DNA of 64,000 nt from Rhodospirillaceae bacterium. Lineage in GTDB: Bacteria > Pseudomonadota > Alphaproteobacteria > UBA6615. The position numbers and the translations under genes are program-made. Under the pieces are notes generated by a model. That model saw only the letters and a list, made by a program, of their open reading frames with translations. It made no database searches and was not told where the DNA came from. The stretch is taken from the NCBI GenBank assembly GCA_002713365.1, contig PASR01000011.1, positions 342,110 through 406,109 of the forward strand. Direction: 5' to 3'. This document shows positions 1 through 64,000 of the stretch, piece by piece; the first letter of the stretch is position 1, and each line of letters begins with the position of its first letter.

Positions 1-393
1 TCTAACATACCTGGAACAATAATATGGTGCATGTTTAATGCTCCAATTAAGTTGATTGAGATAATTTCATTCCAGAACGAAGGTTCAGTATCAATGAAGT
101 TAATCAATCTATCCCACCCTGCATTATTAACTAGTATATCTGTTGGACCAAAAGAGCTCTCTATTTCGTAAGTCGCTTCAACTATAGAATTATAGTCAGT
201 TATATCGACCTGTCTTGCTAGGGCTGTTCCACCTTTACGGTTTATTTCATCAGCTATTTCAATACCTTTTTCTTTGTTAATATCTAGTATACCCACCAAT
301 ATCCCTTCATCAGAAAATCGTTGACATATGGCTTGTCCGATAGCTCCACTGCCGCCAGTTATGATAGCTACTTTTTTTGAAAGTCCTCTCATT
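1..393 (-). CDS. Short-chain dehydrogenase/reductase (SDR), N-terminal part; 3' end lies beyond the window start
   Basis: Reverse-complement translation from ATG at 393 gives MRGLSKKVAIITGGSGAIGQA...LVNNAGW, with a TGxxxGxG Rossmann motif and the NNAG motif. The frame stays open to position 1. Not in the ORF track because it is truncated. Confidence 0.8.
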
Positions 394-574
394 ATCTTTC
401 TACCTCTTTTGAATTTATTTAAAATTGTAGCTGGCATTAGCATTTAATAATAGATTTATGCTGTATTTTATAATGCTATAAAAAGGAGCTAATCATTTAT
501 AGTTATTTATATTTAGATATTTGCTGGAACATTTGATTATATCTATTATGATTATGCTGGTTTGAGAGGTAAAG

Positions 575-958
575 ATGACTATAACCAATGACAAACGTCC
601 ACCAGTGGCGGTTGGTCACGTACAATTACCGGTAAAAAATATTTCTAATGCGACGGATTTTTTAAAAAAAATTGGTTTAAGGCCAGTTTTTGAAAATAAA
701 AATATTGCTGTCCTTGAGCTTCGTGGGGGAACACATTTAATTTTAGAAAAGAAACGAATACAAGATAGGAAAGGAAAACAAGCTCCTGTTGACTTTATGG
801 TAGATAATTTAAAGGAAGCTCGTGATAAATATGCTAAAATTGGATTAAAACCCACGCCTATTAATAAAGGTAAGGTCCATAGTTCCTTCTATATTCCTGG
901 GCCTAGTGGTTGGGTTTTTAAAATTACATCTACGCACGTTACTAATTTACCTGTCTAA
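575..958 (+). CDS. VOC (glyoxalase/bleomycin resistance/dioxygenase) family protein
   Basis: 127 aa. SD GAGAGG lies upstream of the ATG. Size and the pattern VGHVQLPV...GGTHLIL fit a glyoxalase-fold protein. Confidence 0.65.
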   Translation: MTITNDKRPPVAVGHVQLPVKNISNATDFLKKIGLRPVFENKNIAVLELRGGTHLILEKKRIQDRKGKQAPVDFMVDNLKEARDKYAKIGLKPTPINKGKVHSSFYIPGPSGWVFKITSTHVTNLPV

Positions 959-1078
959 ATTTATGTTTTTTTTAACTAATGAAAGGATTTAGTTATTTCT
1001 ATAATTGGACACAAAGTAGGAACTTTCTCAGAAACAGATCTGACTGATCATCCTAAGTATAAAAGTAATTCAATAGGT

Positions 1079-1858
1079 ATGTCTTATGCGCCTTTCGTTA
1101 ATCGTCATGCCGGATCAGTTCATACGGGCTTCGGTGTTATGGAGTTGTCACCTAGTGGTTCAACTGAAGTTACCGCCCATGCATTTGAGAAAGGTATTTA
1201 TGTGATTGAAGGAACATTAGATGTGCTAAGAGATGGACTGCCTTATAGACTGTCAGCTGGAGATTATACTTTGATTACAACGGCAACTCCCCATGCTTTG
1301 AGAAATGGGGGAAATAAAAAAGTGAGCTGTGTGGTTGTTGAATCACCTCAACCCAAGTCGCCAGAAGGTTGGCAGGATACATGGTTCTACGGTGAAGCAG
1401 TATGGCCTAAAATAATTGAAGCACCAGACCTTAAAGATCCTCGTTTGATGGGAATTGGGCACTATAATGTTAATAATCAGCCACCTTCTTCTACAGTGAA
1501 TTCCTACCTTTATGGATTCTCAATGAAGATGTTGTTGGATAGTGAAGTTGGAGCTACTCATTTTCGTATGTTTATTATAAATTTTAGAGATGGTGGTTTA
1601 TGTGACCATCACGACCATCCCTTTGAAGAGACTTACTTTATGTTGGATGGTGAGATTGATTGTGTATTTGAGGGCAAGAAATATACTCTTAAAGCTGGAG
1701 ATTATGGATGGACTGGTGTCGGTAGCCAGCACGGTTTTTTTCCTAAAGAAGGTCAACCAGCAAGGTGGTTGGAAGTCCAGGTGCCACAGCCGCCTCGTAT
1801 GGGTGGACAAAGATGGTATTCTCAGTGGGATTATATAAATCAAATTCTTAAGATATAA
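1079..1858 (+). CDS. Bicupin (double cupin barrel) protein, possible dioxygenase
   Basis: 259 aa with two cupin-like beta-barrel segments (GSTEVTAHAFEKGIYVIEG...AGDY and HDHPFEETYFMLDGEIDCVFEGKKYTLKAGDY). Confidence 0.6.
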   Translation: MSYAPFVNRHAGSVHTGFGVMELSPSGSTEVTAHAFEKGIYVIEGTLDVLRDGLPYRLSAGDYTLITTATPHALRNGGNKKVSCVVVESPQPKSPEGWQDTWFYGEAVWPKIIEAPDLKDPRLMGIGHYNVNNQPPSSTVNSYLYGFSMKMLLDSEVGATHFRMFIINFRDGGLCDHHDHPFEETYFMLDGEIDCVFEGKKYTLKAGDYGWTGVGSQHGFFPKEGQPARWLEVQVPQPPRMGGQRWYSQWDYINQILKI

Positions 1859-1869
1859 GTTTATGGAGA

Positions 1870-2886
1870 GTGATTATGCTTACACTTCCTAGCCCCAGTG
1901 AGCGCATTCGTTTTAATGTTGAAAATGAACAGGTTCCAATATTAGATTTATTATCTTATTTAAACGGTGAATCAGGTGCAATTTATCAGGCGGCATCAGA
2001 CCTCCAATATATTCAAGAAAATCTCGGTTTTTATTACATTACCAATCACGGTGTATCATCAGAATTACTTACTAGAGCATTCGAAAAGGTAAAAATATTT
2101 TTTGATCTGCCTGAGGAAGAAAAAAGGAAAATTATTGTAAATAATCACCAGATTGGTTTTGTTCCTTCAAAAGCCAGCATCATGAAAACAGAACTTTCTG
2201 ACACTAATACAATGGCTGATCTTAACGAAGGGTTATCGCTGATGCGCGAAAGAAGTCCTGATGACCCGAAAGTTTTGGCTGGGGTACGTTTTTCTGGGCT
2301 GAACCAATGGCCGGCTGGGGTTCCTGGGTTAAAAGAGACTATTTTAGAGTATCATTATGAAATGGAAAAGTTAGCTAGTAGCCTTTTACCTCTATATGCA
2401 CTTGCCCTTGAAAAATCACCTAATTATTTTGATGAATATTTTGAGGATGCTCATTTTTATAACCGGAACTCCTTTTATCCAGCTACTAATCAATCAGATG
2501 GACACCAGGCATTAGGAGAACATACAGATCATAATTTTTTGGCTTTATTACCGATGTCGGAGGAGCCAGGCTTAATGTATGCTACACCATCAGGTAAATG
2601 GTGTGTGGCTCCAAAAAAGAATAATGCTATAGTTGTTAATACTGGTGAGTTTCTTAAAAGATGGAGTAATGGGCGTTTTTTGCCTACACCGCACAAAGTG
2701 GTTGTACCTAATCGTGATCGATATTCTTTAACTTTTCATTATAGTCCAAATGATGAAACACTAGCAGACCCGCTGGATACATGCGTGAGTTCAACTAATC
2801 CTCGCAAGTTTGAACCGAAAACGTTTCTTGAGCACATGACGGATTATATAGATGCAGTTTACATACCTCAAAAAGATTTGCTGTAA
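1870..2886 (+). CDS. 2-oxoglutarate/Fe(II)-dependent oxygenase (isopenicillin N synthase-like family)
   Basis: 338 aa. HTDHNFLALLP (HxD) and a distal His in LPTPHKVV. DIOX_N-like N-terminus. SD GGAGAG upstream; the true start may be the ATG at 1876. Confidence 0.75.
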   Translation: MIMLTLPSPSERIRFNVENEQVPILDLLSYLNGESGAIYQAASDLQYIQENLGFYYITNHGVSSELLTRAFEKVKIFFDLPEEEKRKIIVNNHQIGFVPSKASIMKTELSDTNTMADLNEGLSLMRERSPDDPKVLAGVRFSGLNQWPAGVPGLKETILEYHYEMEKLASSLLPLYALALEKSPNYFDEYFEDAHFYNRNSFYPATNQSDGHQALGEHTDHNFLALLPMSEEPGLMYATPSGKWCVAPKKNNAIVVNTGEFLKRWSNGRFLPTPHKVVVPNRDRYSLTFHYSPNDETLADPLDTCVSSTNPRKFEPKTFLEHMTDYIDAVYIPQKDLL

Positions 2887-2937
2887 AACTTAAATACTAT
2901 TTATCTAATATAATTTAATTATAAGTAAATAACTAAT

Positions 2938-4581
2938 ATGTACTGTACTGAGACAGAAGTAATTATTATAGGTGGAGGGCCGGTAGGTCTTATTATAGCC
3001 CTTGAGCTAGATCGACAGGGAATCAATTGTCTATTGGTCAATAATCAATTGCAAACTGCAGTCCATCCAAAGGCAAATGCTATAAACTCGAGATCTATGG
3101 AGCATTTTCGTAGGCACGGAATTGCTTCTAAGATAAGATCATCTGGATTGCCAAGTGATTACCCTACTGACGTGACTTATGTTACTAGATTGACTGGATA
3201 TGAGTTAGCTAGACTATCGATGCCATCTAGCAGTGAAGCTGTAAAACAAGCAAAACATTCAAATAGTATCTATGATTGTTCAGAACCTCCTCATAGATGT
3301 AGTCAAATATATCTTGAAAAAATACTATATGATGAAGTTTTAAATAGAAAACGAATTGATGTTCGATTTGGTCATGAATTTGAAGAGTTTAATGAGATTA
3401 ATGGAGGTGTAACTGCTAAAATTAGGGACTTATCTGCCAATACAAAATATAATGTAAGCGCTAAATATTTGATTGGAGCAGATGGTGGGCGAAGCAAGGT
3501 GCGTCGTCAATTGGGTATTGAGTACGAAGGTGAAGGAGGGGTTTTACGGCGCATGATGGGGGGGGCAATGCAGGCAACGTTTTTTTATGCTGAGCGCAAC
3601 GACCAATGGTTAAAATTAAAAGAATCGTGGCAATATTGGATAATTACTTCTGATCTGCGTGCTCTTCTAATGTCAGTTGATGGACGAAATAAATTTGTTT
3701 TACTCACGCGAATTCCTGATAGTAATAAAGCCAACACAATCGATGATAAAGATTTAATTTCTAGGGCTGCAGGAGTACCTGTAAAATCCAAAATATTGTT
3801 AAGACAACAATGGACAGCTGGTCATGCATTAATAGCCACATCATATGGAAGTAACAAAGTTTGGTTAGCAGGTGATTCAGCTCATTTATTTACTCCTACT
3901 GGGGGCTTAGGTATGAACACTGGTATTGACGACGGTGTAAATTTAGCCTGGAAACTTGCGGCTGTAATAAATGGTTGGGGTGGGCCAAACCTTCTTCAAA
4001 GTTATGAGAAAGATCGTCGACCAATAGGGATTCGTAACTTATCTTTTGCTACAGAGTTTGCAGAGTCGATTGGTTCGTTTGGCGTCTCTTCTAAGATTGA
4101 AGAAGATAGTGAAGCAGGCAAAGTTGAAAGAGATAAGCTAGGGTATCACCTGATTAATCACGGACAGCGTGAGTTTTTAATACCTGGTATTGTTCTGGGA
4201 GCTCGTTACGATAATTCATCGATCATATGGCAAGATAAGTCGTTACCAGTTCCTGATGAGCCATACAGTTATATATCTACTGCTCGACCTGGTTCTAGAG
4301 CTCCACATGTTTGGCTTAAGGATGGTTCAGCTATCTGTGACCACTTTGGCACAGGGTTTACCTTATTAAAATTTAATTCTGTTAAGTCAATTGATAGATT
4401 ATTCTTTGCCGCTAATAAATCTGGCGTTCCAATAAAATTATTTGACTGTAATGAAAATAATTTGAAAAGCCATTACGGTGCTGACCTAACATTAGTTGGC
4501 CCTGATGGGCATGTGGTATGGAGAGGAAATAAAATTCCTAATGAATGTAATAGCCTAATAGACCGCATTCGTGGGGTCTAG
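2938..4581 (+). CDS. FAD-dependent aromatic-ring monooxygenase (group A flavoprotein hydroxylase, PheA/TfdB/MhpA-like)
   Basis: 547 aa. IIGGGPVGL dinucleotide-binding motif, GADGGRSKVRRQLG, and the GD fingerprint GDSAHLFTPTGGLGMNTGIDDGVNLAWKL. Confidence 0.85.
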   Translation: MYCTETEVIIIGGGPVGLIIALELDRQGINCLLVNNQLQTAVHPKANAINSRSMEHFRRHGIASKIRSSGLPSDYPTDVTYVTRLTGYELARLSMPSSSEAVKQAKHSNSIYDCSEPPHRCSQIYLEKILYDEVLNRKRIDVRFGHEFEEFNEINGGVTAKIRDLSANTKYNVSAKYLIGADGGRSKVRRQLGIEYEGEGGVLRRMMGGAMQATFFYAERNDQWLKLKESWQYWIITSDLRALLMSVDGRNKFVLLTRIPDSNKANTIDDKDLISRAAGVPVKSKILLRQQWTAGHALIATSYGSNKVWLAGDSAHLFTPTGGLGMNTGIDDGVNLAWKLAAVINGWGGPNLLQSYEKDRRPIGIRNLSFATEFAESIGSFGVSSKIEEDSEAGKVERDKLGYHLINHGQREFLIPGIVLGARYDNSSIIWQDKSLPVPDEPYSYISTARPGSRAPHVWLKDGSAICDHFGTGFTLLKFNSVKSIDRLFFAANKSGVPIKLFDCNENNLKSHYGADLTLVGPDGHVVWRGNKIPNECNSLIDRIRGV

Positions 4582-5790
4582 GTTGGATCAATACGGTGTA
4601 TGCCTCGTGGTATGTCGTGCAAAGATACAACTCCATTCTCCGTAATCCTAACTGCTTCTCCGGTTTGAACACCAGCCTTTTGGTCCTTAGTAATGATATT
4701 GGGTTGAACCACCATGCACATTCCTGGCTCTAGAGTTAAATTAGGTATTGGACCAGCAGGACGACTTTTACAGCCTAAAATTGGTTGTAAATAACCACCA
4801 CCATAACCATGAACTAAATCATCATAAATAGTAAAACCAGATTCTTCTATTATTGATGATGCATCAAATATATCTTGAGCTGTCGCACCCGGCTTTAGTA
4901 TTGCCATTATAGAATCAAATGTAGCTTCAGCCGTTATATGAAGATCTTTATATAGTGAATTTGGATCATCTCCTACTGTAAATGTTCTTAGTATTTGTCC
5001 TGAATAGTCCCAGAAATCAGAACTAATTTCCGTAAAGCCGATATCTCCATTACTTATTTGACGAGTCAATGGCCATTGACGAGGTACGCAGCAATCAGGG
5101 TTATCCATATTGGTAACCCCAAAAAAATGAATGAGGTTAGTTGCCCCAAAAGGAAGGTATGCTCTTTCGACATAGTCTCCCAAGTTGCGTTCATTATCAC
5201 CTATTCTTATATTTTTTAATACAGATTCGTAAGATAAATCACTTAACACTGCACCTATTTTTAACCATTCGAATTCTTCTTCGGACTTGATCATCCTTGA
5301 ATTACTATAGTCACGGTTTAGATCAATTATTTCGGACGTATTCTCTTCCAATATACGGTAGGGACCCATTGATAAGGGTCCTATAACGCCTACTCGGGGA
5401 TTTATTTTTCCTCGTTTCTTCATGGCTAGTATTGCGGTCTCTATAGAAGAATCGTTACCTGCTTTCACGTCAGTTTCATAAGCAATTAGGCTGGCTTGCG
5501 GAACGTGGTTATAAAATTGAACACACATCGTAGGTTTGTGCTCTAACGTAAAAACAATTGCAGCCTCGGCTGTTACCGGCCATCCTGTAAAAAAACATAC
5601 TGCATTTCCAGCCCAATAAGCTCCATATATTAGAATATGATCAAGATCATATTCTTTAATCCACTTATTTATGAAATCACGTCGTCGATTCATCTCTTCA
5701 TTTGAAAAACGTGGGAATTCTTGGTTGATAATTTCCCACTGTGAAGGCGTTAGGCGATTTTTGAGAACAGTAATATTATCTCTGGTCATA
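4578..5790 (-). CDS. M24 family metallopeptidase / creatinase-like hydrolase
   Basis: Creatinase-type N-terminal domain followed by a pita-bread C-terminal domain. The track start at 5831 is TTG with no SD. The in-frame ATG at 5790 (MTRDNITV...) has SD GGAGA 8 nt upstream. The stop overlaps the stop of the convergent monooxygenase gene (CTAG, 4578-4581). Confidence 0.7.
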
Positions 5791-6062
5791 CTTAAATCTC
5801 CGACTTTTCTATTAATTATAGAATTCCTCAAATTTTAAATATATTTAGTTGCATTTTCGTTAAATATTGCAAGTATACCTAATAGTAGCTGAGGCAATTT
5901 ACAAAAATATTTCTGAAAAAAAATTATATATAGAACTGTTTAGGTCAGCCTACACCATAAGCGCTAGATATAAAAATGCTATCCAGCACCTTAAGAAGGC
6001 TTTGTGCCTATGGGTTGGGAACGGTGTAATTAGATTATTAAACCTACTTTTATAAACAGAGC

Positions 6063-6248
6063 CTAAAGTCCACTCCGCCACGTTCCCGACGATTTGCAGC
6101 GTTTACAAACACGCTCGCCCGACCACTCACTACTGAATTGCTCTCTGCATTTCAAGCAAAGGCGTGTCATTGGTTCCTCTGCGCGCTGCAAAGATCCAGA
6201 AATAAAATCGTCTTCGACCTGAGTATCGATATTTTTTGTGTCATCCAT
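6063..6248 (-). CDS. Small zinc-ribbon protein (hypothetical)
   Basis: 61 aa. C-x2-C-x13-C-x2-C (CLKCREQFSSEWSGERVCKRC) after an acidic N-terminus. No clear SD. Confidence 0.35.
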   Translation of the reverse strand: MDDTKNIDTQVEDDFISGSLQRAEEPMTRLCLKCREQFSSEWSGERVCKRCKSSGTWRSGL

Positions 6249-6556
6249 AATTAGATTTATTAACTCATTAGTTTCATTATCTCACCGTTCTCCAAACAAG
6301 GCCAGGTAACGGCTTATAATGATTTTCTCTTCCCTAAAGATAAGGACTTTACGCTCTATTTATTGTCTTTTAAAGACAGTGACGTAAATAACCTCTCTCA
6401 TATTCAAATAGGTATTATGACATACGAGTCAAGCCCTAGATGATTTTCTATTTAGAAATACAAGCTATAATAGTTATTTTCATATGTTTCGTTGGTCCTT
6501 CTATATATATATAAAGTATTTTAAGTAAAGATAAATTTTTTATGGGGGTTTTATGA

Positions 6557-7462
6557 ATGGAAATATTTCTAACTGGTGCGACTGGTTATATTGGCGGGAC
6601 TGTAGACCATAAATTAATAGAAGCAGGCCATAAAGTAATAGGATTAGCAAGAAATGAAAGTAGGGCTAAGCTTTTAGAAAAAAGGGGTATTATTCCCCGC
6701 ATAGGAACTCTGGAGAATTTAGAGGTCTTGGATGAGAATGCTCGATCTTCAGACGCTGTTATTAATGCTGCTGATGCTGATAATCCATTTTCAGCCAGAG
6801 TGCTGGTTGATGCATTACGTGGTACTGGGAAAAAGTACATCCAAACTAGTGGTACTAGTATAGTTTCTGATAACGCTTGCGGCGAAGAAAACGATGTTAT
6901 TTATAATGAGGATATTCCTATTAGTGCTCTGCCAGAAAAAGCTGGAAGAATAGCTACTGATCGTATGATACTGGATGCAGCCAATGATGGTGTGCATTCT
7001 ATTATAATATGCCCTTGCCTTATTTACGGACAGGGACTTGGGGTAAGGCCTCATAGTCCACAAATACCTACTTTTATAGAACTAGCTAAATCATCCGGCA
7101 TACCGCGACACATAGGCAAAGGACAAAATATTTGGTCTAATGTATTTATAGAGGATTGTGCGGATGCATATTGCTTAGCTTTAAACGAAGCTCCTTCAGG
7201 TTCATTTTTCTATATTGAGTCAGGTGAGGCATCAATGATCGAAGTTAATAAATCGGTTGGTAGAATGCTCAACTTAAGTAGTGCAACAGAAACGTTTCCT
7301 ATGTATGAGGCAATTCGGGAATGGGGACCAGCCATGGCATATGCGATGAGCTCTAATGTTCGAGTTAATGCTGATAAGGCCCGGGCTTTAATAGGTTGGC
7401 AACCAAAAGGGCCCTCTATATTCGATGATATCGAAAATGGTTCATACCGAGTTTATATCTAG
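6557..7462 (+). CDS. NAD(P)-binding epimerase/dehydratase-like atypical SDR
   Basis: 301 aa. N-terminal LTGATGYIGG Rossmann motif. SD-like GGGGG sits upstream. Confidence 0.75.
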   Translation: MEIFLTGATGYIGGTVDHKLIEAGHKVIGLARNESRAKLLEKRGIIPRIGTLENLEVLDENARSSDAVINAADADNPFSARVLVDALRGTGKKYIQTSGTSIVSDNACGEENDVIYNEDIPISALPEKAGRIATDRMILDAANDGVHSIIICPCLIYGQGLGVRPHSPQIPTFIELAKSSGIPRHIGKGQNIWSNVFIEDCADAYCLALNEAPSGSFFYIESGEASMIEVNKSVGRMLNLSSATETFPMYEAIREWGPAMAYAMSSNVRVNADKARALIGWQPKGPSIFDDIENGSYRVYI

Positions 7463-7505
7463 TGTACATGCGTTTGTGCTTAATAAATATAAAAATTGTT
7501 AGCTC

Positions 7506-8537
7506 ATGAAAAGCCATAATTCATTTTTAAAGAGGTTATATAACCCATTTTTAATTATATTTATTTTGATTGGGTTAGCCGCATTTTTGATTGGAGTTAT
7601 AACAGGAGTTCAGAGCCGTATACCTGTGTTGGAATCCTCTCTGATTGAAACAAAAGATAGAGTCAAATCGTTAGAAATTAGTATACGTGATCTTAATATA
7701 GAGCTTTCTAATTCGTTAAAGTCTCAAGAATTTCTGAATAAAACTCTTAATGAAGAACGAGATACAGCAAAAAAAGATGCTCTTAATTCAAAAAGTACTA
7801 TTACCAAACTTCATTTAGAGCTATCGGAAAGTATAGCTAATAATAAGTTAGAACAAAATAAAATATTTTTAATTACTGGGGAGATGATAAAACTAAAAAA
7901 TAAATTAGCTATCCTTAGCAACGAATTAGAAGCCTCTGAGATAAAAAGAAAATTAACCCAGAATAAATTAGAAAATGAGTTGGTTACATTATCCCTTAAG
8001 TTATCTGAAGCTATATCCAAAAATGTTAAGATAGAAGATGATGCAAAGTTAGAGCGTATCGCCGCAAGAAATAGATCTTTAGAACTGAAGAAAATAATAA
8101 GTAAGTTACGTTTTGATATTAAGAAATATAAACTGACTGAGCCAGAAGTGGGAATTATTAAAAAGGGATCAGAAAATAAAAATAATAATGAAGTTACAGA
8201 TGTTTTTTCAAAGTCATCTCCGCTACTTGTTGGACCTATTAGGCAAGGTATAGAGGCCTATAATCGTTCTGATTATGTAAAGGCCTATGAGATTTGGTTG
8301 CCTCTAGCTTTAGATGGATCTAAAAGAGCTCAGTTTTTTATTGGTGCTTTATATTTTGAAGGCCGCGGAGTTAAACAAAATATTATTAGATCTTACTTAT
8401 GGTTACATAGAGCTAATGAAAGTGGAGATAAAGCGGCTCCAGTATTAATTGGGAGACTTAAAAAAATAATGTCTCCAGCAGAACTAAATGAAGTGCAGCG
8501 TAGAATTATAACTAAAGATAGTCTTCCTATAAAATAG
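7506..8537 (+). CDS. Membrane-anchored coiled-coil protein with C-terminal Sel1-like repeats
   Basis: 343 aa. N-terminal TM helix (FLIIFILIGLAAFLIGVI), about 200 aa of K/E/L/N-rich heptad-like sequence, then two Sel1-type repeats (AYEIWLPLALDGSKRAQFFIGALYFEGRGVKQN...). The gene is visibly AT-richer than its neighbours. Confidence 0.6.
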   Translation: MKSHNSFLKRLYNPFLIIFILIGLAAFLIGVITGVQSRIPVLESSLIETKDRVKSLEISIRDLNIELSNSLKSQEFLNKTLNEERDTAKKDALNSKSTITKLHLELSESIANNKLEQNKIFLITGEMIKLKNKLAILSNELEASEIKRKLTQNKLENELVTLSLKLSEAISKNVKIEDDAKLERIAARNRSLELKKIISKLRFDIKKYKLTEPEVGIIKKGSENKNNNEVTDVFSKSSPLLVGPIRQGIEAYNRSDYVKAYEIWLPLALDGSKRAQFFIGALYFEGRGVKQNIIRSYLWLHRANESGDKAAPVLIGRLKKIMSPAELNEVQRRIITKDSLPIK

Positions 8538-8608
8538 TTTTGATTTATTAAGTGCCGATTGACTATCAACAATATAATAAATTTATTTTAATAAATAGGG
8601 AATTAAAT

Positions 8609-8935
8609 ATGCTTTATGAACTTAGAATATACAATTGTTTTCCGGGACGACTGCCTGATCTTTTAAATAGGTTTGAAAACATAACAATTGAAATATGGGA
8701 AAAGCATGGAATTCGTCAGGCTGGATTTTGGACAACTTTAATTGGTGAAAATAATCAAACTTTATACTATATGCTGGAATGGGAATCTCTTGCTGATAGA
8801 GAAAAGAAATGGAATTCTTTTCAAAATGATCCTGAATGGCACAGTAAGAGAGCTGAAACAGAAAAGAATGGACCGCTTGTAGCTTCTCTATCAAACTCTA
8901 TTCTTCAACCAACAAATTTTTCATCTGTTAAATAA
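8609..8935 (+). CDS. NIPSNAP family protein
   Basis: MLYELRIY...GFW...YYMLEW...W pattern typical of NIPSNAP. The start was moved from 8552 to the in-frame ATG at 8609. Confidence 0.7.
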   Translation: MLYELRIYNCFPGRLPDLLNRFENITIEIWEKHGIRQAGFWTTLIGENNQTLYYMLEWESLADREKKWNSFQNDPEWHSKRAETEKNGPLVASLSNSILQPTNFSSVK

Positions 8936-8936
8936 A

Positions 8937-9173
8937 CTATAGACGTTTACGAACATAATTAGCGCCTAGCAGCCCTCCCACTATAGTGCATAATATTATT
9001 GAAGTAGTGGGGTTAAAAATTATATCAAAAAACCAACTGGGAGTGCAGCAATTTGGTTGAGTATGAAGTGCTCCCATTATAAGCAAAACTAGAAAGCTTA
9101 GTATGTTGGCAATAATAAAAGCTAATATTGCTGCACTTATGAAACCAATACTAAGCATTAAACGGTTTTTCAT
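8937..9173 (-). CDS. Small two-TM membrane protein (hypothetical)
   Basis: 78 aa, two hydrophobic helices, weak SD AAAGAG. Not antisense to any gene. Confidence 0.35.
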   Translation of the reverse strand: MKNRLMLSIGFISAAILAFIIANILSFLVLLIMGALHTQPNCCTPSWFFDIIFNPTTSIILCTIVGGLLGANYVRKRL

Positions 9174-9399
9174 ATGATATGGCTCTTTATTTCAAGACTT
9201 TATCTAGATTGCTTGGGTTTCTTTCATAAATATCTTTGTAGGAGCTTTTAGCGCTAGTATTTAAATTATCCAAATTAATTTAAAAAAATTAATAAAGTAA
9301 AGTTAGGAATTATAAAATGAAAGCAGCTGTTGTTATTGAAAACAGACTGACTATTATTGTTTACTTTGTAAATCAGATAAGCATATGGAGATCTAGCAA

Positions 9400-9828
9400 A
9401 TGAAAATAAACTCAATCCATCCAGACCCCAGTCAAGCTGATAAACTTCCTTATTCACCATCTGTTTATATTCAAGGTGGTGGTGACTTGCTATTTATATC
9501 TGGTTCTACAGCGATACCTCTCTATCACTCGCACCCTCATGTGCATGAGGAACACATTCTACCAGATGATATACGTGAACAAACGCGGAGGGCTATGGAT
9601 GATATTAAACTCTCACTAGATGCGTGTAATATAGATTGGAACAATGTTGTAAAAGTAACTAAGTATCTTACAGATATGCGCGAAGCTGATGCTATGCACG
9701 AAGTGATGGGAGAATATTTTGGGGATTGGAAACCTGCAAGCACTATGGTTTGCATAAATAACCTAAGTTCGCCAGGCGCTAGGGTTGAAATAGATATGAT
9801 AGCTATGGTTCCTCATAACAAAGATTAA
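9400..9828 (+). CDS. ridA: RidA/YjgF/TdcF family (reactive intermediate deaminase)
   Basis: 142 aa. Conserved YjgF-family pattern (SPSVYIQGGGDLLFISG ... VKVTKYLTDM ... PASTMVCI...ARVEIDMIA). Confidence 0.8.
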   Translation: MKINSIHPDPSQADKLPYSPSVYIQGGGDLLFISGSTAIPLYHSHPHVHEEHILPDDIREQTRRAMDDIKLSLDACNIDWNNVVKVTKYLTDMREADAMHEVMGEYFGDWKPASTMVCINNLSSPGARVEIDMIAMVPHNKD

Positions 9829-9855
9829 ACACTCGATATTTAGGAAGCTCTCAAT

Positions 9856-10695
9856 ATGCCAGTTATATTTAACCAATCAGAAATAAATTATGAAAATTTG
9901 GGTTTAGGCGTTGAAGTAAAAGAATTAATAAACTTTGATAGAGTTAAATCAGACTATGTTAAAACGGAGATGTGGCATTTAGAAAATGGTGCCGAAGCTG
10001 ATTTTAGTGTTAAAAGCGATGCTCTTTCTTGGGTGCACACATTAAATGGATCCGCGTTAATTCAAACAGAATTAGGGGAGCAAGAAATAACCGAAGATTA
10101 TTTTTTATTACTACCACCTGGTTTAAAGGTAAAAATTATTAGTTTAAATGATGTAACATTATTTCGTGCAACAGTTCCAAATGCTCCACGATTTGATCAT
10201 GAATGGGACCAAAATAATATGGCTTTACGTTGTGTAAATTGGACTGAAGAACCCGTTTTAAATTCAGAATTTGATGCACGTAAAAGAATTTATATGCTGA
10301 CTCCTCAGCTTTCAGGTACCAAAGTGGCAAAGGGAGAAATGATACTTTATCCTCCAGGAACTGAAGCGGCTAATCACCACCATGAAGGAGCAGAGCATTT
10401 CCAGGTTGTTTTAAAGGGAAATGCAACGTTTTTTGTAAATGAAAAACCATATAAAATAAGTGCAGGCGACACTATATATATTTATGATAATGAAAGACAT
10501 TATTTTTTAAATGATGGTGAGGAAGAACTCTCATTTATTGAATATTTTGTGCCTGGTTTTTATAAAACAATATGGTCAGAGGGTGCTAATATCTGCACTT
10601 GGAATCCAACTGGGCAAAACATTAAAGGTGGTTTGCCTAGCAGAAAAATAGGCGCTCATTCTTCAGCAGAGGCTCATTCTAGAACAGATTTATAA
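9856..10695 (+). CDS. Cupin (bicupin) domain protein
   Basis: 279 aa. Second barrel has HHHEGAEHFQVVLKG...KISAGDTIYI. SD AGGAAG upstream. Confidence 0.65.
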   Translation: MPVIFNQSEINYENLGLGVEVKELINFDRVKSDYVKTEMWHLENGAEADFSVKSDALSWVHTLNGSALIQTELGEQEITEDYFLLLPPGLKVKIISLNDVTLFRATVPNAPRFDHEWDQNNMALRCVNWTEEPVLNSEFDARKRIYMLTPQLSGTKVAKGEMILYPPGTEAANHHHEGAEHFQVVLKGNATFFVNEKPYKISAGDTIYIYDNERHYFLNDGEEELSFIEYFVPGFYKTIWSEGANICTWNPTGQNIKGGLPSRKIGAHSSAEAHSRTDL

Positions 10696-10765
10696 TTTTT
10701 CTCAGCTTATAAGTAAGGTGTTTTATGAATCAGTTTTTATATATTGACAATACGGAGATAGGATA

Positions 10766-11629
10766 ATGATAGGAATTATTGGTGGAACTGGAAATACAGG
10801 TAGTTGTGTTGTTTCTAGTCTTAAGTCAAAAAATGCAGATTTTGTATGTTTAGCTAGAGACCCATCAGCTGCTAAAGAAAAACTTGGTGAAGATGTATCA
10901 ATAGTAAAGGCTGATATTAATGACGCTGCTAGCATAGAAACTGGATTATCAGGCTGTACTAAATTATTTCTATTGTCTGGGCATAACCCTTCAATGGCAC
11001 AACAGGAAATCTCAGTTATTGAGACTGCTGAAAGCGTTGGGGTAAAACATATAGTTAAACTTTCTGGAGGAGACGCTATCGTTCAGGAAAATACACCAGC
11101 TATGATTGGTCGAGCTCACTGGGAAATAGAGCAGGCCCTTAAATCTAGTAATATGGATTGGACTATTTTGCGGCCTGCATTTTTCATGCAAAACCTATTA
11201 AATACGGCGCCTATGGTCTTAGGACAAGCTAAGATAATGATGCCTATAATTGCAGATGTTAAGATAGCTATGATTGATGTTCGAGACACCGGTGATGTTG
11301 CTGCGTCGGTACTTACTGAGGACGGTCATAGTAAAAAAACATACTTTTTAGGTGGATATGATTATACACTTAATGATTTTTCTGACAAAATATCTGATGA
11401 GCTTGGTAATCAAATACCTTTTATCGAAATTCCGATAGAAAATGCTGTTGCTGCCATGAAAGAAAGAGGTATGCCAGACTGGTTAATTGACCATCAAGTA
11501 ACCCTAATGAAGCTTGTGAGTTCGGGTGTGGCCGCCGGTGCAAATGCTAACATTGAAAATATAAGTGGTCATAAGGCACGCTCTCTGGCCAATTTTGTGA
11601 AAGATCATATTAATATTTTTAAAGGTTAA
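10766..11629 (+). CDS. NmrA-like / NAD(P)H-binding atypical SDR
   Basis: 287 aa. IGIIGGTGNTG Rossmann motif and NmrA-like architecture. Confidence 0.75.
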   Translation: MIGIIGGTGNTGSCVVSSLKSKNADFVCLARDPSAAKEKLGEDVSIVKADINDAASIETGLSGCTKLFLLSGHNPSMAQQEISVIETAESVGVKHIVKLSGGDAIVQENTPAMIGRAHWEIEQALKSSNMDWTILRPAFFMQNLLNTAPMVLGQAKIMMPIIADVKIAMIDVRDTGDVAASVLTEDGHSKKTYFLGGYDYTLNDFSDKISDELGNQIPFIEIPIENAVAAMKERGMPDWLIDHQVTLMKLVSSGVAAGANANIENISGHKARSLANFVKDHINIFKG

Positions 11630-11824
11630 AATGGATAAATATTGGCGTATATTATAATTTATCTAAGATATAAATAAAGTTACGTTATTACTTCATAATT
11701 AACTTTACTGATAAGCTACATTACTTCTTAACTAGAAGAAATCATTAGTAATTAATGTAATTAATAATCCTTTAAAGAAATTATTTTACAGTAAATTAAT
11801 AAATGTAGTTTTATGGAGAAAAGA

Positions 11825-12715
11825 ATGAAAGTTGGCTTTATCGGTGTTGGTATTATGGGAAGCGGTATGGCCCGTAATCTTCTTAAAGCTGGATATGATG
11901 TGACTGTTTATAATAGAACGCGCTCTAAGGCAGAATCTTTATCTTCTGAGGGAGCCAATATAGCTGATGAACCAGTAGATGTTGCAAAAATTTCAGATAT
12001 ATTAATTACCGTTCTAGAAGGAGATAAATCTGTCGAAGAAGTACTTTTTAATGGAGGTATAGACCTTATTTCTAATCTACCTGAGAATGCTATTCATATA
12101 TCTATGGAAACTATCAGTGTAAATTATAGTAGACTATTAAATAAAAATCATAAGAAAAAAGGTAAGGGTTTTATTGCTGCACCGATTATAGGTCGTGGTG
12201 ATGCTGCTGAAGCTGGTGAACTTACTTTGATAGTTGGAGGTTCAGCCATAGATGTTGATAGATGCAGCTTAGTTTTTGATGCTATTAGTAAAAATTTTGT
12301 ACATGTAGGTGAAGCACCTGATATGGCGGCATTTGTTAAGCTTTCTAATAATTATCTTATTGCGGGGGCATTAGGGGCAATGGGAGAGGCTTTTGCAGTA
12401 GTTCGTAAGGCAGGAGTGGATCCACAGGTGTTTTATGATTTAATTACAACAACTATGTTTTCTGCACCAATATACAAATATTATGGTTCAAATGTAGTTA
12501 ATGATATTCACTCACCTCCAAATTTTAGAACAGAATTAGGTTTGAAAGATATAACTCAAATGATTGATAGCGCGGCTAACCTTGGGGTGCCAATGCCTCT
12601 TGGTGAGTTGCTTCAGGGCCAGATTAGCCAAACTATAGACGCAGGTGACCGAGACCTGGACTGGTCTGCAATGGCAAGGGTAGCAGCAAGAGCTGCTGGC
12701 CTGGAGGTTAAGTAA
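11825..12715 (+). CDS. HIBADH-family NAD(P)-dependent dehydrogenase (3-hydroxyisobutyrate / 2-hydroxy-3-oxopropionate reductase-like)
   Basis: MKVGFIGVGIMGSGMARNLLKAGYDVTVYNRT, the classic 6PGDH-fold N-terminus. Start placed at the ATG at 11825 with SD GGAGAAAAG. Confidence 0.8.
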   Translation: MKVGFIGVGIMGSGMARNLLKAGYDVTVYNRTRSKAESLSSEGANIADEPVDVAKISDILITVLEGDKSVEEVLFNGGIDLISNLPENAIHISMETISVNYSRLLNKNHKKKGKGFIAAPIIGRGDAAEAGELTLIVGGSAIDVDRCSLVFDAISKNFVHVGEAPDMAAFVKLSNNYLIAGALGAMGEAFAVVRKAGVDPQVFYDLITTTMFSAPIYKYYGSNVVNDIHSPPNFRTELGLKDITQMIDSAANLGVPMPLGELLQGQISQTIDAGDRDLDWSAMARVAARAAGLEVK

Positions 12716-12773
12716 CTATAATTGTTATGATAATAGTTTTGCAAATATTTATTTCTCATGATTGGGGAAGCTT

Positions 12774-13766
12774 ATGTTAAAAGCTGCAGTTATAGGACTG
12801 GGATGGTGGGGTAAACAAATAGTAACTTGTTTGTCAAATAGTAAGATTATTAACGTTACCCATGGAGTGGATGTTGACATAGATAATGTATCTAATTTTG
12901 CTTTTGAAAATGGTCTAAGTATTGACGATTCATACGATAACGTTCTGTCAAACCCCGAGATTGATGCAGTAATACTGGTTACTCCGCATTTGTTACATGA
13001 AAAGCAAGTTATCGCTGCTGCTAAGTCCGGTAAGCAAATCTTCTGTGAAAAACCTTTTGCTTTAAATAAAACAGCGGCTAAACGCATGCTTGCCGCTTGT
13101 GAGAAAAATAATATTATCGTTGGAATTGGACATGAGCGTCGTTTTGAACCCGCTTTAGAAGCTATGAAAGATTATTATGATATGGGTAAGTTTGGTACGC
13201 TTATACATATAGAGTGTAATTGGTCTCATAATAATTTTACCAAGAATGTTGCTTCGGGTTGGAGAAAAGATCCAAAACAAGCTCCGGCAGGTACTCTTAC
13301 CGCCCTAGGTGTGCACATAACAGATTATTTTCAGTCAGTTGCTGGTCCAGTGGCTAAATTGAAAGCCCAGACGGCGCATAGATCAAACCTTTTTCCGTCT
13401 AATGATATTGTTGCTGTTCAATTTACCTTCGAAAGTGGAGCGACAGGTTACATGTGCAATATTGCGACTACTCCATTCTATAGTCGTATTAATATATTTG
13501 GTGATAAAGGTTGGTGTGAGGCAAGAGAAAACTCGAATGTTGATATTCCAGAACCCGCAACCTTAACTACTCGTTGGCTCGATGAAGAGCTAACTACACA
13601 AACTTTTGCTTCGTCAAATGTAGTTAGGGCAAACTTAGAACAATGGGCTAATTCTGTTCTTGGAAATTGCGATTACAGATTTACCAATGAACAAAAACTA
13701 CATAATGTCGAAATCCTAGAGGCTATTGTAAAATCAGCTAAAAATGATAAAGAAGTTCTAGTTTGA
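12774..13766 (+). CDS. Gfo/Idh/MocA family oxidoreductase
   Basis: LKAAVIGLGWWGK N-terminal Rossmann motif and EKP motif (FCEKPFA). The track start is TTG at 12762; the ATG at 12774 is preferred. Confidence 0.8.
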   Translation: MLKAAVIGLGWWGKQIVTCLSNSKIINVTHGVDVDIDNVSNFAFENGLSIDDSYDNVLSNPEIDAVILVTPHLLHEKQVIAAAKSGKQIFCEKPFALNKTAAKRMLAACEKNNIIVGIGHERRFEPALEAMKDYYDMGKFGTLIHIECNWSHNNFTKNVASGWRKDPKQAPAGTLTALGVHITDYFQSVAGPVAKLKAQTAHRSNLFPSNDIVAVQFTFESGATGYMCNIATTPFYSRINIFGDKGWCEARENSNVDIPEPATLTTRWLDEELTTQTFASSNVVRANLEQWANSVLGNCDYRFTNEQKLHNVEILEAIVKSAKNDKEVLV

Positions 13767-13795
13767 TATCACACTAGTGCCCAAATTCATTTATA

Positions 13796-14824
13796 TCAGT
13801 GATCTTCATTCCAATGTACCATCGGTAGGCCAGCTACTGGGGATGTAAAATATGGTAAATTTGTTGAGCGGAGACTGCCGACGTAAACTGTCTTAAGATC
13901 TGGTCCTCCAAAAGTTACCGAAGCGCACCATGTTGCAATCTCTCCACCACATGAAAGTAGTAGTTCAGCATCAACTGTGCTAGCTTGAAAGGCATCGTCA
14001 AGTTTCTTAACTTCTTCGGGGTTGGAATCATCAAATATCATAACGTAATCGCCATCTGGCTTAATTACGAAAAGACCGTCCGTCATTACATGCGTACCCC
14101 AAAGATTTCCATAGGCATCGAAAGCACAACCATCTATAAACCTACCAGTATCGCTAGGGCCATAAATTTCTTTTGTACCTAAATCTCCATGATCATCAAT
14201 CTTATAACGAGCAATATTGCGTCCACACGTTTGGACAACATAGAGGTATTCTTCGTTAGCATCTAGTTTACACTCATTTGAGAAGTGAACGTCATCTGCT
14301 ACAATACGAACACCTTTATCCTCTTCATATAATAATACTCTTCCATCAATTAGGTTTTTATCAATAGCTTTGGGCCAGTCGTGTAACATTGTCGAGACTG
14401 TAATCCATATACGATTCTTACTGTCGCGACAAACAAAGTTCACTTTGCCGATGGCGTCACCATCAACAGTGTCAAACATTACTGTTGTTTCCCCATTTCT
14501 GGTCATTCTCTCAAGACAGTCAGTGCCAAAATTAGAAATCAGAATATCGCCATTACTTGCAAAGGCTAATCCGTTAGGTAAGGTACCATCAACAAACTTA
14601 TTACTATCATCAGTTGAGGTGCCAAATGCATCAGCATTATGTGATTGAGTAATGATTTGTTGGGAACCGTTAGGTGAAATCTTAACTACGCCACCTCGGG
14701 CATCAGCTGACCACAATGTTCCATTTTTTTCAGCTAAAATACATTCTGGTCTTTGTAAGCCTTCTCCAATAAAGCTAAAATCTTCCTTACTTAATCTGAA
14801 ACCATCGATTGGATTATCTGACAT
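13796..14824 (-). CDS. SMP-30/gluconolactonase/LRE-like beta-propeller hydrolase
   Basis: Repeated propeller blades. Start set to the ATG at 14824 (MSDNPIDGF). The upstream MRRRRNGRS extension runs toward the neighbouring thiolase gene and was dropped. Confidence 0.7.
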   Translation of the reverse strand: MSDNPIDGFRLSKEDFSFIGEGLQRPECILAEKNGTLWSADARGGVVKISPNGSQQIITQSHNADAFGTSTDDSNKFVDGTLPNGLAFASNGDILISNFGTDCLERMTRNGETTVMFDTVDGDAIGKVNFVCRDSKNRIWITVSTMLHDWPKAIDKNLIDGRVLLYEEDKGVRIVADDVHFSNECKLDANEEYLYVVQTCGRNIARYKIDDHGDLGTKEIYGPSDTGRFIDGCAFDAYGNLWGTHVMTDGLFVIKPDGDYVMIFDDSNPEEVKKLDDAFQASTVDAELLLSCGGEIATWCASVTFGGPDLKTVYVGSLRSTNLPYFTSPVAGLPMVHWNEDH

Positions 14825-14859
14825 TATACATAACCTCAAGTAATAATTATTATTAATTT

Positions 14860-16041
14860 TTATACTATTTCGAACAGGCCTGCTGCGCCCATTCCTCCTC
14901 CTACGCACATAGTGACTACACCATATTTCGCGCCACGTCTCTTGCCTTCAATAAGGAGATGTCCTGTTAGTCTCGCTCCACTCATCCCATAAGGATGGCC
15001 TACTGAAATAGCACCACCATTTACATTAAATTTATTTGGATCAATACCTAGATTATCTCGACAGTAAACTGTCTGGGCAGCAAAGGCTTCGTTGAGTTCC
15101 CAAAGATCAATATCATCAATGGAGAGACCAGCTTTTTGAAGAAGTTTAGGCACAGCTAAGACTGGTCCAATGCCCATTTCATCTGGTTCACAGCCCGCAA
15201 CTGCAAAACCACGGAAATAGCCAAGAGGAGACAACCCTCGCTGTTCAGCAATATCAGCATTAATGATAACACATGCTGATGCCCCATCTGAAAGCTGGCT
15301 GGCATTTCCAGGTGTTATATATCCACCTTCTTTGACAGGATTAAGCTTAGCTAAATCATTTTCATTAGTTTGGGGTCTATTACCTTCATCTTTTTCTAAA
15401 TTTACGGATTTTTCACTTATTTCCCCAGTTTCTTTGTTTTTTAAAAGCATTACTGAAGCTAGCGGTACAATCTCGTCATCAAATTTTCCCGCTTGTTGTG
15501 CTGCAGCGGTTCGCTTTTGACTTGATAGGGCGTATTCATCTTGCTTATCGCGGCTTATACTGTATCTCTCTGCAACATTTTCAGCAGTATCAAGCATATT
15601 CATGTAGATATCAGGTCTATGCTCAACTAACCAAGGATCCTCACTTTTTGGTTCGACCTGGTGTTCAGGAGGTAATTGGCTAATAACTTCTACTCCTCCT
15701 GCGACACCAATATCTATTTCTCCGACCATAATTCGTTGTGATGTCATGGCTATTGTCTGAAGACCTGAAGAACAGAAACGGTTAACGGTGGCTGCACTGG
15801 CAGTAACTGGCATACCTGCACGCATTGCGCTAACTCGTGCTACATTCATGCCTGTTTGGCCTTGGGGAAAGCCGCAACCAATTAGAATATCTTCAATCTC
15901 TAATGGATCAATCTCAGAGCGTTTTACTGCATGTTTAATAGCGTGTCCCATTAAGTCCACACCATGTGTATTATTAAACGCACCTCGATATGCTTTACCT
16001 ATTGCCGTTCTTGCAGTAGCTACTATCGCTGCTTCAGCCAT
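14860..16041 (-). CDS. Acetyl-CoA C-acyltransferase (thiolase)
   Basis: 393 aa. Thiolase signatures (NRFCSSGLQ active-site Cys region; C-terminal [11 protein letters not shown] and CVGGGMG). Confidence 0.9.
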
Positions 16042-16078
16042 CGTTTACCGTCCTGATCAGTAATAAAATAAGTTCGAT

Positions 16079-17014
16079 TTAGAACTTAACCATGTCTCCA
16101 CCTTTAAGATCGAGTATCTCACGTGCTTCATCTGGTGAAGCAATATCCAAGGATAAGTTCTCACAAATACTACGTATCTTAGCCACTTGAGATGCGTTAG
16201 AATCAGCTAGTTCTCCTTTTGAAATGTAAAGTGAGTCTTCTAATCCAACGCGAACGCTACCTCCCATCATAGCTGATTGAGTAGTAAAGTTCATTTGGTG
16301 GCGACCAGCGGCAAGTACTGAGAAAACATAATCGTCACCAAACAACCGGTCAGCTGTAGATTTCATATGCATGAGATGATCTAATTCTGCACCAATACCA
16401 CCCATTATACCAAAAATAAATTGAAGAAATATTGGACCTTTTAGGCGGCCCGTTGAATAAAAATAATGTGTGTTATAGAGGTGACCAACATCATAGCATT
16501 CATGTTCAAATTTAACGCCACGCTTATCTGCCAATTCTGTTATAATATATTCAATTTGTTTGAAGGTGTTTGTGAAAATGAAGTCGTCAGTCATTTCTAG
16601 ATAGGGCTTTTCCCAATCATATTTCCAATCTTCATAACGCTTTGCTAGATTAAAAATACCAAAATTCATTGAACCCATATTTAGCGATGTTACTTCTGGC
16701 TCTGCTACGACTGCTGCAGCAATACGTTCATCTACTGACATGCCTAGACCACCGCCGGTAGTTATATTTACTACGGCATCTGTATTTTGTTTTATTCTTG
16801 GTAAAAATTCCATAAATACGTCTGGTGATGGGGTAGGCTTGCCATCCTCTGGATCACGCGCATGTAGATGAATTATAGAAGCTCCAGCCTCGGCTGCTTC
16901 TATTGAAGCTTGAGCTATTTCATCAGGTGTAATCGGAATATGTGGTGACATAGTCGGTGTATGAATTGCACCTGTTATTGCGCAAGAAATGATAACTTTA
17001 GTCTTCTTTGCCAT
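16079..17014 (-). CDS. Beta-keto acid cleavage enzyme (BKACE/DUF849, 3-keto-5-aminohexanoate cleavage enzyme family)
   Basis: 311 aa. N-terminus VIISCAITGAIHTP...HLHARDPEDGKP is typical of Kce/BKACE TIM-barrel enzymes. Confidence 0.8.
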   Translation of the reverse strand: MAKKTKVIISCAITGAIHTPTMSPHIPITPDEIAQASIEAAEAGASIIHLHARDPEDGKPTPSPDVFMEFLPRIKQNTDAVVNITTGGGLGMSVDERIAAAVVAEPEVTSLNMGSMNFGIFNLAKRYEDWKYDWEKPYLEMTDDFIFTNTFKQIEYIITELADKRGVKFEHECYDVGHLYNTHYFYSTGRLKGPIFLQFIFGIMGGIGAELDHLMHMKSTADRLFGDDYVFSVLAAGRHQMNFTTQSAMMGGSVRVGLEDSLYISKGELADSNASQVAKIRSICENLSLDIASPDEAREILDLKGGDMVKF

Positions 17015-17381
17015 GAGTTTCCCCCTATATTATTGTTGGCTTACTATTAATTGCCGTATTATTTTGAACCAAAGGTATATATTCCCCACTATTTTTTCTG
17101 GGTTGTTCAACAAATAATTTAACTATTTTTATCATAGTACAGATAAAAAAGTTATATGGCGATACAGTAATTATCAAATTTTTTATTTAAAAATAATTTA
17201 GCAGAATACTAAGTCAATTGTTTGACAGTATTTTTATAAAAGACCTTGTATATAAATATTCTGGAATAATCCATGTTATCTGAAGTTAATTAGTTTTTTA
17301 AAGACATAATAAATTAATAGTATATTTTGATATTACGTGCTGAATAGTAGTAAAATATTATACTTATAAAGGGAGGATACA

Positions 17382-18350
17382 ATGAAATTAGTAACATTTA
17401 CTATAGGCTCGGGAGAGCCGAGAGTTGGTGCAATTAATCTCGATGAAACACGCGTTGTTGATTTAGCAGCAGTAGATAATCAACCTTATTTTTCTGATAT
17501 GTTAGGCTTAATTGAATCAGGAGACGTGGCAGTTAATTTAGCTAAGCAGATAATTTCTTCGATAGATGAACGCAATTCACATCCTCTTGCTGATGTTAAA
17601 ATAAAATCACCAATACTAGCTCCACCACAAATACGTGATTTTTTGTGTTTTGAGGAACATTTAATTAACGCATTTGCTATGTTAAGAAAAAAGAAGGCTG
17701 AAGCAGAGCCCGATCCTATAGAAGCCCTGAAACGGTTTGAAAAAGAAGGAGCCTTTGAACCTCCCAAGATTTGGTATGAACAACCACTTTATTATAAAGC
17801 TAGTAGATTTGGTGTGATTGGAACTGATGAAGATGTTATATGGCCGCATTTTTCAGAATCTCTAGATTATGAAATGGAGTTTGGCGCCTGGCTAGGAAAG
17901 CCTGGCAAAGATGTTACGCCTGAAGAGGCTACAGATATGATTTTTGGCTACTCAATATTTAATGATATAAGTGCTAGAGATACTCAAGCTAGGGAAATGC
18001 CAGCTGGATTTGGACCCGGAAAAGGTAAAGATTTTGAAACTGGTATGATTATTGGGCCATGTATAGTTACAGCAGATTCCTTTGATCCATATAATTGTGA
18101 GTTAATAGTGCGTGTGAATGGTGATGAAGTAAGTCGCGGTAACGGTGGCAGTATGTATTGGAAATTTGAGGATTGTATCGCTCATACTTCGCGAGCAGAG
18201 ACACTATATCCTGGGGAGTTTTTTTGTTCAGGAACCGTTGGCGGAGGTTCAGGTCTAGAGCTTGATAGATTTCTTGAACCTAATGATGTTGTTGAACTAG
18301 AAGTTACGGGAATTGGAGTTCTTCGTAACCGTATTATAAGGCCTGATTAG
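17382..18350 (+). CDS. Fumarylacetoacetate hydrolase (FAH) family protein
   Basis: 322 aa. Strong SD AAGGGAGG. FAH-fold C-terminal domain. Confidence 0.75.
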   Translation: MKLVTFTIGSGEPRVGAINLDETRVVDLAAVDNQPYFSDMLGLIESGDVAVNLAKQIISSIDERNSHPLADVKIKSPILAPPQIRDFLCFEEHLINAFAMLRKKKAEAEPDPIEALKRFEKEGAFEPPKIWYEQPLYYKASRFGVIGTDEDVIWPHFSESLDYEMEFGAWLGKPGKDVTPEEATDMIFGYSIFNDISARDTQAREMPAGFGPGKGKDFETGMIIGPCIVTADSFDPYNCELIVRVNGDEVSRGNGGSMYWKFEDCIAHTSRAETLYPGEFFCSGTVGGGSGLELDRFLEPNDVVELEVTGIGVLRNRIIRPD

Positions 18351-18457
18351 GTAACAAAATTAACTACACATTAATTATGCTAGCTTATTTAAAAAGTGGC
18401 TATTGAAAATTACAGTTAAGTGACCGCGAATCTTATATATTTTATGATGGGGTAACG

Positions 18458-19639
18458 ATGGAAGAGATTTTTATACAAACAGAGGAACAAAGAGCAATAC
18501 TTGAATCGGTCCGACGTTTTGTTGAAGAGGAGGTGACGCCGCGAGCGGCTACACTTGATGCCGAACTTGATCCTGAGGATGGGTTTTCTTGGGAAATTAT
18601 TGAAGCAGCTGATAAGTTTGGTTTAAGGACAATGGCATTATCAGAAGAATATGGTGGAATGGGTACGGATTCTCTTACCACTGCTATGGTTGTTGAAGAA
18701 CTTGGACGTGGCGATCTTGGAATTTCAGTTGTATTTGCGCAAACACTGAAGATCGCTCAAATTATGGAAAAGGCACTTAATGAGGAGCAAAAGGCTCGGG
18801 CATTAATTCCATTTGTGGAAGATCCGCGGGCGATCCTTAGCATTTGTATTACTGAACCAGAAAATGCCTCTAATTATCTGGTGCCATATCCTTCATCATT
18901 TACTACTAAAGCTGAAAAAGCTGAAGGTGGGTGGATAGTAAATGGAATGAAACATTTCATTTCTAATAGTAATCGTTCCCGGTTTTTTCTTATTTTTGTG
19001 CAGACTGATAAAGATAAACCGTTTACAGAAGGGTCTAGCTGCTTCTTATTAGAAAAGGGACATCCAGGTTTTACCGTAGGTCGTGTACATGACAAAATGG
19101 GAGAACGCTTAGCAAATAATTCAGAGCTTTTTTTCGATGATTGTTTTATTCCTGAAGAAAACCTTGTGGGCCAGGTTAATAACGGATTGAAAACTCTTGG
19201 TGAATTTTTTCCACAAAGTAATGCGTATGCTGGAGCAAGTATACTGGGAGTTGCTGTAGCTTGTTATGAAAAATCTTTACACTGGGCCCAGACTAGGGTG
19301 CAGGGTGGTAAACCCTTAATTGAACATGATGGTATAAGAGCTCAAATTGCTGAGATGAAAATGCTTATCGATGCTTCCCGAGCGTATATACACCGTGCTG
19401 CATGGTTGGCGGACCATCAGGAATATGGATGGGACCTTTCATTAGGTGCACTACCCAAGGTTATGGCGTCACAGGCTGCATGGAAAATCGCTACTTGGAC
19501 TCTAGAGATCCATGGTGGTCATGGTTATATGAAAGAGGCAGGTGTTGAGAAATTGATCAGAGACTCTGCAGCTTTTTTACACTCAGATGGTGTCAATAGA
19601 ACGTTATTGCTTCGCGCGGCTAACTTTATGGAATGGTAA
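18458..19639 (+). CDS. Acyl-CoA dehydrogenase family protein
   Basis: 393 aa with ACAD N-terminal, middle and C-terminal domain architecture. Confidence 0.8.
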   Translation: MEEIFIQTEEQRAILESVRRFVEEEVTPRAATLDAELDPEDGFSWEIIEAADKFGLRTMALSEEYGGMGTDSLTTAMVVEELGRGDLGISVVFAQTLKIAQIMEKALNEEQKARALIPFVEDPRAILSICITEPENASNYLVPYPSSFTTKAEKAEGGWIVNGMKHFISNSNRSRFFLIFVQTDKDKPFTEGSSCFLLEKGHPGFTVGRVHDKMGERLANNSELFFDDCFIPEENLVGQVNNGLKTLGEFFPQSNAYAGASILGVAVACYEKSLHWAQTRVQGGKPLIEHDGIRAQIAEMKMLIDASRAYIHRAAWLADHQEYGWDLSLGALPKVMASQAAWKIATWTLEIHGGHGYMKEAGVEKLIRDSAAFLHSDGVNRTLLLRAANFMEW

Positions 19640-19876
19640 TTATTATTACTTAAGTTAGTCAAAAAGTAATTACAGTTTTTTTATGAATGTTGCTACGCTA
19701 CGACAAAAATATAATTGAGGAAACATTTAATGTCGAAATTGCAATATACCAAGGGTTTACATGGTTTAGGCAATGGTGTTTTTGCATGTTTTCACCCTGA
19801 TGTAATGAAAAAAAGCTGAAGGCATGGCTGGTTCTCATAAATAAATAATAATAGCAAAGGTATAAGGGTTAATATT

Positions 19877-21415
19877 ATGAACTTAGGTATTCTTTTAACT
19901 CGCGCCGCGCGATCATTTCCTAACAGGACTGCAATAGCATTGGGGGAGACTACTTACTGCAATTATATTGAATTGGTTAATAGAGCCTCCTCAATAGCGA
20001 GATCTTTACAAACTGAGTTGGGCCTAAAAATTAATGATCGTATTGGATTATTTATGACAAATTGTCCAGAATTTCTGGAAGTTTTCCATGGTATACTCCA
20101 TGCGGGTATGACAACACTACCTATTAATAATAAATTACATGAAAAAGAACTTGCCTATATTCTAAATGATGCGAGAGCTAGCGCACTATTTGTTACGAAA
20201 GATTTAGCCGATAAAGCATCCATTGCTATAGCTCAAATTGATCATAGTATTCAGTTAATTGTAGTAGGTGATAAAGAATACACAAAGTTTTTGAAAAATG
20301 ACTCAATACCTATTGTTCATAGAACAGCAGATGATCTAGCATGGTTATTTTATACTAGTGGAACTACTGGCCAACCCAAAGGTGCAATGCTAACTCATCG
20401 TAATTTATGGGATGGAACTTTAAACTATTTTGTGGATGTGGACCGGGTGCCAATTAATGGAAGCGCAATTCATGCTGCTCCTATGTCTCATGGCTCTGGT
20501 TTTTATGGTTTGCCGCATCTTGCAGCGGGAGCTAAACAAGTGATCCCAGAATCTGGAGGTTTTAATCCAGAGGAGATTTATAAACTAATTGAATCTCATT
20601 CCGAAGTGGCTATGTTTGCAGCCCCGACCATGGTTAAACGATTTGTTGAGCATAATGGTGGTTCCCACACAAATAACCTAAGAACTATCACATATGGTGG
20701 TGGACCAATGTACGTTGAAGATTGTAAGCGTGCACTTGATCGATTGGGGCCAAAATTAATACAAATTTATGGCCAAGGCGAAAGTCCTATGACTATAACT
20801 GTTTTGCCAAGAGAGGATCATATTGCAGAAAATAACCCTCGTTTTGAAGAAAGATTAGCTTCTGTTGGCTACGCTCAAAGCGTAGTGGAAGTTTGTGTGG
20901 TCGACTCTAATAATAATACTCTTCCTAGCGGAGAAATTGGAGAAGTATTGGTCCGTGGCGACGTGGTAATGAAAGGTTATTGGGAAAAACCAGATATTAG
21001 CGCTGAAACACTTATTGATGGCTGGTTACATACAGGAGATATGGGTGTTTTTGATGAAGATGGGTATTTAACCTTAAAGGATAGATCCAAAGACTTAATT
21101 ATAAGCGGAGGATCAAATATATATCCCCGCGAGATAGAAGAAGTTTTACTTCGTCATTCAGCAGTTAGCGAATGTGCTGTGGTAGGTCGACCACATCAGG
21201 AATGGGGAGAAGAAGTCATAGCTTTTATAGCTCTATCTGAAGGTCAGGAAGTTGATAAAAAGGAACTTGATCAATTATGCCTTGATAATATTGCCAGATT
21301 CAAAAGACCTAAAGATTACAGAATAGCTAGAGCATTGCCTAAAAATAATTATGGTAAGATTGTTAAGCGTGAATTACGCAATTGGTTAGAAAACGAAACA
21401 GAAGTATTGGAGTGA
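19877..21415 (+). CDS. AMP-dependent acyl-CoA synthetase/ligase
   Basis: 512 aa. AMP-binding signature YTSGTTGQPKGAM. Confidence 0.9.
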   Translation: MNLGILLTRAARSFPNRTAIALGETTYCNYIELVNRASSIARSLQTELGLKINDRIGLFMTNCPEFLEVFHGILHAGMTTLPINNKLHEKELAYILNDARASALFVTKDLADKASIAIAQIDHSIQLIVVGDKEYTKFLKNDSIPIVHRTADDLAWLFYTSGTTGQPKGAMLTHRNLWDGTLNYFVDVDRVPINGSAIHAAPMSHGSGFYGLPHLAAGAKQVIPESGGFNPEEIYKLIESHSEVAMFAAPTMVKRFVEHNGGSHTNNLRTITYGGGPMYVEDCKRALDRLGPKLIQIYGQGESPMTITVLPREDHIAENNPRFEERLASVGYAQSVVEVCVVDSNNNTLPSGEIGEVLVRGDVVMKGYWEKPDISAETLIDGWLHTGDMGVFDEDGYLTLKDRSKDLIISGGSNIYPREIEEVLLRHSAVSECAVVGRPHQEWGEEVIAFIALSEGQEVDKKELDQLCLDNIARFKRPKDYRIARALPKNNYGKIVKRELRNWLENETEVLE

Positions 21416-21495
21416 TAAAACTTTTCTTAAACTTTTACGTTTTGTAAACAGATTTTTTGATAAGTATCTGTATTGTTATAAAAGCATCATTGCAT

Positions 21496-22470
21496 ATGTT
21501 TTCAGAAAGATTATTAGTCATGTTGTCGCCTGTAGATTCAGAATTACAAGTAGTTTTTGAGACACTAAAAGAAGCTGGTGTAGCACTTCCAGACCCTGCG
21601 GAGGTTGGCCTTATTGAAGGGAGAAAGGCACGAGAGAGATATTATGCATTTTTAAATCAGCCTGATGGAAAAATACCAATGCAGGCTGTCAAAAATATAT
21701 CACTTCCTGGACCTTATGGACCTATACTTATACGGCTTTATTTTCCAACTAATGAAGAATCAGTCCCTGTAACTTTATTTGTACATGGTGGAGGGTGGTG
21801 GACTGGTAATGTAGATGCTTATGACCAAATTTGTAGACGCTTGGCTATGGAAACAAACTCTGCCGTTGCAAGCATTGAGTATAGATTGTGGCCTGAATAT
21901 CGTTTTCCTGTGCCGATTGAGGAGACTATTTTGGCGACAGAATGGATTCTGAATGAAGGAAAATCATACGGCCTAGATTCTTCAAGCATAGCACTTTGCG
22001 GCGATTCTGCAGGCGCAACTATTTGTTTGTATGTTGGCTCAATGCTTAAATCTAATAAATCTATAAAAGCTTTAGCCCTTGTATATGGTGTTTATAGCAC
22101 TGAATTAGATACACCATCATGGATAAAAATTGGTGATGGAACTTACGGGCTTACGGTTAGACAGATGCAATGGATATGGGATGGTTATTTAGGTGGGCAA
22201 GATATAAATCCAAAAGACCCTCGTTTGTCTCCTCTTAATGCTAACCTAAACGGACTTGCCCCTACCTGGGTAATGGTCGGTGATCTTGATCCATTGTTAG
22301 ATGATAATATTGCCTTAAATAAAGCACTAGAACTTGCTGGAGTAGAAACAATATTTAAAGTTGAAGAAGGGATCACACATTTTATATGGATGTGGCAGCG
22401 CCTATATGAAAGGTCGCGTTTATCAATAGCCGAAGCTTCAAATTTTTTGAAAAAATACTTAAGAGAGTGA
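21496..22470 (+). CDS. Alpha/beta hydrolase, HSL-type esterase/lipase
   Basis: HGGGW oxyanion motif and GDSAGA nucleophile elbow. Start uncertain: the track start at 21457 is TTG, and the first ATG is at 21496. Confidence 0.75.
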   Translation: MFSERLLVMLSPVDSELQVVFETLKEAGVALPDPAEVGLIEGRKARERYYAFLNQPDGKIPMQAVKNISLPGPYGPILIRLYFPTNEESVPVTLFVHGGGWWTGNVDAYDQICRRLAMETNSAVASIEYRLWPEYRFPVPIEETILATEWILNEGKSYGLDSSSIALCGDSAGATICLYVGSMLKSNKSIKALALVYGVYSTELDTPSWIKIGDGTYGLTVRQMQWIWDGYLGGQDINPKDPRLSPLNANLNGLAPTWVMVGDLDPLLDDNIALNKALELAGVETIFKVEEGITHFIWMWQRLYERSRLSIAEASNFLKKYLRE

Positions 22471-22475
22471 TCGGT

Positions 22476-23381
22476 TCATTCTTTAGCCATTACATTATTT
22501 AAATGCTCCACAGCGTCATAGTATGGTTTAGGTTCTTTCAGTTCTAAAATTGTTTTCCATTGTGTTTCTATTAATTCTGGAGTGGCCTTTGTATGGGGGT
22601 TCATTCTGACCCCAGCGCCTTCTACAACGTGCACTTTTGAGTAGTATCCTGCTGTTGCTGCAATAATATTTCCAGATTCAACACATTCTTCACTGACAAG
22701 GTATGTTGCCATAGCCGTTACAGCTTCTGGGGTCACTAAGTTTGCATCATATTGATCAAAAATACCAGAAGGCTCAGCTATTCGAGTTGCTGCGAGAGGC
22801 GCCAGGGTATTGACATTTATATTATTACGACCAGTTTCGACTTTTAAACTATTCATTAATCCAACTATACCCATCTTTGCGGCTCCATAATTAGATTGAC
22901 CAAAATTTCCATAGATACCGGCGCTAGACGTTACCATAAGAATACGGCCGTAATCTTTTTCGCGCATGACTGGGTAGGCAGCATGAGTTGTGTAAACTGA
23001 ACCCATGAGGTGAACCTGAAGCACGAACTCATAGTCATCAAGTTCCATCTTATGGAAAGACTTGTCACGTACAATGCCTGCGTTGTTAATGAGTATATCG
23101 ACTGTTCCAAAAGAATCTAAAGCTGTTTTTACTATATTTGAGGCACTTTCTCTGCTCGCAACACTATCGTAGTTAGGGATAGCCTCTCCACCTGCTTTAA
23201 TAATTTCAGCTACCACTTCTTCCGCTGGTGTTTGTGAACTGCCACTACCATCAATGGCGCCTCCTATATCGTTAACGATAACTTTGGCTCCACGGGCGGC
23301 TAGTGATATGGCATAGCTACGACCTAGGCCATGTCCTGCACCTGTAACAATAGCAACTTTATTATCAAAACGAATTGTCAT
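22476..23381 (-). CDS. SDR family oxidoreductase (MFE-2/HSD17B4-like 3-hydroxyacyl-CoA dehydrogenase type)
   Basis: VAIVTGAGHGLGRSYA...NNAG. Start at the ATG at 23381 with SD GGAGAG; the track start at 23393 is TTG. Confidence 0.8.
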   Translation of the reverse strand: MTIRFDNKVAIVTGAGHGLGRSYAISLAARGAKVIVNDIGGAIDGSGSSQTPAEEVVAEIIKAGGEAIPNYDSVASRESASNIVKTALDSFGTVDILINNAGIVRDKSFHKMELDDYEFVLQVHLMGSVYTTHAAYPVMREKDYGRILMVTSSAGIYGNFGQSNYGAAKMGIVGLMNSLKVETGRNNINVNTLAPLAATRIAEPSGIFDQYDANLVTPEAVTAMATYLVSEECVESGNIIAATAGYYSKVHVVEGAGVRMNPHTKATPELIETQWKTILELKEPKPYYDAVEHLNNVMAKE

Positions 23382-23634
23382 TATTCTCTCCAAATTTACT
23401 TTGTTTAGGTAATGTATTAATTTATTTACGTATTTAAATATTTTCTACTTCTTTTTAAGAAGTCAACAACCATAATTTAGCTAAAATTTAATATGTTATT
23501 AAATTTATAAAACATTAAATGTGTTTAATATTAAGCATGGGTTTGCTTATTTTTGAGAAAATTGATAGCGATACTTTAAGGCTATTAATGAAATAGTTTA
23601 ACCTACACTTATACCTACGAGGAATTTAATTTTC

Positions 23635-24546
23635 ATGGCAGAACTAGATTGGGTTCAATATTGGTTTATGTTCCCTATATCAATATGTGTTGCAACAACG
23701 GCGATGCTAAGCGGTATTGGGGGGGCAGCTCTCTTTATTCCTATTTTTGTAATTATTTTTCCTATTCTAGGACCTGAATACCCTCTTACCACTGCAGCCG
23801 CGATTGGTTCAGCACTTCTTACTGAAGTATTTGGGTTCTCTTCCGGTTTTGTAGGTTATTATAGAAAAAGGCTAATAGATTTTGGTAGTGCTATACCGTT
23901 TTTAATTGTATCGGTGCCTATAGCTATAATAGGAGCTATCTTATTGGCTACGATGAAAGAGCAAGAGGTTTTTCTTAAGGGATCATATGCTTTACTGATG
24001 CTTTTACTTTGCCCAATAATTCTTCGTCATACACCAAACGATAAAATTAAAGACATTAAACGTTTAGACGGTAAAAAAGGATCAAACTTAAAAACGGCAA
24101 GAACTATTACAGCAAGGGATGGAAATATATATAAATATGATAAACCAAAACTTGGTTTATTAGGTGTTTTGAGCACTGGAATTGGTGCCTTCCTCACTGG
24201 TTTATTAAGTGTAGGAATTGGAGAGGTAATAATGCCACAATTGGTAAAGCGCAATCGAGTTCCAGTTGCTGTAGCTGCTGCTACTTCAGTATTTACCGTA
24301 ATTATTACAATTGCTTCTGCGTCATTTACGCAAGTAACAGCGCTGATTGCGGCTGGTGGTATAAATGCAATTCCGTGGAACTTAGTTGTTTATACAGTTC
24401 CGGCCGTTGTTATTGGTGGACAAATTGGTCCACGTTTGCAAGGTAAGATATCGCAACGTGCTATGGAAAAGATAATTGCTATTTTATTTGGTATTATTGG
24501 TGTTTCTATGGGTTTTATAGTAGTTAGACAGCTAGGGGTTTTCTAG
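23635..24546 (+). CDS. TauE/SafE (TSUP) family sulfite/anion exporter
   Basis: 303 aa polytopic membrane protein. Two-repeat DUF81 architecture with a central K/R-rich loop. Confidence 0.75.
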   Translation: MAELDWVQYWFMFPISICVATTAMLSGIGGAALFIPIFVIIFPILGPEYPLTTAAAIGSALLTEVFGFSSGFVGYYRKRLIDFGSAIPFLIVSVPIAIIGAILLATMKEQEVFLKGSYALLMLLLCPIILRHTPNDKIKDIKRLDGKKGSNLKTARTITARDGNIYKYDKPKLGLLGVLSTGIGAFLTGLLSVGIGEVIMPQLVKRNRVPVAVAAATSVFTVIITIASASFTQVTALIAAGGINAIPWNLVVYTVPAVVIGGQIGPRLQGKISQRAMEKIIAILFGIIGVSMGFIVVRQLGVF

Positions 24547-24574
24547 TTTTATTACAACTGCGTCGAGGTGATAG

Positions 24575-25309
24575 GTGACGCTAGGAATTTCAGAAAGACG
24601 CTATATACGTCGACGTCGTGGACAGTTTATTATTCGGCTGTTGCGCTGGCTATTTGTTTTGGTGATTGCAATAGTTGCTGGTTATTATGCTTATGGTCTA
24701 GGTACTGATTTAGCGCTAAGAGAAACTCGGCTTTTAGAATCTCAATTACAGCAACTTAGTAAATTAAACCAACAACTAAAAACAGATATAATAGGTTTTG
24801 AAGCTGCTATTCGCGAAGAGCGTCGTCTAGTTGTACAATGGCGCGATCGTTATAAATCAGAAGTTCCAAAAGCTGAAGATTTAGCATTACTTCAAAACGT
24901 TAAAGAACGTATAGCAAGTGGCGTTTCACGAAAACGACTTAAGGAAATAATATTACTTGCTCAGGAAAAAGATTTGTGTGAAGCCGCAACTGAAACAAGA
25001 AGATTTGTTGTTCAAAACCCTGTTTATGCTGGACCAAACCAAACAGTTACCTTCGCTAATAGATCAATTATTATTGCTGCTATTGGTGAATCAAAAATAA
25101 ATTTAAATGGTAGACCTGAGGCTTGGTTTGACCCCGCTAAACCAATTACCGTCTATTTTACGAGACCCAGTGGAGCGGCCACTTCGACCAAGGGTATTTT
25201 ACCCCTACATCATGCAGTGGTAATTGGTGATAGTGAGTATCGTTTTAATATTGTATCTGGAGAAAGATCTTTTGCTAGAGTAACGGCTCACAAATGTGTT
25301 TATCCATAG
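24575..25309 (+). CDS. Hypothetical protein (N-terminal TM helix, coiled-coil segment, unknown C-terminal domain)
   Basis: 244 aa. GTG start at 24575 with SD GAGGTGA very close. No family recognised. Confidence 0.4.
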   Translation: MTLGISERRYIRRRRGQFIIRLLRWLFVLVIAIVAGYYAYGLGTDLALRETRLLESQLQQLSKLNQQLKTDIIGFEAAIREERRLVVQWRDRYKSEVPKAEDLALLQNVKERIASGVSRKRLKEIILLAQEKDLCEAATETRRFVVQNPVYAGPNQTVTFANRSIIIAAIGESKINLNGRPEAWFDPAKPITVYFTRPSGAATSTKGILPLHHAVVIGDSEYRFNIVSGERSFARVTAHKCVYP

Positions 25310-25616
25310 AAAATTTATTAAGTCTAATAAATAAGGGCGCTATTTACCTCTAATCCTAGCTAAATAAAATTTATCTTTCATATTCATATAGTTAAATATT
25401 AGTAATTAGTTATGCACTTAGTCTAGCATAATACATAATCTGCTAATATTTTAATTTTACTAGAATACTTCGATGGTCTTGAAACAGGTTGATTAAACTA
25501 GTAAAGCGGAGTCGAATTATTTTTAAATTAATTTAAAATAGTTATTTATAGTAGACTATAGGTCTTATGGCCTTAAATATTTGAAAAGTAAGTTAGGGAG
25601 AGCATTTGTTGTGAAT

Positions 25617-26618
25617 ATGTTATTAGAGATTAACAGCCTTACCAAACGCTTTGGTCCTATCACAGCTGTTGATAATGTTTCATTTTCGGTTGAACGAGGA
25701 GAAGTATTAGGTTTTCTAGGGCCAAATGGAGCAGGAAAATCTACTACGATGAAAATGGCAACTGGTTACTTATCTCCTACTGCTGGAGATGTTAAGGTTT
25801 GCGGATACGACGTACAAAGCCATCCTATAGAGGTGAAGAGGCGTATAGGTTATCTTCCTGAAGGTGCTCCTCTCTACGGAGAAATGACGCCTTTTAGTCT
25901 TCTGAACTTCGTTAGCGATATTCGTAAGTTGTCGCGAGAAGAACGAAAACATGGAATGGAGCATGCGATTGAGAGTTTACATTTACAAAGAGTGCTGCAT
26001 CAACCAATTGAGACACTTTCAAAAGGATACAAGAGAAGAGTAGGGCTCGCTCAGGCAATCATTCACGAACCTGATGTATTAGTTCTTGATGAACCTACAG
26101 ATGGTCTTGATCCAAATCAGAAGCATGAAGTCCGCGAATTATTGGAGCGTATGGCTAGCACTAAGGCAATAATTATTTCTACCCATATTTTAGAAGAGGT
26201 AGATGCGGTTTGTAGTAGAGCAATTATTATTTCACAAGGAAGAATAGTTGCAGATAAAAAGCCATCAGAGCTTGAGATGGAATCAGTTTATCATAATGCG
26301 GTTGGTATAAGATTGTTAAATGAAAATGTTGAAAAGTGTATCACTGTAATGAATGAAATTAATGAGGTTCTTTCCGTTGAACATGTAGATCAGTCTGATG
26401 AGCTAATTCACTTGGTGGTTTTTCCTAAAAAGGGTGCTGATATATTAACTAAAGTTAACTCCGCGCTTGATGAGAATAAATTAAAGGTTGCCGAAATGTA
26501 TCTAGAAAAAGGGCGATTGGAAGATGTATTTAGAGATTTAACCCTTAATGAAGGGGGGGTAGGATCAAAAGGTGTTGATCCTACTAGTGGGGTTAAAGAG
26601 GCGGCTAGTCATGCGTAA
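25617..26618 (+). CDS. ABC transporter ATP-binding protein (ABC-2/GldA-like)
   Basis: Walker A GPNGAGKST, signature LSKGYKRRVGLAQAI, Walker B VLVLDEPT. Start moved to the ATG at 25617. Confidence 0.85.
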   Translation: MLLEINSLTKRFGPITAVDNVSFSVERGEVLGFLGPNGAGKSTTMKMATGYLSPTAGDVKVCGYDVQSHPIEVKRRIGYLPEGAPLYGEMTPFSLLNFVSDIRKLSREERKHGMEHAIESLHLQRVLHQPIETLSKGYKRRVGLAQAIIHEPDVLVLDEPTDGLDPNQKHEVRELLERMASTKAIIISTHILEEVDAVCSRAIIISQGRIVADKKPSELEMESVYHNAVGIRLLNENVEKCITVMNEINEVLSVEHVDQSDELIHLVVFPKKGADILTKVNSALDENKLKVAEMYLEKGRLEDVFRDLTLNEGGVGSKGVDPTSGVKEAASHA

Positions 26619-27345
26619 CATTTATCTTATTGGAAGTAGAGAGCTAGCAGCTTATTTTACTTCACCAGTAGCCTATGTTTTTATTGTTATATTCTTAGCG
26701 TTAGCGGGTGGATTAACTTTCTTTTTTGGTAATTGGCTGGAGCGCGGTCAAGCGGATTTACAAGTTTTCTTTGTTTATCATCCTTACCTTTATCTTTTTT
26801 TAATACCTGCAGTTGGTATGCGTCTATGGGCTGAAGAACGAAAGTCGGGAACTATGGAGTTCCTAATGACTCTACCGATTTCAACTGGCCAAGCAGTAAT
26901 AGGAAAATTTATAGCCGCTTGGATATTCGCGGGTATAGCCCTTGTTCTAACTTTTCCCATTTGGGTTTCTGTTAATTATCTCGGGAACCCTGATAATGGT
27001 ATTATTATAACCGCTTATGTTGGCAGTTGGCTTATGGCGGGTGGGTTCCTTGCCCTTAGTTCAAGTGTTTCTGCATTAACTAAAAACCAAGTTGTAGCAT
27101 TTGTTCTTGCAGCTGTCTTATGTTTTGTATTTCTTATGAGCGGTGTGGAGATAGTACAGGCATTCTTTCGAGCTTGGGCACCTCCAAAGTTTGTTGATGC
27201 TATCGCAGAGTTAAGTTTCCTTACTAATTTTGGGGATTTATCACAGGGAGTTATTGATATTCGTGACATTTTATTCTTTGCCTCTGTTATAGCGGTGGCA
27301 TTATTTATTAATACTGCAATTGTCGAAATAAAGAAGAGTGCCTAA
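26611..27345 (+). CDS. ABC-2 family transporter permease (GldF-like)
   Basis: Six-TM ABC-2 permease. Start at the ATG at 26611 overlaps the stop of the ATPase gene (ATGCGTAA). Confidence 0.75.
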   Translation: MRNIYLIGSRELAAYFTSPVAYVFIVIFLALAGGLTFFFGNWLERGQADLQVFFVYHPYLYLFLIPAVGMRLWAEERKSGTMEFLMTLPISTGQAVIGKFIAAWIFAGIALVLTFPIWVSVNYLGNPDNGIIITAYVGSWLMAGGFLALSSSVSALTKNQVVAFVLAAVLCFVFLMSGVEIVQAFFRAWAPPKFVDAIAELSFLTNFGDLSQGVIDIRDILFFASVIAVALFINTAIVEIKKSA

Positions 27346-27347
27346 CG

Positions 27348-29273
27348 ATGATTGAAAAGATTAAAAATACTGATCGAAGTGTTTTAGCTGTAATGTGCGT
27401 AGGATTAGCTATTATATTTTTTCTTGCTTTTAATGCTTTAATTAATACTGCTTTCACTTCTAGCCGCCTGGATCTAACTCAAGACAAATTATTTACTTTG
27501 TCAGATGGCACTAAGAAATTGTTATCGACAATAGATGAACCGATAGATGTAAGATTATATTATTCTAGGCGTTTTAATGAAATTGGCCCCGATATAGCTC
27601 GACATGCAACTCGAGTGACCGAATTACTAGGAGAATACGAGAGATTATCTAATGGTATGATTCGTTTTGAGGTATTTGATCCTGAACCGTTTTCTCCTGA
27701 AGAGGATTTGGCAGTAAGTGATGGCCTACAAGGTTTACCTTTTGATCAATCAGGAGAGCTTGTTTATTTTGGGGTTGCAGGAACAAATAGTACTGATGAC
27801 ACAGACTCCATTGGGTATTTGTCTCCTGAACGTGGTCCTTTTTTAGAGTATGATTTAACACGGTTGGTGCATAATTTAGCAAATCCTGACAAAGCTAGAA
27901 TTACTATTTTATCTGACCTTCCTTTACAAGGGACTAAATTCGATAATTACAAGGAGTGGCTAATAGTTGAGGGCATGAAGCAATTCTTTGACGTTCAATT
28001 CATTGACAGAGAAGATAAAAAAATACCTGAAAAGACTGAGGTTTTAGTTATAGCTGCCGTACATACCCTTAATCCCTCCTTAACATATGCAATAGATCAA
28101 TTTGTTATGAAAGGTGGACGTATTTTGGCATTTGTTGATCCATTTGCTGAATCTATGGCCTTAGCTGGTCCTCAGGCAGGACAACTTCCACCCCCAGGAG
28201 TTGGGATAGGGGCGATGACCCCTCTGCTTAAGTCGTGGGGTGTTGAAATGCCTGCGGGCAAATTTGTTGCTAATAGCGATGACGCTGTTCGCGTTGGTTT
28301 TCCAGACCCTGAGTCTGGCCAACAAGTTGCTGTTGATTACGTTTCTTGGTTAACACTAGTTGGTGATAGGTTTTCTAAGAATGATACTGTTAGTGGTCAA
28401 CTGCAGAGAATTGTTGTTAGCTCTGCTGGGGCTTTCTTGCCAACTAAAGAGTCGAGTATAAAGTTTGAACCACTTATTTATACTTCAAAAAATTCAAATT
28501 TGATGGATGCTTTTGAGATAGCTCAGCAACCAAATCCAATTACGCTTATGAAAAAATTCCAATCTGAGGATAAATCTTATCCTATAGCAGTAAGAATTTC
28601 AGGCAATATTAAGTCTTTATACCCTGATGGACCGCCAAAAGAGGTTACTAAATTAGACAAAGATACTACTTCTGTAGACGTTTCGCATTTATCGGAAACT
28701 AAAGTTCCTTTGAATGCGATACTAGTTGGTGATGCTGATTTTTTAGCTGACAGAAATTGGGCTAGAGTTCAAGAAATTGCAGGTCAGCGGCTAACAATGC
28801 CCCAAGCTAATAATGCCGACTTTGCGATTAATGCTTTAGATAATCTTCGTGGTAGTCAGGCATTAGTTGGCTTACGAGGGAGGGGTCTATCAGTAAGGCC
28901 GTTTGAAATAATAAAAGAAATGCGCCAGATAGCTGATGATAAATTTCGTGCTAGGGAACAAGAATTACTTAATAGTATTAGTAAAATAGAAAAAAATATT
29001 GATGAACTTAAACGCGAAGAACAAAATACGGGAGTAATACTGACTTCAGCGCAACAGAATGAAATTGATAATTTTCGAGTTAAAATGCTAGATAGTAGAC
29101 GTGATTTACGCCAAGTACAGCGTTCTTTAAGAAACGATGTGGAGACTTTAGAAAATCGAATACGTGTAGTAAATATTTGGGCGGTTCCTGTAGTAATTGC
29201 CTTTATAGCTATACTATTGGCATTTGTTCGCCGTGCTCGTCGCGCCCGATTTTATAGAACTGCTTTGCACTAG
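27348..29273 (+). CDS. GldG-family ABC transporter auxiliary protein
   Basis: 641 aa with N- and C-terminal TM anchors around a large periplasmic domain. Position after the ABC-2 ATPase and permease is typical. Confidence 0.7.
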   Translation: MIEKIKNTDRSVLAVMCVGLAIIFFLAFNALINTAFTSSRLDLTQDKLFTLSDGTKKLLSTIDEPIDVRLYYSRRFNEIGPDIARHATRVTELLGEYERLSNGMIRFEVFDPEPFSPEEDLAVSDGLQGLPFDQSGELVYFGVAGTNSTDDTDSIGYLSPERGPFLEYDLTRLVHNLANPDKARITILSDLPLQGTKFDNYKEWLIVEGMKQFFDVQFIDREDKKIPEKTEVLVIAAVHTLNPSLTYAIDQFVMKGGRILAFVDPFAESMALAGPQAGQLPPPGVGIGAMTPLLKSWGVEMPAGKFVANSDDAVRVGFPDPESGQQVAVDYVSWLTLVGDRFSKNDTVSGQLQRIVVSSAGAFLPTKESSIKFEPLIYTSKNSNLMDAFEIAQQPNPITLMKKFQSEDKSYPIAVRISGNIKSLYPDGPPKEVTKLDKDTTSVDVSHLSETKVPLNAILVGDADFLADRNWARVQEIAGQRLTMPQANNADFAINALDNLRGSQALVGLRGRGLSVRPFEIIKEMRQIADDKFRAREQELLNSISKIEKNIDELKREEQNTGVILTSAQQNEIDNFRVKMLDSRRDLRQVQRSLRNDVETLENRIRVVNIWAVPVVIAFIAILLAFVRRARRARFYRTALH

Positions 29274-29290
29274 AAAAATGAGGAATTGAA

Positions 29291-30337
29291 ATGAGCCCGC
29301 GTATTTTTTTCAGCTGGCTAGTGATCACTGTCGTTACAGTGATACTTGCAACATTAATTGTTTTGGATCGACCTACTGCTAATTTTGATACGGTGTCTAG
29401 CGAACCGGTTTTCAAGGCCTTGAGATCTAATCCAGAATCTGCTGCTAAAATCGATATAAAAAGTCGCTTTGGAGAATTTTTATTAACTCGTTCTAATGGA
29501 ATTTGGATAACCCCTGATCGTTTTAGTTATAAAGTTGAGGAAAACGATGTTCGCCGCTTATTGGTAGGTCTATCTGACATGCGCTATATCGAACGAAAAA
29601 CATCTATTCCAGAACGCTTTAATCGTTTAGAAGTTGAGGACATAAATAGTGATGAATCTGAATCGGCTTATGTAAAAATTTCAAATGCGACTGGGGGTGT
29701 ACTTGCTGAGATTATTGTAGGTCGTCCAAGTTCGCGTTTTATTGATGGTTCTGTTAGTGGTACTTATATAAGAGAACCAGACACTAATAATGTATGGCTA
29801 GTAAGTGGTTTAGCTAACGTACAGACTAGATTAGTACCTTGGTTGCAGAGAAGAATTATTTCTATTCCTTCCGATAAAATTACAAAAATAAATCTTCATA
29901 ATGACGAAAATAAGGTCTTACTTACAAGAGGCAAGTTGAAAGAAGATGTATTCCAGTTAGTAGATATGCCTAAAGGAAGAAAACTCAATAAAAATAAAAT
30001 AAATTCTATTAGTAGATCCCTTGCTGAAGTTAACTTTGAAGATGTTGTTCCTCGGGGAAAATTAGTATTTCCAGCTAATGTGAATGTGGCTAAGGTCACG
30101 ACTTATTCTGGAGTAGAGGTAACTATTCTGATGGCGAAGATAGAAAATAAATATTGGGGACGGTTATCTGCAGAATATGTAGGAGCCTCATCTAAGGACC
30201 CAGAGATAAAGAAGTTGGCGCTTAAGGAAGTAAAAGAGATTAATGAAAGAGTAAAAGATTGGGCTTATTGGCTACCAAGTGCTCTATTTGAAGAGCTTAA
30301 CACAAGTTATGATCAACTGCTTATGTCTCAAAAATAG
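29291..30337 (+). CDS. DUF4340 domain protein
   Basis: 348 aa with an N-terminal TM anchor. It is the usual fourth gene of GldA/F/G-like operons. Confidence 0.6.
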   Translation: MSPRIFFSWLVITVVTVILATLIVLDRPTANFDTVSSEPVFKALRSNPESAAKIDIKSRFGEFLLTRSNGIWITPDRFSYKVEENDVRRLLVGLSDMRYIERKTSIPERFNRLEVEDINSDESESAYVKISNATGGVLAEIIVGRPSSRFIDGSVSGTYIREPDTNNVWLVSGLANVQTRLVPWLQRRIISIPSDKITKINLHNDENKVLLTRGKLKEDVFQLVDMPKGRKLNKNKINSISRSLAEVNFEDVVPRGKLVFPANVNVAKVTTYSGVEVTILMAKIENKYWGRLSAEYVGASSKDPEIKKLALKEVKEINERVKDWAYWLPSALFEELNTSYDQLLMSQK

Positions 30338-30420
30338 CCATCATCTTATTTATAGACTCACAATAAAATTTATAACTAAAGACACAAAGTAATATATATA
30401 GAAGCTTTTTGGAGTAAAAT

Positions 30421-31212
30421 ATGGATCTTGGAATATCTGGAAAACGAGCATTTGTCACTGGTGCTAGCCAAGGTATTGGAAGAGCTATCGCTGAAGCATT
30501 GGCTGCCGAGGGCGTTAAAGTAATCATCTCTAGCCGTAATAGAGATAAATGTGCTGAAGAGGCTTTAAATATAGCACAAAAGTATAATACTGAGGCTCAT
30601 GGTATTAGCTGCGATCTATCTAATTCAGAAGATATTGAGCGGGCAGTAAATATGGTTCAGGATTTATATGGAGGAGTAGATATTCTGGTAAATAATACAG
30701 GCGGTCCACCTTTTGGCGCGATCAGTAAAGTTGATGTTAAGACTTGGCGTGATCAATTCGAAAGTATGGTTTTAAGTGTTTTTAGGCTAACTGATCTTAT
30801 ATTACCTGGAATGAGAGCGCAGAATTGGGGGCGTGTAATAATTGTTAGCTCTACTGGAGTTGTGGAACCTATTCCCGAATTAGGAATCTCAAATACCCTA
30901 CGCGTATCCCTGGCCAATTGGGCAAAAACACTGAGTTATGAAATTGCTAAGAATAATATAACTATAAATATGTTAATGCCTGGTAGAATTGGTACTGAAC
31001 GTCTAGAAAATTTATATAAGATGAATATGGAGCGTACAGGAAAGACTATCGAACAAGTTAAAAAAGATGTTGCTTCAGTTATACCCATAGGAAGAGTTGG
31101 CCGTCCGGAAGAATTTGCATCACTTGCTGTATTTTTAGCCAGTGAAAATGCGAGTTATATAACTGGCACGGCAACGCCTATAGATGGAGGTTTAACTCGC
31201 AGTATTTTATAA
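30421..31212 (+). CDS. SDR family oxidoreductase (FabG-like)
   Basis: AFVTGASQGIGRAIA...NNTG motifs. Confidence 0.85.
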   Translation: MDLGISGKRAFVTGASQGIGRAIAEALAAEGVKVIISSRNRDKCAEEALNIAQKYNTEAHGISCDLSNSEDIERAVNMVQDLYGGVDILVNNTGGPPFGAISKVDVKTWRDQFESMVLSVFRLTDLILPGMRAQNWGRVIIVSSTGVVEPIPELGISNTLRVSLANWAKTLSYEIAKNNITINMLMPGRIGTERLENLYKMNMERTGKTIEQVKKDVASVIPIGRVGRPEEFASLAVFLASENASYITGTATPIDGGLTRSIL

Positions 31213-31403
31213 TTGTATTAGATTGGTGTACGTTTCATAAAATCCTTTAAATAAAAAAACTCTAACAAATAATTTTCGTAAGCATAATTATGTCTTTGTA
31301 TTTTACGTTAATGTTCTATGTAGGACATAATATTTTTTTCGCGTTTTATTAATTTATCATCACATATAATAAATACCCTTATAATATTTAAGGAGGTTTT
31401 CTT

Positions 31404-32036
31404 ATGAAGCTATACACAGTGCCTGGTGCTCCTAATCCAACTAAAGTAATGCTTTATATAGCCGAGCGTGAGGAAATGGGAGTGTCTATGAAAATTGAGC
31501 AAGTACTGGTGAATCCTATTAAGGGGGAACAAAAAAAGCCCGAGCATTTATTGCGTAATGAGTTTGGAGCCCTACCGGTTCTCGAACTAGACGACGGAAG
31601 ATTTATAGTTGAGTCTCTTGCTATTATATATTTTCTAGAAGATTTATTCCCTGAGAATAATATGATAGGAATAGATGTTACTGAAAGGGGTTTGGCAAGA
31701 GACATTGAAAGAAATATTGAGTTTAGGTTCTCTAATATTGTTGGAGAGTATATACATGCAACGAATTCTCCTTTGGGATTAGAACCTAATCCAGGTGTAG
31801 CAGCTAAACTCAAGAATATATTTCCAAAAGCACTTGTTTATATTGAAAAAATACTAAGTGACGGCCGTGATTTGCTAGGAGGTGAAAAACCCTCTATTGC
31901 TGATTGCACTCTCCAGTCTGCGCTGCAGTTTGCACGTTTTGCAAAGGTAGAGGTGATTAATGGCTATCCTTTAGTACAGGAATGGGATAAGCGCTACCGT
32001 CAGCGTCCTGCAGCTAAATTGGTTCTAAAATTTTAG
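31404..32036 (+). CDS. Glutathione S-transferase
   Basis: Strong SD AAGGAGG. Thioredoxin-like N-terminal domain followed by a helical C-terminal domain. Confidence 0.75.
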   Translation: MKLYTVPGAPNPTKVMLYIAEREEMGVSMKIEQVLVNPIKGEQKKPEHLLRNEFGALPVLELDDGRFIVESLAIIYFLEDLFPENNMIGIDVTERGLARDIERNIEFRFSNIVGEYIHATNSPLGLEPNPGVAAKLKNIFPKALVYIEKILSDGRDLLGGEKPSIADCTLQSALQFARFAKVEVINGYPLVQEWDKRYRQRPAAKLVLKF

Positions 32037-32127
32037 ACTTAAATAATTTAGTAACTTTTTTATTTTAAATTAGATTAAAAAATTAAATTTATATTTCTAT
32101 TTATAAGTAGACTTATCCATTTTTTAA

Positions 32128-33771
32128 TTATTTGTTTTTTTCTAAGATTATTTTTGTGAGCATAGCTGGTGAGTCAATATCTATTAGAATACCATTATCT
32201 GGCATTTCGACTTCGTGAACTATTTCAGAATTATTACTGAGGAGTTGTTTAGCACCAATGTCGCCTTCTATTTCTTCCATTTCCGCAAAAAAACGATTAG
32301 CCCAAAGAACTGGATTTCCCCTTTTGCCATTCCATGTTGGTGTACAAATCGCACGCCCAGTATCAGCCGAATATGCCTCTATTAATAATTTAATATGATT
32401 AGTATTTACCTTGGGCATGTCTCCAAGAGAAATTATTACCGCATTACAATCATCAGGAATATTTCTTATGCCCGTCTTTAGAGAACTACTTAGGCCGTCA
32501 GCGTAAGAGGTATTATGGACAAATATTACATCAGATGTCTTTAGTTCTTCTCTAATTCTTTCTGACTCATAACCAGTTACAACAATTATCGGTTTAGCAC
32601 CTGATTTATGTAACGTTTGAACTGCATGACTAATCATTGTTTTTCCGTCTATCTTAGCTAGTAGCTTATTTACTACCCCCATGCGTGTAGATTTACCTGC
32701 GGCCATAACCATGCCCGCTATCTTGGGCTTTGTTGAACTATTATGATTATTACTTTTATAAGGTGCAGCTTCAGCTCGAGGTAGAGGCCTATTTGAACTT
32801 TCTTTAAGAAGACCACCAGTTCCCATAGACCTGATACTTGTAGCATCTAATGGTAGTCCTGCCAGTAATCTCTGAAGAATTAGATCATTACCACCTATCT
32901 TTGGAGATCTTGCAGATCCTGGTAGTGCTAAAATAGGTATTTTATCTATGTGGGCAATTAATAAAAGATTTCCTGGGTCCACGGGCATCCCAAAGTGATC
33001 TATAGATCCACCTGCTGTTTCGATACCTTCAGGTATAACGTCTCGACGGTCAGTAGTAGCTGAGGCACCCATTATTAATATTACTTCTGCTCCAGTGTTA
33101 ATTATGTCTTGCAGATGTCCAGCAATTGAATTGTGGTTATGTTCGCATTTTTTTTCAATTGTTAGCTGGCTACCAAGGCTGTTTAGCTTGGCATCTAGCA
33201 CGGCGGTTGTTTTATCTAAAATTTTAGTTTTTATTCCTGGGAGAGTCGTTTGTAACAAGGCTACTTTCCTGGCTCGCAAGGACAAAATATCTATTAAAAA
33301 GCTATGATCACTAGCTAATTTTTGAACTGAATTTAAATCTTTCAGTGATACTGCAAACGGTATAATCTTTATTGTTGCAACAATCTGATTAAGAACTACT
33401 TTTTCATGCAGATTAAGCGTAGCAATTGTTATTCCTTCGTTAACAGCATTAATAGCATTAATATGCTCGGGATTAAAATTGACAAGCCCATCAGAAGCGG
33501 CAAATAAATTAATTCTGCCAGTGTTAGCTATACTTAGACGAATATTTTCACCAGCTAGTATATTCCCTAGAATTTGTGCAGCATCATTTTCTCTAATATC
33601 ATCACTTTCTAATTCGGCAATAGTAATATTAATTATACCAGAATTAGAGATGGCGTTAATGTCTTCTTCAGTGAGAATCTGGCCTTTTCGGTAGCGTTTA
33701 CCGCCCAAGGTTTGACTATGTGCTAGAGTTGCACCGAGAGCACTATTAACTGGAACGGGTCCAAACTTCAT
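32128..33771 (-). CDS. mocA: Fusion protein: molybdopterin-binding (MoCF/CinA-like) domain plus MocA-like molybdenum cofactor cytidylyltransferase domain
   Basis: The C-terminal roughly 200 aa begin GMVMAAGKSTRMG..NKLL, the MobA/MocA NTP-transferase signature. The N-terminal roughly 330 aa resemble a molybdopterin-binding domain. Sits next to an Mo-hydroxylase cluster that needs the MCD cofactor. Confidence 0.7.
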   Translation of the reverse strand: MKFGPVPVNSALGATLAHSQTLGGKRYRKGQILTEEDINAISNSGIINITIAELESDDIRENDAAQILGNILAGENIRLSIANTGRINLFAASDGLVNFNPEHINAINAVNEGITIATLNLHEKVVLNQIVATIKIIPFAVSLKDLNSVQKLASDHSFLIDILSLRARKVALLQTTLPGIKTKILDKTTAVLDAKLNSLGSQLTIEKKCEHNHNSIAGHLQDIINTGAEVILIMGASATTDRRDVIPEGIETAGGSIDHFGMPVDPGNLLLIAHIDKIPILALPGSARSPKIGGNDLILQRLLAGLPLDATSIRSMGTGGLLKESSNRPLPRAEAAPYKSNNHNSSTKPKIAGMVMAAGKSTRMGVVNKLLAKIDGKTMISHAVQTLHKSGAKPIIVVTGYESERIREELKTSDVIFVHNTSYADGLSSSLKTGIRNIPDDCNAVIISLGDMPKVNTNHIKLLIEAYSADTGRAICTPTWNGKRGNPVLWANRFFAEMEEIEGDIGAKQLLSNNSEIVHEVEMPDNGILIDIDSPAMLTKIILEKNK

Positions 33772-33866
33772 ATTATTGTTACCACTCGGATAAAGGACAA
33801 AATGATTATATAACTATTAAAACATAAACGTATTTTTTAAAATAAACAAAATAATAGGAGTTTAAT

Positions 33867-34457
33867 ATGCATTGGATGATTAAATGTCGATCTAAATCAG
33901 GTACTGATGAATTGCGAACGGCAACAATACCCTCTCATATAGCTAATTTAGATAAATTTAAGGATTCAACTTGGTTTTCTGGTCCAATATTTACTGATGA
34001 CGGTAGTTCAGCTATTGGTAGCCTCCGGTTTATTGAGTTTTCAGACCGTATCGGGGCTCAGGAGTATATAGAATCAGATCCATATACTACTGAAGGAATT
34101 TTTGAAACTATAATTGTAGAAAGATGGAGACCCTCTTTAAATCACCGTCAACTCACTTATTCGCGTAAAGATGAAACCCAACAATTTATATTATATTGCA
34201 AAGATGTAGCGGGTAGCTCGTCTATACGTAAATTATTACGAGAAAAACATCATGAATATTTAAATAGTTTATCTGAAAAAATTATAGCTCGTGGTCCGCT
34301 GTTACACGATAATAGTGATGAAATAATAGGAAGCGCATGTCTTTTAGATGTGTCTGATAGAAAAGAGGCTGAAGAACTATGGGCTAATGAGCCATATAAT
34401 ATGGCTGGTGTTTACAATCAAATAACAATTGAGAGGTGGATGTTTGGACATGTGTAA
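33867..34457 (+). CDS. Tandem YciI-like (YCII-related) domain protein
   Basis: 196 aa. Two repeats of roughly 95 aa, each ending in an E.W motif (IIVERWRP and ITIERWMF). SD AGGAG. Confidence 0.55.
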   Translation: MHWMIKCRSKSGTDELRTATIPSHIANLDKFKDSTWFSGPIFTDDGSSAIGSLRFIEFSDRIGAQEYIESDPYTTEGIFETIIVERWRPSLNHRQLTYSRKDETQQFILYCKDVAGSSSIRKLLREKHHEYLNSLSEKIIARGPLLHDNSDEIIGSACLLDVSDRKEAEELWANEPYNMAGVYNQITIERWMFGHV

Positions 34458-34462
34458 AATAT

Positions 34463-35143
34463 CTATTTAGCATGTAGTGCTTTTGTGATTTCTGCCATAA
34501 TAGAGATTGCAATTTCTGCAGGGCTTTTTGATCCAATATCTAGTCCTATAGGGCCATGTATTCGTGAAATTTGATGTTCATCAAATCCAGAATCTTTTAA
34601 CCTTTCTTTACGTTTTAAATGGGTGTTTTTGCTACCTAGAGAACCAATATAAAAAGCATTTGATCGAAGTGCAACTTCTAGAGCTGGATCATCTAATTTA
34701 GGGTCATGGGTTAATGTTACAACCGCCGTTCTATTATCCACTCCCAGTGATATAAGAGCTTCGTCTGGCCAATCTTCATTCAGATCAACGTTTGGAAATC
34801 TAGAGCCAGTAGCAAAGGCTCCTCGTGGGTCAACAATTGTTACTGAAAACCCAGCAGTTTTACCTATCTCTACAAGAGGTTGAGCTATATGAACTGCACC
34901 TACGATTATTAGACGTTTAGGCGGATTAAAAACTTGGATAAAAACCTCACCGTTGCGTCTACTGGAGTCATCACTAAGTGAAGCTCGAGCCAATTCAGCA
35001 ATATCGTCTGTAATACTTAATAAACCGCTAACTCTATCTTCGTAGACAATGCATTGATTACCCGTTTTTAATTCAGAAACTAACGCTATAGGTTTTTTGT
35101 TCTCTATAGCTATCAATATTTCATTTAGTATCTTTTTGTTCAT
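34463..35143 (-). CDS. xdhC: XdhC/CoxI family accessory protein, C-terminal Rossmann-like domain
   Basis: 226 aa. LIIVGAVHIAQPL...TIVDPR is typical of the XdhC C-terminal domain. Confidence 0.75.
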   Translation of the reverse strand: MNKKILNEILIAIENKKPIALVSELKTGNQCIVYEDRVSGLLSITDDIAELARASLSDDSSRRNGEVFIQVFNPPKRLIIVGAVHIAQPLVEIGKTAGFSVTIVDPRGAFATGSRFPNVDLNEDWPDEALISLGVDNRTAVVTLTHDPKLDDPALEVALRSNAFYIGSLGSKNTHLKRKERLKDSGFDEHQISRIHGPIGLDIGSKSPAEIAISIMAEITKALHAK

Positions 35144-35149
35144 TGAAAT

Positions 35150-35497
35150 TTACTCAACTCGTTCCAAATAAACTTCAACTTTGCCACCGCACGCAAGTCC
35201 TACTTCCCAAGCCATTTCATCACTAACACCAAAAGAAAGTACTCTAGGTTTGTTATCATTCATTACTTCTTTTGCATTATGGACCACTGCGCCTTCTATA
35301 CATCCTCCGGATACGGAACCAATCATATTTCCGTCCTCATCAACACCTAATTGACTGCCAACTGGGCGAGGGGAGGAACCCCAAGTATTAATAACGGTAG
35401 CTATAGCTACTTCTTTACCTTCATTTCGCCATTTAGACACCTGTATAAGTACATCATCATGGCCATAATTTTTTGTATGTTTAAGGGTGTCATTCAT
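35150..35497 (-). CDS. xdhC: XdhC/CoxF family accessory protein, N-terminal domain
   Basis: 115 aa. XdhC_CoxI N-domain pattern (VAIATVINTWGSSPRPVGSQLGVDEDGNMIGSVSGGCIEGAV). Separated from the C-terminal ORF by a single in-frame TAA. Confidence 0.7.
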   Translation of the reverse strand: MNDTLKHTKNYGHDDVLIQVSKWRNEGKEVAIATVINTWGSSPRPVGSQLGVDEDGNMIGSVSGGCIEGAVVHNAKEVMNDNKPRVLSFGVSDEMAWEVGLACGGKVEVYLERVE

Positions 35498-36792
35498 TCT
35501 GTGGCCTCCAATAAACGTTGTATATTTGATCTATCAATTGATTCATTACTTAACGCTCTTGTGAGTTGATCTAAACTTTCCAAATTATGTACTGAACGAA
35601 AGTCATCTACATTAGGAAGTAGAGCGCGTGCTCCCAATGATTTTGGTTCGTATCTATCATACCTTAACAAAGGATTAAGCCATATTAAGCGACGACAAGA
35701 TTTATGTAACCGTACAACTTCGTCTTCTAGCCCTTCTGCAGCATCTCTATCTAAGCCATCAGTTATTAGTAAAACCACAGCGCCTTGAGATAGTGAGCGT
35801 CTTGACCATTTTAAATTAAATTCACGTAAACTATTTCCAATTCGTGTACCACCAGACCAATCATCAACGGCACCTGTCACTCTGTCTAGGGCATCATCAA
35901 CATCTTTGTAACGCAAGTATCGTGTTACATTTGTTAACCTAGTTCCAAATAAAAAAGTATTTACCCTATCTCTATCATTTGTAATGGCATGCATAAAGTG
36001 AAGTATCATTCGTGAATATCTACTCATAGAGCCAGAGATATCGCAGAGAACTACTAGTGGAGGGTGACGTCTTATTCTTTTACGATAATTAAGAGATATA
36101 GTTGACCCGCCAGATCGAAGAGAAGAACGCAAGGTAGCCCGCATATCGATTCGGTCTCCTGTAGAATCTCTTTTAAACCTTCTTGTTGGGACTTCCATTA
36201 TAGGAAGCTTAAACTTTTTGATAGCTCTTTTAGCTAAAGATAATTCTTCAGATGACATTTTCTCAAAGTCCATTTCTTGTAGTAATTCTCTAGCTGACCA
36301 TGTCATCACAGCATCAATCGTCAAGTCTGGTTCGCTATCATCCTGCGAGCTATCTTGATCATTATCGGGTTTATCTCCTTTAAGTGCTTCTGCTAACCGT
36401 CTATTAATTTCTTCAGTATCATTTTGTTGTTCATTATCTACAAGCGAGGGCAGAATTAGTGCATTCATTCTTTCTAATATTTTTGGGTTGCGCCAAAAGA
36501 TATGGAAAGCTTGATCAAATATTTCTCGTTGATCTCGTCGGTTTACAAAAACTGCATGTAAGCCCCAATAGAAGTCTTCACGATTACCTAGTCCCGTTGC
36601 CTCTACTGCTTTAAATCCGTCGAGTACTTTTCCAGGGCCAACAGGTATGCCGGCAGCTCGAAGAACTCTCGCAAAATGCATAATATTGGCTGCGATTTTT
36701 CCGCTTGCGCTTGTCTTGTTTTCAATACTATCTAGCATCTCTTTTGCTGATATAACTTCTCGACTGCCTTTGGGTATTGATTTCTTTGACAT
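35494..36792 (-). CDS. coxE: CoxE-type VWA domain protein (Mo-hydroxylase maturation)
   Basis: 432 aa. C-terminal VWA fold (VVLCDISGSM with a MIDAS DxSxS-like motif). Position after coxD. Confidence 0.8.
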   Translation of the reverse strand: MSKKSIPKGSREVISAKEMLDSIENKTSASGKIAANIMHFARVLRAAGIPVGPGKVLDGFKAVEATGLGNREDFYWGLHAVFVNRRDQREIFDQAFHIFWRNPKILERMNALILPSLVDNEQQNDTEEINRRLAEALKGDKPDNDQDSSQDDSEPDLTIDAVMTWSARELLQEMDFEKMSSEELSLAKRAIKKFKLPIMEVPTRRFKRDSTGDRIDMRATLRSSLRSGGSTISLNYRKRIRRHPPLVVLCDISGSMSRYSRMILHFMHAITNDRDRVNTFLFGTRLTNVTRYLRYKDVDDALDRVTGAVDDWSGGTRIGNSLREFNLKWSRRSLSQGAVVLLITDGLDRDAAEGLEDEVVRLHKSCRRLIWLNPLLRYDRYEPKSLGARALLPNVDDFRSVHNLESLDQLTRALSNESIDRSNIQRLLEATE

Positions 36793-36796
36793 TTTA

Positions 36797-37723
36797 TTAG
36801 CTTGTTGAAAGCTGTCTGGCGGCTACCTCATTTTTAATCTGATCGAGTATTAAGGCCGCTTCACTTCCTCGAATTTGGGCAATGTCGTCTTGGTATTTTA
36901 ATAACACTCCCAGAGTATCGTCTATAGCTTCTGGTGTTAATTCAATTACATCTAATTGGTTAAGTGCTGATGCCCAATCTATAGTTTCAGCAATACCTGG
37001 TAACTTAAAGAGGTCCATTTCTCGTAACTTCTGTACAAACGTAACAACCTGACCACTTAACCTTGTTTCCACTTGTGGTGCCTTAATTTTTAAAATTTCC
37101 ATTTCTCGAACCGCATCTGGATAATCTACCCAGTAATAAAAGCAGCGCCTTTTTAAAGCGTCATGTATCTCTCTTGTTCGGTTTGAAGTAATTACTACAA
37201 TCGGGGGGTCTTGAGCTGTAATAGTTCCTATTTCAGGAACAGTAATTTGAAAGTCAGATAGTACTTCAAGGAGATAGGCTTCGAAGGGTTCGTCCGTGCG
37301 ATCTAGTTCATCAATCAATAAGACAGGTGATCCTTCTGTAGAATGTTCAAGGGCTTGAAGTAAAGGTCGTTTAACTAAAAAACGATCCGAGAATATATCT
37401 TTCCCTAATTGATTTCTGTCCTCTATTCCTTGAGCTTCTGCCAATCGGATTTCTATCATTTGAGATGTATAGTTCCATTCATATACCGCAGAGGCTACAT
37501 CCAATCCTTCATAACATTGAAGTCGAACTAGCTTCCGACCAAGTGTCTCAGCTAAAACTTTTGCTATCTCAGTTTTTCCTACGCCTGCCTCTCCTTCTAA
37601 GAATAAGGGTCTTTTCAGTTGTAAGGCGAGATGAACTGCTGTTCCCAGGCTTCTATCTGATATATAATTGCCCTTGGATAGCAGTTCCATGGTAGTTTCA
37701 ACGTTCTCTGGTAAATTTATCAA
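36797..37723 (-). CDS. coxD: CoxD-type MoxR-family AAA+ ATPase
   Basis: 308 aa. Walker A GEAGVGKT, Walker B LLIDELDR. Confidence 0.85.
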   Translation of the reverse strand: MINLPENVETTMELLSKGNYISDRSLGTAVHLALQLKRPLFLEGEAGVGKTEIAKVLAETLGRKLVRLQCYEGLDVASAVYEWNYTSQMIEIRLAEAQGIEDRNQLGKDIFSDRFLVKRPLLQALEHSTEGSPVLLIDELDRTDEPFEAYLLEVLSDFQITVPEIGTITAQDPPIVVITSNRTREIHDALKRRCFYYWVDYPDAVREMEILKIKAPQVETRLSGQVVTFVQKLREMDLFKLPGIAETIDWASALNQLDVIELTPEAIDDTLGVLLKYQDDIAQIRGSEAALILDQIKNEVAARQLSTS

Positions 37724-37865
37724 TACACGCTCTCAAATTTAGAGGTTAACCAAGCTGTGGTTTGGTAAAGCAACTGCAGCGTTATCTTGGTGAGATAATG
37801 TTTAATTATATCCTATGAGATCAATATTAAAGCTTATATTTCTCATTGAAAGATAAGACCAAAAT

Positions 37866-37904
37866 TAAAAAAAAACGGCCGGAGCAATTAAGAAATCCGG
37901 CCGA
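37866..37904 (-). terminator. Rho-independent terminator downstream of coxM
   Basis: On the minus strand: CGGCCGGA-loop-TCCGGCCG hairpin (37876-37903) followed immediately by a 9-nt U-tract (A-tract 37867-37875 on the plus strand). Confidence 0.7.
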
Positions 37905-37923
37905 TTTAAACAATAACTTATAC

Positions 37924-38718
37924 CTAGGCAGCAGCTGCGGCACGGCTTGCCATAATTGAGATTAGGTGAGCCCTGTATTCTGCTGAAGCATGAATATCAC
38001 TATTTAGTCCATCTGCCGCTACTTTTACTGTCTTTGCAGCCGCTGCATCTAGATTATTCCCTAGTGCTTTCTCAATATCTGTTGCACGAAAGACCCCAGT
38101 GTCGCTTGCACCTGTAACCGCAGCTCTTGTTTCTCCATTAGTTTTTGCAACCATCACTCCCACAATTGCATAGCGAGAGGCAGGGTTCGGAAATTTTGCA
38201 TAAGCTGCTTTGTCTGGAATTGGAAACTTAACTGCTGTAACGAGCTCACCATCTTCTAGCGACGTTTCAAATAAATTTGTAAAAAAATCTTCTGCTGAGA
38301 TCTCACGATTATTTGTAATTATAGTTGCATTTAGACCAAGACACCCTGCTGGATAGTCAGCCGCTGGGTCATTATTTGATATCGAGCCACCTATAGTACC
38401 ACGGTTGCGAACCTGTGGGTCCCCTATATTACTAGCGAGTTCGGCTAAAGCTGGAATCTTAGATCTGACTATATCGGAATCGGCTACCGTTGCATGAGTA
38501 GTCATAGCACCTATGGTGATAGAGTCACCATTGTCGGTAACTCCGACCATATCTGCAATTTCAGATAAATCTATTAAGTCACTTGGTTGGGCCAGACGTT
38601 GTTTCAGGGTTGGAATTAGTGTCATTCCTCCTGCAAGATAGCTGCCGTCATCAGCTGATTGACGAGCAGAAATGGCTTCTTCTTGGGAATTTGCTTTCTG
38701 ATAATTGAAATTATACAT
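37924..38718 (-). CDS. coxM: Mo-hydroxylase FAD-binding medium subunit (CoxM/XdhB-like)
   Basis: 264 aa. FAD-binding-5 / CO dehydrogenase flavoprotein domains (AGGMTLIP, GTIGGSI). Confidence 0.85.
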   Translation of the reverse strand: MYNFNYQKANSQEEAISARQSADDGSYLAGGMTLIPTLKQRLAQPSDLIDLSEIADMVGVTDNGDSITIGAMTTHATVADSDIVRSKIPALAELASNIGDPQVRNRGTIGGSISNNDPAADYPAGCLGLNATIITNNREISAEDFFTNLFETSLEDGELVTAVKFPIPDKAAYAKFPNPASRYAIVGVMVAKTNGETRAAVTGASDTGVFRATDIEKALGNNLDAAAAKTVKVAADGLNSDIHASAEYRAHLISIMASRAAAAA

Positions 38719-38751
38719 AATTTTCTTTCCTAACGGATATGATAAAATATT

Positions 38752-41115
38752 TTATTGAGCTTTTTGGATGGCTTGCCATACTTTTAATGGTGAAGCAGGC
38801 ATTGATATATCACTAACACCCAGTGGGTTAAGAGCATCTAATATTGCATTTATAACTGCTGGTGGTGAACCAATAGCACCAACTTCACCTACCCCTTTAA
38901 CTTCTAGAGGATTAGAGGCTCCAAGAACACTTTGGGTGCTGACGTTAAAGTTAGGCATATTATCAGCTCTAGGCATAGTGTAATCCATATATGATCCGGT
39001 CAGTAGCTGACCAGATTCATCGTATACACAGCCTTCTAGCAAAGCCTGTCCTATGCCTTGGGCTAATCCGCCCTGTACTTGTCCTTCGACGATCATAGGA
39101 TTAATCACTCTTCCAACATCATCAACAGCAGTAAAGTTATTTATTTCTATCTCACCAGTTTCTGGATCTACTTCAACTTCACATATATGGCAGCCTGCAG
39201 GGAAACTAAAATTAAGTGGATCATAAAAAGCGTTTTCATCGAGACCAGGTTCAATTTCTTCAATTGGATAGTTATGGGGAACATAAGCTGCAAGCGAAAC
39301 TTCAGCAAACGATAGTTCCCGGTCAGTACCCGATATTTGGAAGACTCCGTCTTTGAACTCTACATCGGATTCTGAGGCTTCTAAGATATGTGCTGCTATT
39401 TTTTTTGCTTTTTCAATTATTTTATTGCATGCGTTTAATATTGCCGGTCCGCCGACTGCCATGGACCTTGAGCCATATGTGCCCATACCAAACTGAACCT
39501 CTCCAGTGTCCCCATGACTTATTTCTACTTGATCTACTTCAATACCAAAGCTTTCTGCAACTAGTTGTGCAAAGGTAGTTTCGTGGCCTTGTCCATGGTT
39601 GTGTGTTCCGGTGTAGACTGTAACAGAGCCCGTTGGGTGAACACGTACTTGAGCAGATTCATATAGTCCCGCTCTAGCTCCTAATGCCCCTGCAACTGCC
39701 GATGGTGCAATACCACAGGCCTCAATGTAAGTTGATATACCAATACCTCTACATTTGCCTCTAGATTCTGAATCGGATTTTCTATCTGCAAAACCTTCAT
39801 AATCAGCCGACTTTAATGCAGTATTGAAAGATGCTGGGTAGTCACCAACATCATATTGTAGAGCAACAGGTGTTTGGTATGGAAATTGATCCGATTGAAT
39901 CATGTTTTTCTTTCGAATTTCCACAGGATCTATTCCAGTTTCATTTGCCGCTTTATTAACTAGTCGTTCAAGCAAATAAGTACACTCAGGTCTTCCTGCT
40001 CCACGATAAGCATCAACTGGAACAGTGTTAGTAAAGACGGTCTTAACTTCACAATAAATATTAGGTGTGGTGTAGACACCTGCCATGAGTGTTGCGTAGA
40101 GATAAGTTGGAACACTTGAACCAAAAGTTGATAGGTAAGCTCCAATGTTCGCGTTGGTACTGACTCTTAGGCCTAAAAACCTGCCACTTTTGTCTAACGC
40201 TAAGTCAGCACTAGTCTCATGATCTCGTCCATGTGCATCAGTAATGAAAGCTTCTGATCTTTCAGCAGTCCATTTTATAGGTTGTGATACTTTCGCTGAT
40301 GCCCAGGTTAGTATTGCTTCTTCAGCATAATGAAAGATTTTAGAACCAAATCCACCACCAACATCATGAGATATTATTCGTAATTTGTGCTCGGGTATTT
40401 GTAACACAAATGCCCCCATCAATAATCGAATAACGTGAGGGTTCTGTGTGGTTGTATTAAGCGTATACTTGCCTGTAGCTGAATTATATTCAGCTACAGC
40501 AGCGCGGGGTTCCATAGCGTTAGGGATAAGTCTATTATTTACTACTTCAATTGAAACAATATGGTCTGCCTCTTCAAAGGCTGCGTCTGTTGACTCTTTA
40601 TCTCCTAACTCCCAATCGAAGCATATATTACTAGGAACATCATCATGCACTGGCAGTGCATCTTTGCTAAGAGAATCATTCATCATAATTGATGCTTTTA
40701 AAACCTCATAGTCAACAGATATTAGTTCAGATCCATCTCGGGCTTGCGCTTTTGTTTCGGCAATAACAATGGCAACCTGATCTCCCACATGGCGTACCTT
40801 TTCGAAGGCCATAGGTGGATGCGCGGGTTCATTCATAGGTGATCCGTCTTTATTATGTATTTGCCAGCCACACGGAATGCTACCAACTTCATCAGATGCC
40901 ATATCTGCACCAGTGAAAATTGCAATTACTCCAGGCGCTTCTTTAGCTTTTTTTATGTCAACACTTTTTATACGGGCGTGCGCGTGAGGAGAACGTAATA
41001 TCCAAGCGTATAATTGGCCCGGTTGATTAATGTCATCCGTATAATTTCCACGTCCAGTTAAAAAACGTCTATCTTCAACTCTTTTAACTGGGACACCGAT
41101 GCCGGTCTCGCTCAT
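38752..41115 (-). CDS. coxL: Mo-hydroxylase large subunit, form II CODH-like (CoxL-II); substrate uncertain
   Basis: 787 aa. The active-site loop reads AYRGAGR (form II signature), not the form I VAYRCSFR. Confidence 0.85.
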
Positions 41116-41124
41116 TGTTCTATC

Positions 41125-41592
41125 CTATCCTTGCATTGCCTTTGCACCAGCCAAAATAGATTTTACGATATTATGATAGCCTGTGCAGCGGCAGAGGTTT
41201 CCTTCAAGCCATTCGCGGACCTCTTGTTCGCTTGGATTGTTATTAGTACGCACCAAGTCAATAGCACTCATGACCATACCTGGAGTACAAAAGCCACATT
41301 GTAGACCATGATTATCCCTGAAAGCCTCCTGCATAGGATGCAGAGTATCTCCTTCTGCTAGACCTTCTATAGTAGAGACGTCTGACCCTTCGGCTTGCAT
41401 TGCTAACATTGTACAAGATTTTGCTGATTCACCATTCACGTGAACTACGCACGCTCCACACTGGCTTGTATCACATCCAACGTGAGTACCTGTTAGACCA
41501 AGATTTTCTCTTAAATACTGAACTAATAGAGTTCGTGGTTCTACTTCTGACGAAACAGATTTTCCGTTTACCGTCATTGAAACTGTGGGCAT
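41125..41592 (-). CDS. coxS: Mo-hydroxylase [2Fe-2S] small subunit (CoxS)
   Basis: Plant-type CxxxxCxxC and a second CxxC...C cluster motif. Start at the ATG at 41592 with strong SD GGAGGAAAAAG. Confidence 0.9.
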
Positions 41593-41759
41593 CTTTTTCC
41601 TCCGTCTAGTCGGGTCGCCCCGCGTCATTTCTTCCTAAAATATAAAATGTTCAGGAAAGATCAATTCATCAGTCTAAAGTTTCTTATTGATAGCCTCATA
41701 CGTCAAGGTGTTAATGAAGATTTTAATCTATCATTTATAATAATAATTATCATTATTAA

Positions 41760-42332
41760 CTAACCTGTTACTATAGCTAATACCACTACTGCTAATATAA
41801 TTACGCCGCCAATCCAGGTTCCAAGTCCAATTTCAGGTCGACCTATATCTTGTATATTATCAGATTTGGTAATTTTAGCATCGACGGAAGAACTATCAGA
41901 AACAATATCAGAAAAGTTAGTAAAAAATTCTCCAGCTAATTTTTTAGCTGTACCATCAATCAAACGAGCCCCAAGCTGTGCAAGTTTTCCTCCTACGGTT
42001 GCATCAACGCTGTAACTCAATATTGTAGAATCTCCATCAGATTCCAGGCTAACGTTTGCACCACCTTTTGCAAAGCCTGCGGCGCCCCCTTTACCTTCCC
42101 CACTTATACGGTAGCTATTAGGTGGATTGAGATCTGATAATGTTACTTGACCAGTAAATTTAGCTTTTACAGGCCCGACTTTAGCAACTACAGTAGCCGT
42201 CATTTCTGTTTCCGAAAGTCTATTTATCTCTTCACAACCGGGAATAGACTTTTTAAGAATTTCTGTATCATTTAAAGCGGCCCACACTTTTTCGCGGGAG
42301 GCTGCTATTCGATATTCGCCATTCATTTCCAT
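41760..42332 (-). CDS. coxG: CoxG family (SRPBCC) protein with C-terminal membrane anchor
   Basis: 190 aa. CoxG/polyketide-cyclase-like fold at the N-terminus and a hydrophobic helix at the extreme C-terminus (GTWIGGVIILAVVVLAIV). Confidence 0.75.
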   Translation of the reverse strand: MEMNGEYRIAASREKVWAALNDTEILKKSIPGCEEINRLSETEMTATVVAKVGPVKAKFTGQVTLSDLNPPNSYRISGEGKGGAAGFAKGGANVSLESDGDSTILSYSVDATVGGKLAQLGARLIDGTAKKLAGEFFTNFSDIVSDSSSVDAKITKSDNIQDIGRPEIGLGTWIGGVIILAVVVLAIVTG

Positions 42333-42631
42333 GGCGGTTCACCTTTCAAAATGGGGTTAATTAGATTACCTGAACATAGTGATGCAATTACAATCCAGCA
42401 AGGTTATTTGGCCATAACACGTCTAATTGATTATATATGTAATAATATCTATTGAACTAAGCTTGATATCTATCTTATACCAAATAAAATGATAGTGATA
42501 TTTTAAAAGTATTTTATACCTGCGACAAATTTGTTTTCATCCAATAGGTAATTATTATTTAATATAACAAATAAACACATATTATCAGTTATGTTTATTT
42601 ATTAGTAATTTTATAGTTTTAAGGAAACCTA

Positions 42632-43114
42632 GTGATTTATTTTTTTAGTGCTGTAGTTGTTACCTATTTATTTTGGATAATATTATCAGGACATTATACT
42701 GTTGTGTTGATGATTATAGGTGCTATCTCCTCAATATCTGTAGTAATAATAGCTAGCCGTATGGCTGCCATAGATAGAGAAGGACATCCAATCTATCTAC
42801 TAATAAGGGCAGGATGGTACTGGCCCTGGCTAATATGGCAAATTATAAAATCCGGTCTTAATGTGTCCCGTATAATTTTGTCACGTTCATTGCCAATTAG
42901 CCCAACTCTGATAAATGTTAAGGCTAACCAGAAAACTGTAGTTGGAATTGTTACTTATGCAAACTCAATTACATTAACACCCGGAACTATATCTGTGGAA
43001 ATAGAAGATCGGGACATTACCGTTCATGCAATAACCCTTGAAGGTGCATTAGATGTACAATCTGGAGAAATGGACCGAATGGTTGTTAAATTTGAGGGTC
43101 TTTCATCCGCATGA
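42632..43114 (+). CDS. mrpE: Mrp/Mnh-type antiporter subunit E
   Basis: 160 aa. MnhE hallmark SITLTPGTISV. GTG start. Confidence 0.75.
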   Translation: MIYFFSAVVVTYLFWIILSGHYTVVLMIIGAISSISVVIIASRMAAIDREGHPIYLLIRAGWYWPWLIWQIIKSGLNVSRIILSRSLPISPTLINVKANQKTVVGIVTYANSITLTPGTISVEIEDRDITVHAITLEGALDVQSGEMDRMVVKFEGLSSA

Positions 43115-43365
43115 TGTTCACTGTCGCTCTAATTGCAGTTTTGATTAGCCTAGTTTTAGCTATGGTTAGGGCAATAATTGGGCCAACAATGTTTGATAGG
43201 GTTCTGGCAGTTAACTCAACGGCTACGTTGGCAGTTCTATCCCTTGCATTAATCGGTTTTGTAGCCGGACGTCCAGAATTTCTCGATATTGCAATATTAT
43301 ATACATTATTAAACCTTATAGGCACGCTCGCGGTTCTTAGATATTTTCACCCTAACGAAAATTAA
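43111..43365 (+). CDS. mrpF: Mrp/Mnh-type antiporter subunit F
   Basis: 84 aa. GPTMFDRVLAVN motif. ATGA overlap with mrpE. Confidence 0.75.
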   Translation: MMFTVALIAVLISLVLAMVRAIIGPTMFDRVLAVNSTATLAVLSLALIGFVAGRPEFLDIAILYTLLNLIGTLAVLRYFHPNEN

Positions 43366-43368
43366 ATT

Positions 43369-43710
43369 ATGGAAGCTATTATAAATCTATTGAGTTGGTT
43401 GTTTTTACTCTCGGGTGGTTTGTTTTGTATTACCGGGATGATTGGCTTGATACGTTTTCCTGACCTTTTTACCAGACTTCATGGTGCGTCAGTAACCGAT
43501 ACCCTTGGAGCAGGGTTTATAGTAATTGGATTGATCTTGCAGTCGGGTTTTACATTAGTTACTGCGAAACTAATAATTATTATGGGATTAATACTCTTAA
43601 CTAGTCCAGTAGCAACACATGCCCTAGCACAAGCAGCTTTACATGCAGGTATCTTGCCAAAATTAGATAACGACGAAACAGGCGGTCATATTGCGGGGGA
43701 GGATGAATAA
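43369..43710 (+). CDS. mrpG: Mrp/Mnh-type antiporter subunit G
   Basis: 113 aa. GLIRFPDLFTRLHGAS motif. Confidence 0.8.
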   Translation: MEAIINLLSWLFLLSGGLFCITGMIGLIRFPDLFTRLHGASVTDTLGAGFIVIGLILQSGFTLVTAKLIIIMGLILLTSPVATHALAQAALHAGILPKLDNDETGGHIAGEDE

Positions 43711-43742
43711 TCGAACTCGTAACTGATACAATACTGCTACTT

Positions 43743-44273
43743 ATGATGATTGTTGCCGTTTATGGAATTATTCGTTCTCGCAATTTATTTGTAGTTGTAA
43801 TGCTTAGCGGCATTTATAGCTTTTTGATGGCTACTGTAATGGTAGTACTCGATGCAGTAGATGTGGCAATGACTGAAGCAGCCGTTGGAGCTGGTATGTC
43901 TACTGTTTTAATGTTGGCAGTCTTAGGTTTGGTTAGGTCAAGGGAAGCACCCTTGAGACATAGTCCTATACTTCCAATTATAGTATGTTGTCTTACAGGT
44001 GGCATGCTTATTTATGGAACAGTTTCTTTGCCGCCATTTGGCCATATAGATAATCCTCAGAATCAACATGTGGCTCCTTATTATATAGAGAATTCTGTTC
44101 GCGAAACCGGTTCTCCTAATGTAGTTACTGCCGTTTTAGCAAGTTATCGAGGCTATGATACACTTGGCGAAACAACAGTGATTTTCACTGGAGGCATTGG
44201 TGTATTGGTCTTACTTAGTGGTGTTATGACACGACGCCGCAGGTTTAATAATCAAAAGGAATCAGACGAATGA
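43743..44273 (+). CDS. DUF4040 / MrpB-related membrane protein (MbhD-like)
   Basis: 176 aa, 4-5 TM helices. Sits where Mbh-type clusters have MbhD. Confidence 0.55.
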   Translation: MMIVAVYGIIRSRNLFVVVMLSGIYSFLMATVMVVLDAVDVAMTEAAVGAGMSTVLMLAVLGLVRSREAPLRHSPILPIIVCCLTGGMLIYGTVSLPPFGHIDNPQNQHVAPYYIENSVRETGSPNVVTAVLASYRGYDTLGETTVIFTGGIGVLVLLSGVMTRRRRFNNQKESDE

Positions 44274-44719
44274 TGCGGGATACCATCATTCTGAGGGTAG
44301 TGGTAAAGCTATTATTACCGGTTATTTTGATCTTTGCCCTTTATGTACAGTTTCACGGAGACTATGGACCAGGTGGTGGCTTTCAAGCAGGTGTAGCTGC
44401 CGCTGCGGCGGTTATTTTATATGGTTTAGTATTTGGAGTATCAGCAGCACGCAAGGTAGTACCGCAAGGAATATTACTCGCTCTAATACCTCTAGGTGTA
44501 TTGATATTTGCAGGGACAGGAATTCTTAGCCTTTTACTTGGGGCAAATTATCTAGATTATTCTCCATTAGGCAGCTATCCAAAAGCTGGGCAACATCTAG
44601 GTATACTAATCGTTGAGGTTGGTGTGTTTGTTACTGTTTCATCCACAATGCTTGCTATATTTTATGCCTTTGGAGGAAGAGCTGAAGATGCCTTAGTTAG
44701 TGAAGAAGAAAACGAATGA
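44270..44719 (+). CDS. mrpB: Mrp/Mnh-type antiporter subunit B
   Basis: 149 aa. PGGGFQAG hallmark. ATGA overlap with the upstream gene. Confidence 0.75.
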   Translation: MMRDTIILRVVVKLLLPVILIFALYVQFHGDYGPGGGFQAGVAAAAAVILYGLVFGVSAARKVVPQGILLALIPLGVLIFAGTGILSLLLGANYLDYSPLGSYPKAGQHLGILIVEVGVFVTVSSTMLAIFYAFGGRAEDALVSEEENE

Positions 44720-45069
44720 CAGAAATACTAGCTAATTTAAATTATTGGGTAACAATAGTTTTAATGATTTCCGGACTATATATTGTTGCTGCACATGGAA
44801 ACATGATAAAGAAGCTTGTGGGTCTTAGTATTTTTCAGACCTCTGTGTATCTACTTTTTCTTTCCCCTGGTAAAATTTTAGGCGGTACGGCGCCAATTAT
44901 ATCAAAAGACTTTGATTTATACTCTAATCCTCTACCGCACGTATTAATACTGACAGCTATTGTGGTTGGAGTGGCTACTATAGCTTTAGGAATGGCTCTT
45001 GTTGTTCGAATTCATGAAGCATATGGAACAATCGAAGATGACGAAGTACATGATATGGAGAGGGAATAG
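44716..45069 (+). CDS. mrpC: Mrp/Mnh-type antiporter subunit C (NuoK-like)
   Basis: 117 aa, three TM helices. Confidence 0.7.
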   Translation: MTEILANLNYWVTIVLMISGLYIVAAHGNMIKKLVGLSIFQTSVYLLFLSPGKILGGTAPIISKDFDLYSNPLPHVLILTAIVVGVATIALGMALVVRIHEAYGTIEDDEVHDMERE

Positions 45070-46511
45070 TGAGCCAATTTCATATGCATTTACCCGCTCT
45101 TCAAGTGGTCATTCCTTTAATTGCTGCCGCTCTTTGTGCTTTATTTAGGCATTATTTTTTAGCATGGTTTATCACTATTTTGGCGAGCTGGTTATCATTT
45201 GCAATAGCTATATTATTATTATTACAAGTGATGAGTCGAGGAGTTATATCCTACGAACTAGGCGGTTGGGTTGCCCCAATTGGTATTGAGTATCGTATAG
45301 ATTTGTTAAATGCATTTGTTCTATTAATAGTTTCGGGGGTAGGCGCTGTTATAGTTCCCTATGCTCAGAAAAGTATATCTCAAAGTATAGAGAAATCTCA
45401 GCAGTCTTGGTTCTATTCAATGTATCTGATGGCTTTAACTGGCCTTTTGGGTGTTAGTATTACTGGAGATGCTTTTAATATTTTTGTCTTCTTAGAAATT
45501 TCTTCCTTGGCTAGCTATGTAATGATAGCCATGGGCCCTGATCGCAGAGGCTTAACAGCTGCATACCAATATCTTATTATGGGCACTGTTGGTGCAACAT
45601 TTATCGTCATAGGCATAGGGTTACTTTGGGCAATGACCGGTACGCTAAATCTTTATGATTTAGCGCAAAAAATTCCGCTCATAGAAAACTCACGTCCTGT
45701 TTTGGCGGCTTTGGCTTTTTTAACAGTGGGAATATCTTTAAAACTAGCTCTATTTCCATTGCATTTATGGTTGCCAAACGCTTATGCGTATTCTCCCGGG
45801 GTAGCGAGTGCCTTTCTGGCTGGTACAGCCACCAAAGTAGCTATATATCTCTTGCTTAGATTCTTTTTTACAGTATTTGGTGGCGTTGAATTTTTTCAAA
45901 GCACCCCTTTACCTGAAATTCTTTTTGTTCTCTCTTTGCTGGCCATGTTTGCTGCTTCCATTGTAGCTGTTTTTCAAAGTAATATTAAGAGAATGCTTGC
46001 TTATTCGAGTGTCGCACAAATTGGATTTATCACTCTTGGGATTAGTTATGCAACTGAAATTGGTCTGACTGGCGCTATCGCGCATATGTTTAATCATGCC
46101 ATCATGAAGGCGGGGCTGTTTTTACTAATTGGTGCTGTGATGTTTAGATTGGGATCGGTTAAAATTGAAGACATGGCAGGTATCGGGCGTAAAATGCCAT
46201 TTACTATGGCAGGCTTTGTAATACTAGGTTTAAGCCTTTTGGGAGCTCCTGGAACTGTAGGGTTTATAAGTAAATGGTATTTAGCTCTGGCTGCGTTGCA
46301 GGAAGGTCAGTGGTGGGCAGTTGCTCTTATAGTTGCAGCCTCTTTAGTCACTATGCTCTATATTGGTAGGGTGGTTGAGGTAGCCTATTTTAGAGAGCCA
46401 ACTGTAAAAGTCGATCAATTAAGAGAAGTACCTTCATCAATGCTTTTGCCTTCGTTCTTATTAGTTGGAGCGGCAGTATATTTCGGTCTTGATACCTCTC
46501 TATCTGTTTGA
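45069..46511 (+). CDS. mrpD: Proton-conducting antiporter subunit, MrpD/NuoM/N-like (copy 1)
   Basis: 480 aa, 14-TM NuoL/M/N fold. Confidence 0.8.
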   Translation: MSQFHMHLPALQVVIPLIAAALCALFRHYFLAWFITILASWLSFAIAILLLLQVMSRGVISYELGGWVAPIGIEYRIDLLNAFVLLIVSGVGAVIVPYAQKSISQSIEKSQQSWFYSMYLMALTGLLGVSITGDAFNIFVFLEISSLASYVMIAMGPDRRGLTAAYQYLIMGTVGATFIVIGIGLLWAMTGTLNLYDLAQKIPLIENSRPVLAALAFLTVGISLKLALFPLHLWLPNAYAYSPGVASAFLAGTATKVAIYLLLRFFFTVFGGVEFFQSTPLPEILFVLSLLAMFAASIVAVFQSNIKRMLAYSSVAQIGFITLGISYATEIGLTGAIAHMFNHAIMKAGLFLLIGAVMFRLGSVKIEDMAGIGRKMPFTMAGFVILGLSLLGAPGTVGFISKWYLALAALQEGQWWAVALIVAASLVTMLYIGRVVEVAYFREPTVKVDQLREVPSSMLLPSFLLVGAAVYFGLDTSLSV

Positions 46512-46564
46512 TTAGTTCAGCATATTGCTTCTTCACTTATTAGCGCAGCATATTAGGTGAAACT

Positions 46565-48079
46565 GTGAGCCCATATAGTATAATTATTGCCTCTCTTCTG
46601 ATACCGACACTCGGTGCAGTCTTAATTTGGTTATTTGGTCGACAAAAAAACATTCGAGAGACAGTAACTATAATAACTTCAGTTTTGTTGTTCTCTAATG
46701 TTGTTCAGATTTTACCTGCTATTAGTAACGGCGAGCGGCCAGAGTTGTTAGTATTAAATGTAGCTCCCGGCTTAGAAGTGGCTTTTCAAGTTGAACCGCT
46801 CGGAATGCTTTTCGCGTTAATAGCATCTTTCCTTTGGATTATTAATTCAATTTATTCAATTGGTTATATGCGAGGTAATAGGGAACCTCGACAAACCCAA
46901 TTTTATGTCGCTTTTGCTGTGGCGCTATCAGCCACGATGGGAATTGCATTCTCTGGCAATCTATTTACTCTATTTATATTTTATGAAGTTCTTACTTTAA
47001 GTACCTATCCATTAGTAGCCCATCATGGAAATGCAAAAGCTCGAACAGGAGGGCGTATCTACTTAATTATCTTGCTGGGTACTTCAATATTATTTTTTAT
47101 TCCAGCAATCCTTTGGACTTCTAGTTTAGCCGGCACTCTAGATTTTACTCCGGGCGGTATTTTGTCAGGAAAGGCAGATTCAATAACTACCGGCTTATTG
47201 CTGGCCTTATTTGCTTTCGGTATTGGTAAAGCTGCTTTGATGCCGTTCCATAAGTGGCTACCCAATGCTATGGTAGCCCCAACTCCTGTCAGTGCACTGT
47301 TACATGCGGTTGCCGTTGTTAAGGCGGGTGTTTTTACTATCCTTAAAGTATCTATATATATATTTGGTTCTGAACATCTTCTTGCTACCGGTGCTTCTGA
47401 ATGGCTAGTTTATTTAGCCACTTTCTCAGTTTTAGCAGCTTCAATTATTGCTTTAACCAAGGATAATTTAAAGGCAAGATTAGCTTATTCTACTGTAAGT
47501 CAGCTGGGTTATATAGTACTCGGTGCGGCGATTGCTACTCCTCTAGCCTTAATTGGTGCTGGAATGCATATACTTATGCACGCATTTGGTAAGATAACAC
47601 TTTTTTTTGTTGCTGGAGCAATACATACAGCAACGCATAAGACAGAAATTAGCCAGCTAAATGGTATCGGTCGCACGATGCCTTTTACTATGGTTGCTTT
47701 TTTTATAGGTGCTTTATCTATTATCGGACTACCTCCTTTGGGAGGCGCTTGGAGTAAAATGTATATAGCTCTTGGAGGAATGGACGGAGACTATTGGTTT
47801 GTGCTTGCCGCTCTTATGCTTAGTTCATTACTAAATATAGCGTATTTGATGCCAATTGTTATAAAGGCATTTTTTCTTCCGGCTGATTCAGAAAATAACA
47901 ATACGGAATTAGCGGAGATAAATGATAAATATGATAATAGTCTACGAAATCGTATAGCTGAAGCTCCTTGGTTTTGCGTAATACCTTTATGCTTCACAGC
48001 CTTAGCGTGTTTCATATTATTTTTTGCTCCTAATGCAGTTGAACAGCTTCTAAGCGGGATGTTAGAGAGGCCGTTATGA
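46565..48079 (+). CDS. Proton-conducting antiporter subunit, MrpD/NuoM/N-like (copy 2)
   Basis: 504 aa, NuoL/M/N fold. Confidence 0.8.
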   Translation: MSPYSIIIASLLIPTLGAVLIWLFGRQKNIRETVTIITSVLLFSNVVQILPAISNGERPELLVLNVAPGLEVAFQVEPLGMLFALIASFLWIINSIYSIGYMRGNREPRQTQFYVAFAVALSATMGIAFSGNLFTLFIFYEVLTLSTYPLVAHHGNAKARTGGRIYLIILLGTSILFFIPAILWTSSLAGTLDFTPGGILSGKADSITTGLLLALFAFGIGKAALMPFHKWLPNAMVAPTPVSALLHAVAVVKAGVFTILKVSIYIFGSEHLLATGASEWLVYLATFSVLAASIIALTKDNLKARLAYSTVSQLGYIVLGAAIATPLALIGAGMHILMHAFGKITLFFVAGAIHTATHKTEISQLNGIGRTMPFTMVAFFIGALSIIGLPPLGGAWSKMYIALGGMDGDYWFVLAALMLSSLLNIAYLMPIVIKAFFLPADSENNNTELAEINDKYDNSLRNRIAEAPWFCVIPLCFTALACFILFFAPNAVEQLLSGMLERPL

Positions 48080-48348
48080 GTGATAATTTTACCGAAGATA
48101 AAATATCTAATTCTACAGGTTGGTTAGCAAAAAAAATCAATAGTTCCAAGATTATATGGCTTTTATCTCTTATCTGTGTGTTTTTATTTGTGGCTGAATT
48201 CTTTGTTCACCGGCATGCAGAGATGGGAGTTGATGAATATATTGGATTTTATGGGGCTTACGGTCTTATAGGCAGTATCTTTCTTGTTTTTCTATCTCAT
48301 CAGATTAGGAAGCTTTTAAAGAGGCCTGAGGATTTTTATGATGATTGA
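48076..48348 (+). CDS. Small single-TM membrane protein, translationally coupled within the Mrp-like cluster
   Basis: 90 aa. Overlaps the upstream gene by 4 nt and the downstream gene by 11 nt. Confidence 0.45.
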   Translation: MSDNFTEDKISNSTGWLAKKINSSKIIWLLSLICVFLFVAEFFVHRHAEMGVDEYIGFYGAYGLIGSIFLVFLSHQIRKLLKRPEDFYDD

Positions 48349-50038
48349 TATTCCTCCTGGATTGATACTGATTTTAGGAGCCTTAATAGTACCGTTTCTA
48401 AAAGGTTATTTGCGAGGTGTATTTCTACTAGCTTTGCCTATTTTATCATCTTTCATTCTGTACAATCTACCGGATGGTAGCCATTTTGCTATTACCGCTT
48501 TTGGCCAGCATTTAGAACTTTTACGTGTAGATCCGCTATCGAGAATATTTGGTTACGTATTTTTAATCGCGATCTTCTTAGGCATAATTTATTCTTTGCA
48601 TCTACGTACCATAGAAGAACACTTATCAGGACTAATTTATTCTGGTGCGGCTATTGGAGCTGTTTTTGCTGGCGATCTCATATCCCTTTTTGTTTATTGG
48701 GAACTTACGGCAATATCATCAGTCTTTTTAATTTTAGCACGGCGTACACCAGAAGCACTGGCAGCGAGTATGCGTTATCTTATCATACAGGTTGGGTCGG
48801 GTGTATTATTATTAGCTGGTCTTATTATACGATGGAATGAGACAGGTAATATAACATTTGATCATATAGGACTCGAATCTGTCGGTGGTGTTTTAATATT
48901 TTTAGCATTTGGTATTAAGGCCGCATTTCCGCTATTGCATAATTGGTTGCAAGATTCATACCCCCAGGCCACGCCAACCGGAACTGTTATACTGTCAGCA
49001 TTTACGACAAAGCTAGCAATCTACGCCCTAGCCAGGGGCTATGCAGGCACTGAGGAGCTTATCTGGATTGGTACAATTATGGCTATATTTCCAATCTTTT
49101 TCGCTATAATTGAGAATGACCTGCGTAGGGTACTTGCATACAGTCTTAATAACCAACTAGGTTTTATGGTTGTAGGTATAGGCATTGGAACTGAGCTTGC
49201 CTTGAATGGAACTGCTGCTCATGCTTTTTCTCATATAATTTATAAAGCCTTATTATTTATGTCGATGGGGGCAATATTACACAGAACAGGAACTGTATTA
49301 GCTAGTGAACTTGGTGGCTTATATAAAACAATGCCATTCACAAGTATATTTTGTATTATAGGAGCGGCCTCAATATCCGCGTTTCCTTTATTCTGCGGGT
49401 TTATAAGTAAATCAATGATACTTTCTGCTGTAGCTTATGAAGGTCATTATTGGGTTTGGATACTATTACTATTAGCGTCGGCTGGTGTAATTCATTATTC
49501 TGCAATTAAGGTTCCTTATTTTGCATTTTTTGCAAATGATTCTGGCAAACGTCCAAAGGAGGCTCCTTTAAATATGTTGATTGCTATGGCATTGGCCTCA
49601 ATTCTTTGCGTAGGAATTGGTGTTTGGCCGTCTTCTCTTTTTTATATTTTGCCATTTGAAGTAAATTATATTCCTTATACTGAATCACATATACTGTCGC
49701 AGCTTCAATTACTCTTCTTCTCAGCCCTTTCATTCGCGGTATTGATAAAACTGGGTTTTTACCCAGTTCAATCAAAATCAACAATTATAGATACAGACTG
49801 GATATATCGCCGTTTAGCTAAGGCTGTAGTTGTTTTAATAACAAATGTGGCACTCACATTACATAGTAACCTTTTTGAAGTAACTATTTTACGGGCGCGC
49901 CGTCTAGTTGATCAACTTTATAAACATCACGGACCTCAAGGTATTTTAGCAAGAACTTGGCCCACCGGTAGTATGGTTTTGTGGGTAGCAATATTTCTTG
50001 GAATTTACTTACTTTTATACTTTATTAAAAATATATAA
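48338..50038 (+). CDS. Proton-conducting antiporter subunit, MrpD/NuoL-like with C-terminal extension (copy 3)
   Basis: 566 aa. NuoL/M/N fold plus an extra C-terminal region of roughly 150 aa. Confidence 0.75.
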   Translation: MMIDIPPGLILILGALIVPFLKGYLRGVFLLALPILSSFILYNLPDGSHFAITAFGQHLELLRVDPLSRIFGYVFLIAIFLGIIYSLHLRTIEEHLSGLIYSGAAIGAVFAGDLISLFVYWELTAISSVFLILARRTPEALAASMRYLIIQVGSGVLLLAGLIIRWNETGNITFDHIGLESVGGVLIFLAFGIKAAFPLLHNWLQDSYPQATPTGTVILSAFTTKLAIYALARGYAGTEELIWIGTIMAIFPIFFAIIENDLRRVLAYSLNNQLGFMVVGIGIGTELALNGTAAHAFSHIIYKALLFMSMGAILHRTGTVLASELGGLYKTMPFTSIFCIIGAASISAFPLFCGFISKSMILSAVAYEGHYWVWILLLLASAGVIHYSAIKVPYFAFFANDSGKRPKEAPLNMLIAMALASILCVGIGVWPSSLFYILPFEVNYIPYTESHILSQLQLLFFSALSFAVLIKLGFYPVQSKSTIIDTDWIYRRLAKAVVVLITNVALTLHSNLFEVTILRARRLVDQLYKHHGPQGILARTWPTGSMVLWVAIFLGIYLLLYFIKNI

Positions 50039-50079
50039 GTAATTGTTTTATATAATTCTTATATAAATTAAAAATTTTT

Positions 50080-51906
50080 ATGAATAAAACTTATAAAAAT
50101 AAAAGTAAAAATAATTTTGCTTCGGGTAAAGAATGGAGTGTTATCCGTAAATTATTACCATTTTTGTGGCCTATCGGTCAGTGGGAAATGAAATTTAGAG
50201 TAGTAATAGCGATAATACTCTTGATTTTAGCAAAAATGGCTACTGTTGCAGTTCCTGCAGTTTTTGGAAAAGTAGTAGATCTACTGGATGCTTTAGGATC
50301 TGAAGAAGTGATCTTACCAATAGCACTTCTCATCGGTTATGGCTTACTCAGGGTTGGTCAACAGGGATTTGCAGAATTACGTGATTTTGTATTTGCGAGG
50401 GTGGGGCAAAGAGCTATTCGTCATATAGCACTGATTGTTTTTCGTCATCTGCATAGTTTGGCGTTACATTTCCATTTAGATCGTCAGACTGGGGGTTTGA
50501 GTAGGGCTATAGAGCGCGGAATTAAGGGCATAGATTTTTTACTTCGGTTTATGTTGTTTAACATACTGCCTACTCTTGTAGAAATTACTCTAGTTTGTGG
50601 AATATTATGGTCTTTATTTGGATTCATATTTAGTTTTATTACGCTAATAACTGTAGTTATTTATGTTGCCTTTACTCTTCTATTTACTGAATGGAGGTTA
50701 AAATTTAGGAGAGCTATGAATGAAAGCGATAACGATGCAAACACAAAAGCTATCGATAGCCTACTTAACTATGAGACCGTAAAATATTTTAGTAATGAAG
50801 AGCACGAAGCAAAAAGATATGATGCATCACTGATACGTTATGAAGGAGCGGCTGTAAAAAGTCTTACTACGCTGTCTTTATTAAATGTTGGGCAAGGCAT
50901 AATTATTGCCTTTGGTCTCACTATTCTGCTTATTTTAAGTGCAAAACGGGTCTCTATCGGAGAAATGTCGATTGGCGAGTTTGCTGCCGTAAACTTATAC
51001 ATGATGCAGCTTTTTCAGCCCCTTAATTTTCTAGGCTTTGTATACCGTGAAATACGACAATCTCTAGTAGATATGGAGTATATGTTTGGTTTATTAGAGG
51101 TTGAACGGGAAATAAAAGATAGAACTGAGGCCAAGGATTTATCAGTTAGTCATGGAGAAATACGCTATGAGAACGTTTCTTTCTCCTATGATAAAACTAG
51201 AGCAATACTCAAAGACCTTAACTTTGAGGTTTCCGCCGGCCGAAAGGTGGCCATAGTTGGAGCATCCGGGGCCGGTAAGTCAACTATTTCACGTCTACTA
51301 TTCAGGTTTTACGATGTTGATGCAGGAAAAATAACTATAGATGGGCAAGACATTAGAGATATAACGCAGTCTAGTCTTCGTGCATCGATAGGCATTGTAC
51401 CTCAAGATACAGTTTTATTCAATGATACCATCTATTATAATGTTCAATATGGTAGACCATCTGCTACTCCATCTGAAGTAGAAGAAGCAGCCCGCATGGC
51501 TCATATTCATGACTTTATTATAAGCCTACCAGATGGCTATAACACTAAGGTGGGAGAGCGGGGGCTGAAATTATCAGGCGGAGAAAGGCAAAGAGTTTCT
51601 ATTGCTAGGACAATTCTGAAGCAGCCAATAGTTTTATTATTTGATGAAGCAACATCAGCTCTTGATACAAACACAGAACGAGAAATACAGAAATCATTAG
51701 AGGATGTTTCGGCAGATCGAACTACACTTATAATTGCGCACCGTTTGTCTACAGTTGTTGATGCGGATGAGATATTAGTTCTCGATGGAGGATCAATTAT
51801 TGAGCGTGGTCGTCATGAAGTGTTACTAGCTGCGAAGGGCGAATATGCCTCTCTATGGGCTCGGCAACAAGAGGCTGAAAAACGTAATCTGCATAAGTTA
51901 GGCTAA
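50080..51906 (+). CDS. ABC transporter, fused permease/ATPase, ABCB/Atm1-HMT-type exporter
   Basis: 608 aa. K-rich N-terminus, six-TM domain, Walker A GASGAGKST, signature LSGGERQR, Walker B LLFDEATSALD. Confidence 0.85.
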   Translation: MNKTYKNKSKNNFASGKEWSVIRKLLPFLWPIGQWEMKFRVVIAIILLILAKMATVAVPAVFGKVVDLLDALGSEEVILPIALLIGYGLLRVGQQGFAELRDFVFARVGQRAIRHIALIVFRHLHSLALHFHLDRQTGGLSRAIERGIKGIDFLLRFMLFNILPTLVEITLVCGILWSLFGFIFSFITLITVVIYVAFTLLFTEWRLKFRRAMNESDNDANTKAIDSLLNYETVKYFSNEEHEAKRYDASLIRYEGAAVKSLTTLSLLNVGQGIIIAFGLTILLILSAKRVSIGEMSIGEFAAVNLYMMQLFQPLNFLGFVYREIRQSLVDMEYMFGLLEVEREIKDRTEAKDLSVSHGEIRYENVSFSYDKTRAILKDLNFEVSAGRKVAIVGASGAGKSTISRLLFRFYDVDAGKITIDGQDIRDITQSSLRASIGIVPQDTVLFNDTIYYNVQYGRPSATPSEVEEAARMAHIHDFIISLPDGYNTKVGERGLKLSGGERQRVSIARTILKQPIVLLFDEATSALDTNTEREIQKSLEDVSADRTTLIIAHRLSTVVDADEILVLDGGSIIERGRHEVLLAAKGEYASLWARQQEAEKRNLHKLG

Positions 51907-52045
51907 ATAAGTAATAAAAATTGGCTATTTTAAATATGAATGTAAAATTTAAAATATAGTTTCAACTTATATATTCATTAAGACACATATTATGTGATCA
52001 TATTATACGCACATTTAATACCTTTAGGTATATGCCATAACCGAA

Positions 52046-52987
52046 TTAGGGGATTTCAATAGCATAAGTAGAAACTGGTGGAGTTTTCTTGATAAGATTA
52101 TTTGATTTCAGAAATTCGGCAAACCTCAGGTACCTATTTTTATCTAAAGCTCCTGGGCGCAAGGCAAAACGAGGTAGTGTATCCCTCCAAGCTCTTCTAT
52201 TTAACTCATTATCAAGATCTTTATGATTTTTTATGAAAAGTTTCCACGCTTGATTGGGGTGATTGATAATATATTGGGTGCCCGCCTCTACAGCTTCAAT
52301 AAAATTACGTAAACGCTTGTCATCAAGTTTATCATTTTTAGCGACTAGTATTAGCTCGTCATAAGACGGGATTCCTTCTTCTTCAAGAAATAAGGCGCGT
52401 CCGGGACGACCTAGAATATCCATCTGATTCAGTTCGAAATTTCGGAAAGCACCTATGACGGCATCCACCTGACCACTCATCAGAGAAGGTGATAGAGCAA
52501 AATTAACATTTATTAAGGTAACATCTTTGAGAGTTAATCCATGCTTGGCTAACATAGAGCCGAGCAGTGCGTCTTCAAAGCCTCCGACAGAAAAACCAAT
52601 CTTTTTTCCTTTGAGGTCAGCAATTGATTTAATAGAACTACTTTCCAGAAAAACAATTGAGTTTAATGGAGTAGCAATCAGTGTACCAATTCTTGAAAGA
52701 GGTAATCCCGCATCGATTTGTAAATGCAGTTGCGGTTGATATGACACTGCTATATCAGCTCGTCCTGCTGCCACTAGTTTTGGAGGGTCATTAGGATCGG
52801 CTGGGGCAATTAAATCTACATCAATTTGTCGTTTCGAGAATTCGCCTCGTTCTTGCGCAATAATTAAAGGTCCATGATCTGGGTTTATAAACCAGTCAAG
52901 TAATACAGTCATTTTTTCTGACGCTATAACTTGCGATGATATTGTAATTAGACCAATGCTCATCAATGAGATAATAATTTTTTTCAT
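52046..52987 (-). CDS. thiY: ABC transporter substrate-binding protein, NMT1/THI5-like (putative HMP/thiamine-precursor binding, ThiY-like)
   Basis: 313 aa with a signal peptide and SsuA/NMT1-like fold. Lies in an operon behind a TPP riboswitch. Confidence 0.7.
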   Translation of the reverse strand: MKKIIISLMSIGLITISSQVIASEKMTVLLDWFINPDHGPLIIAQERGEFSKRQIDVDLIAPADPNDPPKLVAAGRADIAVSYQPQLHLQIDAGLPLSRIGTLIATPLNSIVFLESSSIKSIADLKGKKIGFSVGGFEDALLGSMLAKHGLTLKDVTLINVNFALSPSLMSGQVDAVIGAFRNFELNQMDILGRPGRALFLEEEGIPSYDELILVAKNDKLDDKRLRNFIEAVEAGTQYIINHPNQAWKLFIKNHKDLDNELNRRAWRDTLPRFALRPGALDKNRYLRFAEFLKSNNLIKKTPPVSTYAIEIP

Positions 52988-53011
52988 AAAACTGACTCCA
53001 ATAACAGATAT

Positions 53012-53770
53012 TCAGGTTGCATGAGATGGGTCACTTTCGTTTTGCCATGAGATTAACCTACGTAGCAACGAATCAATGGTAAAATAAATAGTGGTGGCCA
53101 CTAAAGCTAGGATAAATAAGGCTGCAAACATTGCGTCTGTTTGAACCTGCCCATTCATCAACAACATATAATAACCAAGACCAGCCGATGAACCGACCCA
53201 TTCTCCAACTACCGCTCCAATTGGTGCTACAGCTGCGGCAACGCGTAAACCTGAAGCAAAAGCAGGCATTGCCGCAGGCAGTCGTATTTGACGCAGTATG
53301 TTGTACTTCGATGCCCTCATTGTTTGAGCTAAATCTAGCCAACCAGTTTCCGTACGTCTTAGTCCGTCGTAGAAAGCTGCGGTAACTGGAAAATAAATAA
53401 TCAGTGTTGCCATAACTACTTTTGGAAGAAGGCCATATCCAAGCCACAAAACAAGTATAGGAGCTAAGGCAAATACTGGGATTGCTTGGGTTACTACCAG
53501 AACCGGTAAAAGCCAAGATCTAGCAGGCCGATAATAAGACATTATTAGAGCACTAATTGCACCAAAAATAGTTCCAAATATTAATCCAAGAAGTATTTCT
53601 ATTATTGTAATCTTTGCGTGCCCCATTAGTATGTCAATACGTTCTACGGTAATTGTTAGTACATCAACAGGAGAAGGTAGAATAAAGGGTGCAACTCCGG
53701 TCAGACTAACTATTAACTGCCAAAGAATAATGATTCCTATGAACACTATTACGGGCCGAATAAATTTCAT
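53012..53770 (-). CDS. thiX: ABC transporter permease (SsuC/TauC/ThiX-like)
   Basis: 252 aa, BPD_transp_1-type permease. Confidence 0.75.
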   Translation of the reverse strand: MKFIRPVIVFIGIIILWQLIVSLTGVAPFILPSPVDVLTITVERIDILMGHAKITIIEILLGLIFGTIFGAISALIMSYYRPARSWLLPVLVVTQAIPVFALAPILVLWLGYGLLPKVVMATLIIYFPVTAAFYDGLRRTETGWLDLAQTMRASKYNILRQIRLPAAMPAFASGLRVAAAVAPIGAVVGEWVGSSAGLGYYMLLMNGQVQTDAMFAALFILALVATTIYFTIDSLLRRLISWQNESDPSHAT

Positions 53771-54576
53771 TAGGTCATGCCTTTTGATGCTGCTTCTGAA
53801 GCATAACTTAACTGATTAAGGATTTCTAAATGAAGGTTTCGAAGCTCTGGTTTGGTGGGATCTCGAGGTGTTTTACCAGGTGGATGAATAACGTTACCAA
53901 GATGTGCTGGTCGGCCTTTTAAGATATGAATATTATGACCAAGCCGAAGTGCTTCTAGTGGGTCATGGGTAACTTGGAGAACTGTACGTCCTTGTAAAAG
54001 TTTTGATGCTAATTCCTGGAGTCGAGACCTTGTAATAGCATCTACTGCTGAGAAAGGCTCATCCATTAATACTACTGGTTTTCCTTCCATTAAAGTACGC
54101 GCTAATGCCACTCGTTGTTTTTCTCCACCTGATAAAGTCCTTGGAAGAGAATCGGAGCGTTGATCTAAACCAACGTCCACTAGAAGTGATTTTATATATG
54201 CATAATCTATTTTTTCTTTTCGAAGTCTATTTCCTAACGAGATGTTTTCGGACACAGATAGCCAGGGTAACAATAAATCTTGCTGGGACATCCAAGAAAT
54301 ATACTGAGTTGGGTTATCCCCATCAGAAGTGGTAACAGTCTCACTATTGTTTATTTCTTCAAGTCCGGCAATCATTCTGAGTAGTGTAGATTTTCCAACG
54401 CCGCTAGGGCCTAAAATGCAAGTCCATTTTGCCGCAACTATATCAGCTGATAGATTTTGGAAAACAATATTATTTTTATAGGCTAAGTTGGCTCCAGTAA
54501 TTTTAAGGCCAATTCTGGGCTTTAAATTAATATCTGAGTAAGTTTTTTTATTTTTTATCAGGTTTTTTTCATACAT
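53770..54576 (-). CDS. thiZ: ABC transporter ATP-binding protein (SsuB/TauB/ThiZ-like)
   Basis: Walker A GPSGVGKST, signature LSGGEKQR, Walker B VVLMDEPFSAVD. Start ATG at 54576 directly downstream of the riboswitch. Confidence 0.85.
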   Translation of the reverse strand: MYEKNLIKNKKTYSDINLKPRIGLKITGANLAYKNNIVFQNLSADIVAAKWTCILGPSGVGKSTLLRMIAGLEEINNSETVTTSDGDNPTQYISWMSQQDLLLPWLSVSENISLGNRLRKEKIDYAYIKSLLVDVGLDQRSDSLPRTLSGGEKQRVALARTLMEGKPVVLMDEPFSAVDAITRSRLQELASKLLQGRTVLQVTHDPLEALRLGHNIHILKGRPAHLGNVIHPPGKTPRDPTKPELRNLHLEILNQLSYASEAASKGMT

Positions 54577-54584
54577 CTCAAGCC

Positions 54585-54680
54585 ACGCATCCCTCCGCCG
54601 GTATTAGCCGGTTCAGGTTCCAGGGGTCGTCTCGACAATCGAGACCTCTCAGCAAGTAAACAGCTCCCCCACGCAGAGAT
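54585..54680 (-). promoter_or_regulatory. TPP (thiamine pyrophosphate) riboswitch, THI element
   Basis: Minus-strand RNA reads ...UGGGGGAGCUG...CUGAGAGG...ACCCCUGGAACCUGAACCGGCUAAUACCGGCGGAGGGA... This matches the conserved THI-box cores (GGGG.GC, CUGAGA, ACCCU..GAACCUGA, CUGG/CCGG-AUAAUACC-GGCG-GAGGGA). It lies immediately 5' of thiZ. Confidence 0.9.
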
Positions 54681-54817
54681 TTATAATATGTGACCGTTAA
54701 TCATAGTTCGTCAATGGTTTCTGGATAATTAAAATATATAAATTATTATAAATAGATCTTGTATACGGCTATAAACTTAAGACAATTAAGAAAAGCGTTA
54801 AATCTATTCGGGGCATA

Positions 54818-55972
54818 ATGCTAAGAAACATGGATAATTGTTCTAAATATAGTCAATCAGTGTTTATGTGTAATGATATATATCGTAGATCCACTTTTGA
54901 TAAGAATCATCCACTTTCTATACCGAGAGTTCCTGCTACGGTAGATCTAATCAAGCAACTTGAATGGTTGCCCGATAATGTTTACTACGAAAGTTCCATA
55001 GCATCCATTGAAGAGCTATTACGGTTTCATGATGCTGATTATATAGAAGCACTTCGACAAGGAGAAAAAGGACAGGGTCTATCAAAAGAAATACGTACAC
55101 TCTATAATCTTGGTAAGATAGAAAGTCCAATTCACGCAACTATGTTTACAAGACCAGCAATATCAGCTGGTGCTATGATAGCCGCAGCAGAAATTTTAAG
55201 TTCTAATATTGCTGATGACAGCCGAAGAACTATTTATAGTCCAGCTAGTGGGAATCATCATGGTAAAAAAAATAGAGCCAGCGGATTCTGTTATCTTAAT
55301 GATATAGTACTTGCTATTCTTCGCTTACTTGATAACGGAATCTCTAAAATTTTCTATATTGATTTTGATGCACATCATGGAGATGGTGTACAAGATGCTT
55401 TTTATGATGAAGAAAAAGTTTTTACATTATCAATCCACGAAGAGGGGCGATGGCCATTTACTGGAGCTTTAGAAGACCGTGCTTGTGGCAGTGCACTAAA
55501 TTTACCAGTGCCGTCTAATTTTAACGATAATGAGATGGATTTAATATTAGATAAAGTAGTTATACCTATAGGTCAAAAATTAAAACCTGAAATAATTATT
55601 ATACAATGTGGGGCAGATTCTTTAGCTGATGATCCTTTAAGTAAATTAAAGCTGACAAATTATTCCCTTTGGAGAGCTGTGCGTTTGTCAGCTACTCTTT
55701 CAAATAAAGTTCTGGTAACGGGTGGTGGAGGATATAATCCGTGGAGCGTTGCTCGATGTTGGGCTGGAGTCTGGGCGACACTGAATAATTATGACATACC
55801 AAGTGAATTGCCTGCAGGAGCAGAAATGGTTCTGCGAAAACTTAAGTGGTCAAGGTCAGCTGGACGTAACCCCCCTGAACATTGGTTTACAACTCTATCT
55901 GATACAAGAAATAACTTACCAATTCGTAATAAAATTAGAAATATTATTAAGACTGTCAATGAGCAATGTTAA
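54818..55972 (+). CDS. Histone deacetylase-family amidohydrolase (AcuC / acetylpolyamine amidohydrolase-like)
   Basis: HDAC catalytic motifs (SGNHHGKK...GFCYLNDI, DFDAHHGDG). The start could be a later ATG. Confidence 0.8.
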   Translation: MLRNMDNCSKYSQSVFMCNDIYRRSTFDKNHPLSIPRVPATVDLIKQLEWLPDNVYYESSIASIEELLRFHDADYIEALRQGEKGQGLSKEIRTLYNLGKIESPIHATMFTRPAISAGAMIAAAEILSSNIADDSRRTIYSPASGNHHGKKNRASGFCYLNDIVLAILRLLDNGISKIFYIDFDAHHGDGVQDAFYDEEKVFTLSIHEEGRWPFTGALEDRACGSALNLPVPSNFNDNEMDLILDKVVIPIGQKLKPEIIIIQCGADSLADDPLSKLKLTNYSLWRAVRLSATLSNKVLVTGGGGYNPWSVARCWAGVWATLNNYDIPSELPAGAEMVLRKLKWSRSAGRNPPEHWFTTLSDTRNNLPIRNKIRNIIKTVNEQC

Positions 55973-56484
55973 CTGGTCTCCTCATGTATATAAATACCTT
56001 ATTAGTATGGACGCAAAGTAGAAAATTACTTTCATTTACTTTAATTGCACTAATGACTCTGCCCATCAGTGGCTTAAGAGGGCAATCAACTATTAATTTT
56101 ACTAAGTCTAAACTTATAATTGAATCAAATCTCAAAAATTACGAATTTAATGTAGATGTTGCTCTGTCGCCATCCCAACAATCACGTGGCTTAATGTTTC
56201 GCTTAAAATTAGATTCAAATGCTGGCATGCTTTTTTTTCACAAACGAGAGAAGGTGGCTAGCATGTGGATGAACAATACATACATTCCTCTTGATATGTT
56301 ATTTATTAATTCTAGTGGAATTATTGTTCATATTTTTTATGGTGCAACTCCACATTCAAAAGATATTATTTCTTATAATTATCCAGTTCGTGCAGTGCTG
56401 GAGTTAGCAGCGGGGGTGGTAAATACTCATGGTATTAAGGTTGGAGATAAAGTAAAAAATGCACTATTTAACAATGCCGATTAG
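55966..56484 (+). CDS. DUF192 (COG1430) protein
   Basis: N-terminal signal/TM segment and the MWMKNTxIPLDMLFI core motif. Confidence 0.7.
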   Translation: MLTGLLMYINTLLVWTQSRKLLSFTLIALMTLPISGLRGQSTINFTKSKLIIESNLKNYEFNVDVALSPSQQSRGLMFRLKLDSNAGMLFFHKREKVASMWMNNTYIPLDMLFINSSGIIVHIFYGATPHSKDIISYNYPVRAVLELAAGVVNTHGIKVGDKVKNALFNNAD

Positions 56485-56659
56485 TAAAATATTTAGATCC
56501 ATGTAGATTTTCACGAAGTTAAATGTATAGATATTAAATCCTTTTTTAAATAATCAATAAGACTCAAAAGGATTAGTAGCTTATAATAATTAAAAAAAAT
56601 ATAATAAATCGTCTATTTAAGTTTGCTCCAGCAAATTAAAACGATTAGAAGGTTTTTAC

Positions 56660-56736
<77 letters not shown>

Positions 56737-56783
56737 ACCCCCCCAATTTATGTGGGGACAATAGTTTTGAGAATGTAGGCAAT

Positions 56784-57089
56784 ATGAAAGCACGTATTTA
56801 TCAACCAGCTAAAACGGCCATGCAATCAGGACGAGCAAAAACTATTGAATGGGTGCTTGAATATGAACCAACTCGTCGACAACAGTTGGACCCTTTGACG
56901 GGTTGGTCTGGGTCTGGTGATACAATGTCGCAATTGCGGCTAACTTTTGAAAATATTACTGATGCTGTTGCTTATGCCACAAAGCATGGAATTGATTACA
57001 GTATTCAGAAGTCACAAGAACGTGTTATTAAGCCTAAAGCATATGCTGATAATTTTGCAGTTTCGCGTAAAATACCTTGGAGCCATTAA
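56784..57089 (+). CDS. NDUFS4-like (ETC complex I 18 kDa subunit family) protein
   Basis: MKARIYQPAKTAMQSGRAKT..WVLEYE matches the conserved NDUFS4 core. The track ORF began at 56676 and overlapped tRNA-Pro; the start was reset to the ATG at 56784. Confidence 0.75.
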   Translation: MKARIYQPAKTAMQSGRAKTIEWVLEYEPTRRQQLDPLTGWSGSGDTMSQLRLTFENITDAVAYATKHGIDYSIQKSQERVIKPKAYADNFAVSRKIPWSH

Positions 57090-57138
57090 TTTACTATTAT
57101 GAGAGCTTAAGCAATATACTTGAGCAGATAGTGATTGG

Positions 57139-57215
<77 letters not shown>

Positions 57216-57766
57216 TACCTTATAAAAGTAGGAAATTGCTTATAAGATAAATTAGTTTTGTAGTGTTTTATTATTTATTTTCAATATTAATAATTCTATA
57301 TGGTCTCTAATTAGTTTTTTATGGAAGTTTGGTTAAATGAAAATAGAAAAATATATTAATACAGAATGTGGGCTTGAAAAATACAATAAATTAAAACTAA
57401 AAACTGGAATTTGGTCATATTTTAGACTTTATTGGTTTTTAGTAGTGGCGGTAATTAGAGACAGGTTTCTCAAAATTTAGCTCAAGGATATAAAGTGCAA
57501 ATTCAGAAAATTATTTTTATGTTTATCATTTTGTATATGCTCGGCGGATGCTCTGCATTACGCACTGTGGTTTGGGTATTAACTTAGTAGGTAAATTGAT
57601 TAGATGTATCAAAAATATTTGAATATGAATTCAAGCATTAAATGATGTTTTTGCAATAATCACATAATTAATACTCAGAGAATGCGATAAAGAATATAAT
57701 ACGTTTATTTATTTGAGCATGTATGGGTAATAAGTGTGTTGCTAGTGAGATTGGAATAAAATACCG

Positions 57767-59017
57767 GTGGTAAAGCAATTATTTTGGGTTTTTGTTGTAC
57801 TTCTAATTGGAGGTGGCGGGTACTTTTTTCTCGAAAGAACCAAACCTAATGATCCTGAGCGTCTTCCTATTGAAAGAGAATGGGCAGTAGATACAACTCG
57901 TGTGCTTAGGACGGATATACAGCCTACATTAAATTTATCAGGTAAAATTGTTGCTGCCAGGGAGGCTGATTTAAGACCTTTTGTGGAAGGCCGAATTATT
58001 GAAATCGGAAATAATTTCTATGAAGGAGGCATAGTATCCCGCGGAGAACTTCTACTTGCCATTGACCCAATTAATTTTGAATCATCTCTAGATGATGCTA
58101 AAGCTGCTTTATTGGAGAATAGGTCGTCCAGAGAAGAAGTTTTGGTTCAAATAAGAAAAAATGTTGCATTGAGTGAATCCTATAAAAAACAAGAAGAGCT
58201 AAGAAAACTAGAACTTGAAAGAAGAGTAAGTTTATCTGGAGAGGGTATTATTTCTAAAAAGGCAAATGATGATTCTAATATTGCCTATCTATCTTCCAGG
58301 CAGATTCGTATTACAAATGATTACGAAACTAAGAGATTAAAGGCTAAGCTTAAAAGATTAGATGCAACAATATTACGTTCAGAAGTAAGAGTTGATATAG
58401 CCAAACGTAACCTAAACGAAACTCTTCTGAAAGCGCCTTTTGATGGTGTGCTTACTGATATATCTATTGCAATTGGTAAGTGGGTAAACACTAGAGATTA
58501 TGTGGCACAGATTATTGATAACGTTAATTTAGAAGTATTGTTTCATATGAGCGATGAACAATATGGACGTATAACATCACTTGGTAAGCTTGCTGGCCGA
58601 CCTGCATCGGTTATCTGGAATTCGGGTATTAATTCTATAAAATTGGAGGCAACCCTAAATAGAGCTGAGGGTGAATTTGATGCTGCATCAGGTGGAGTCT
58701 GGATTTATGCATCTATTCATCCCAATAAAAAACTAAAAGACCTCAGACCAGGAGCTTTTGTACAAACTAAAACACCTGATATTGTATACTCAAATTCTTT
58801 TCGAGTTATAGACACTGCTATTTATTCTGGTGATACAGTATTCCTATATAATAATGGACGTCTTGAGGAACGTGTTGTGAAAATTCTTGCACGTGATGGC
58901 GCGCATTTAATTATTACCGGAAACATCCAAGACGGTGATTTGATTGTTACTACACGAATTCCTGAAGTTGCACCAGGATTGAAGGTTAGAACTAATTCAG
59001 AGTCATCACAATCGTGA
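57767..59017 (+). CDS. RND efflux periplasmic adaptor (membrane fusion protein, HlyD/AcrA family)
   Basis: 416 aa. N-terminal TM segment and coiled-coil hairpin region. GTG start. Overlaps the downstream RND pump gene by 4 nt. Confidence 0.8.
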   Translation: MVKQLFWVFVVLLIGGGGYFFLERTKPNDPERLPIEREWAVDTTRVLRTDIQPTLNLSGKIVAAREADLRPFVEGRIIEIGNNFYEGGIVSRGELLLAIDPINFESSLDDAKAALLENRSSREEVLVQIRKNVALSESYKKQEELRKLELERRVSLSGEGIISKKANDDSNIAYLSSRQIRITNDYETKRLKAKLKRLDATILRSEVRVDIAKRNLNETLLKAPFDGVLTDISIAIGKWVNTRDYVAQIIDNVNLEVLFHMSDEQYGRITSLGKLAGRPASVIWNSGINSIKLEATLNRAEGEFDAASGGVWIYASIHPNKKLKDLRPGAFVQTKTPDIVYSNSFRVIDTAIYSGDTVFLYNNGRLEERVVKILARDGAHLIITGNIQDGDLIVTTRIPEVAPGLKVRTNSESSQS

Positions 59018-62000
59018 CTGGCAAGCTAGATAGTAAATCAAAAGCTTATACTGAAAGGGTCGCTCCACGTGGATTAATTTCAGTTTTTGCCCGCCATCCC
59101 ACTGCTGCTAATTTATTAATTGCTATTATGTTAATTGCAGGATTAGCAGGTATTTGGCGGATGAATACGCAGTTCTTTCCTGACTTTGGTCTCGATGTAA
59201 TAATGGTAAATGTTAAATGGGAAGGGGCTAGTGCTCAGGATGTAGACCTTTCAATTGTTCAGTCAATTGAATCTGAAACTCGGTTTTTAGATGAAGTAAA
59301 AAATGTTAGATCCACGGCAAAAGAGGGGTCGGCTTCAATTATTATTGAGTTTAATCAGGGCGCTGATATGCAGGCAGCATTGTCAAATGTTGAATCCGCA
59401 GTAAGTCAGGCTACATCGCTTCCAAAAGGCAGTGAGGCTCCAAAAATTCGTCGTATTGTGCGTTATGATACTATAGCTAGGTTAACACTGTCTGGTCCCT
59501 ATACAGAAGAATCATTAAGGTATTTTGCAAAACGAATGCGCAACGAGATGATGAATCTCGGTATAGATCGAGTTACCTTTTCCGGATTAAGAGATCCAGA
59601 AATATGGGTTGAAGTAGATCCATATAAACTAAGGTCAGTGGACTTATCCCTTTCTGATATTGCACAGTCGATATCTAGAGTCTCGCAAGATATTCCATCG
59701 GGAGAAACTGGCACTGGGTCAAAGCAAATTCGAAGTTTGGGACTAAAACAATCTGCGTCTGGTGTTTCTAAAATAGAAATCAAAAATGATGACCAGGGAG
59801 GCAAACTTTATATTTCTGATATTGCTATTGTTCATGAGACATTTAATGATGATCAGGTAACTGTTAGCAGCACCGGACTGCCAGCTATAGAACTTAAAGT
59901 TCAGAGAGCAACAACTGCTGACAGTCTGAAAACCGCTAAAATATTAGATAAATATCTAGAGAGTGCAGGCCCAACTTTACCACCGGACTTAAGCGTAGTT
60001 AAGTACGGTGTTGAAAGTAATCTTGTGAAGGAGAGAATCTGGCTTTTAATTAAGAACGGTTTAGGAGGACTTGTATTAGTAATCCTCATACTATTTTTAT
60101 TTCTTAACGCCAAAGTAGCTCTCTGGGTTGGGGTGGGTATTCCAGCAGCCTTATTGGCCGCCTTGGCTGTTATGGCATTAACTGGGCAATCCATTAATAT
60201 GATTAGTTTGTTTGCTCTAATTCTGGTGCTTGGTATTGTTGTTGATGATGCAATTGTAGTAGGGGAACACGCAGAATTTTTGCACCGCAAAGGACTTTCA
60301 GCACTTGAAGCTGCAGAGACAAGTGCATTAAGAATGTCTGCTCCTGTATTTAGTTCTACCCTAACGACTATTGCTACATTTCTGCCATTATTTTTAATAG
60401 GAGAGGTTATAGGTGCTATAATTATTGCTATTCCTTTAGCAGTTTGTGCCGCATTGTCAGCCAGTTTATTTGAGTGTTTTTTAGCTCTTCCAGGACATAT
60501 GAGGGCTGCCCTATCTTCAACTAAAGAAAAAACATCTGGTATAAGGGTTAGCTTTAATCATGCCTTTGATAAATTTCGTGATGGTCTTTTTCGTAAATGG
60601 ATACAATGGGCAATAAGGTTTCGTTATCTTACTATTTCATTATCAATTTGTGCTCTTCTTTTATCAGTAGGTTTAGTGATAGGCGGAAGAGTTGGATTTA
60701 CTTTTTTCCCTTCGGTAGAGGCAGATGTAGTATTTGCCAATTTTAGACTTGTGCCGGGTAGTGGACGAACAGCGACAGTAACTGCGGTCAATAAAATAGA
60801 ATCAGCGGCTTATATGGTTGAGAAAGAGTTAGGATTTACTCCCAATACTCTAATTGTAAAAACCGTTGCTAAAGTAGGTCGGACTGCTGGAAGGGCTCAG
60901 TCTGCTCAAACTTATGGTGATGAAGTTGGGTCCGTTTTTTTGGAATTAGTACCTGCTGATATACGTGAAGTGAGAACTCAGTTTTTTTTAAATAAGTGGA
61001 AAGAAAAACTACCACTCATTACTGGTATAGAATCATTATCTCTTACACCGGCGCAGGGAGGACCGCCAGGACGTGAATTAGATGTTAGGCTTTCTGGAGG
61101 GCAGCCAGAAGCACTCAAACGCACGGCTATACAAATACGTAACTTATTGGAATCCTATCCTGGAGTGGATTCTATTGATGATGATTTACCTTATGGTAAG
61201 TCTGAGATTGTTATGAAGATTACTGAAAAGGGGAAAGCTCTAGGATATACCACCGAATCAGTTGCTACCCAAGTTAGGCATGCTTATTCAGGGCTTATAG
61301 CAAAACGTTTTGCTCGTGCTGATGATGAGGTTCTTATTCGCGTGCGAGCTAATAAGAAAATGCTCTCCTCACAATCTCTGGGAGATCTTAACCTAAGTTC
61401 TCCTAAAGGTATTAATACCCCTCTATCAGAGGTTGTGGAATTTATTGAAAAAACTGGATTTGCTTTAGTTCGACGAGAAAATGGCCTGCGTCAGGTTTCC
61501 ATTACTGCAGAAATTGATGAAACGCTTACTAGTGGTGGACAAATTATTGATAATCTTACCAGAGATGGAATTTTTTCTATATCCTCATCAGAAGGTCTCA
61601 GCGTTCACTTTTCTGGCAAGGCTGAGGAACAGGCAGAAACATTTGGAGATATGCGTATCGGAGCTATGGTTGGTCTCGTTCTTATGTACCTTGTCCTATC
61701 ATGGGTTTTTGCTAGCTTTACAAGGCCCATAGCTGTCATGGCTATAATCCCGTTTGGTCTTATAGGTGCCGTATTAGGACACTGGATAATGGGTTTTGAT
61801 TTAACGATTTTATCAATGATAAGTTTACTTGGGTTATCAGGTATAGCAGTCAATGATTCCATTGTATTAATAACTACGATAGACAGCCGGATTAAAAGTG
61901 GTGAAGAAATACAAGTGGCTGTTTGTGAAGGCGCGACCGATAGATTAAGAGCAGTAATTTTAACTTCTTTAACAACTATAGGCGGTTTGGCCCCAATGAT

Positions 62001-62166
62001 GTTAGAGACAAGTTTACAAGCACGATTTTTGATCCCAATGGCAACGACCATAGTGTTTGGGCTTCTAGTAGTCACATTGTTAGTACTTTTTTTAGTTCCA
62101 GCTTTGGTAATGGTAGGAAACGATTATAGTAAGATAAGGTCAAAATTCAAAAAGGTGATACTTTAA
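59014..62166 (+). CDS. RND efflux transporter, AcrB/AcrD/AcrF family
   Basis: 1050 aa. 12-TM architecture with two large periplasmic loops. Confidence 0.9.
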   Translation: MTGKLDSKSKAYTERVAPRGLISVFARHPTAANLLIAIMLIAGLAGIWRMNTQFFPDFGLDVIMVNVKWEGASAQDVDLSIVQSIESETRFLDEVKNVRSTAKEGSASIIIEFNQGADMQAALSNVESAVSQATSLPKGSEAPKIRRIVRYDTIARLTLSGPYTEESLRYFAKRMRNEMMNLGIDRVTFSGLRDPEIWVEVDPYKLRSVDLSLSDIAQSISRVSQDIPSGETGTGSKQIRSLGLKQSASGVSKIEIKNDDQGGKLYISDIAIVHETFNDDQVTVSSTGLPAIELKVQRATTADSLKTAKILDKYLESAGPTLPPDLSVVKYGVESNLVKERIWLLIKNGLGGLVLVILILFLFLNAKVALWVGVGIPAALLAALAVMALTGQSINMISLFALILVLGIVVDDAIVVGEHAEFLHRKGLSALEAAETSALRMSAPVFSSTLTTIATFLPLFLIGEVIGAIIIAIPLAVCAALSASLFECFLALPGHMRAALSSTKEKTSGIRVSFNHAFDKFRDGLFRKWIQWAIRFRYLTISLSICALLLSVGLVIGGRVGFTFFPSVEADVVFANFRLVPGSGRTATVTAVNKIESAAYMVEKELGFTPNTLIVKTVAKVGRTAGRAQSAQTYGDEVGSVFLELVPADIREVRTQFFLNKWKEKLPLITGIESLSLTPAQGGPPGRELDVRLSGGQPEALKRTAIQIRNLLESYPGVDSIDDDLPYGKSEIVMKITEKGKALGYTTESVATQVRHAYSGLIAKRFARADDEVLIRVRANKKMLSSQSLGDLNLSSPKGINTPLSEVVEFIEKTGFALVRRENGLRQVSITAEIDETLTSGGQIIDNLTRDGIFSISSSEGLSVHFSGKAEEQAETFGDMRIGAMVGLVLMYLVLSWVFASFTRPIAVMAIIPFGLIGAVLGHWIMGFDLTILSMISLLGLSGIAVNDSIVLITTIDSRIKSGEEIQVAVCEGATDRLRAVILTSLTTIGGLAPMMLETSLQARFLIPMATTIVFGLLVVTLLVLFLVPALVMVGNDYSKIRSKFKKVIL

Positions 62167-62391
62167 AATAAAAAAAATTGGGTCTAGGTGTTTTGGTCTT
62201 CATTCAGGTATGCAAAAAACCTAATAATTAAAATTTAATTACTTTTATAAAATTTTATAAGTAATATAGAATTTGTACTTCACATAAGCGGCCAGTAATA
62301 TTAAATATAGAAAGAGAATTGTAATAAGGTTTCGTATTAACGTTTTTTTAATAAATGAAACTTTACAATGGACTTAATTATTAGAAATTGA

Positions 62392-62811
62392 TTGGGAGAT
62401 CACGATATGTATGCATTTGATCTGGCACATGAACAGGAATTTGATCCAAAACGCCATGTTGAGAAAATACTTGGCACAGATGGTGATGGTGATTTTACCG
62501 TTGCTTGTTGGGAACCAGGCCAGGTAAGCCCAAATCATTGTCATCCTGGAGCCACAGAGATTTACTTTTGTTTTGAAGGTGGCGGTAGTATGTTAACTGC
62601 AGAGGGAGTTACAGAAGTAAAACCAGGATCATTCGTAGTACATCCACCTGGAGAGGTTCATGAATACACTAATGGTCCAACACGCACTCTTCTTTTTCGT
62701 GTTAGGTATGGAGGTGACACGGCGTCTCGTTGTTTAGACTGGCCTACTAATTCTGAATGGCAGGCTAATGATTCTGATATTGAATACTTTGGTGAAAATC
62801 CATCCAGATAA
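62392..62811 (+). CDS. Cupin domain protein
   Basis: 139 aa. HCHPGATEIYFCFEGGG...HPPGEVHEY, the two-motif cupin metal site. Confidence 0.7.
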   Translation: MGDHDMYAFDLAHEQEFDPKRHVEKILGTDGDGDFTVACWEPGQVSPNHCHPGATEIYFCFEGGGSMLTAEGVTEVKPGSFVVHPPGEVHEYTNGPTRTLLFRVRYGGDTASRCLDWPTNSEWQANDSDIEYFGENPSR

Positions 62812-62860
62812 TTTCAATATTTATTACAGCATGGTTGCTCACCTAAACATAAGGTTTATT

Positions 62861-63520
62861 CTATAAGTTCAGCGATATTTCTTGAACTTTTTCTATGTTA
62901 AGGTGAGCACCAGTAGCTGATTGTACCTCTTCTGGCGTGATCCCAGGGGCAATACCTTCTAAGATTAGTTCATTGGCTTCGACTGAGATTACACCCATAT
63001 CAGTATAAATTTTAGATACTACACCTCCGGCTGTTAGAGGGTATGTACGCTCTGCTATAATCTTAGCATCGCCCTCTCGAGTTGTATGTGTCATCATTAC
63101 GTATACCCTTTTAGCACCAGCTGCGATATCCATTGCTCCGCCTACACTTCCTGATTTTTGGTGAGGAAGTCGCCAATTACAAAGGTCACCATTAGCAGCC
63201 ACTTGAAATGCGCCTAATACTGCGCAGTCCAGTCGTCCGCCACGTGCAATGGCAAAAGAATCTGTATGATTTACGTAGGCTCCTCCTGGTATTAAAGTTA
63301 TTAAACCTTTACCAGCGCTAATTAGGTCCAAATCTTCCTCTCCTGGTAGGGGAGGCGGACCCATGCCTACAACACCATTTTCACTATGGAACATCACGTT
63401 GCGTTCTTTGGGAATAAATTCAGGTATAAGAGTGGGCATACCAATTCCTAAATTCACTAGCCAGTTTTCCTGTAAGTCCTTAGCCACGCAGGCTGCTATT
63501 TGGTCTCTACTTAGAAGCAT
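62861..63520 (-). CDS. 3-oxoacid CoA-transferase subunit B
   Basis: 219 aa. N-terminal pattern (MLLSRDQIAACVAKDLQENWLVNLGIGMPT) typical of subunit B. Confidence 0.85.
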   Translation of the reverse strand: MLLSRDQIAACVAKDLQENWLVNLGIGMPTLIPEFIPKERNVMFHSENGVVGMGPPPLPGEEDLDLISAGKGLITLIPGGAYVNHTDSFAIARGGRLDCAVLGAFQVAANGDLCNWRLPHQKSGSVGGAMDIAAGAKRVYVMMTHTTREGDAKIIAERTYPLTAGGVVSKIYTDMGVISVEANELILEGIAPGITPEEVQSATGAHLNIEKVQEISLNL

Positions 63521-63552
63521 TTTTTAACCTTAGCTTATTTTCTATAAATTTT

Positions 63553-64000
63553 TTATTTGCCGCCACTGCCAACTTTATACTGACCAGTAACAAAGTAACT
63601 ATCTACAAAAACACCTGGAGTAATAATATTTTCAGGGTCAAGGTTCCCGATGGGGACCTCTTCAGAAACTTCAATAATACTGTGATTTGCAGCCATCACC
63701 ATTATTGGATTAAAATTACGTGCTGATTTGTGGTAAACCAAATTACCTCTTAAATCTGCTTTGTGGGCTTTGATAAGGGCAATGTCTGCTCTCAAAGGTA
63801 ATTCCAAGATATAATCCTTACCATCTATGGTAAGTGCTTTTTTTCCTTCTGCTAGGTCAGTTCCTACGCCGGTCGGAGTTAAAAAACCTCCTAATCCAGC
63901 TCCCGCAGTTCTAATTCTTTCTGCTAGAGTGCCTTGAGGGACTATTTCAAGTGATATTTTACCATTATCATATAACTCTTTGAAAACATATGATTCTTTA
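63553..64000 (-). CDS. 3-oxoacid CoA-transferase subunit A, C-terminal part (5' end beyond the window)
   Basis: Frame open from 64000 to the stop at 63553. Translation ...GTLAERIRTAGAGLGGFLTPTGVGT... matches the subunit A glycine-rich motif. Confidence 0.8.
   Translation of the reverse strand, partial: KESYVFKELYDNGKISLEIVPQGTLAERIRTAGAGLGGFLTPTGVGTDLAEGKKALTIDGKDYILELPLRADIALIKAHKADLRGNLVYHKSARNFNPIMVMAANHSIIEVSEEVPIGNLDPENIITPGVFVDSYFVTGQYKVGSGGK

Follow-up and report, generated by a model that had tools for sequence, protein, structure and literature searches.

Ten co-directional, tightly packed open reading frames on the + strand of a Rhodospirillaceae bacterium contig (42632-50038 of the 64-kb stretch analysed here, the window) raise the question of whether genes ordered like the membrane arm of archaeal respiratory complexes encode a cation/proton antiporter, a detached part of a redox enzyme or a machine of another kind. 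Our analysis identifies the operon as a Group 3 Mrp system with three pump subunits, a named subtype which has never been purified. The observation behind the original prediction is confirmed and its interpretation is supported in part, while its claim of novelty fails.

Gene content and organization

Nine of the ten products exceeded Pfam gathering scores, as the expected families, and four cluster proteins passed curated NCBIfam equivalog cut-offs; the assignment of the cluster is thus far above chance level. It begins with mrpE (42632..43114, 160 aa, GTG start; MNHE, 91.6 bits, 5.2e-26; same assignment in the near-identical Tara contig L081), mrpF (43111..43365, 84 aa; MrpF_PhaF, 54.8 bits, 1.3e-14) and mrpG (43369..43710, 113 aa; PhaG_MnhG_YufB, 88.2 bits, 4.3e-25; TIGR01300, 87.9 versus a cut-off of 63.1). 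These are followed by a gene for a 176-aa fusion of MbhD and MbhE (DUF4040), mrpB in P. furiosus naming (43743..44273; MbhD, 60.6 bits, 1.6e-16; MbhE, 43.8 bits, 2.6e-11; PRK12504, 184 versus 141), by mrpB' of the MnhB/MbhF type (44270..44719, 149 aa; MnhB, 97.2 bits, 1.1e-27; PRK12508, 178 versus 120) and by NuoK-like mrpC (44716..45069, 117 aa; Oxidored_q2, 70.2 bits, 1.3e-19; PRK07375.2-3, 125 versus 95). Three genes for large antiporter-like subunits, D1, D2 and D3, complete the operon together with one for a 90-aa membrane protein, X90. All seven Mrp subunit types are therefore encoded, and the assignments, read against the published mbh order (PMC8415708), bear out the predicted colinearity with MbhA-H.

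Overlaps of 1-11 nt, which had been proposed for nearly all junctions, occur at six of nine; at the other three, 3, 32 and 53 nt separate the genes. The longest gap is due to a premature TGA at 46509-46511 in D1. A near-identical Tara Oceans contig (99.93%) has GGA at this position and 45 of 70 D1 orthologues are 490-aa equivalents, which indicates that D1 in the window is short by its last 15 residues. The cluster had also been described as stand-alone, and this holds with respect to hydrogenase and complex I modules: NuoB-, NuoC-, NuoD-, NuoI-, NuoH/MbhM-like or hydrogenase genes were found neither anywhere in the 64-kb window nor recurrently in the flanks of related loci. It does not hold for oxidoreductases in general, as a molybdenum dehydrogenase operon (coxG-S-L-M) on the opposite strand begins 300 bp upstream.

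Three antiporter-like subunits and a split MrpA

Three Proton_antipo_M matches (214, 178 and 149 bits for D1, D2 and D3) confirm the expected trio of antiporter-like subunits. Each carries the canonical charged residues (TM5 Glu, TM7 Lys, HxWL, TM8 Lys, TM11 His/Lys and TM12 Lys), and these channel residues do not vary in the alignment of the three subunits or across the D3 family. D1 (45069..46511, or from the gene caller's ATG at 45084; 480 aa; 2.9e-63) belongs to the MrpD/MbhH/NuoN class, with MbsH (6u8y_H), MrpD (7qru_D) and MbhH (6cfw_H) as best solved relatives at 202-212 bits. D2 (46565..48079, 504 aa; 2.2e-52) is of the NuoL/MrpA class: its best solved relatives are NdhF, NuoL, ND5 and MrpA, the NCBIfam ranking places HyfD, MrpA and NuoL ahead of MrpD, and it carries the MrpA/NuoL-type Proton_antipo_N domain (8.4e-06, 26 bits versus a cut-off of 24.5). 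Its architecture comprises TM1-14 and one extra TM without a lateral helix. The divergent D3 (48338..50038, 566 aa; PRK12668, 698 versus 564) is MrpA/NuoL-like by fold, since MrpA chains and NuoL were the top Foldseek matches of its AlphaFold2 model (pLDDT 80.3). This model predicts an MrpA/NuoL-like C-terminus with TM15 (449-471), a lateral helix (helices 486-509 and 517-531) and TM16 (543-565), the lateral-helix region being of low confidence (pLDDT 42-69).

The original prediction saw no MrpA, and indeed there is no full-length fused gene; its parts, however, are present as separate proteins. The 176-aa protein aligns with residues 609-762 of MrpA from Dietzia (7d3u_A) and 653-802 from B. 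pseudofirmus (7qru_A), as well as with MbhD, MbhE, MbsD and MbsE, and judged by these alignments it is the counterpart of the MrpA C-terminal domain (TM17-21). MrpA is thus split rather than absent, with the C-terminal domain in the 176-aa protein, the MrpA/NuoL-type core in D2 and the TM15-lateral helix-TM16 segment predicted in D3.

Among the small subunits, MrpF retains D29-R30, P25 and D59, which are invariant in the family (column counts over 63 orthologues). Alignment with MbhB, MbsB and MrpF chains showed N35 in place of the TM2 Asp that other Mrp complexes conserve, and 61 of the 63 orthologues have Asn at this position, which corresponds to D36 of Dietzia. In that protein D36N abolished activity, while the same study reports that Bacillus tolerated a D-to-N-like change (PMC7733839). 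The Asn-for-Asp exchange appears not to have been reported.

X90 (48076..48348), which overlaps the D2 stop by 4 nt and the D3 start by 11 nt, has two hydrophobic segments (around residues 20-48 and 55-74) rather than the single one originally described. It matched no Pfam or NCBIfam model, and no solved structural relative was found. The ORF is intact in 77 of 80 loci and shows conserved motifs (W.D...N, C..L...D, GFY..GF and R....R.EDYY), and all of its 3528 database relatives are unnamed or "hypothetical". X90 therefore seems to represent a conserved and so far unreported family of two-helix proteins.

Conservation and distribution

A neighbourhood survey of 80 species genomes recovered the exact ten-gene order, including X90, at every locus with enough flanking sequence, in Alpha-, Beta- and Gammaproteobacteria, Gemmatimonadota, Myxococcota, Acidobacteriota and Latescibacterota. 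The family was found in at least about 580 stretches of a collection of one genome per species, and the cluster type is common among marine bacteria. In two gammaproteobacterial loci the D2-X90-D3 triad stands alone; the cluster appears to be modular, with a Pyrococcus-like EFGBB'CD1 core and a D2-X90-D3 add-on providing MrpA-like functions.

Proposed function

We consider it likely that the ten genes encode one Mrp (CPA3) Group 3 complex, a secondary antiporter with three proton-channel subunits in which the proton-motive force would drive expulsion of Na+, possibly also of K+ or Li+. This reading is favoured by family scores above curated thresholds, the conserved order, the invariant channel residues, the presence of the MrpA parts and the lack of a Nuo or hydrogenase module in the window. 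Antiport by Group 3 Mrp also has support in print, from the Aphanothece, P. furiosus and Ehrlichia systems compared below. By analogy with structures solved for Mrp, MBH and MBS, the subunit order may be E-G-F-B'-B-C-D1-D2-D3, with D3 at the far end, its lateral helix and TM16 clamping back over the neighbours, and X90 packed on D2/D3. Three channels would admit the protons, and the exit path of the cation would run through the small-subunit module. A third pump subunit could raise the ratio of H+ per Na+, which, if true, would aid a marine bacterium near pH 8 in roughly 0.5 M Na+; the Dietzia structure study likewise argued that more proton-pump subunits are helpful at alkaline pH (PMC7733839). 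Against the antiporter reading stand the MrpF Asn, the low-confidence lateral helix of the D3 model and the Cox, nuo and atp neighbours described below.

The same complex could serve another purpose, either by exchanging a different cation, like the K+/H+ antiporter Pha1 of S. meliloti or the Ca2+/H+ antiporter of Thermomicrobium, or by running in reverse, so that the marine Na+ gradient is used for proton expulsion or pmf support, a mode that has been suggested for P. furiosus Mrp when the pH is low. Characterised Mrp systems do differ in cation specificity (PMC5703873), the P. furiosus Group 3 Mrp has been proposed to import Na+ and export H+ (PMC8415708), and the family-wide MrpF Asn may reflect an altered cation path. 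However, most tested Mrp systems extrude Na+, the Group 3 cyanobacterial one included, mildly alkaline and Na+-rich surface seawater favours extrusion, and three proton-channel subunits suit uphill export of Na+ at a high H+/Na+ ratio, which makes another purpose unlikely.

Cox, nuo and ATP synthase neighbours

The operon upstream of the antiporter genes is a form II cox operon (37924..42332, - strand; identified by Pfam, NCBIfam, motif and anchor), consisting of coxG with a C-terminal TM anchor (41760-42332), coxS (41125-41628), coxL with the AYRGAGR motif (38752-41115) and coxM (37924-38718). The 299-bp divergent region between coxG and mrpE (42333..42631) presumably contains the promoters, and a single promoter-like match, to the consensus only, lies at 42463-42490 on the + strand. 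CoxG or CoxS occurred within the fetched flanks of 29 of 57 evaluable Mrp-centred loci, on many branches of the D3 tree; this adjacency in about half of the sampled clusters is unusually frequent and appears to be unreported. At least three arrangements exist among the sampled loci: upstream and divergent, 250-350 bp away (window, L001, L002, L004 and L006), co-directional 37-67 bp 3' of D3 (L012, L026, L031, L051, L059 and L070; 2 bp in L157), and Mrp in divergent orientation next to a coxMSL operon of form I with AYRCSFR (L089). Two Latescibacterota genomes have the ten genes placed within a nuo operon, with nuoL-nuoM on one side, a nuoN-like gene on the other and ATP synthase genes adjoining; this placement likewise seems not to have been reported. 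With Cox and nuo/atp genes so often nearby, the tie to respiration may be closer than a housekeeping antiporter would need.

In an alternative reading, the complex would translocate ions as the partner of a Cox-type molybdenum dehydrogenase anchored in the membrane. CoxG would dock CoxSLM on or beside it, oxidation of CO or another substrate would be coordinated with Na+/H+ movement or coupled to it, and the cluster would be a membrane arm with an input module of a new type. The recurrence in several arrangements is in line with this, as are AYRGAGR in 9 of 11 adjacent CoxL with the motif region covered, the CoxG anchor in 21 of 23 loci and the lack of any other recurrent neighbour family in the flanks of related loci. 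Nevertheless, such a partnership is very unlikely: no NuoH/B/D-like coupling module is present, the spacing varies from 2 bp to 8 kb, and the Cox-free half of the Mrp-centred loci takes in every sampled Rhodobacteraceae locus, those of Betaproteobacteria and all non-proteobacterial phyla. Cox is also independent of the Mrp cluster, which is found in only 4 of the 17 metagenome loci centred on CoxG whose upstream flank is complete. Adjacency fits co-regulation equally well, and the literature searched held no report of a Cox-Mrp link. The Cox operon is a recurrent neighbour and at most a putative part of the complex. An adjacent oxidoreductase module had been named in advance as counter-evidence to the original prediction, and this applies in part: the module is there, but it is not of the hydrogenase or complex I kind that would make the cluster a membrane arm.

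That the cluster is the orphan arm of an Mbh/Mbx/complex I-like respiratory enzyme with its catalytic module encoded elsewhere in the genome is extremely improbable despite the mbh-like order, the relationship of D1 to MbsH and the Latescibacterota arrangement, because catalytic genes neither occur in the window nor recur in flanks, MrpA-like D2 and D3 occupy the end where the MBH redox module stands in for the MrpA N-domain (PMC7733839), and the cluster is self-contained across many phyla.

Comparison with known systems

Like complex I, the cluster combines an antiporter-like triad, the distal member with a predicted lateral helix and terminal anchor helix, with a NuoK-like subunit; unlike complex I, it lacks NuoH, NuoA, a full NuoJ and the peripheral arm and has MrpE, F, G and B. 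The lateral helix of NuoL is longer than the approximately 45 residues predicted for D3. MBH and MBS (6CFW and 6U8Y) share the colinear membrane genes and, in MbsH, the closest solved relative of D1; the second antiporter-like subunit of MBS, MbsH', has TM15-16. Their NiFe-hydrogenase-derived MbhJKLMN module, in contrast, has no counterpart in the cluster. Group 1/2 Mrp complexes (A. flavithermus 6Z16, B. pseudofirmus 7QRU and Dietzia 7D3U) have in common with it all subunit types, the channel residues and the MrpF D-R motif, and their MrpA is nearest to the predicted D3 fold. Their genes, however, run A-G rather than E-F-G-B-B'-C-D, their MrpF lacks the Asn found here at Dietzia D36, and their MrpA is one protein of 800-960 aa with two pump modules, compared with three proteins and three pump modules here.

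Homologues of the same subunit set in Ehrlichia chaffeensis complement antiporter-deficient E. coli (PMC8395091). F, G, a 181-aa DUF4040 protein, B and C are consecutive there, and E and three D-like proteins of 489-519 aa are also present, but these genes are spread across several loci, and complementation was assayed gene by gene, not for a complex. The cyanobacterial Group 3 Mrp of Aphanothece halophytica, mrpCD1D2EFGAB, gives Na+/H+ antiport in E. coli (Fukaya 2009, via PMC5703873); as described there, its short "MrpA" comprises the C-terminal domain only and it has more than one D subunit in a cyclically permuted order, whereas it has two large subunits instead of three, a different first gene and no reported X90.

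The arrangement had been taken as undescribed, yet it is both common and published: E-F-G-B-B'-C-D is the Group 3 order, and bacterial versions have been named in genome papers as "MrpEFGBBCDD" in the Solemya velum symbiont (PMC4287430) and "Mnh/MrpEFGBCD1D2D3" in Verruconatronum (PMC13274419), while Nitrospira alkalitolerans carries extra NuoM/NuoL-like genes downstream of mrpD (PMC7784846). Compared by their published gene strings alone, these clusters resemble ours in order and in multiple D-type subunits and are probably of the same type; the papers give annotation only and do not mention the two-helix subunit, a split MrpA or Cox neighbours. The stand-alone mrpEFGBB'CD of P. furiosus, whose coupling ion is Na+, has its first seven genes in the identical order, an MrpB which is also an MbhD+MbhE fusion, and neither a full-length mrpA nor a redox module in the operon (PMC8415708). 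Unlike this archaeal system with its one antiporter-like subunit, the cluster of our marine alphaproteobacterium adds D2, X90 and D3, and this addition restores an MrpA/NuoL-type core and a subunit with a predicted lateral helix.

Gene content of the cluster

The ten open reading frames predicted on the forward strand at positions 42632-50038 were all present as listed in our ORF map, and in Pfam HMM searches nine of them scored above the gathering threshold, the exception being a 90-aa ORF (X90) that lies between the second and third large subunits. Homologues of MrpE (160 aa; MNHE), MrpF (84 aa; MrpF_PhaF), MrpG (113 aa; PhaG_MnhG_YufB, which also passed TIGR01300), MrpB' (149 aa; MnhB) and the NuoK-like MrpC (117 aa; Oxidored_q2) are encoded together, all five above their Pfam gathering scores. 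The 176-aa mrpB product matches MbhD (residues 1-63) and MbhE (99-159), and the large subunits D1, D2 and D3 (480, 504 and 566 aa) each contain Proton_antipo_M. Four of the proteins passed NCBIfam equivalog models, namely the 176-aa protein (PRK12504, 'DUF4040 domain-containing protein'), MrpB' (PRK12508), MrpC (PRK07375.2-3) and D3 (PRK12668, 698 bits versus a cut-off of 564), so that the NCBI pipeline would already name most of the cluster. The original prediction had described overlaps of 1-11 nt at nearly all junctions; six of the nine junctions do overlap, but at the remaining three the genes are separated by 3, 32 and 53 nt. A scan for promoters and terminators returned consensus-level matches only, some of them spurious sites inside genes, and carries no weight in our conclusions.

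The 53-nt gap separates D1 from D2 and arises because a TGA at 46509-46511 ends D1 early. A 161-kb Tara Oceans marine-metagenome contig matches the window at 99.93% identity with 16 differences, one of which is G instead of T at position 46509, which turns the stop codon into GGA. Compared with this contig and most orthologues, D1 of the window lacks its last 15 residues, and 490-aa equivalents were found in 45 of 70 orthologues. The stop codon may reflect either variation between strains or a mistake in the assembly. Being the product of a premature stop, the gap is ruled out as a regulatory spacer.

Three large subunits and a divided MrpA

We assigned the large subunits to classes by ranked bit scores against solved chains and NCBIfam models, by the presence of a Proton_antipo_N domain and by fold search. 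Among all solved chains, those nearest to D1 are MbsH, MrpD and MbhH (202-212 bits), followed by NuoN; judged by these scores, D1 is an ordinary MrpD-class subunit. D2 has the Proton_antipo_N domain, its top-ranked solved chains are NdhF, NuoL, ND5 and MrpA, and its NCBIfam scores for HyfD, MrpA and NuoL exceed that for MrpD. Beyond TM14 it carries a hydrophilic loop and one extra helix and lacks a long amphipathic helix. D3 is more divergent in sequence (best solved-chain match 128 bits). Its AlphaFold2 model, built with 51 homologues (pLDDT 80.3), has a 14-helix core followed by TM15 (449-471), helices at 486-509 and 517-531 and a terminal TM segment (543-565), and in a Foldseek search with this model the MrpA chains 9a6h_A, 7qru_A, 6z16_A and 7d3u_A and NuoL ranked first. 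The two helices between 486 and 531 were modelled with low confidence, which would fit a clamp whose packing partners are adjacent subunits.

The cluster had also been described as lacking MrpA. This is true of the single protein, as no ORF in the cluster combines pump core, lateral helix and MrpB-like C-terminal domain, but the parts exist separately. The 176-aa protein aligns to residues 609-762 of Dietzia MrpA and 653-802 of the B. pseudofirmus protein, and also to MbhD, MbhE, MbsD and MbsE. Taken together with the domains and folds of D2 and D3, these alignments place all parts of MrpA in the cluster, distributed over three proteins. The proposed three large pump-type subunits are borne out by the three Proton_antipo_M proteins, and a three-way alignment showed that the TM5 Glu, TM7 Lys, HxWL motif, TM8 Lys, TM11 His/Lys and TM12 Lys are kept in D1, D2 and D3. 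All three therefore look like working proton-channel modules, as far as conserved residues can indicate.

A conserved small gene between D2 and D3

X90 matched no Pfam or NCBIfam model, and is a real gene: of 80 related loci (the best 80 of the matches listed), tblastn recovered it in 77 as an intact ORF in the D2-D3 interval. Instead of the single TM segment originally proposed, we saw two hydrophobic segments, accompanied by the conserved motifs W.D...N, C..L...D, H, E, GFY..GF and R....R.EDYY. A profile search collected 3528 relatives, all unnamed or 'hypothetical' and none with a Pfam domain. When a 25-sequence profile was compared with all PDB sequences, only chance-level matches were obtained (best E = 0.1, to a V-ATPase K subunit), which give no support for equating X90 with MbhI or MrpA TM15-16.

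Distribution and modular build

A scan of one genome per species confirmed at least 582 D3 relatives among the 600 pattern matches listed, and a survey of the best 80 loci found the order E-F-G-B-B'-C-D1-D2-X90-D3 in every locus with enough flanking sequence, in line with the order originally proposed for a neighbourhood survey. The hosts include Alpha-, Beta- and Gammaproteobacteria, Gemmatimonadota, Myxococcota, Acidobacteriota and Latescibacterota, with cultured representatives such as Sedimentitalea nanhaiensis, Microbaculum marinum and strain HTCC2150. Marine Alphaproteobacteria carry the ten-subunit form in abundance, and many other phyla have it too. To our knowledge, no one has yet purified it, assayed it as a whole complex or determined its structure.

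Two gammaproteobacterial loci (L043, positions 8185-11677, and L048) carry D2-X90-D3 alone; E-F-G-B-B'-C-D1 are not nearby, and the neighbouring genes encode a TRAP transporter, an NMT1-like protein and an ion channel. This stand-alone occurrence suggests that the cluster is modular, consisting of a seven-gene core and a three-gene extension that can be encoded apart from it.

Flanking genes and redox modules

The reported absence of hydrogenase or Nuo catalytic genes holds for the 64-kb window, in which we found no homologues of NuoB, NuoC, NuoD, NuoH or NuoI. No NiFe-hydrogenase-derived module occurs among the recurrent flank families of the best 80 loci. When 795 flank ORFs were clustered all against all, the recurring families were limited to Cox subunits and to genes shared through lineage-specific synteny, namely an ABC importer of the NMT1 type, an ABC exporter and a cold-shock protein; no other redox module appeared. 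Among the loci compared, nuoL, nuoM and nuoN flank the cluster only in two from Latescibacterota (L077, positions 739-20570, and L080), which come from the chromosome records OZ242180 and OZ220733. There the ten genes are bracketed, all on one strand, by nuoL/nuoM and a nuoN-like gene, with F-type ATP synthase genes (a, alpha, gamma, beta) following. Literature searching found no published mention of such a nuo-embedded Mrp cluster.

Downstream of the cluster, 41 nt after D3, a forward-strand gene (50080-51906) encodes an MsbA-like ABC exporter of 608 aa with fused TMD and NBD. No terminator-like site was seen between the two, which are possibly co-transcribed, and tblastn placed an exporter homologue 3' of D3 in about eleven loci, mostly relatives of the window. 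With this gene being an ABC exporter, a DabA/DabB-type CO2 pump is ruled out. Further downstream on the same strand, a small stand-alone gene at 56676-57089 is annotated in the matching contig as carrying an NDUS4 (complex I NDUFS4-like) domain, and shows no visible relation to the Mrp cluster.

Association with Cox-type molybdenum dehydrogenases

Directly upstream of mrpE and divergent from it lies a complete form II cox operon (37924-42332, reverse strand), which by Pfam and NCBIfam domains comprises coxG, whose product has a C-terminal TM anchor, coxS, coxL and coxM. It continues on the same strand (32128-37723) with genes for a MoxR-type AAA ATPase, a VWA protein, a split XdhC and a MobA-like cytidylyltransferase fusion. 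The XdhC homologue occupies two reverse-strand ORFs (35150-35497 and 34463-35143), and a forward-strand YCII gene interrupts this continuation. CoxL of the window reads AYRGAGR at residue 369, not the form I motif AYXCSFR, and we do not call it a true CODH, since its TIGR02416 score of 649 is below the cut-off of 991.

CoxG or CoxS was found in the fetched flanks of 29 of 57 evaluable Mrp-centred loci, which belong to many branches of the D3 tree, and a CoxG-containing form II cox operon adjoins the cluster in L001, L002, L004, L006, L012, L026, L031, L047, L051, L059, L070, L087, L112 and L157. There are at least three arrangements: divergent upstream at 250-350 bp; co-directional 37-67 bp downstream of D3 (2 bp in L157); and, in L089 (positions 1-10441), a cluster divergent from a form I coxM-S-L operon. 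The second of these is seen in a Parvibaculum-type strain, whose coxG begins about 60 bp past D3. In L089, mrpE ends at 2219 on the reverse strand, coxM lies at 2913 and coxL at about 5460, with coxG further downstream; this CoxL, with its AYRCSFR, is by its motif a bona fide CO-dehydrogenase-type enzyme. Of the 11 loci whose sequence spans the motif region, nine have AYRGAGR in the adjacent CoxL, and CoxG bears a TM anchor in 21 of 23 loci; by these traits the adjacent Cox enzymes are one subfamily.

The adjacency is a real genomic association, and full-text literature searching found no published Mrp-Cox link. It might be taken to mean that the ten-subunit complex and membrane-anchored Cox-type Mo-dehydrogenases (form II, and form I in some lineages) work together, with CoxG tethering the enzyme at or on the complex and the oxidation of CO or a related substrate coupled to, or tightly coordinated with, Na+/H+ translocation. 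If true, an energy converter built on Mrp would have a molybdoenzyme as its partner in place of a hydrogenase-type module. We regard such a partnership as very unlikely. In the reverse direction, 17 CoxG-centred metagenome loci had their upstream flank in full, and only four of them carry an Mrp cluster, which argues against obligatory coupling. Since, moreover, Cox is absent near about half of the Mrp-centred loci and no NuoH/B/D-like coupling module lies alongside Mrp and Cox, we read the adjacency as a genomic association only, which may reflect co-regulation or a shared physiological setting.

Predicted mechanism

The best-supported reading is that the cluster encodes a pmf-driven cation/proton antiporter, probably similar in build to the solved Mrp complexes except that it has three proton-channel subunits. 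It draws on the set of subunits encoded, on their conserved channel residues, on the compact and conserved operon and on the 64-kb window free of a Nuo- or hydrogenase-type module. In such a complex the subunits would be arranged linearly, with D3 as the distal, clamping subunit and X90 placed against D2/D3, and the third proton-channel subunit might raise the H+/Na+ ratio. This last idea agrees with the Dietzia structure paper, which argues that additional pump subunits are of help when gradients are steep (PMC7733839).

The standout caveat on the antiporter reading is residue 35 of MrpF (43213-43215), an Asn in 61 of 63 orthologues that aligns with D36 in TM2 of the Dietzia protein, so that an acidic residue essential there appears to be replaced. 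The aligned position is Asp in MbhB, MbsB and three solved MrpF chains, and P25, D29-R30 and D59 are invariant in the family. The Dietzia MrpF D36N variant was reported to be inactive, although according to the same paper the equivalent change is tolerated in Bacillus (PMC7733839).

The three pump modules, the split MrpA, X90 and the MrpF Asn are relevant to the way in which Mrp and complex I link their proton channels to the movement of cations or charge, and the Cox and nuo associations, if functional, would connect ion homeostasis with oceanic trace-gas oxidation. The locus is modestly interesting, as a widespread, uncharacterised ten-subunit form with X90, the MrpF Asn, the Cox adjacency and a nuo-embedded variant.

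Comparison with known Mrp systems and related complexes

Several known systems differ from the cluster. Groups 1 and 2 Mrp have a full-length MrpA, which is absent here. MBH, MBX and MBS have an adjacent NiFe-hydrogenase-derived module, likewise absent, and the membrane arm of complex I is encoded in a nuo operon in which NuoH, NuoA and NuoJ accompany NuoK/L/M/N; the window has no genes of that kind.

Group 3 Mrp is defined by the absence of mrpA, by large subunits of mrpD type only, sometimes several, and by an order other than ABCDEFG (PMC8415708, PMC5703873). The cluster fits this definition with its order E-F-G-B-B'-C-D-D-x-D and its three Proton_antipo_M proteins of 480-566 aa. Its first seven genes have the order of the stand-alone mrpEFGBB'CD of P. 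furiosus (PMC8415708), and its MrpB is an MbhD-MbhE fusion as in the P. furiosus-type core, both Pfam models matching the 176-aa protein. Among bacteria, 'MrpEFGBBCDD' has been published for a Solemya symbiont (PMC4287430) and 'Mnh/MrpEFGBCD1D2D3' for Verruconatronum (PMC13274419), and NuoM/NuoL-like genes have been noted downstream of mrpD in Nitrospira alkalitolerans (PMC7784846). In Ehrlichia chaffeensis the genes for F, G, DUF4040, B and C are consecutive, three D-like proteins and E are also encoded, and all of these complemented antiporter-deficient E. coli (PMC8395091). The cyanobacterial mrpCD1D2EFGAB is a cyclic permutation of the order with two D genes, and has been shown to be a Na+/H+ antiporter (PMC5703873). 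Hence, while the original view of an Mrp-like cluster with three pumps and no hydrogenase or Nuo module in the window stands, the novelty of its arrangement does not: the order is already in print for P. furiosus, the Solemya symbiont and Verruconatronum, and it therefore belongs to a common, already described Mrp subtype. The cluster adds one more member to Group 3 Mrp, which already has a name in the literature and most of which NCBI curated models recognise.
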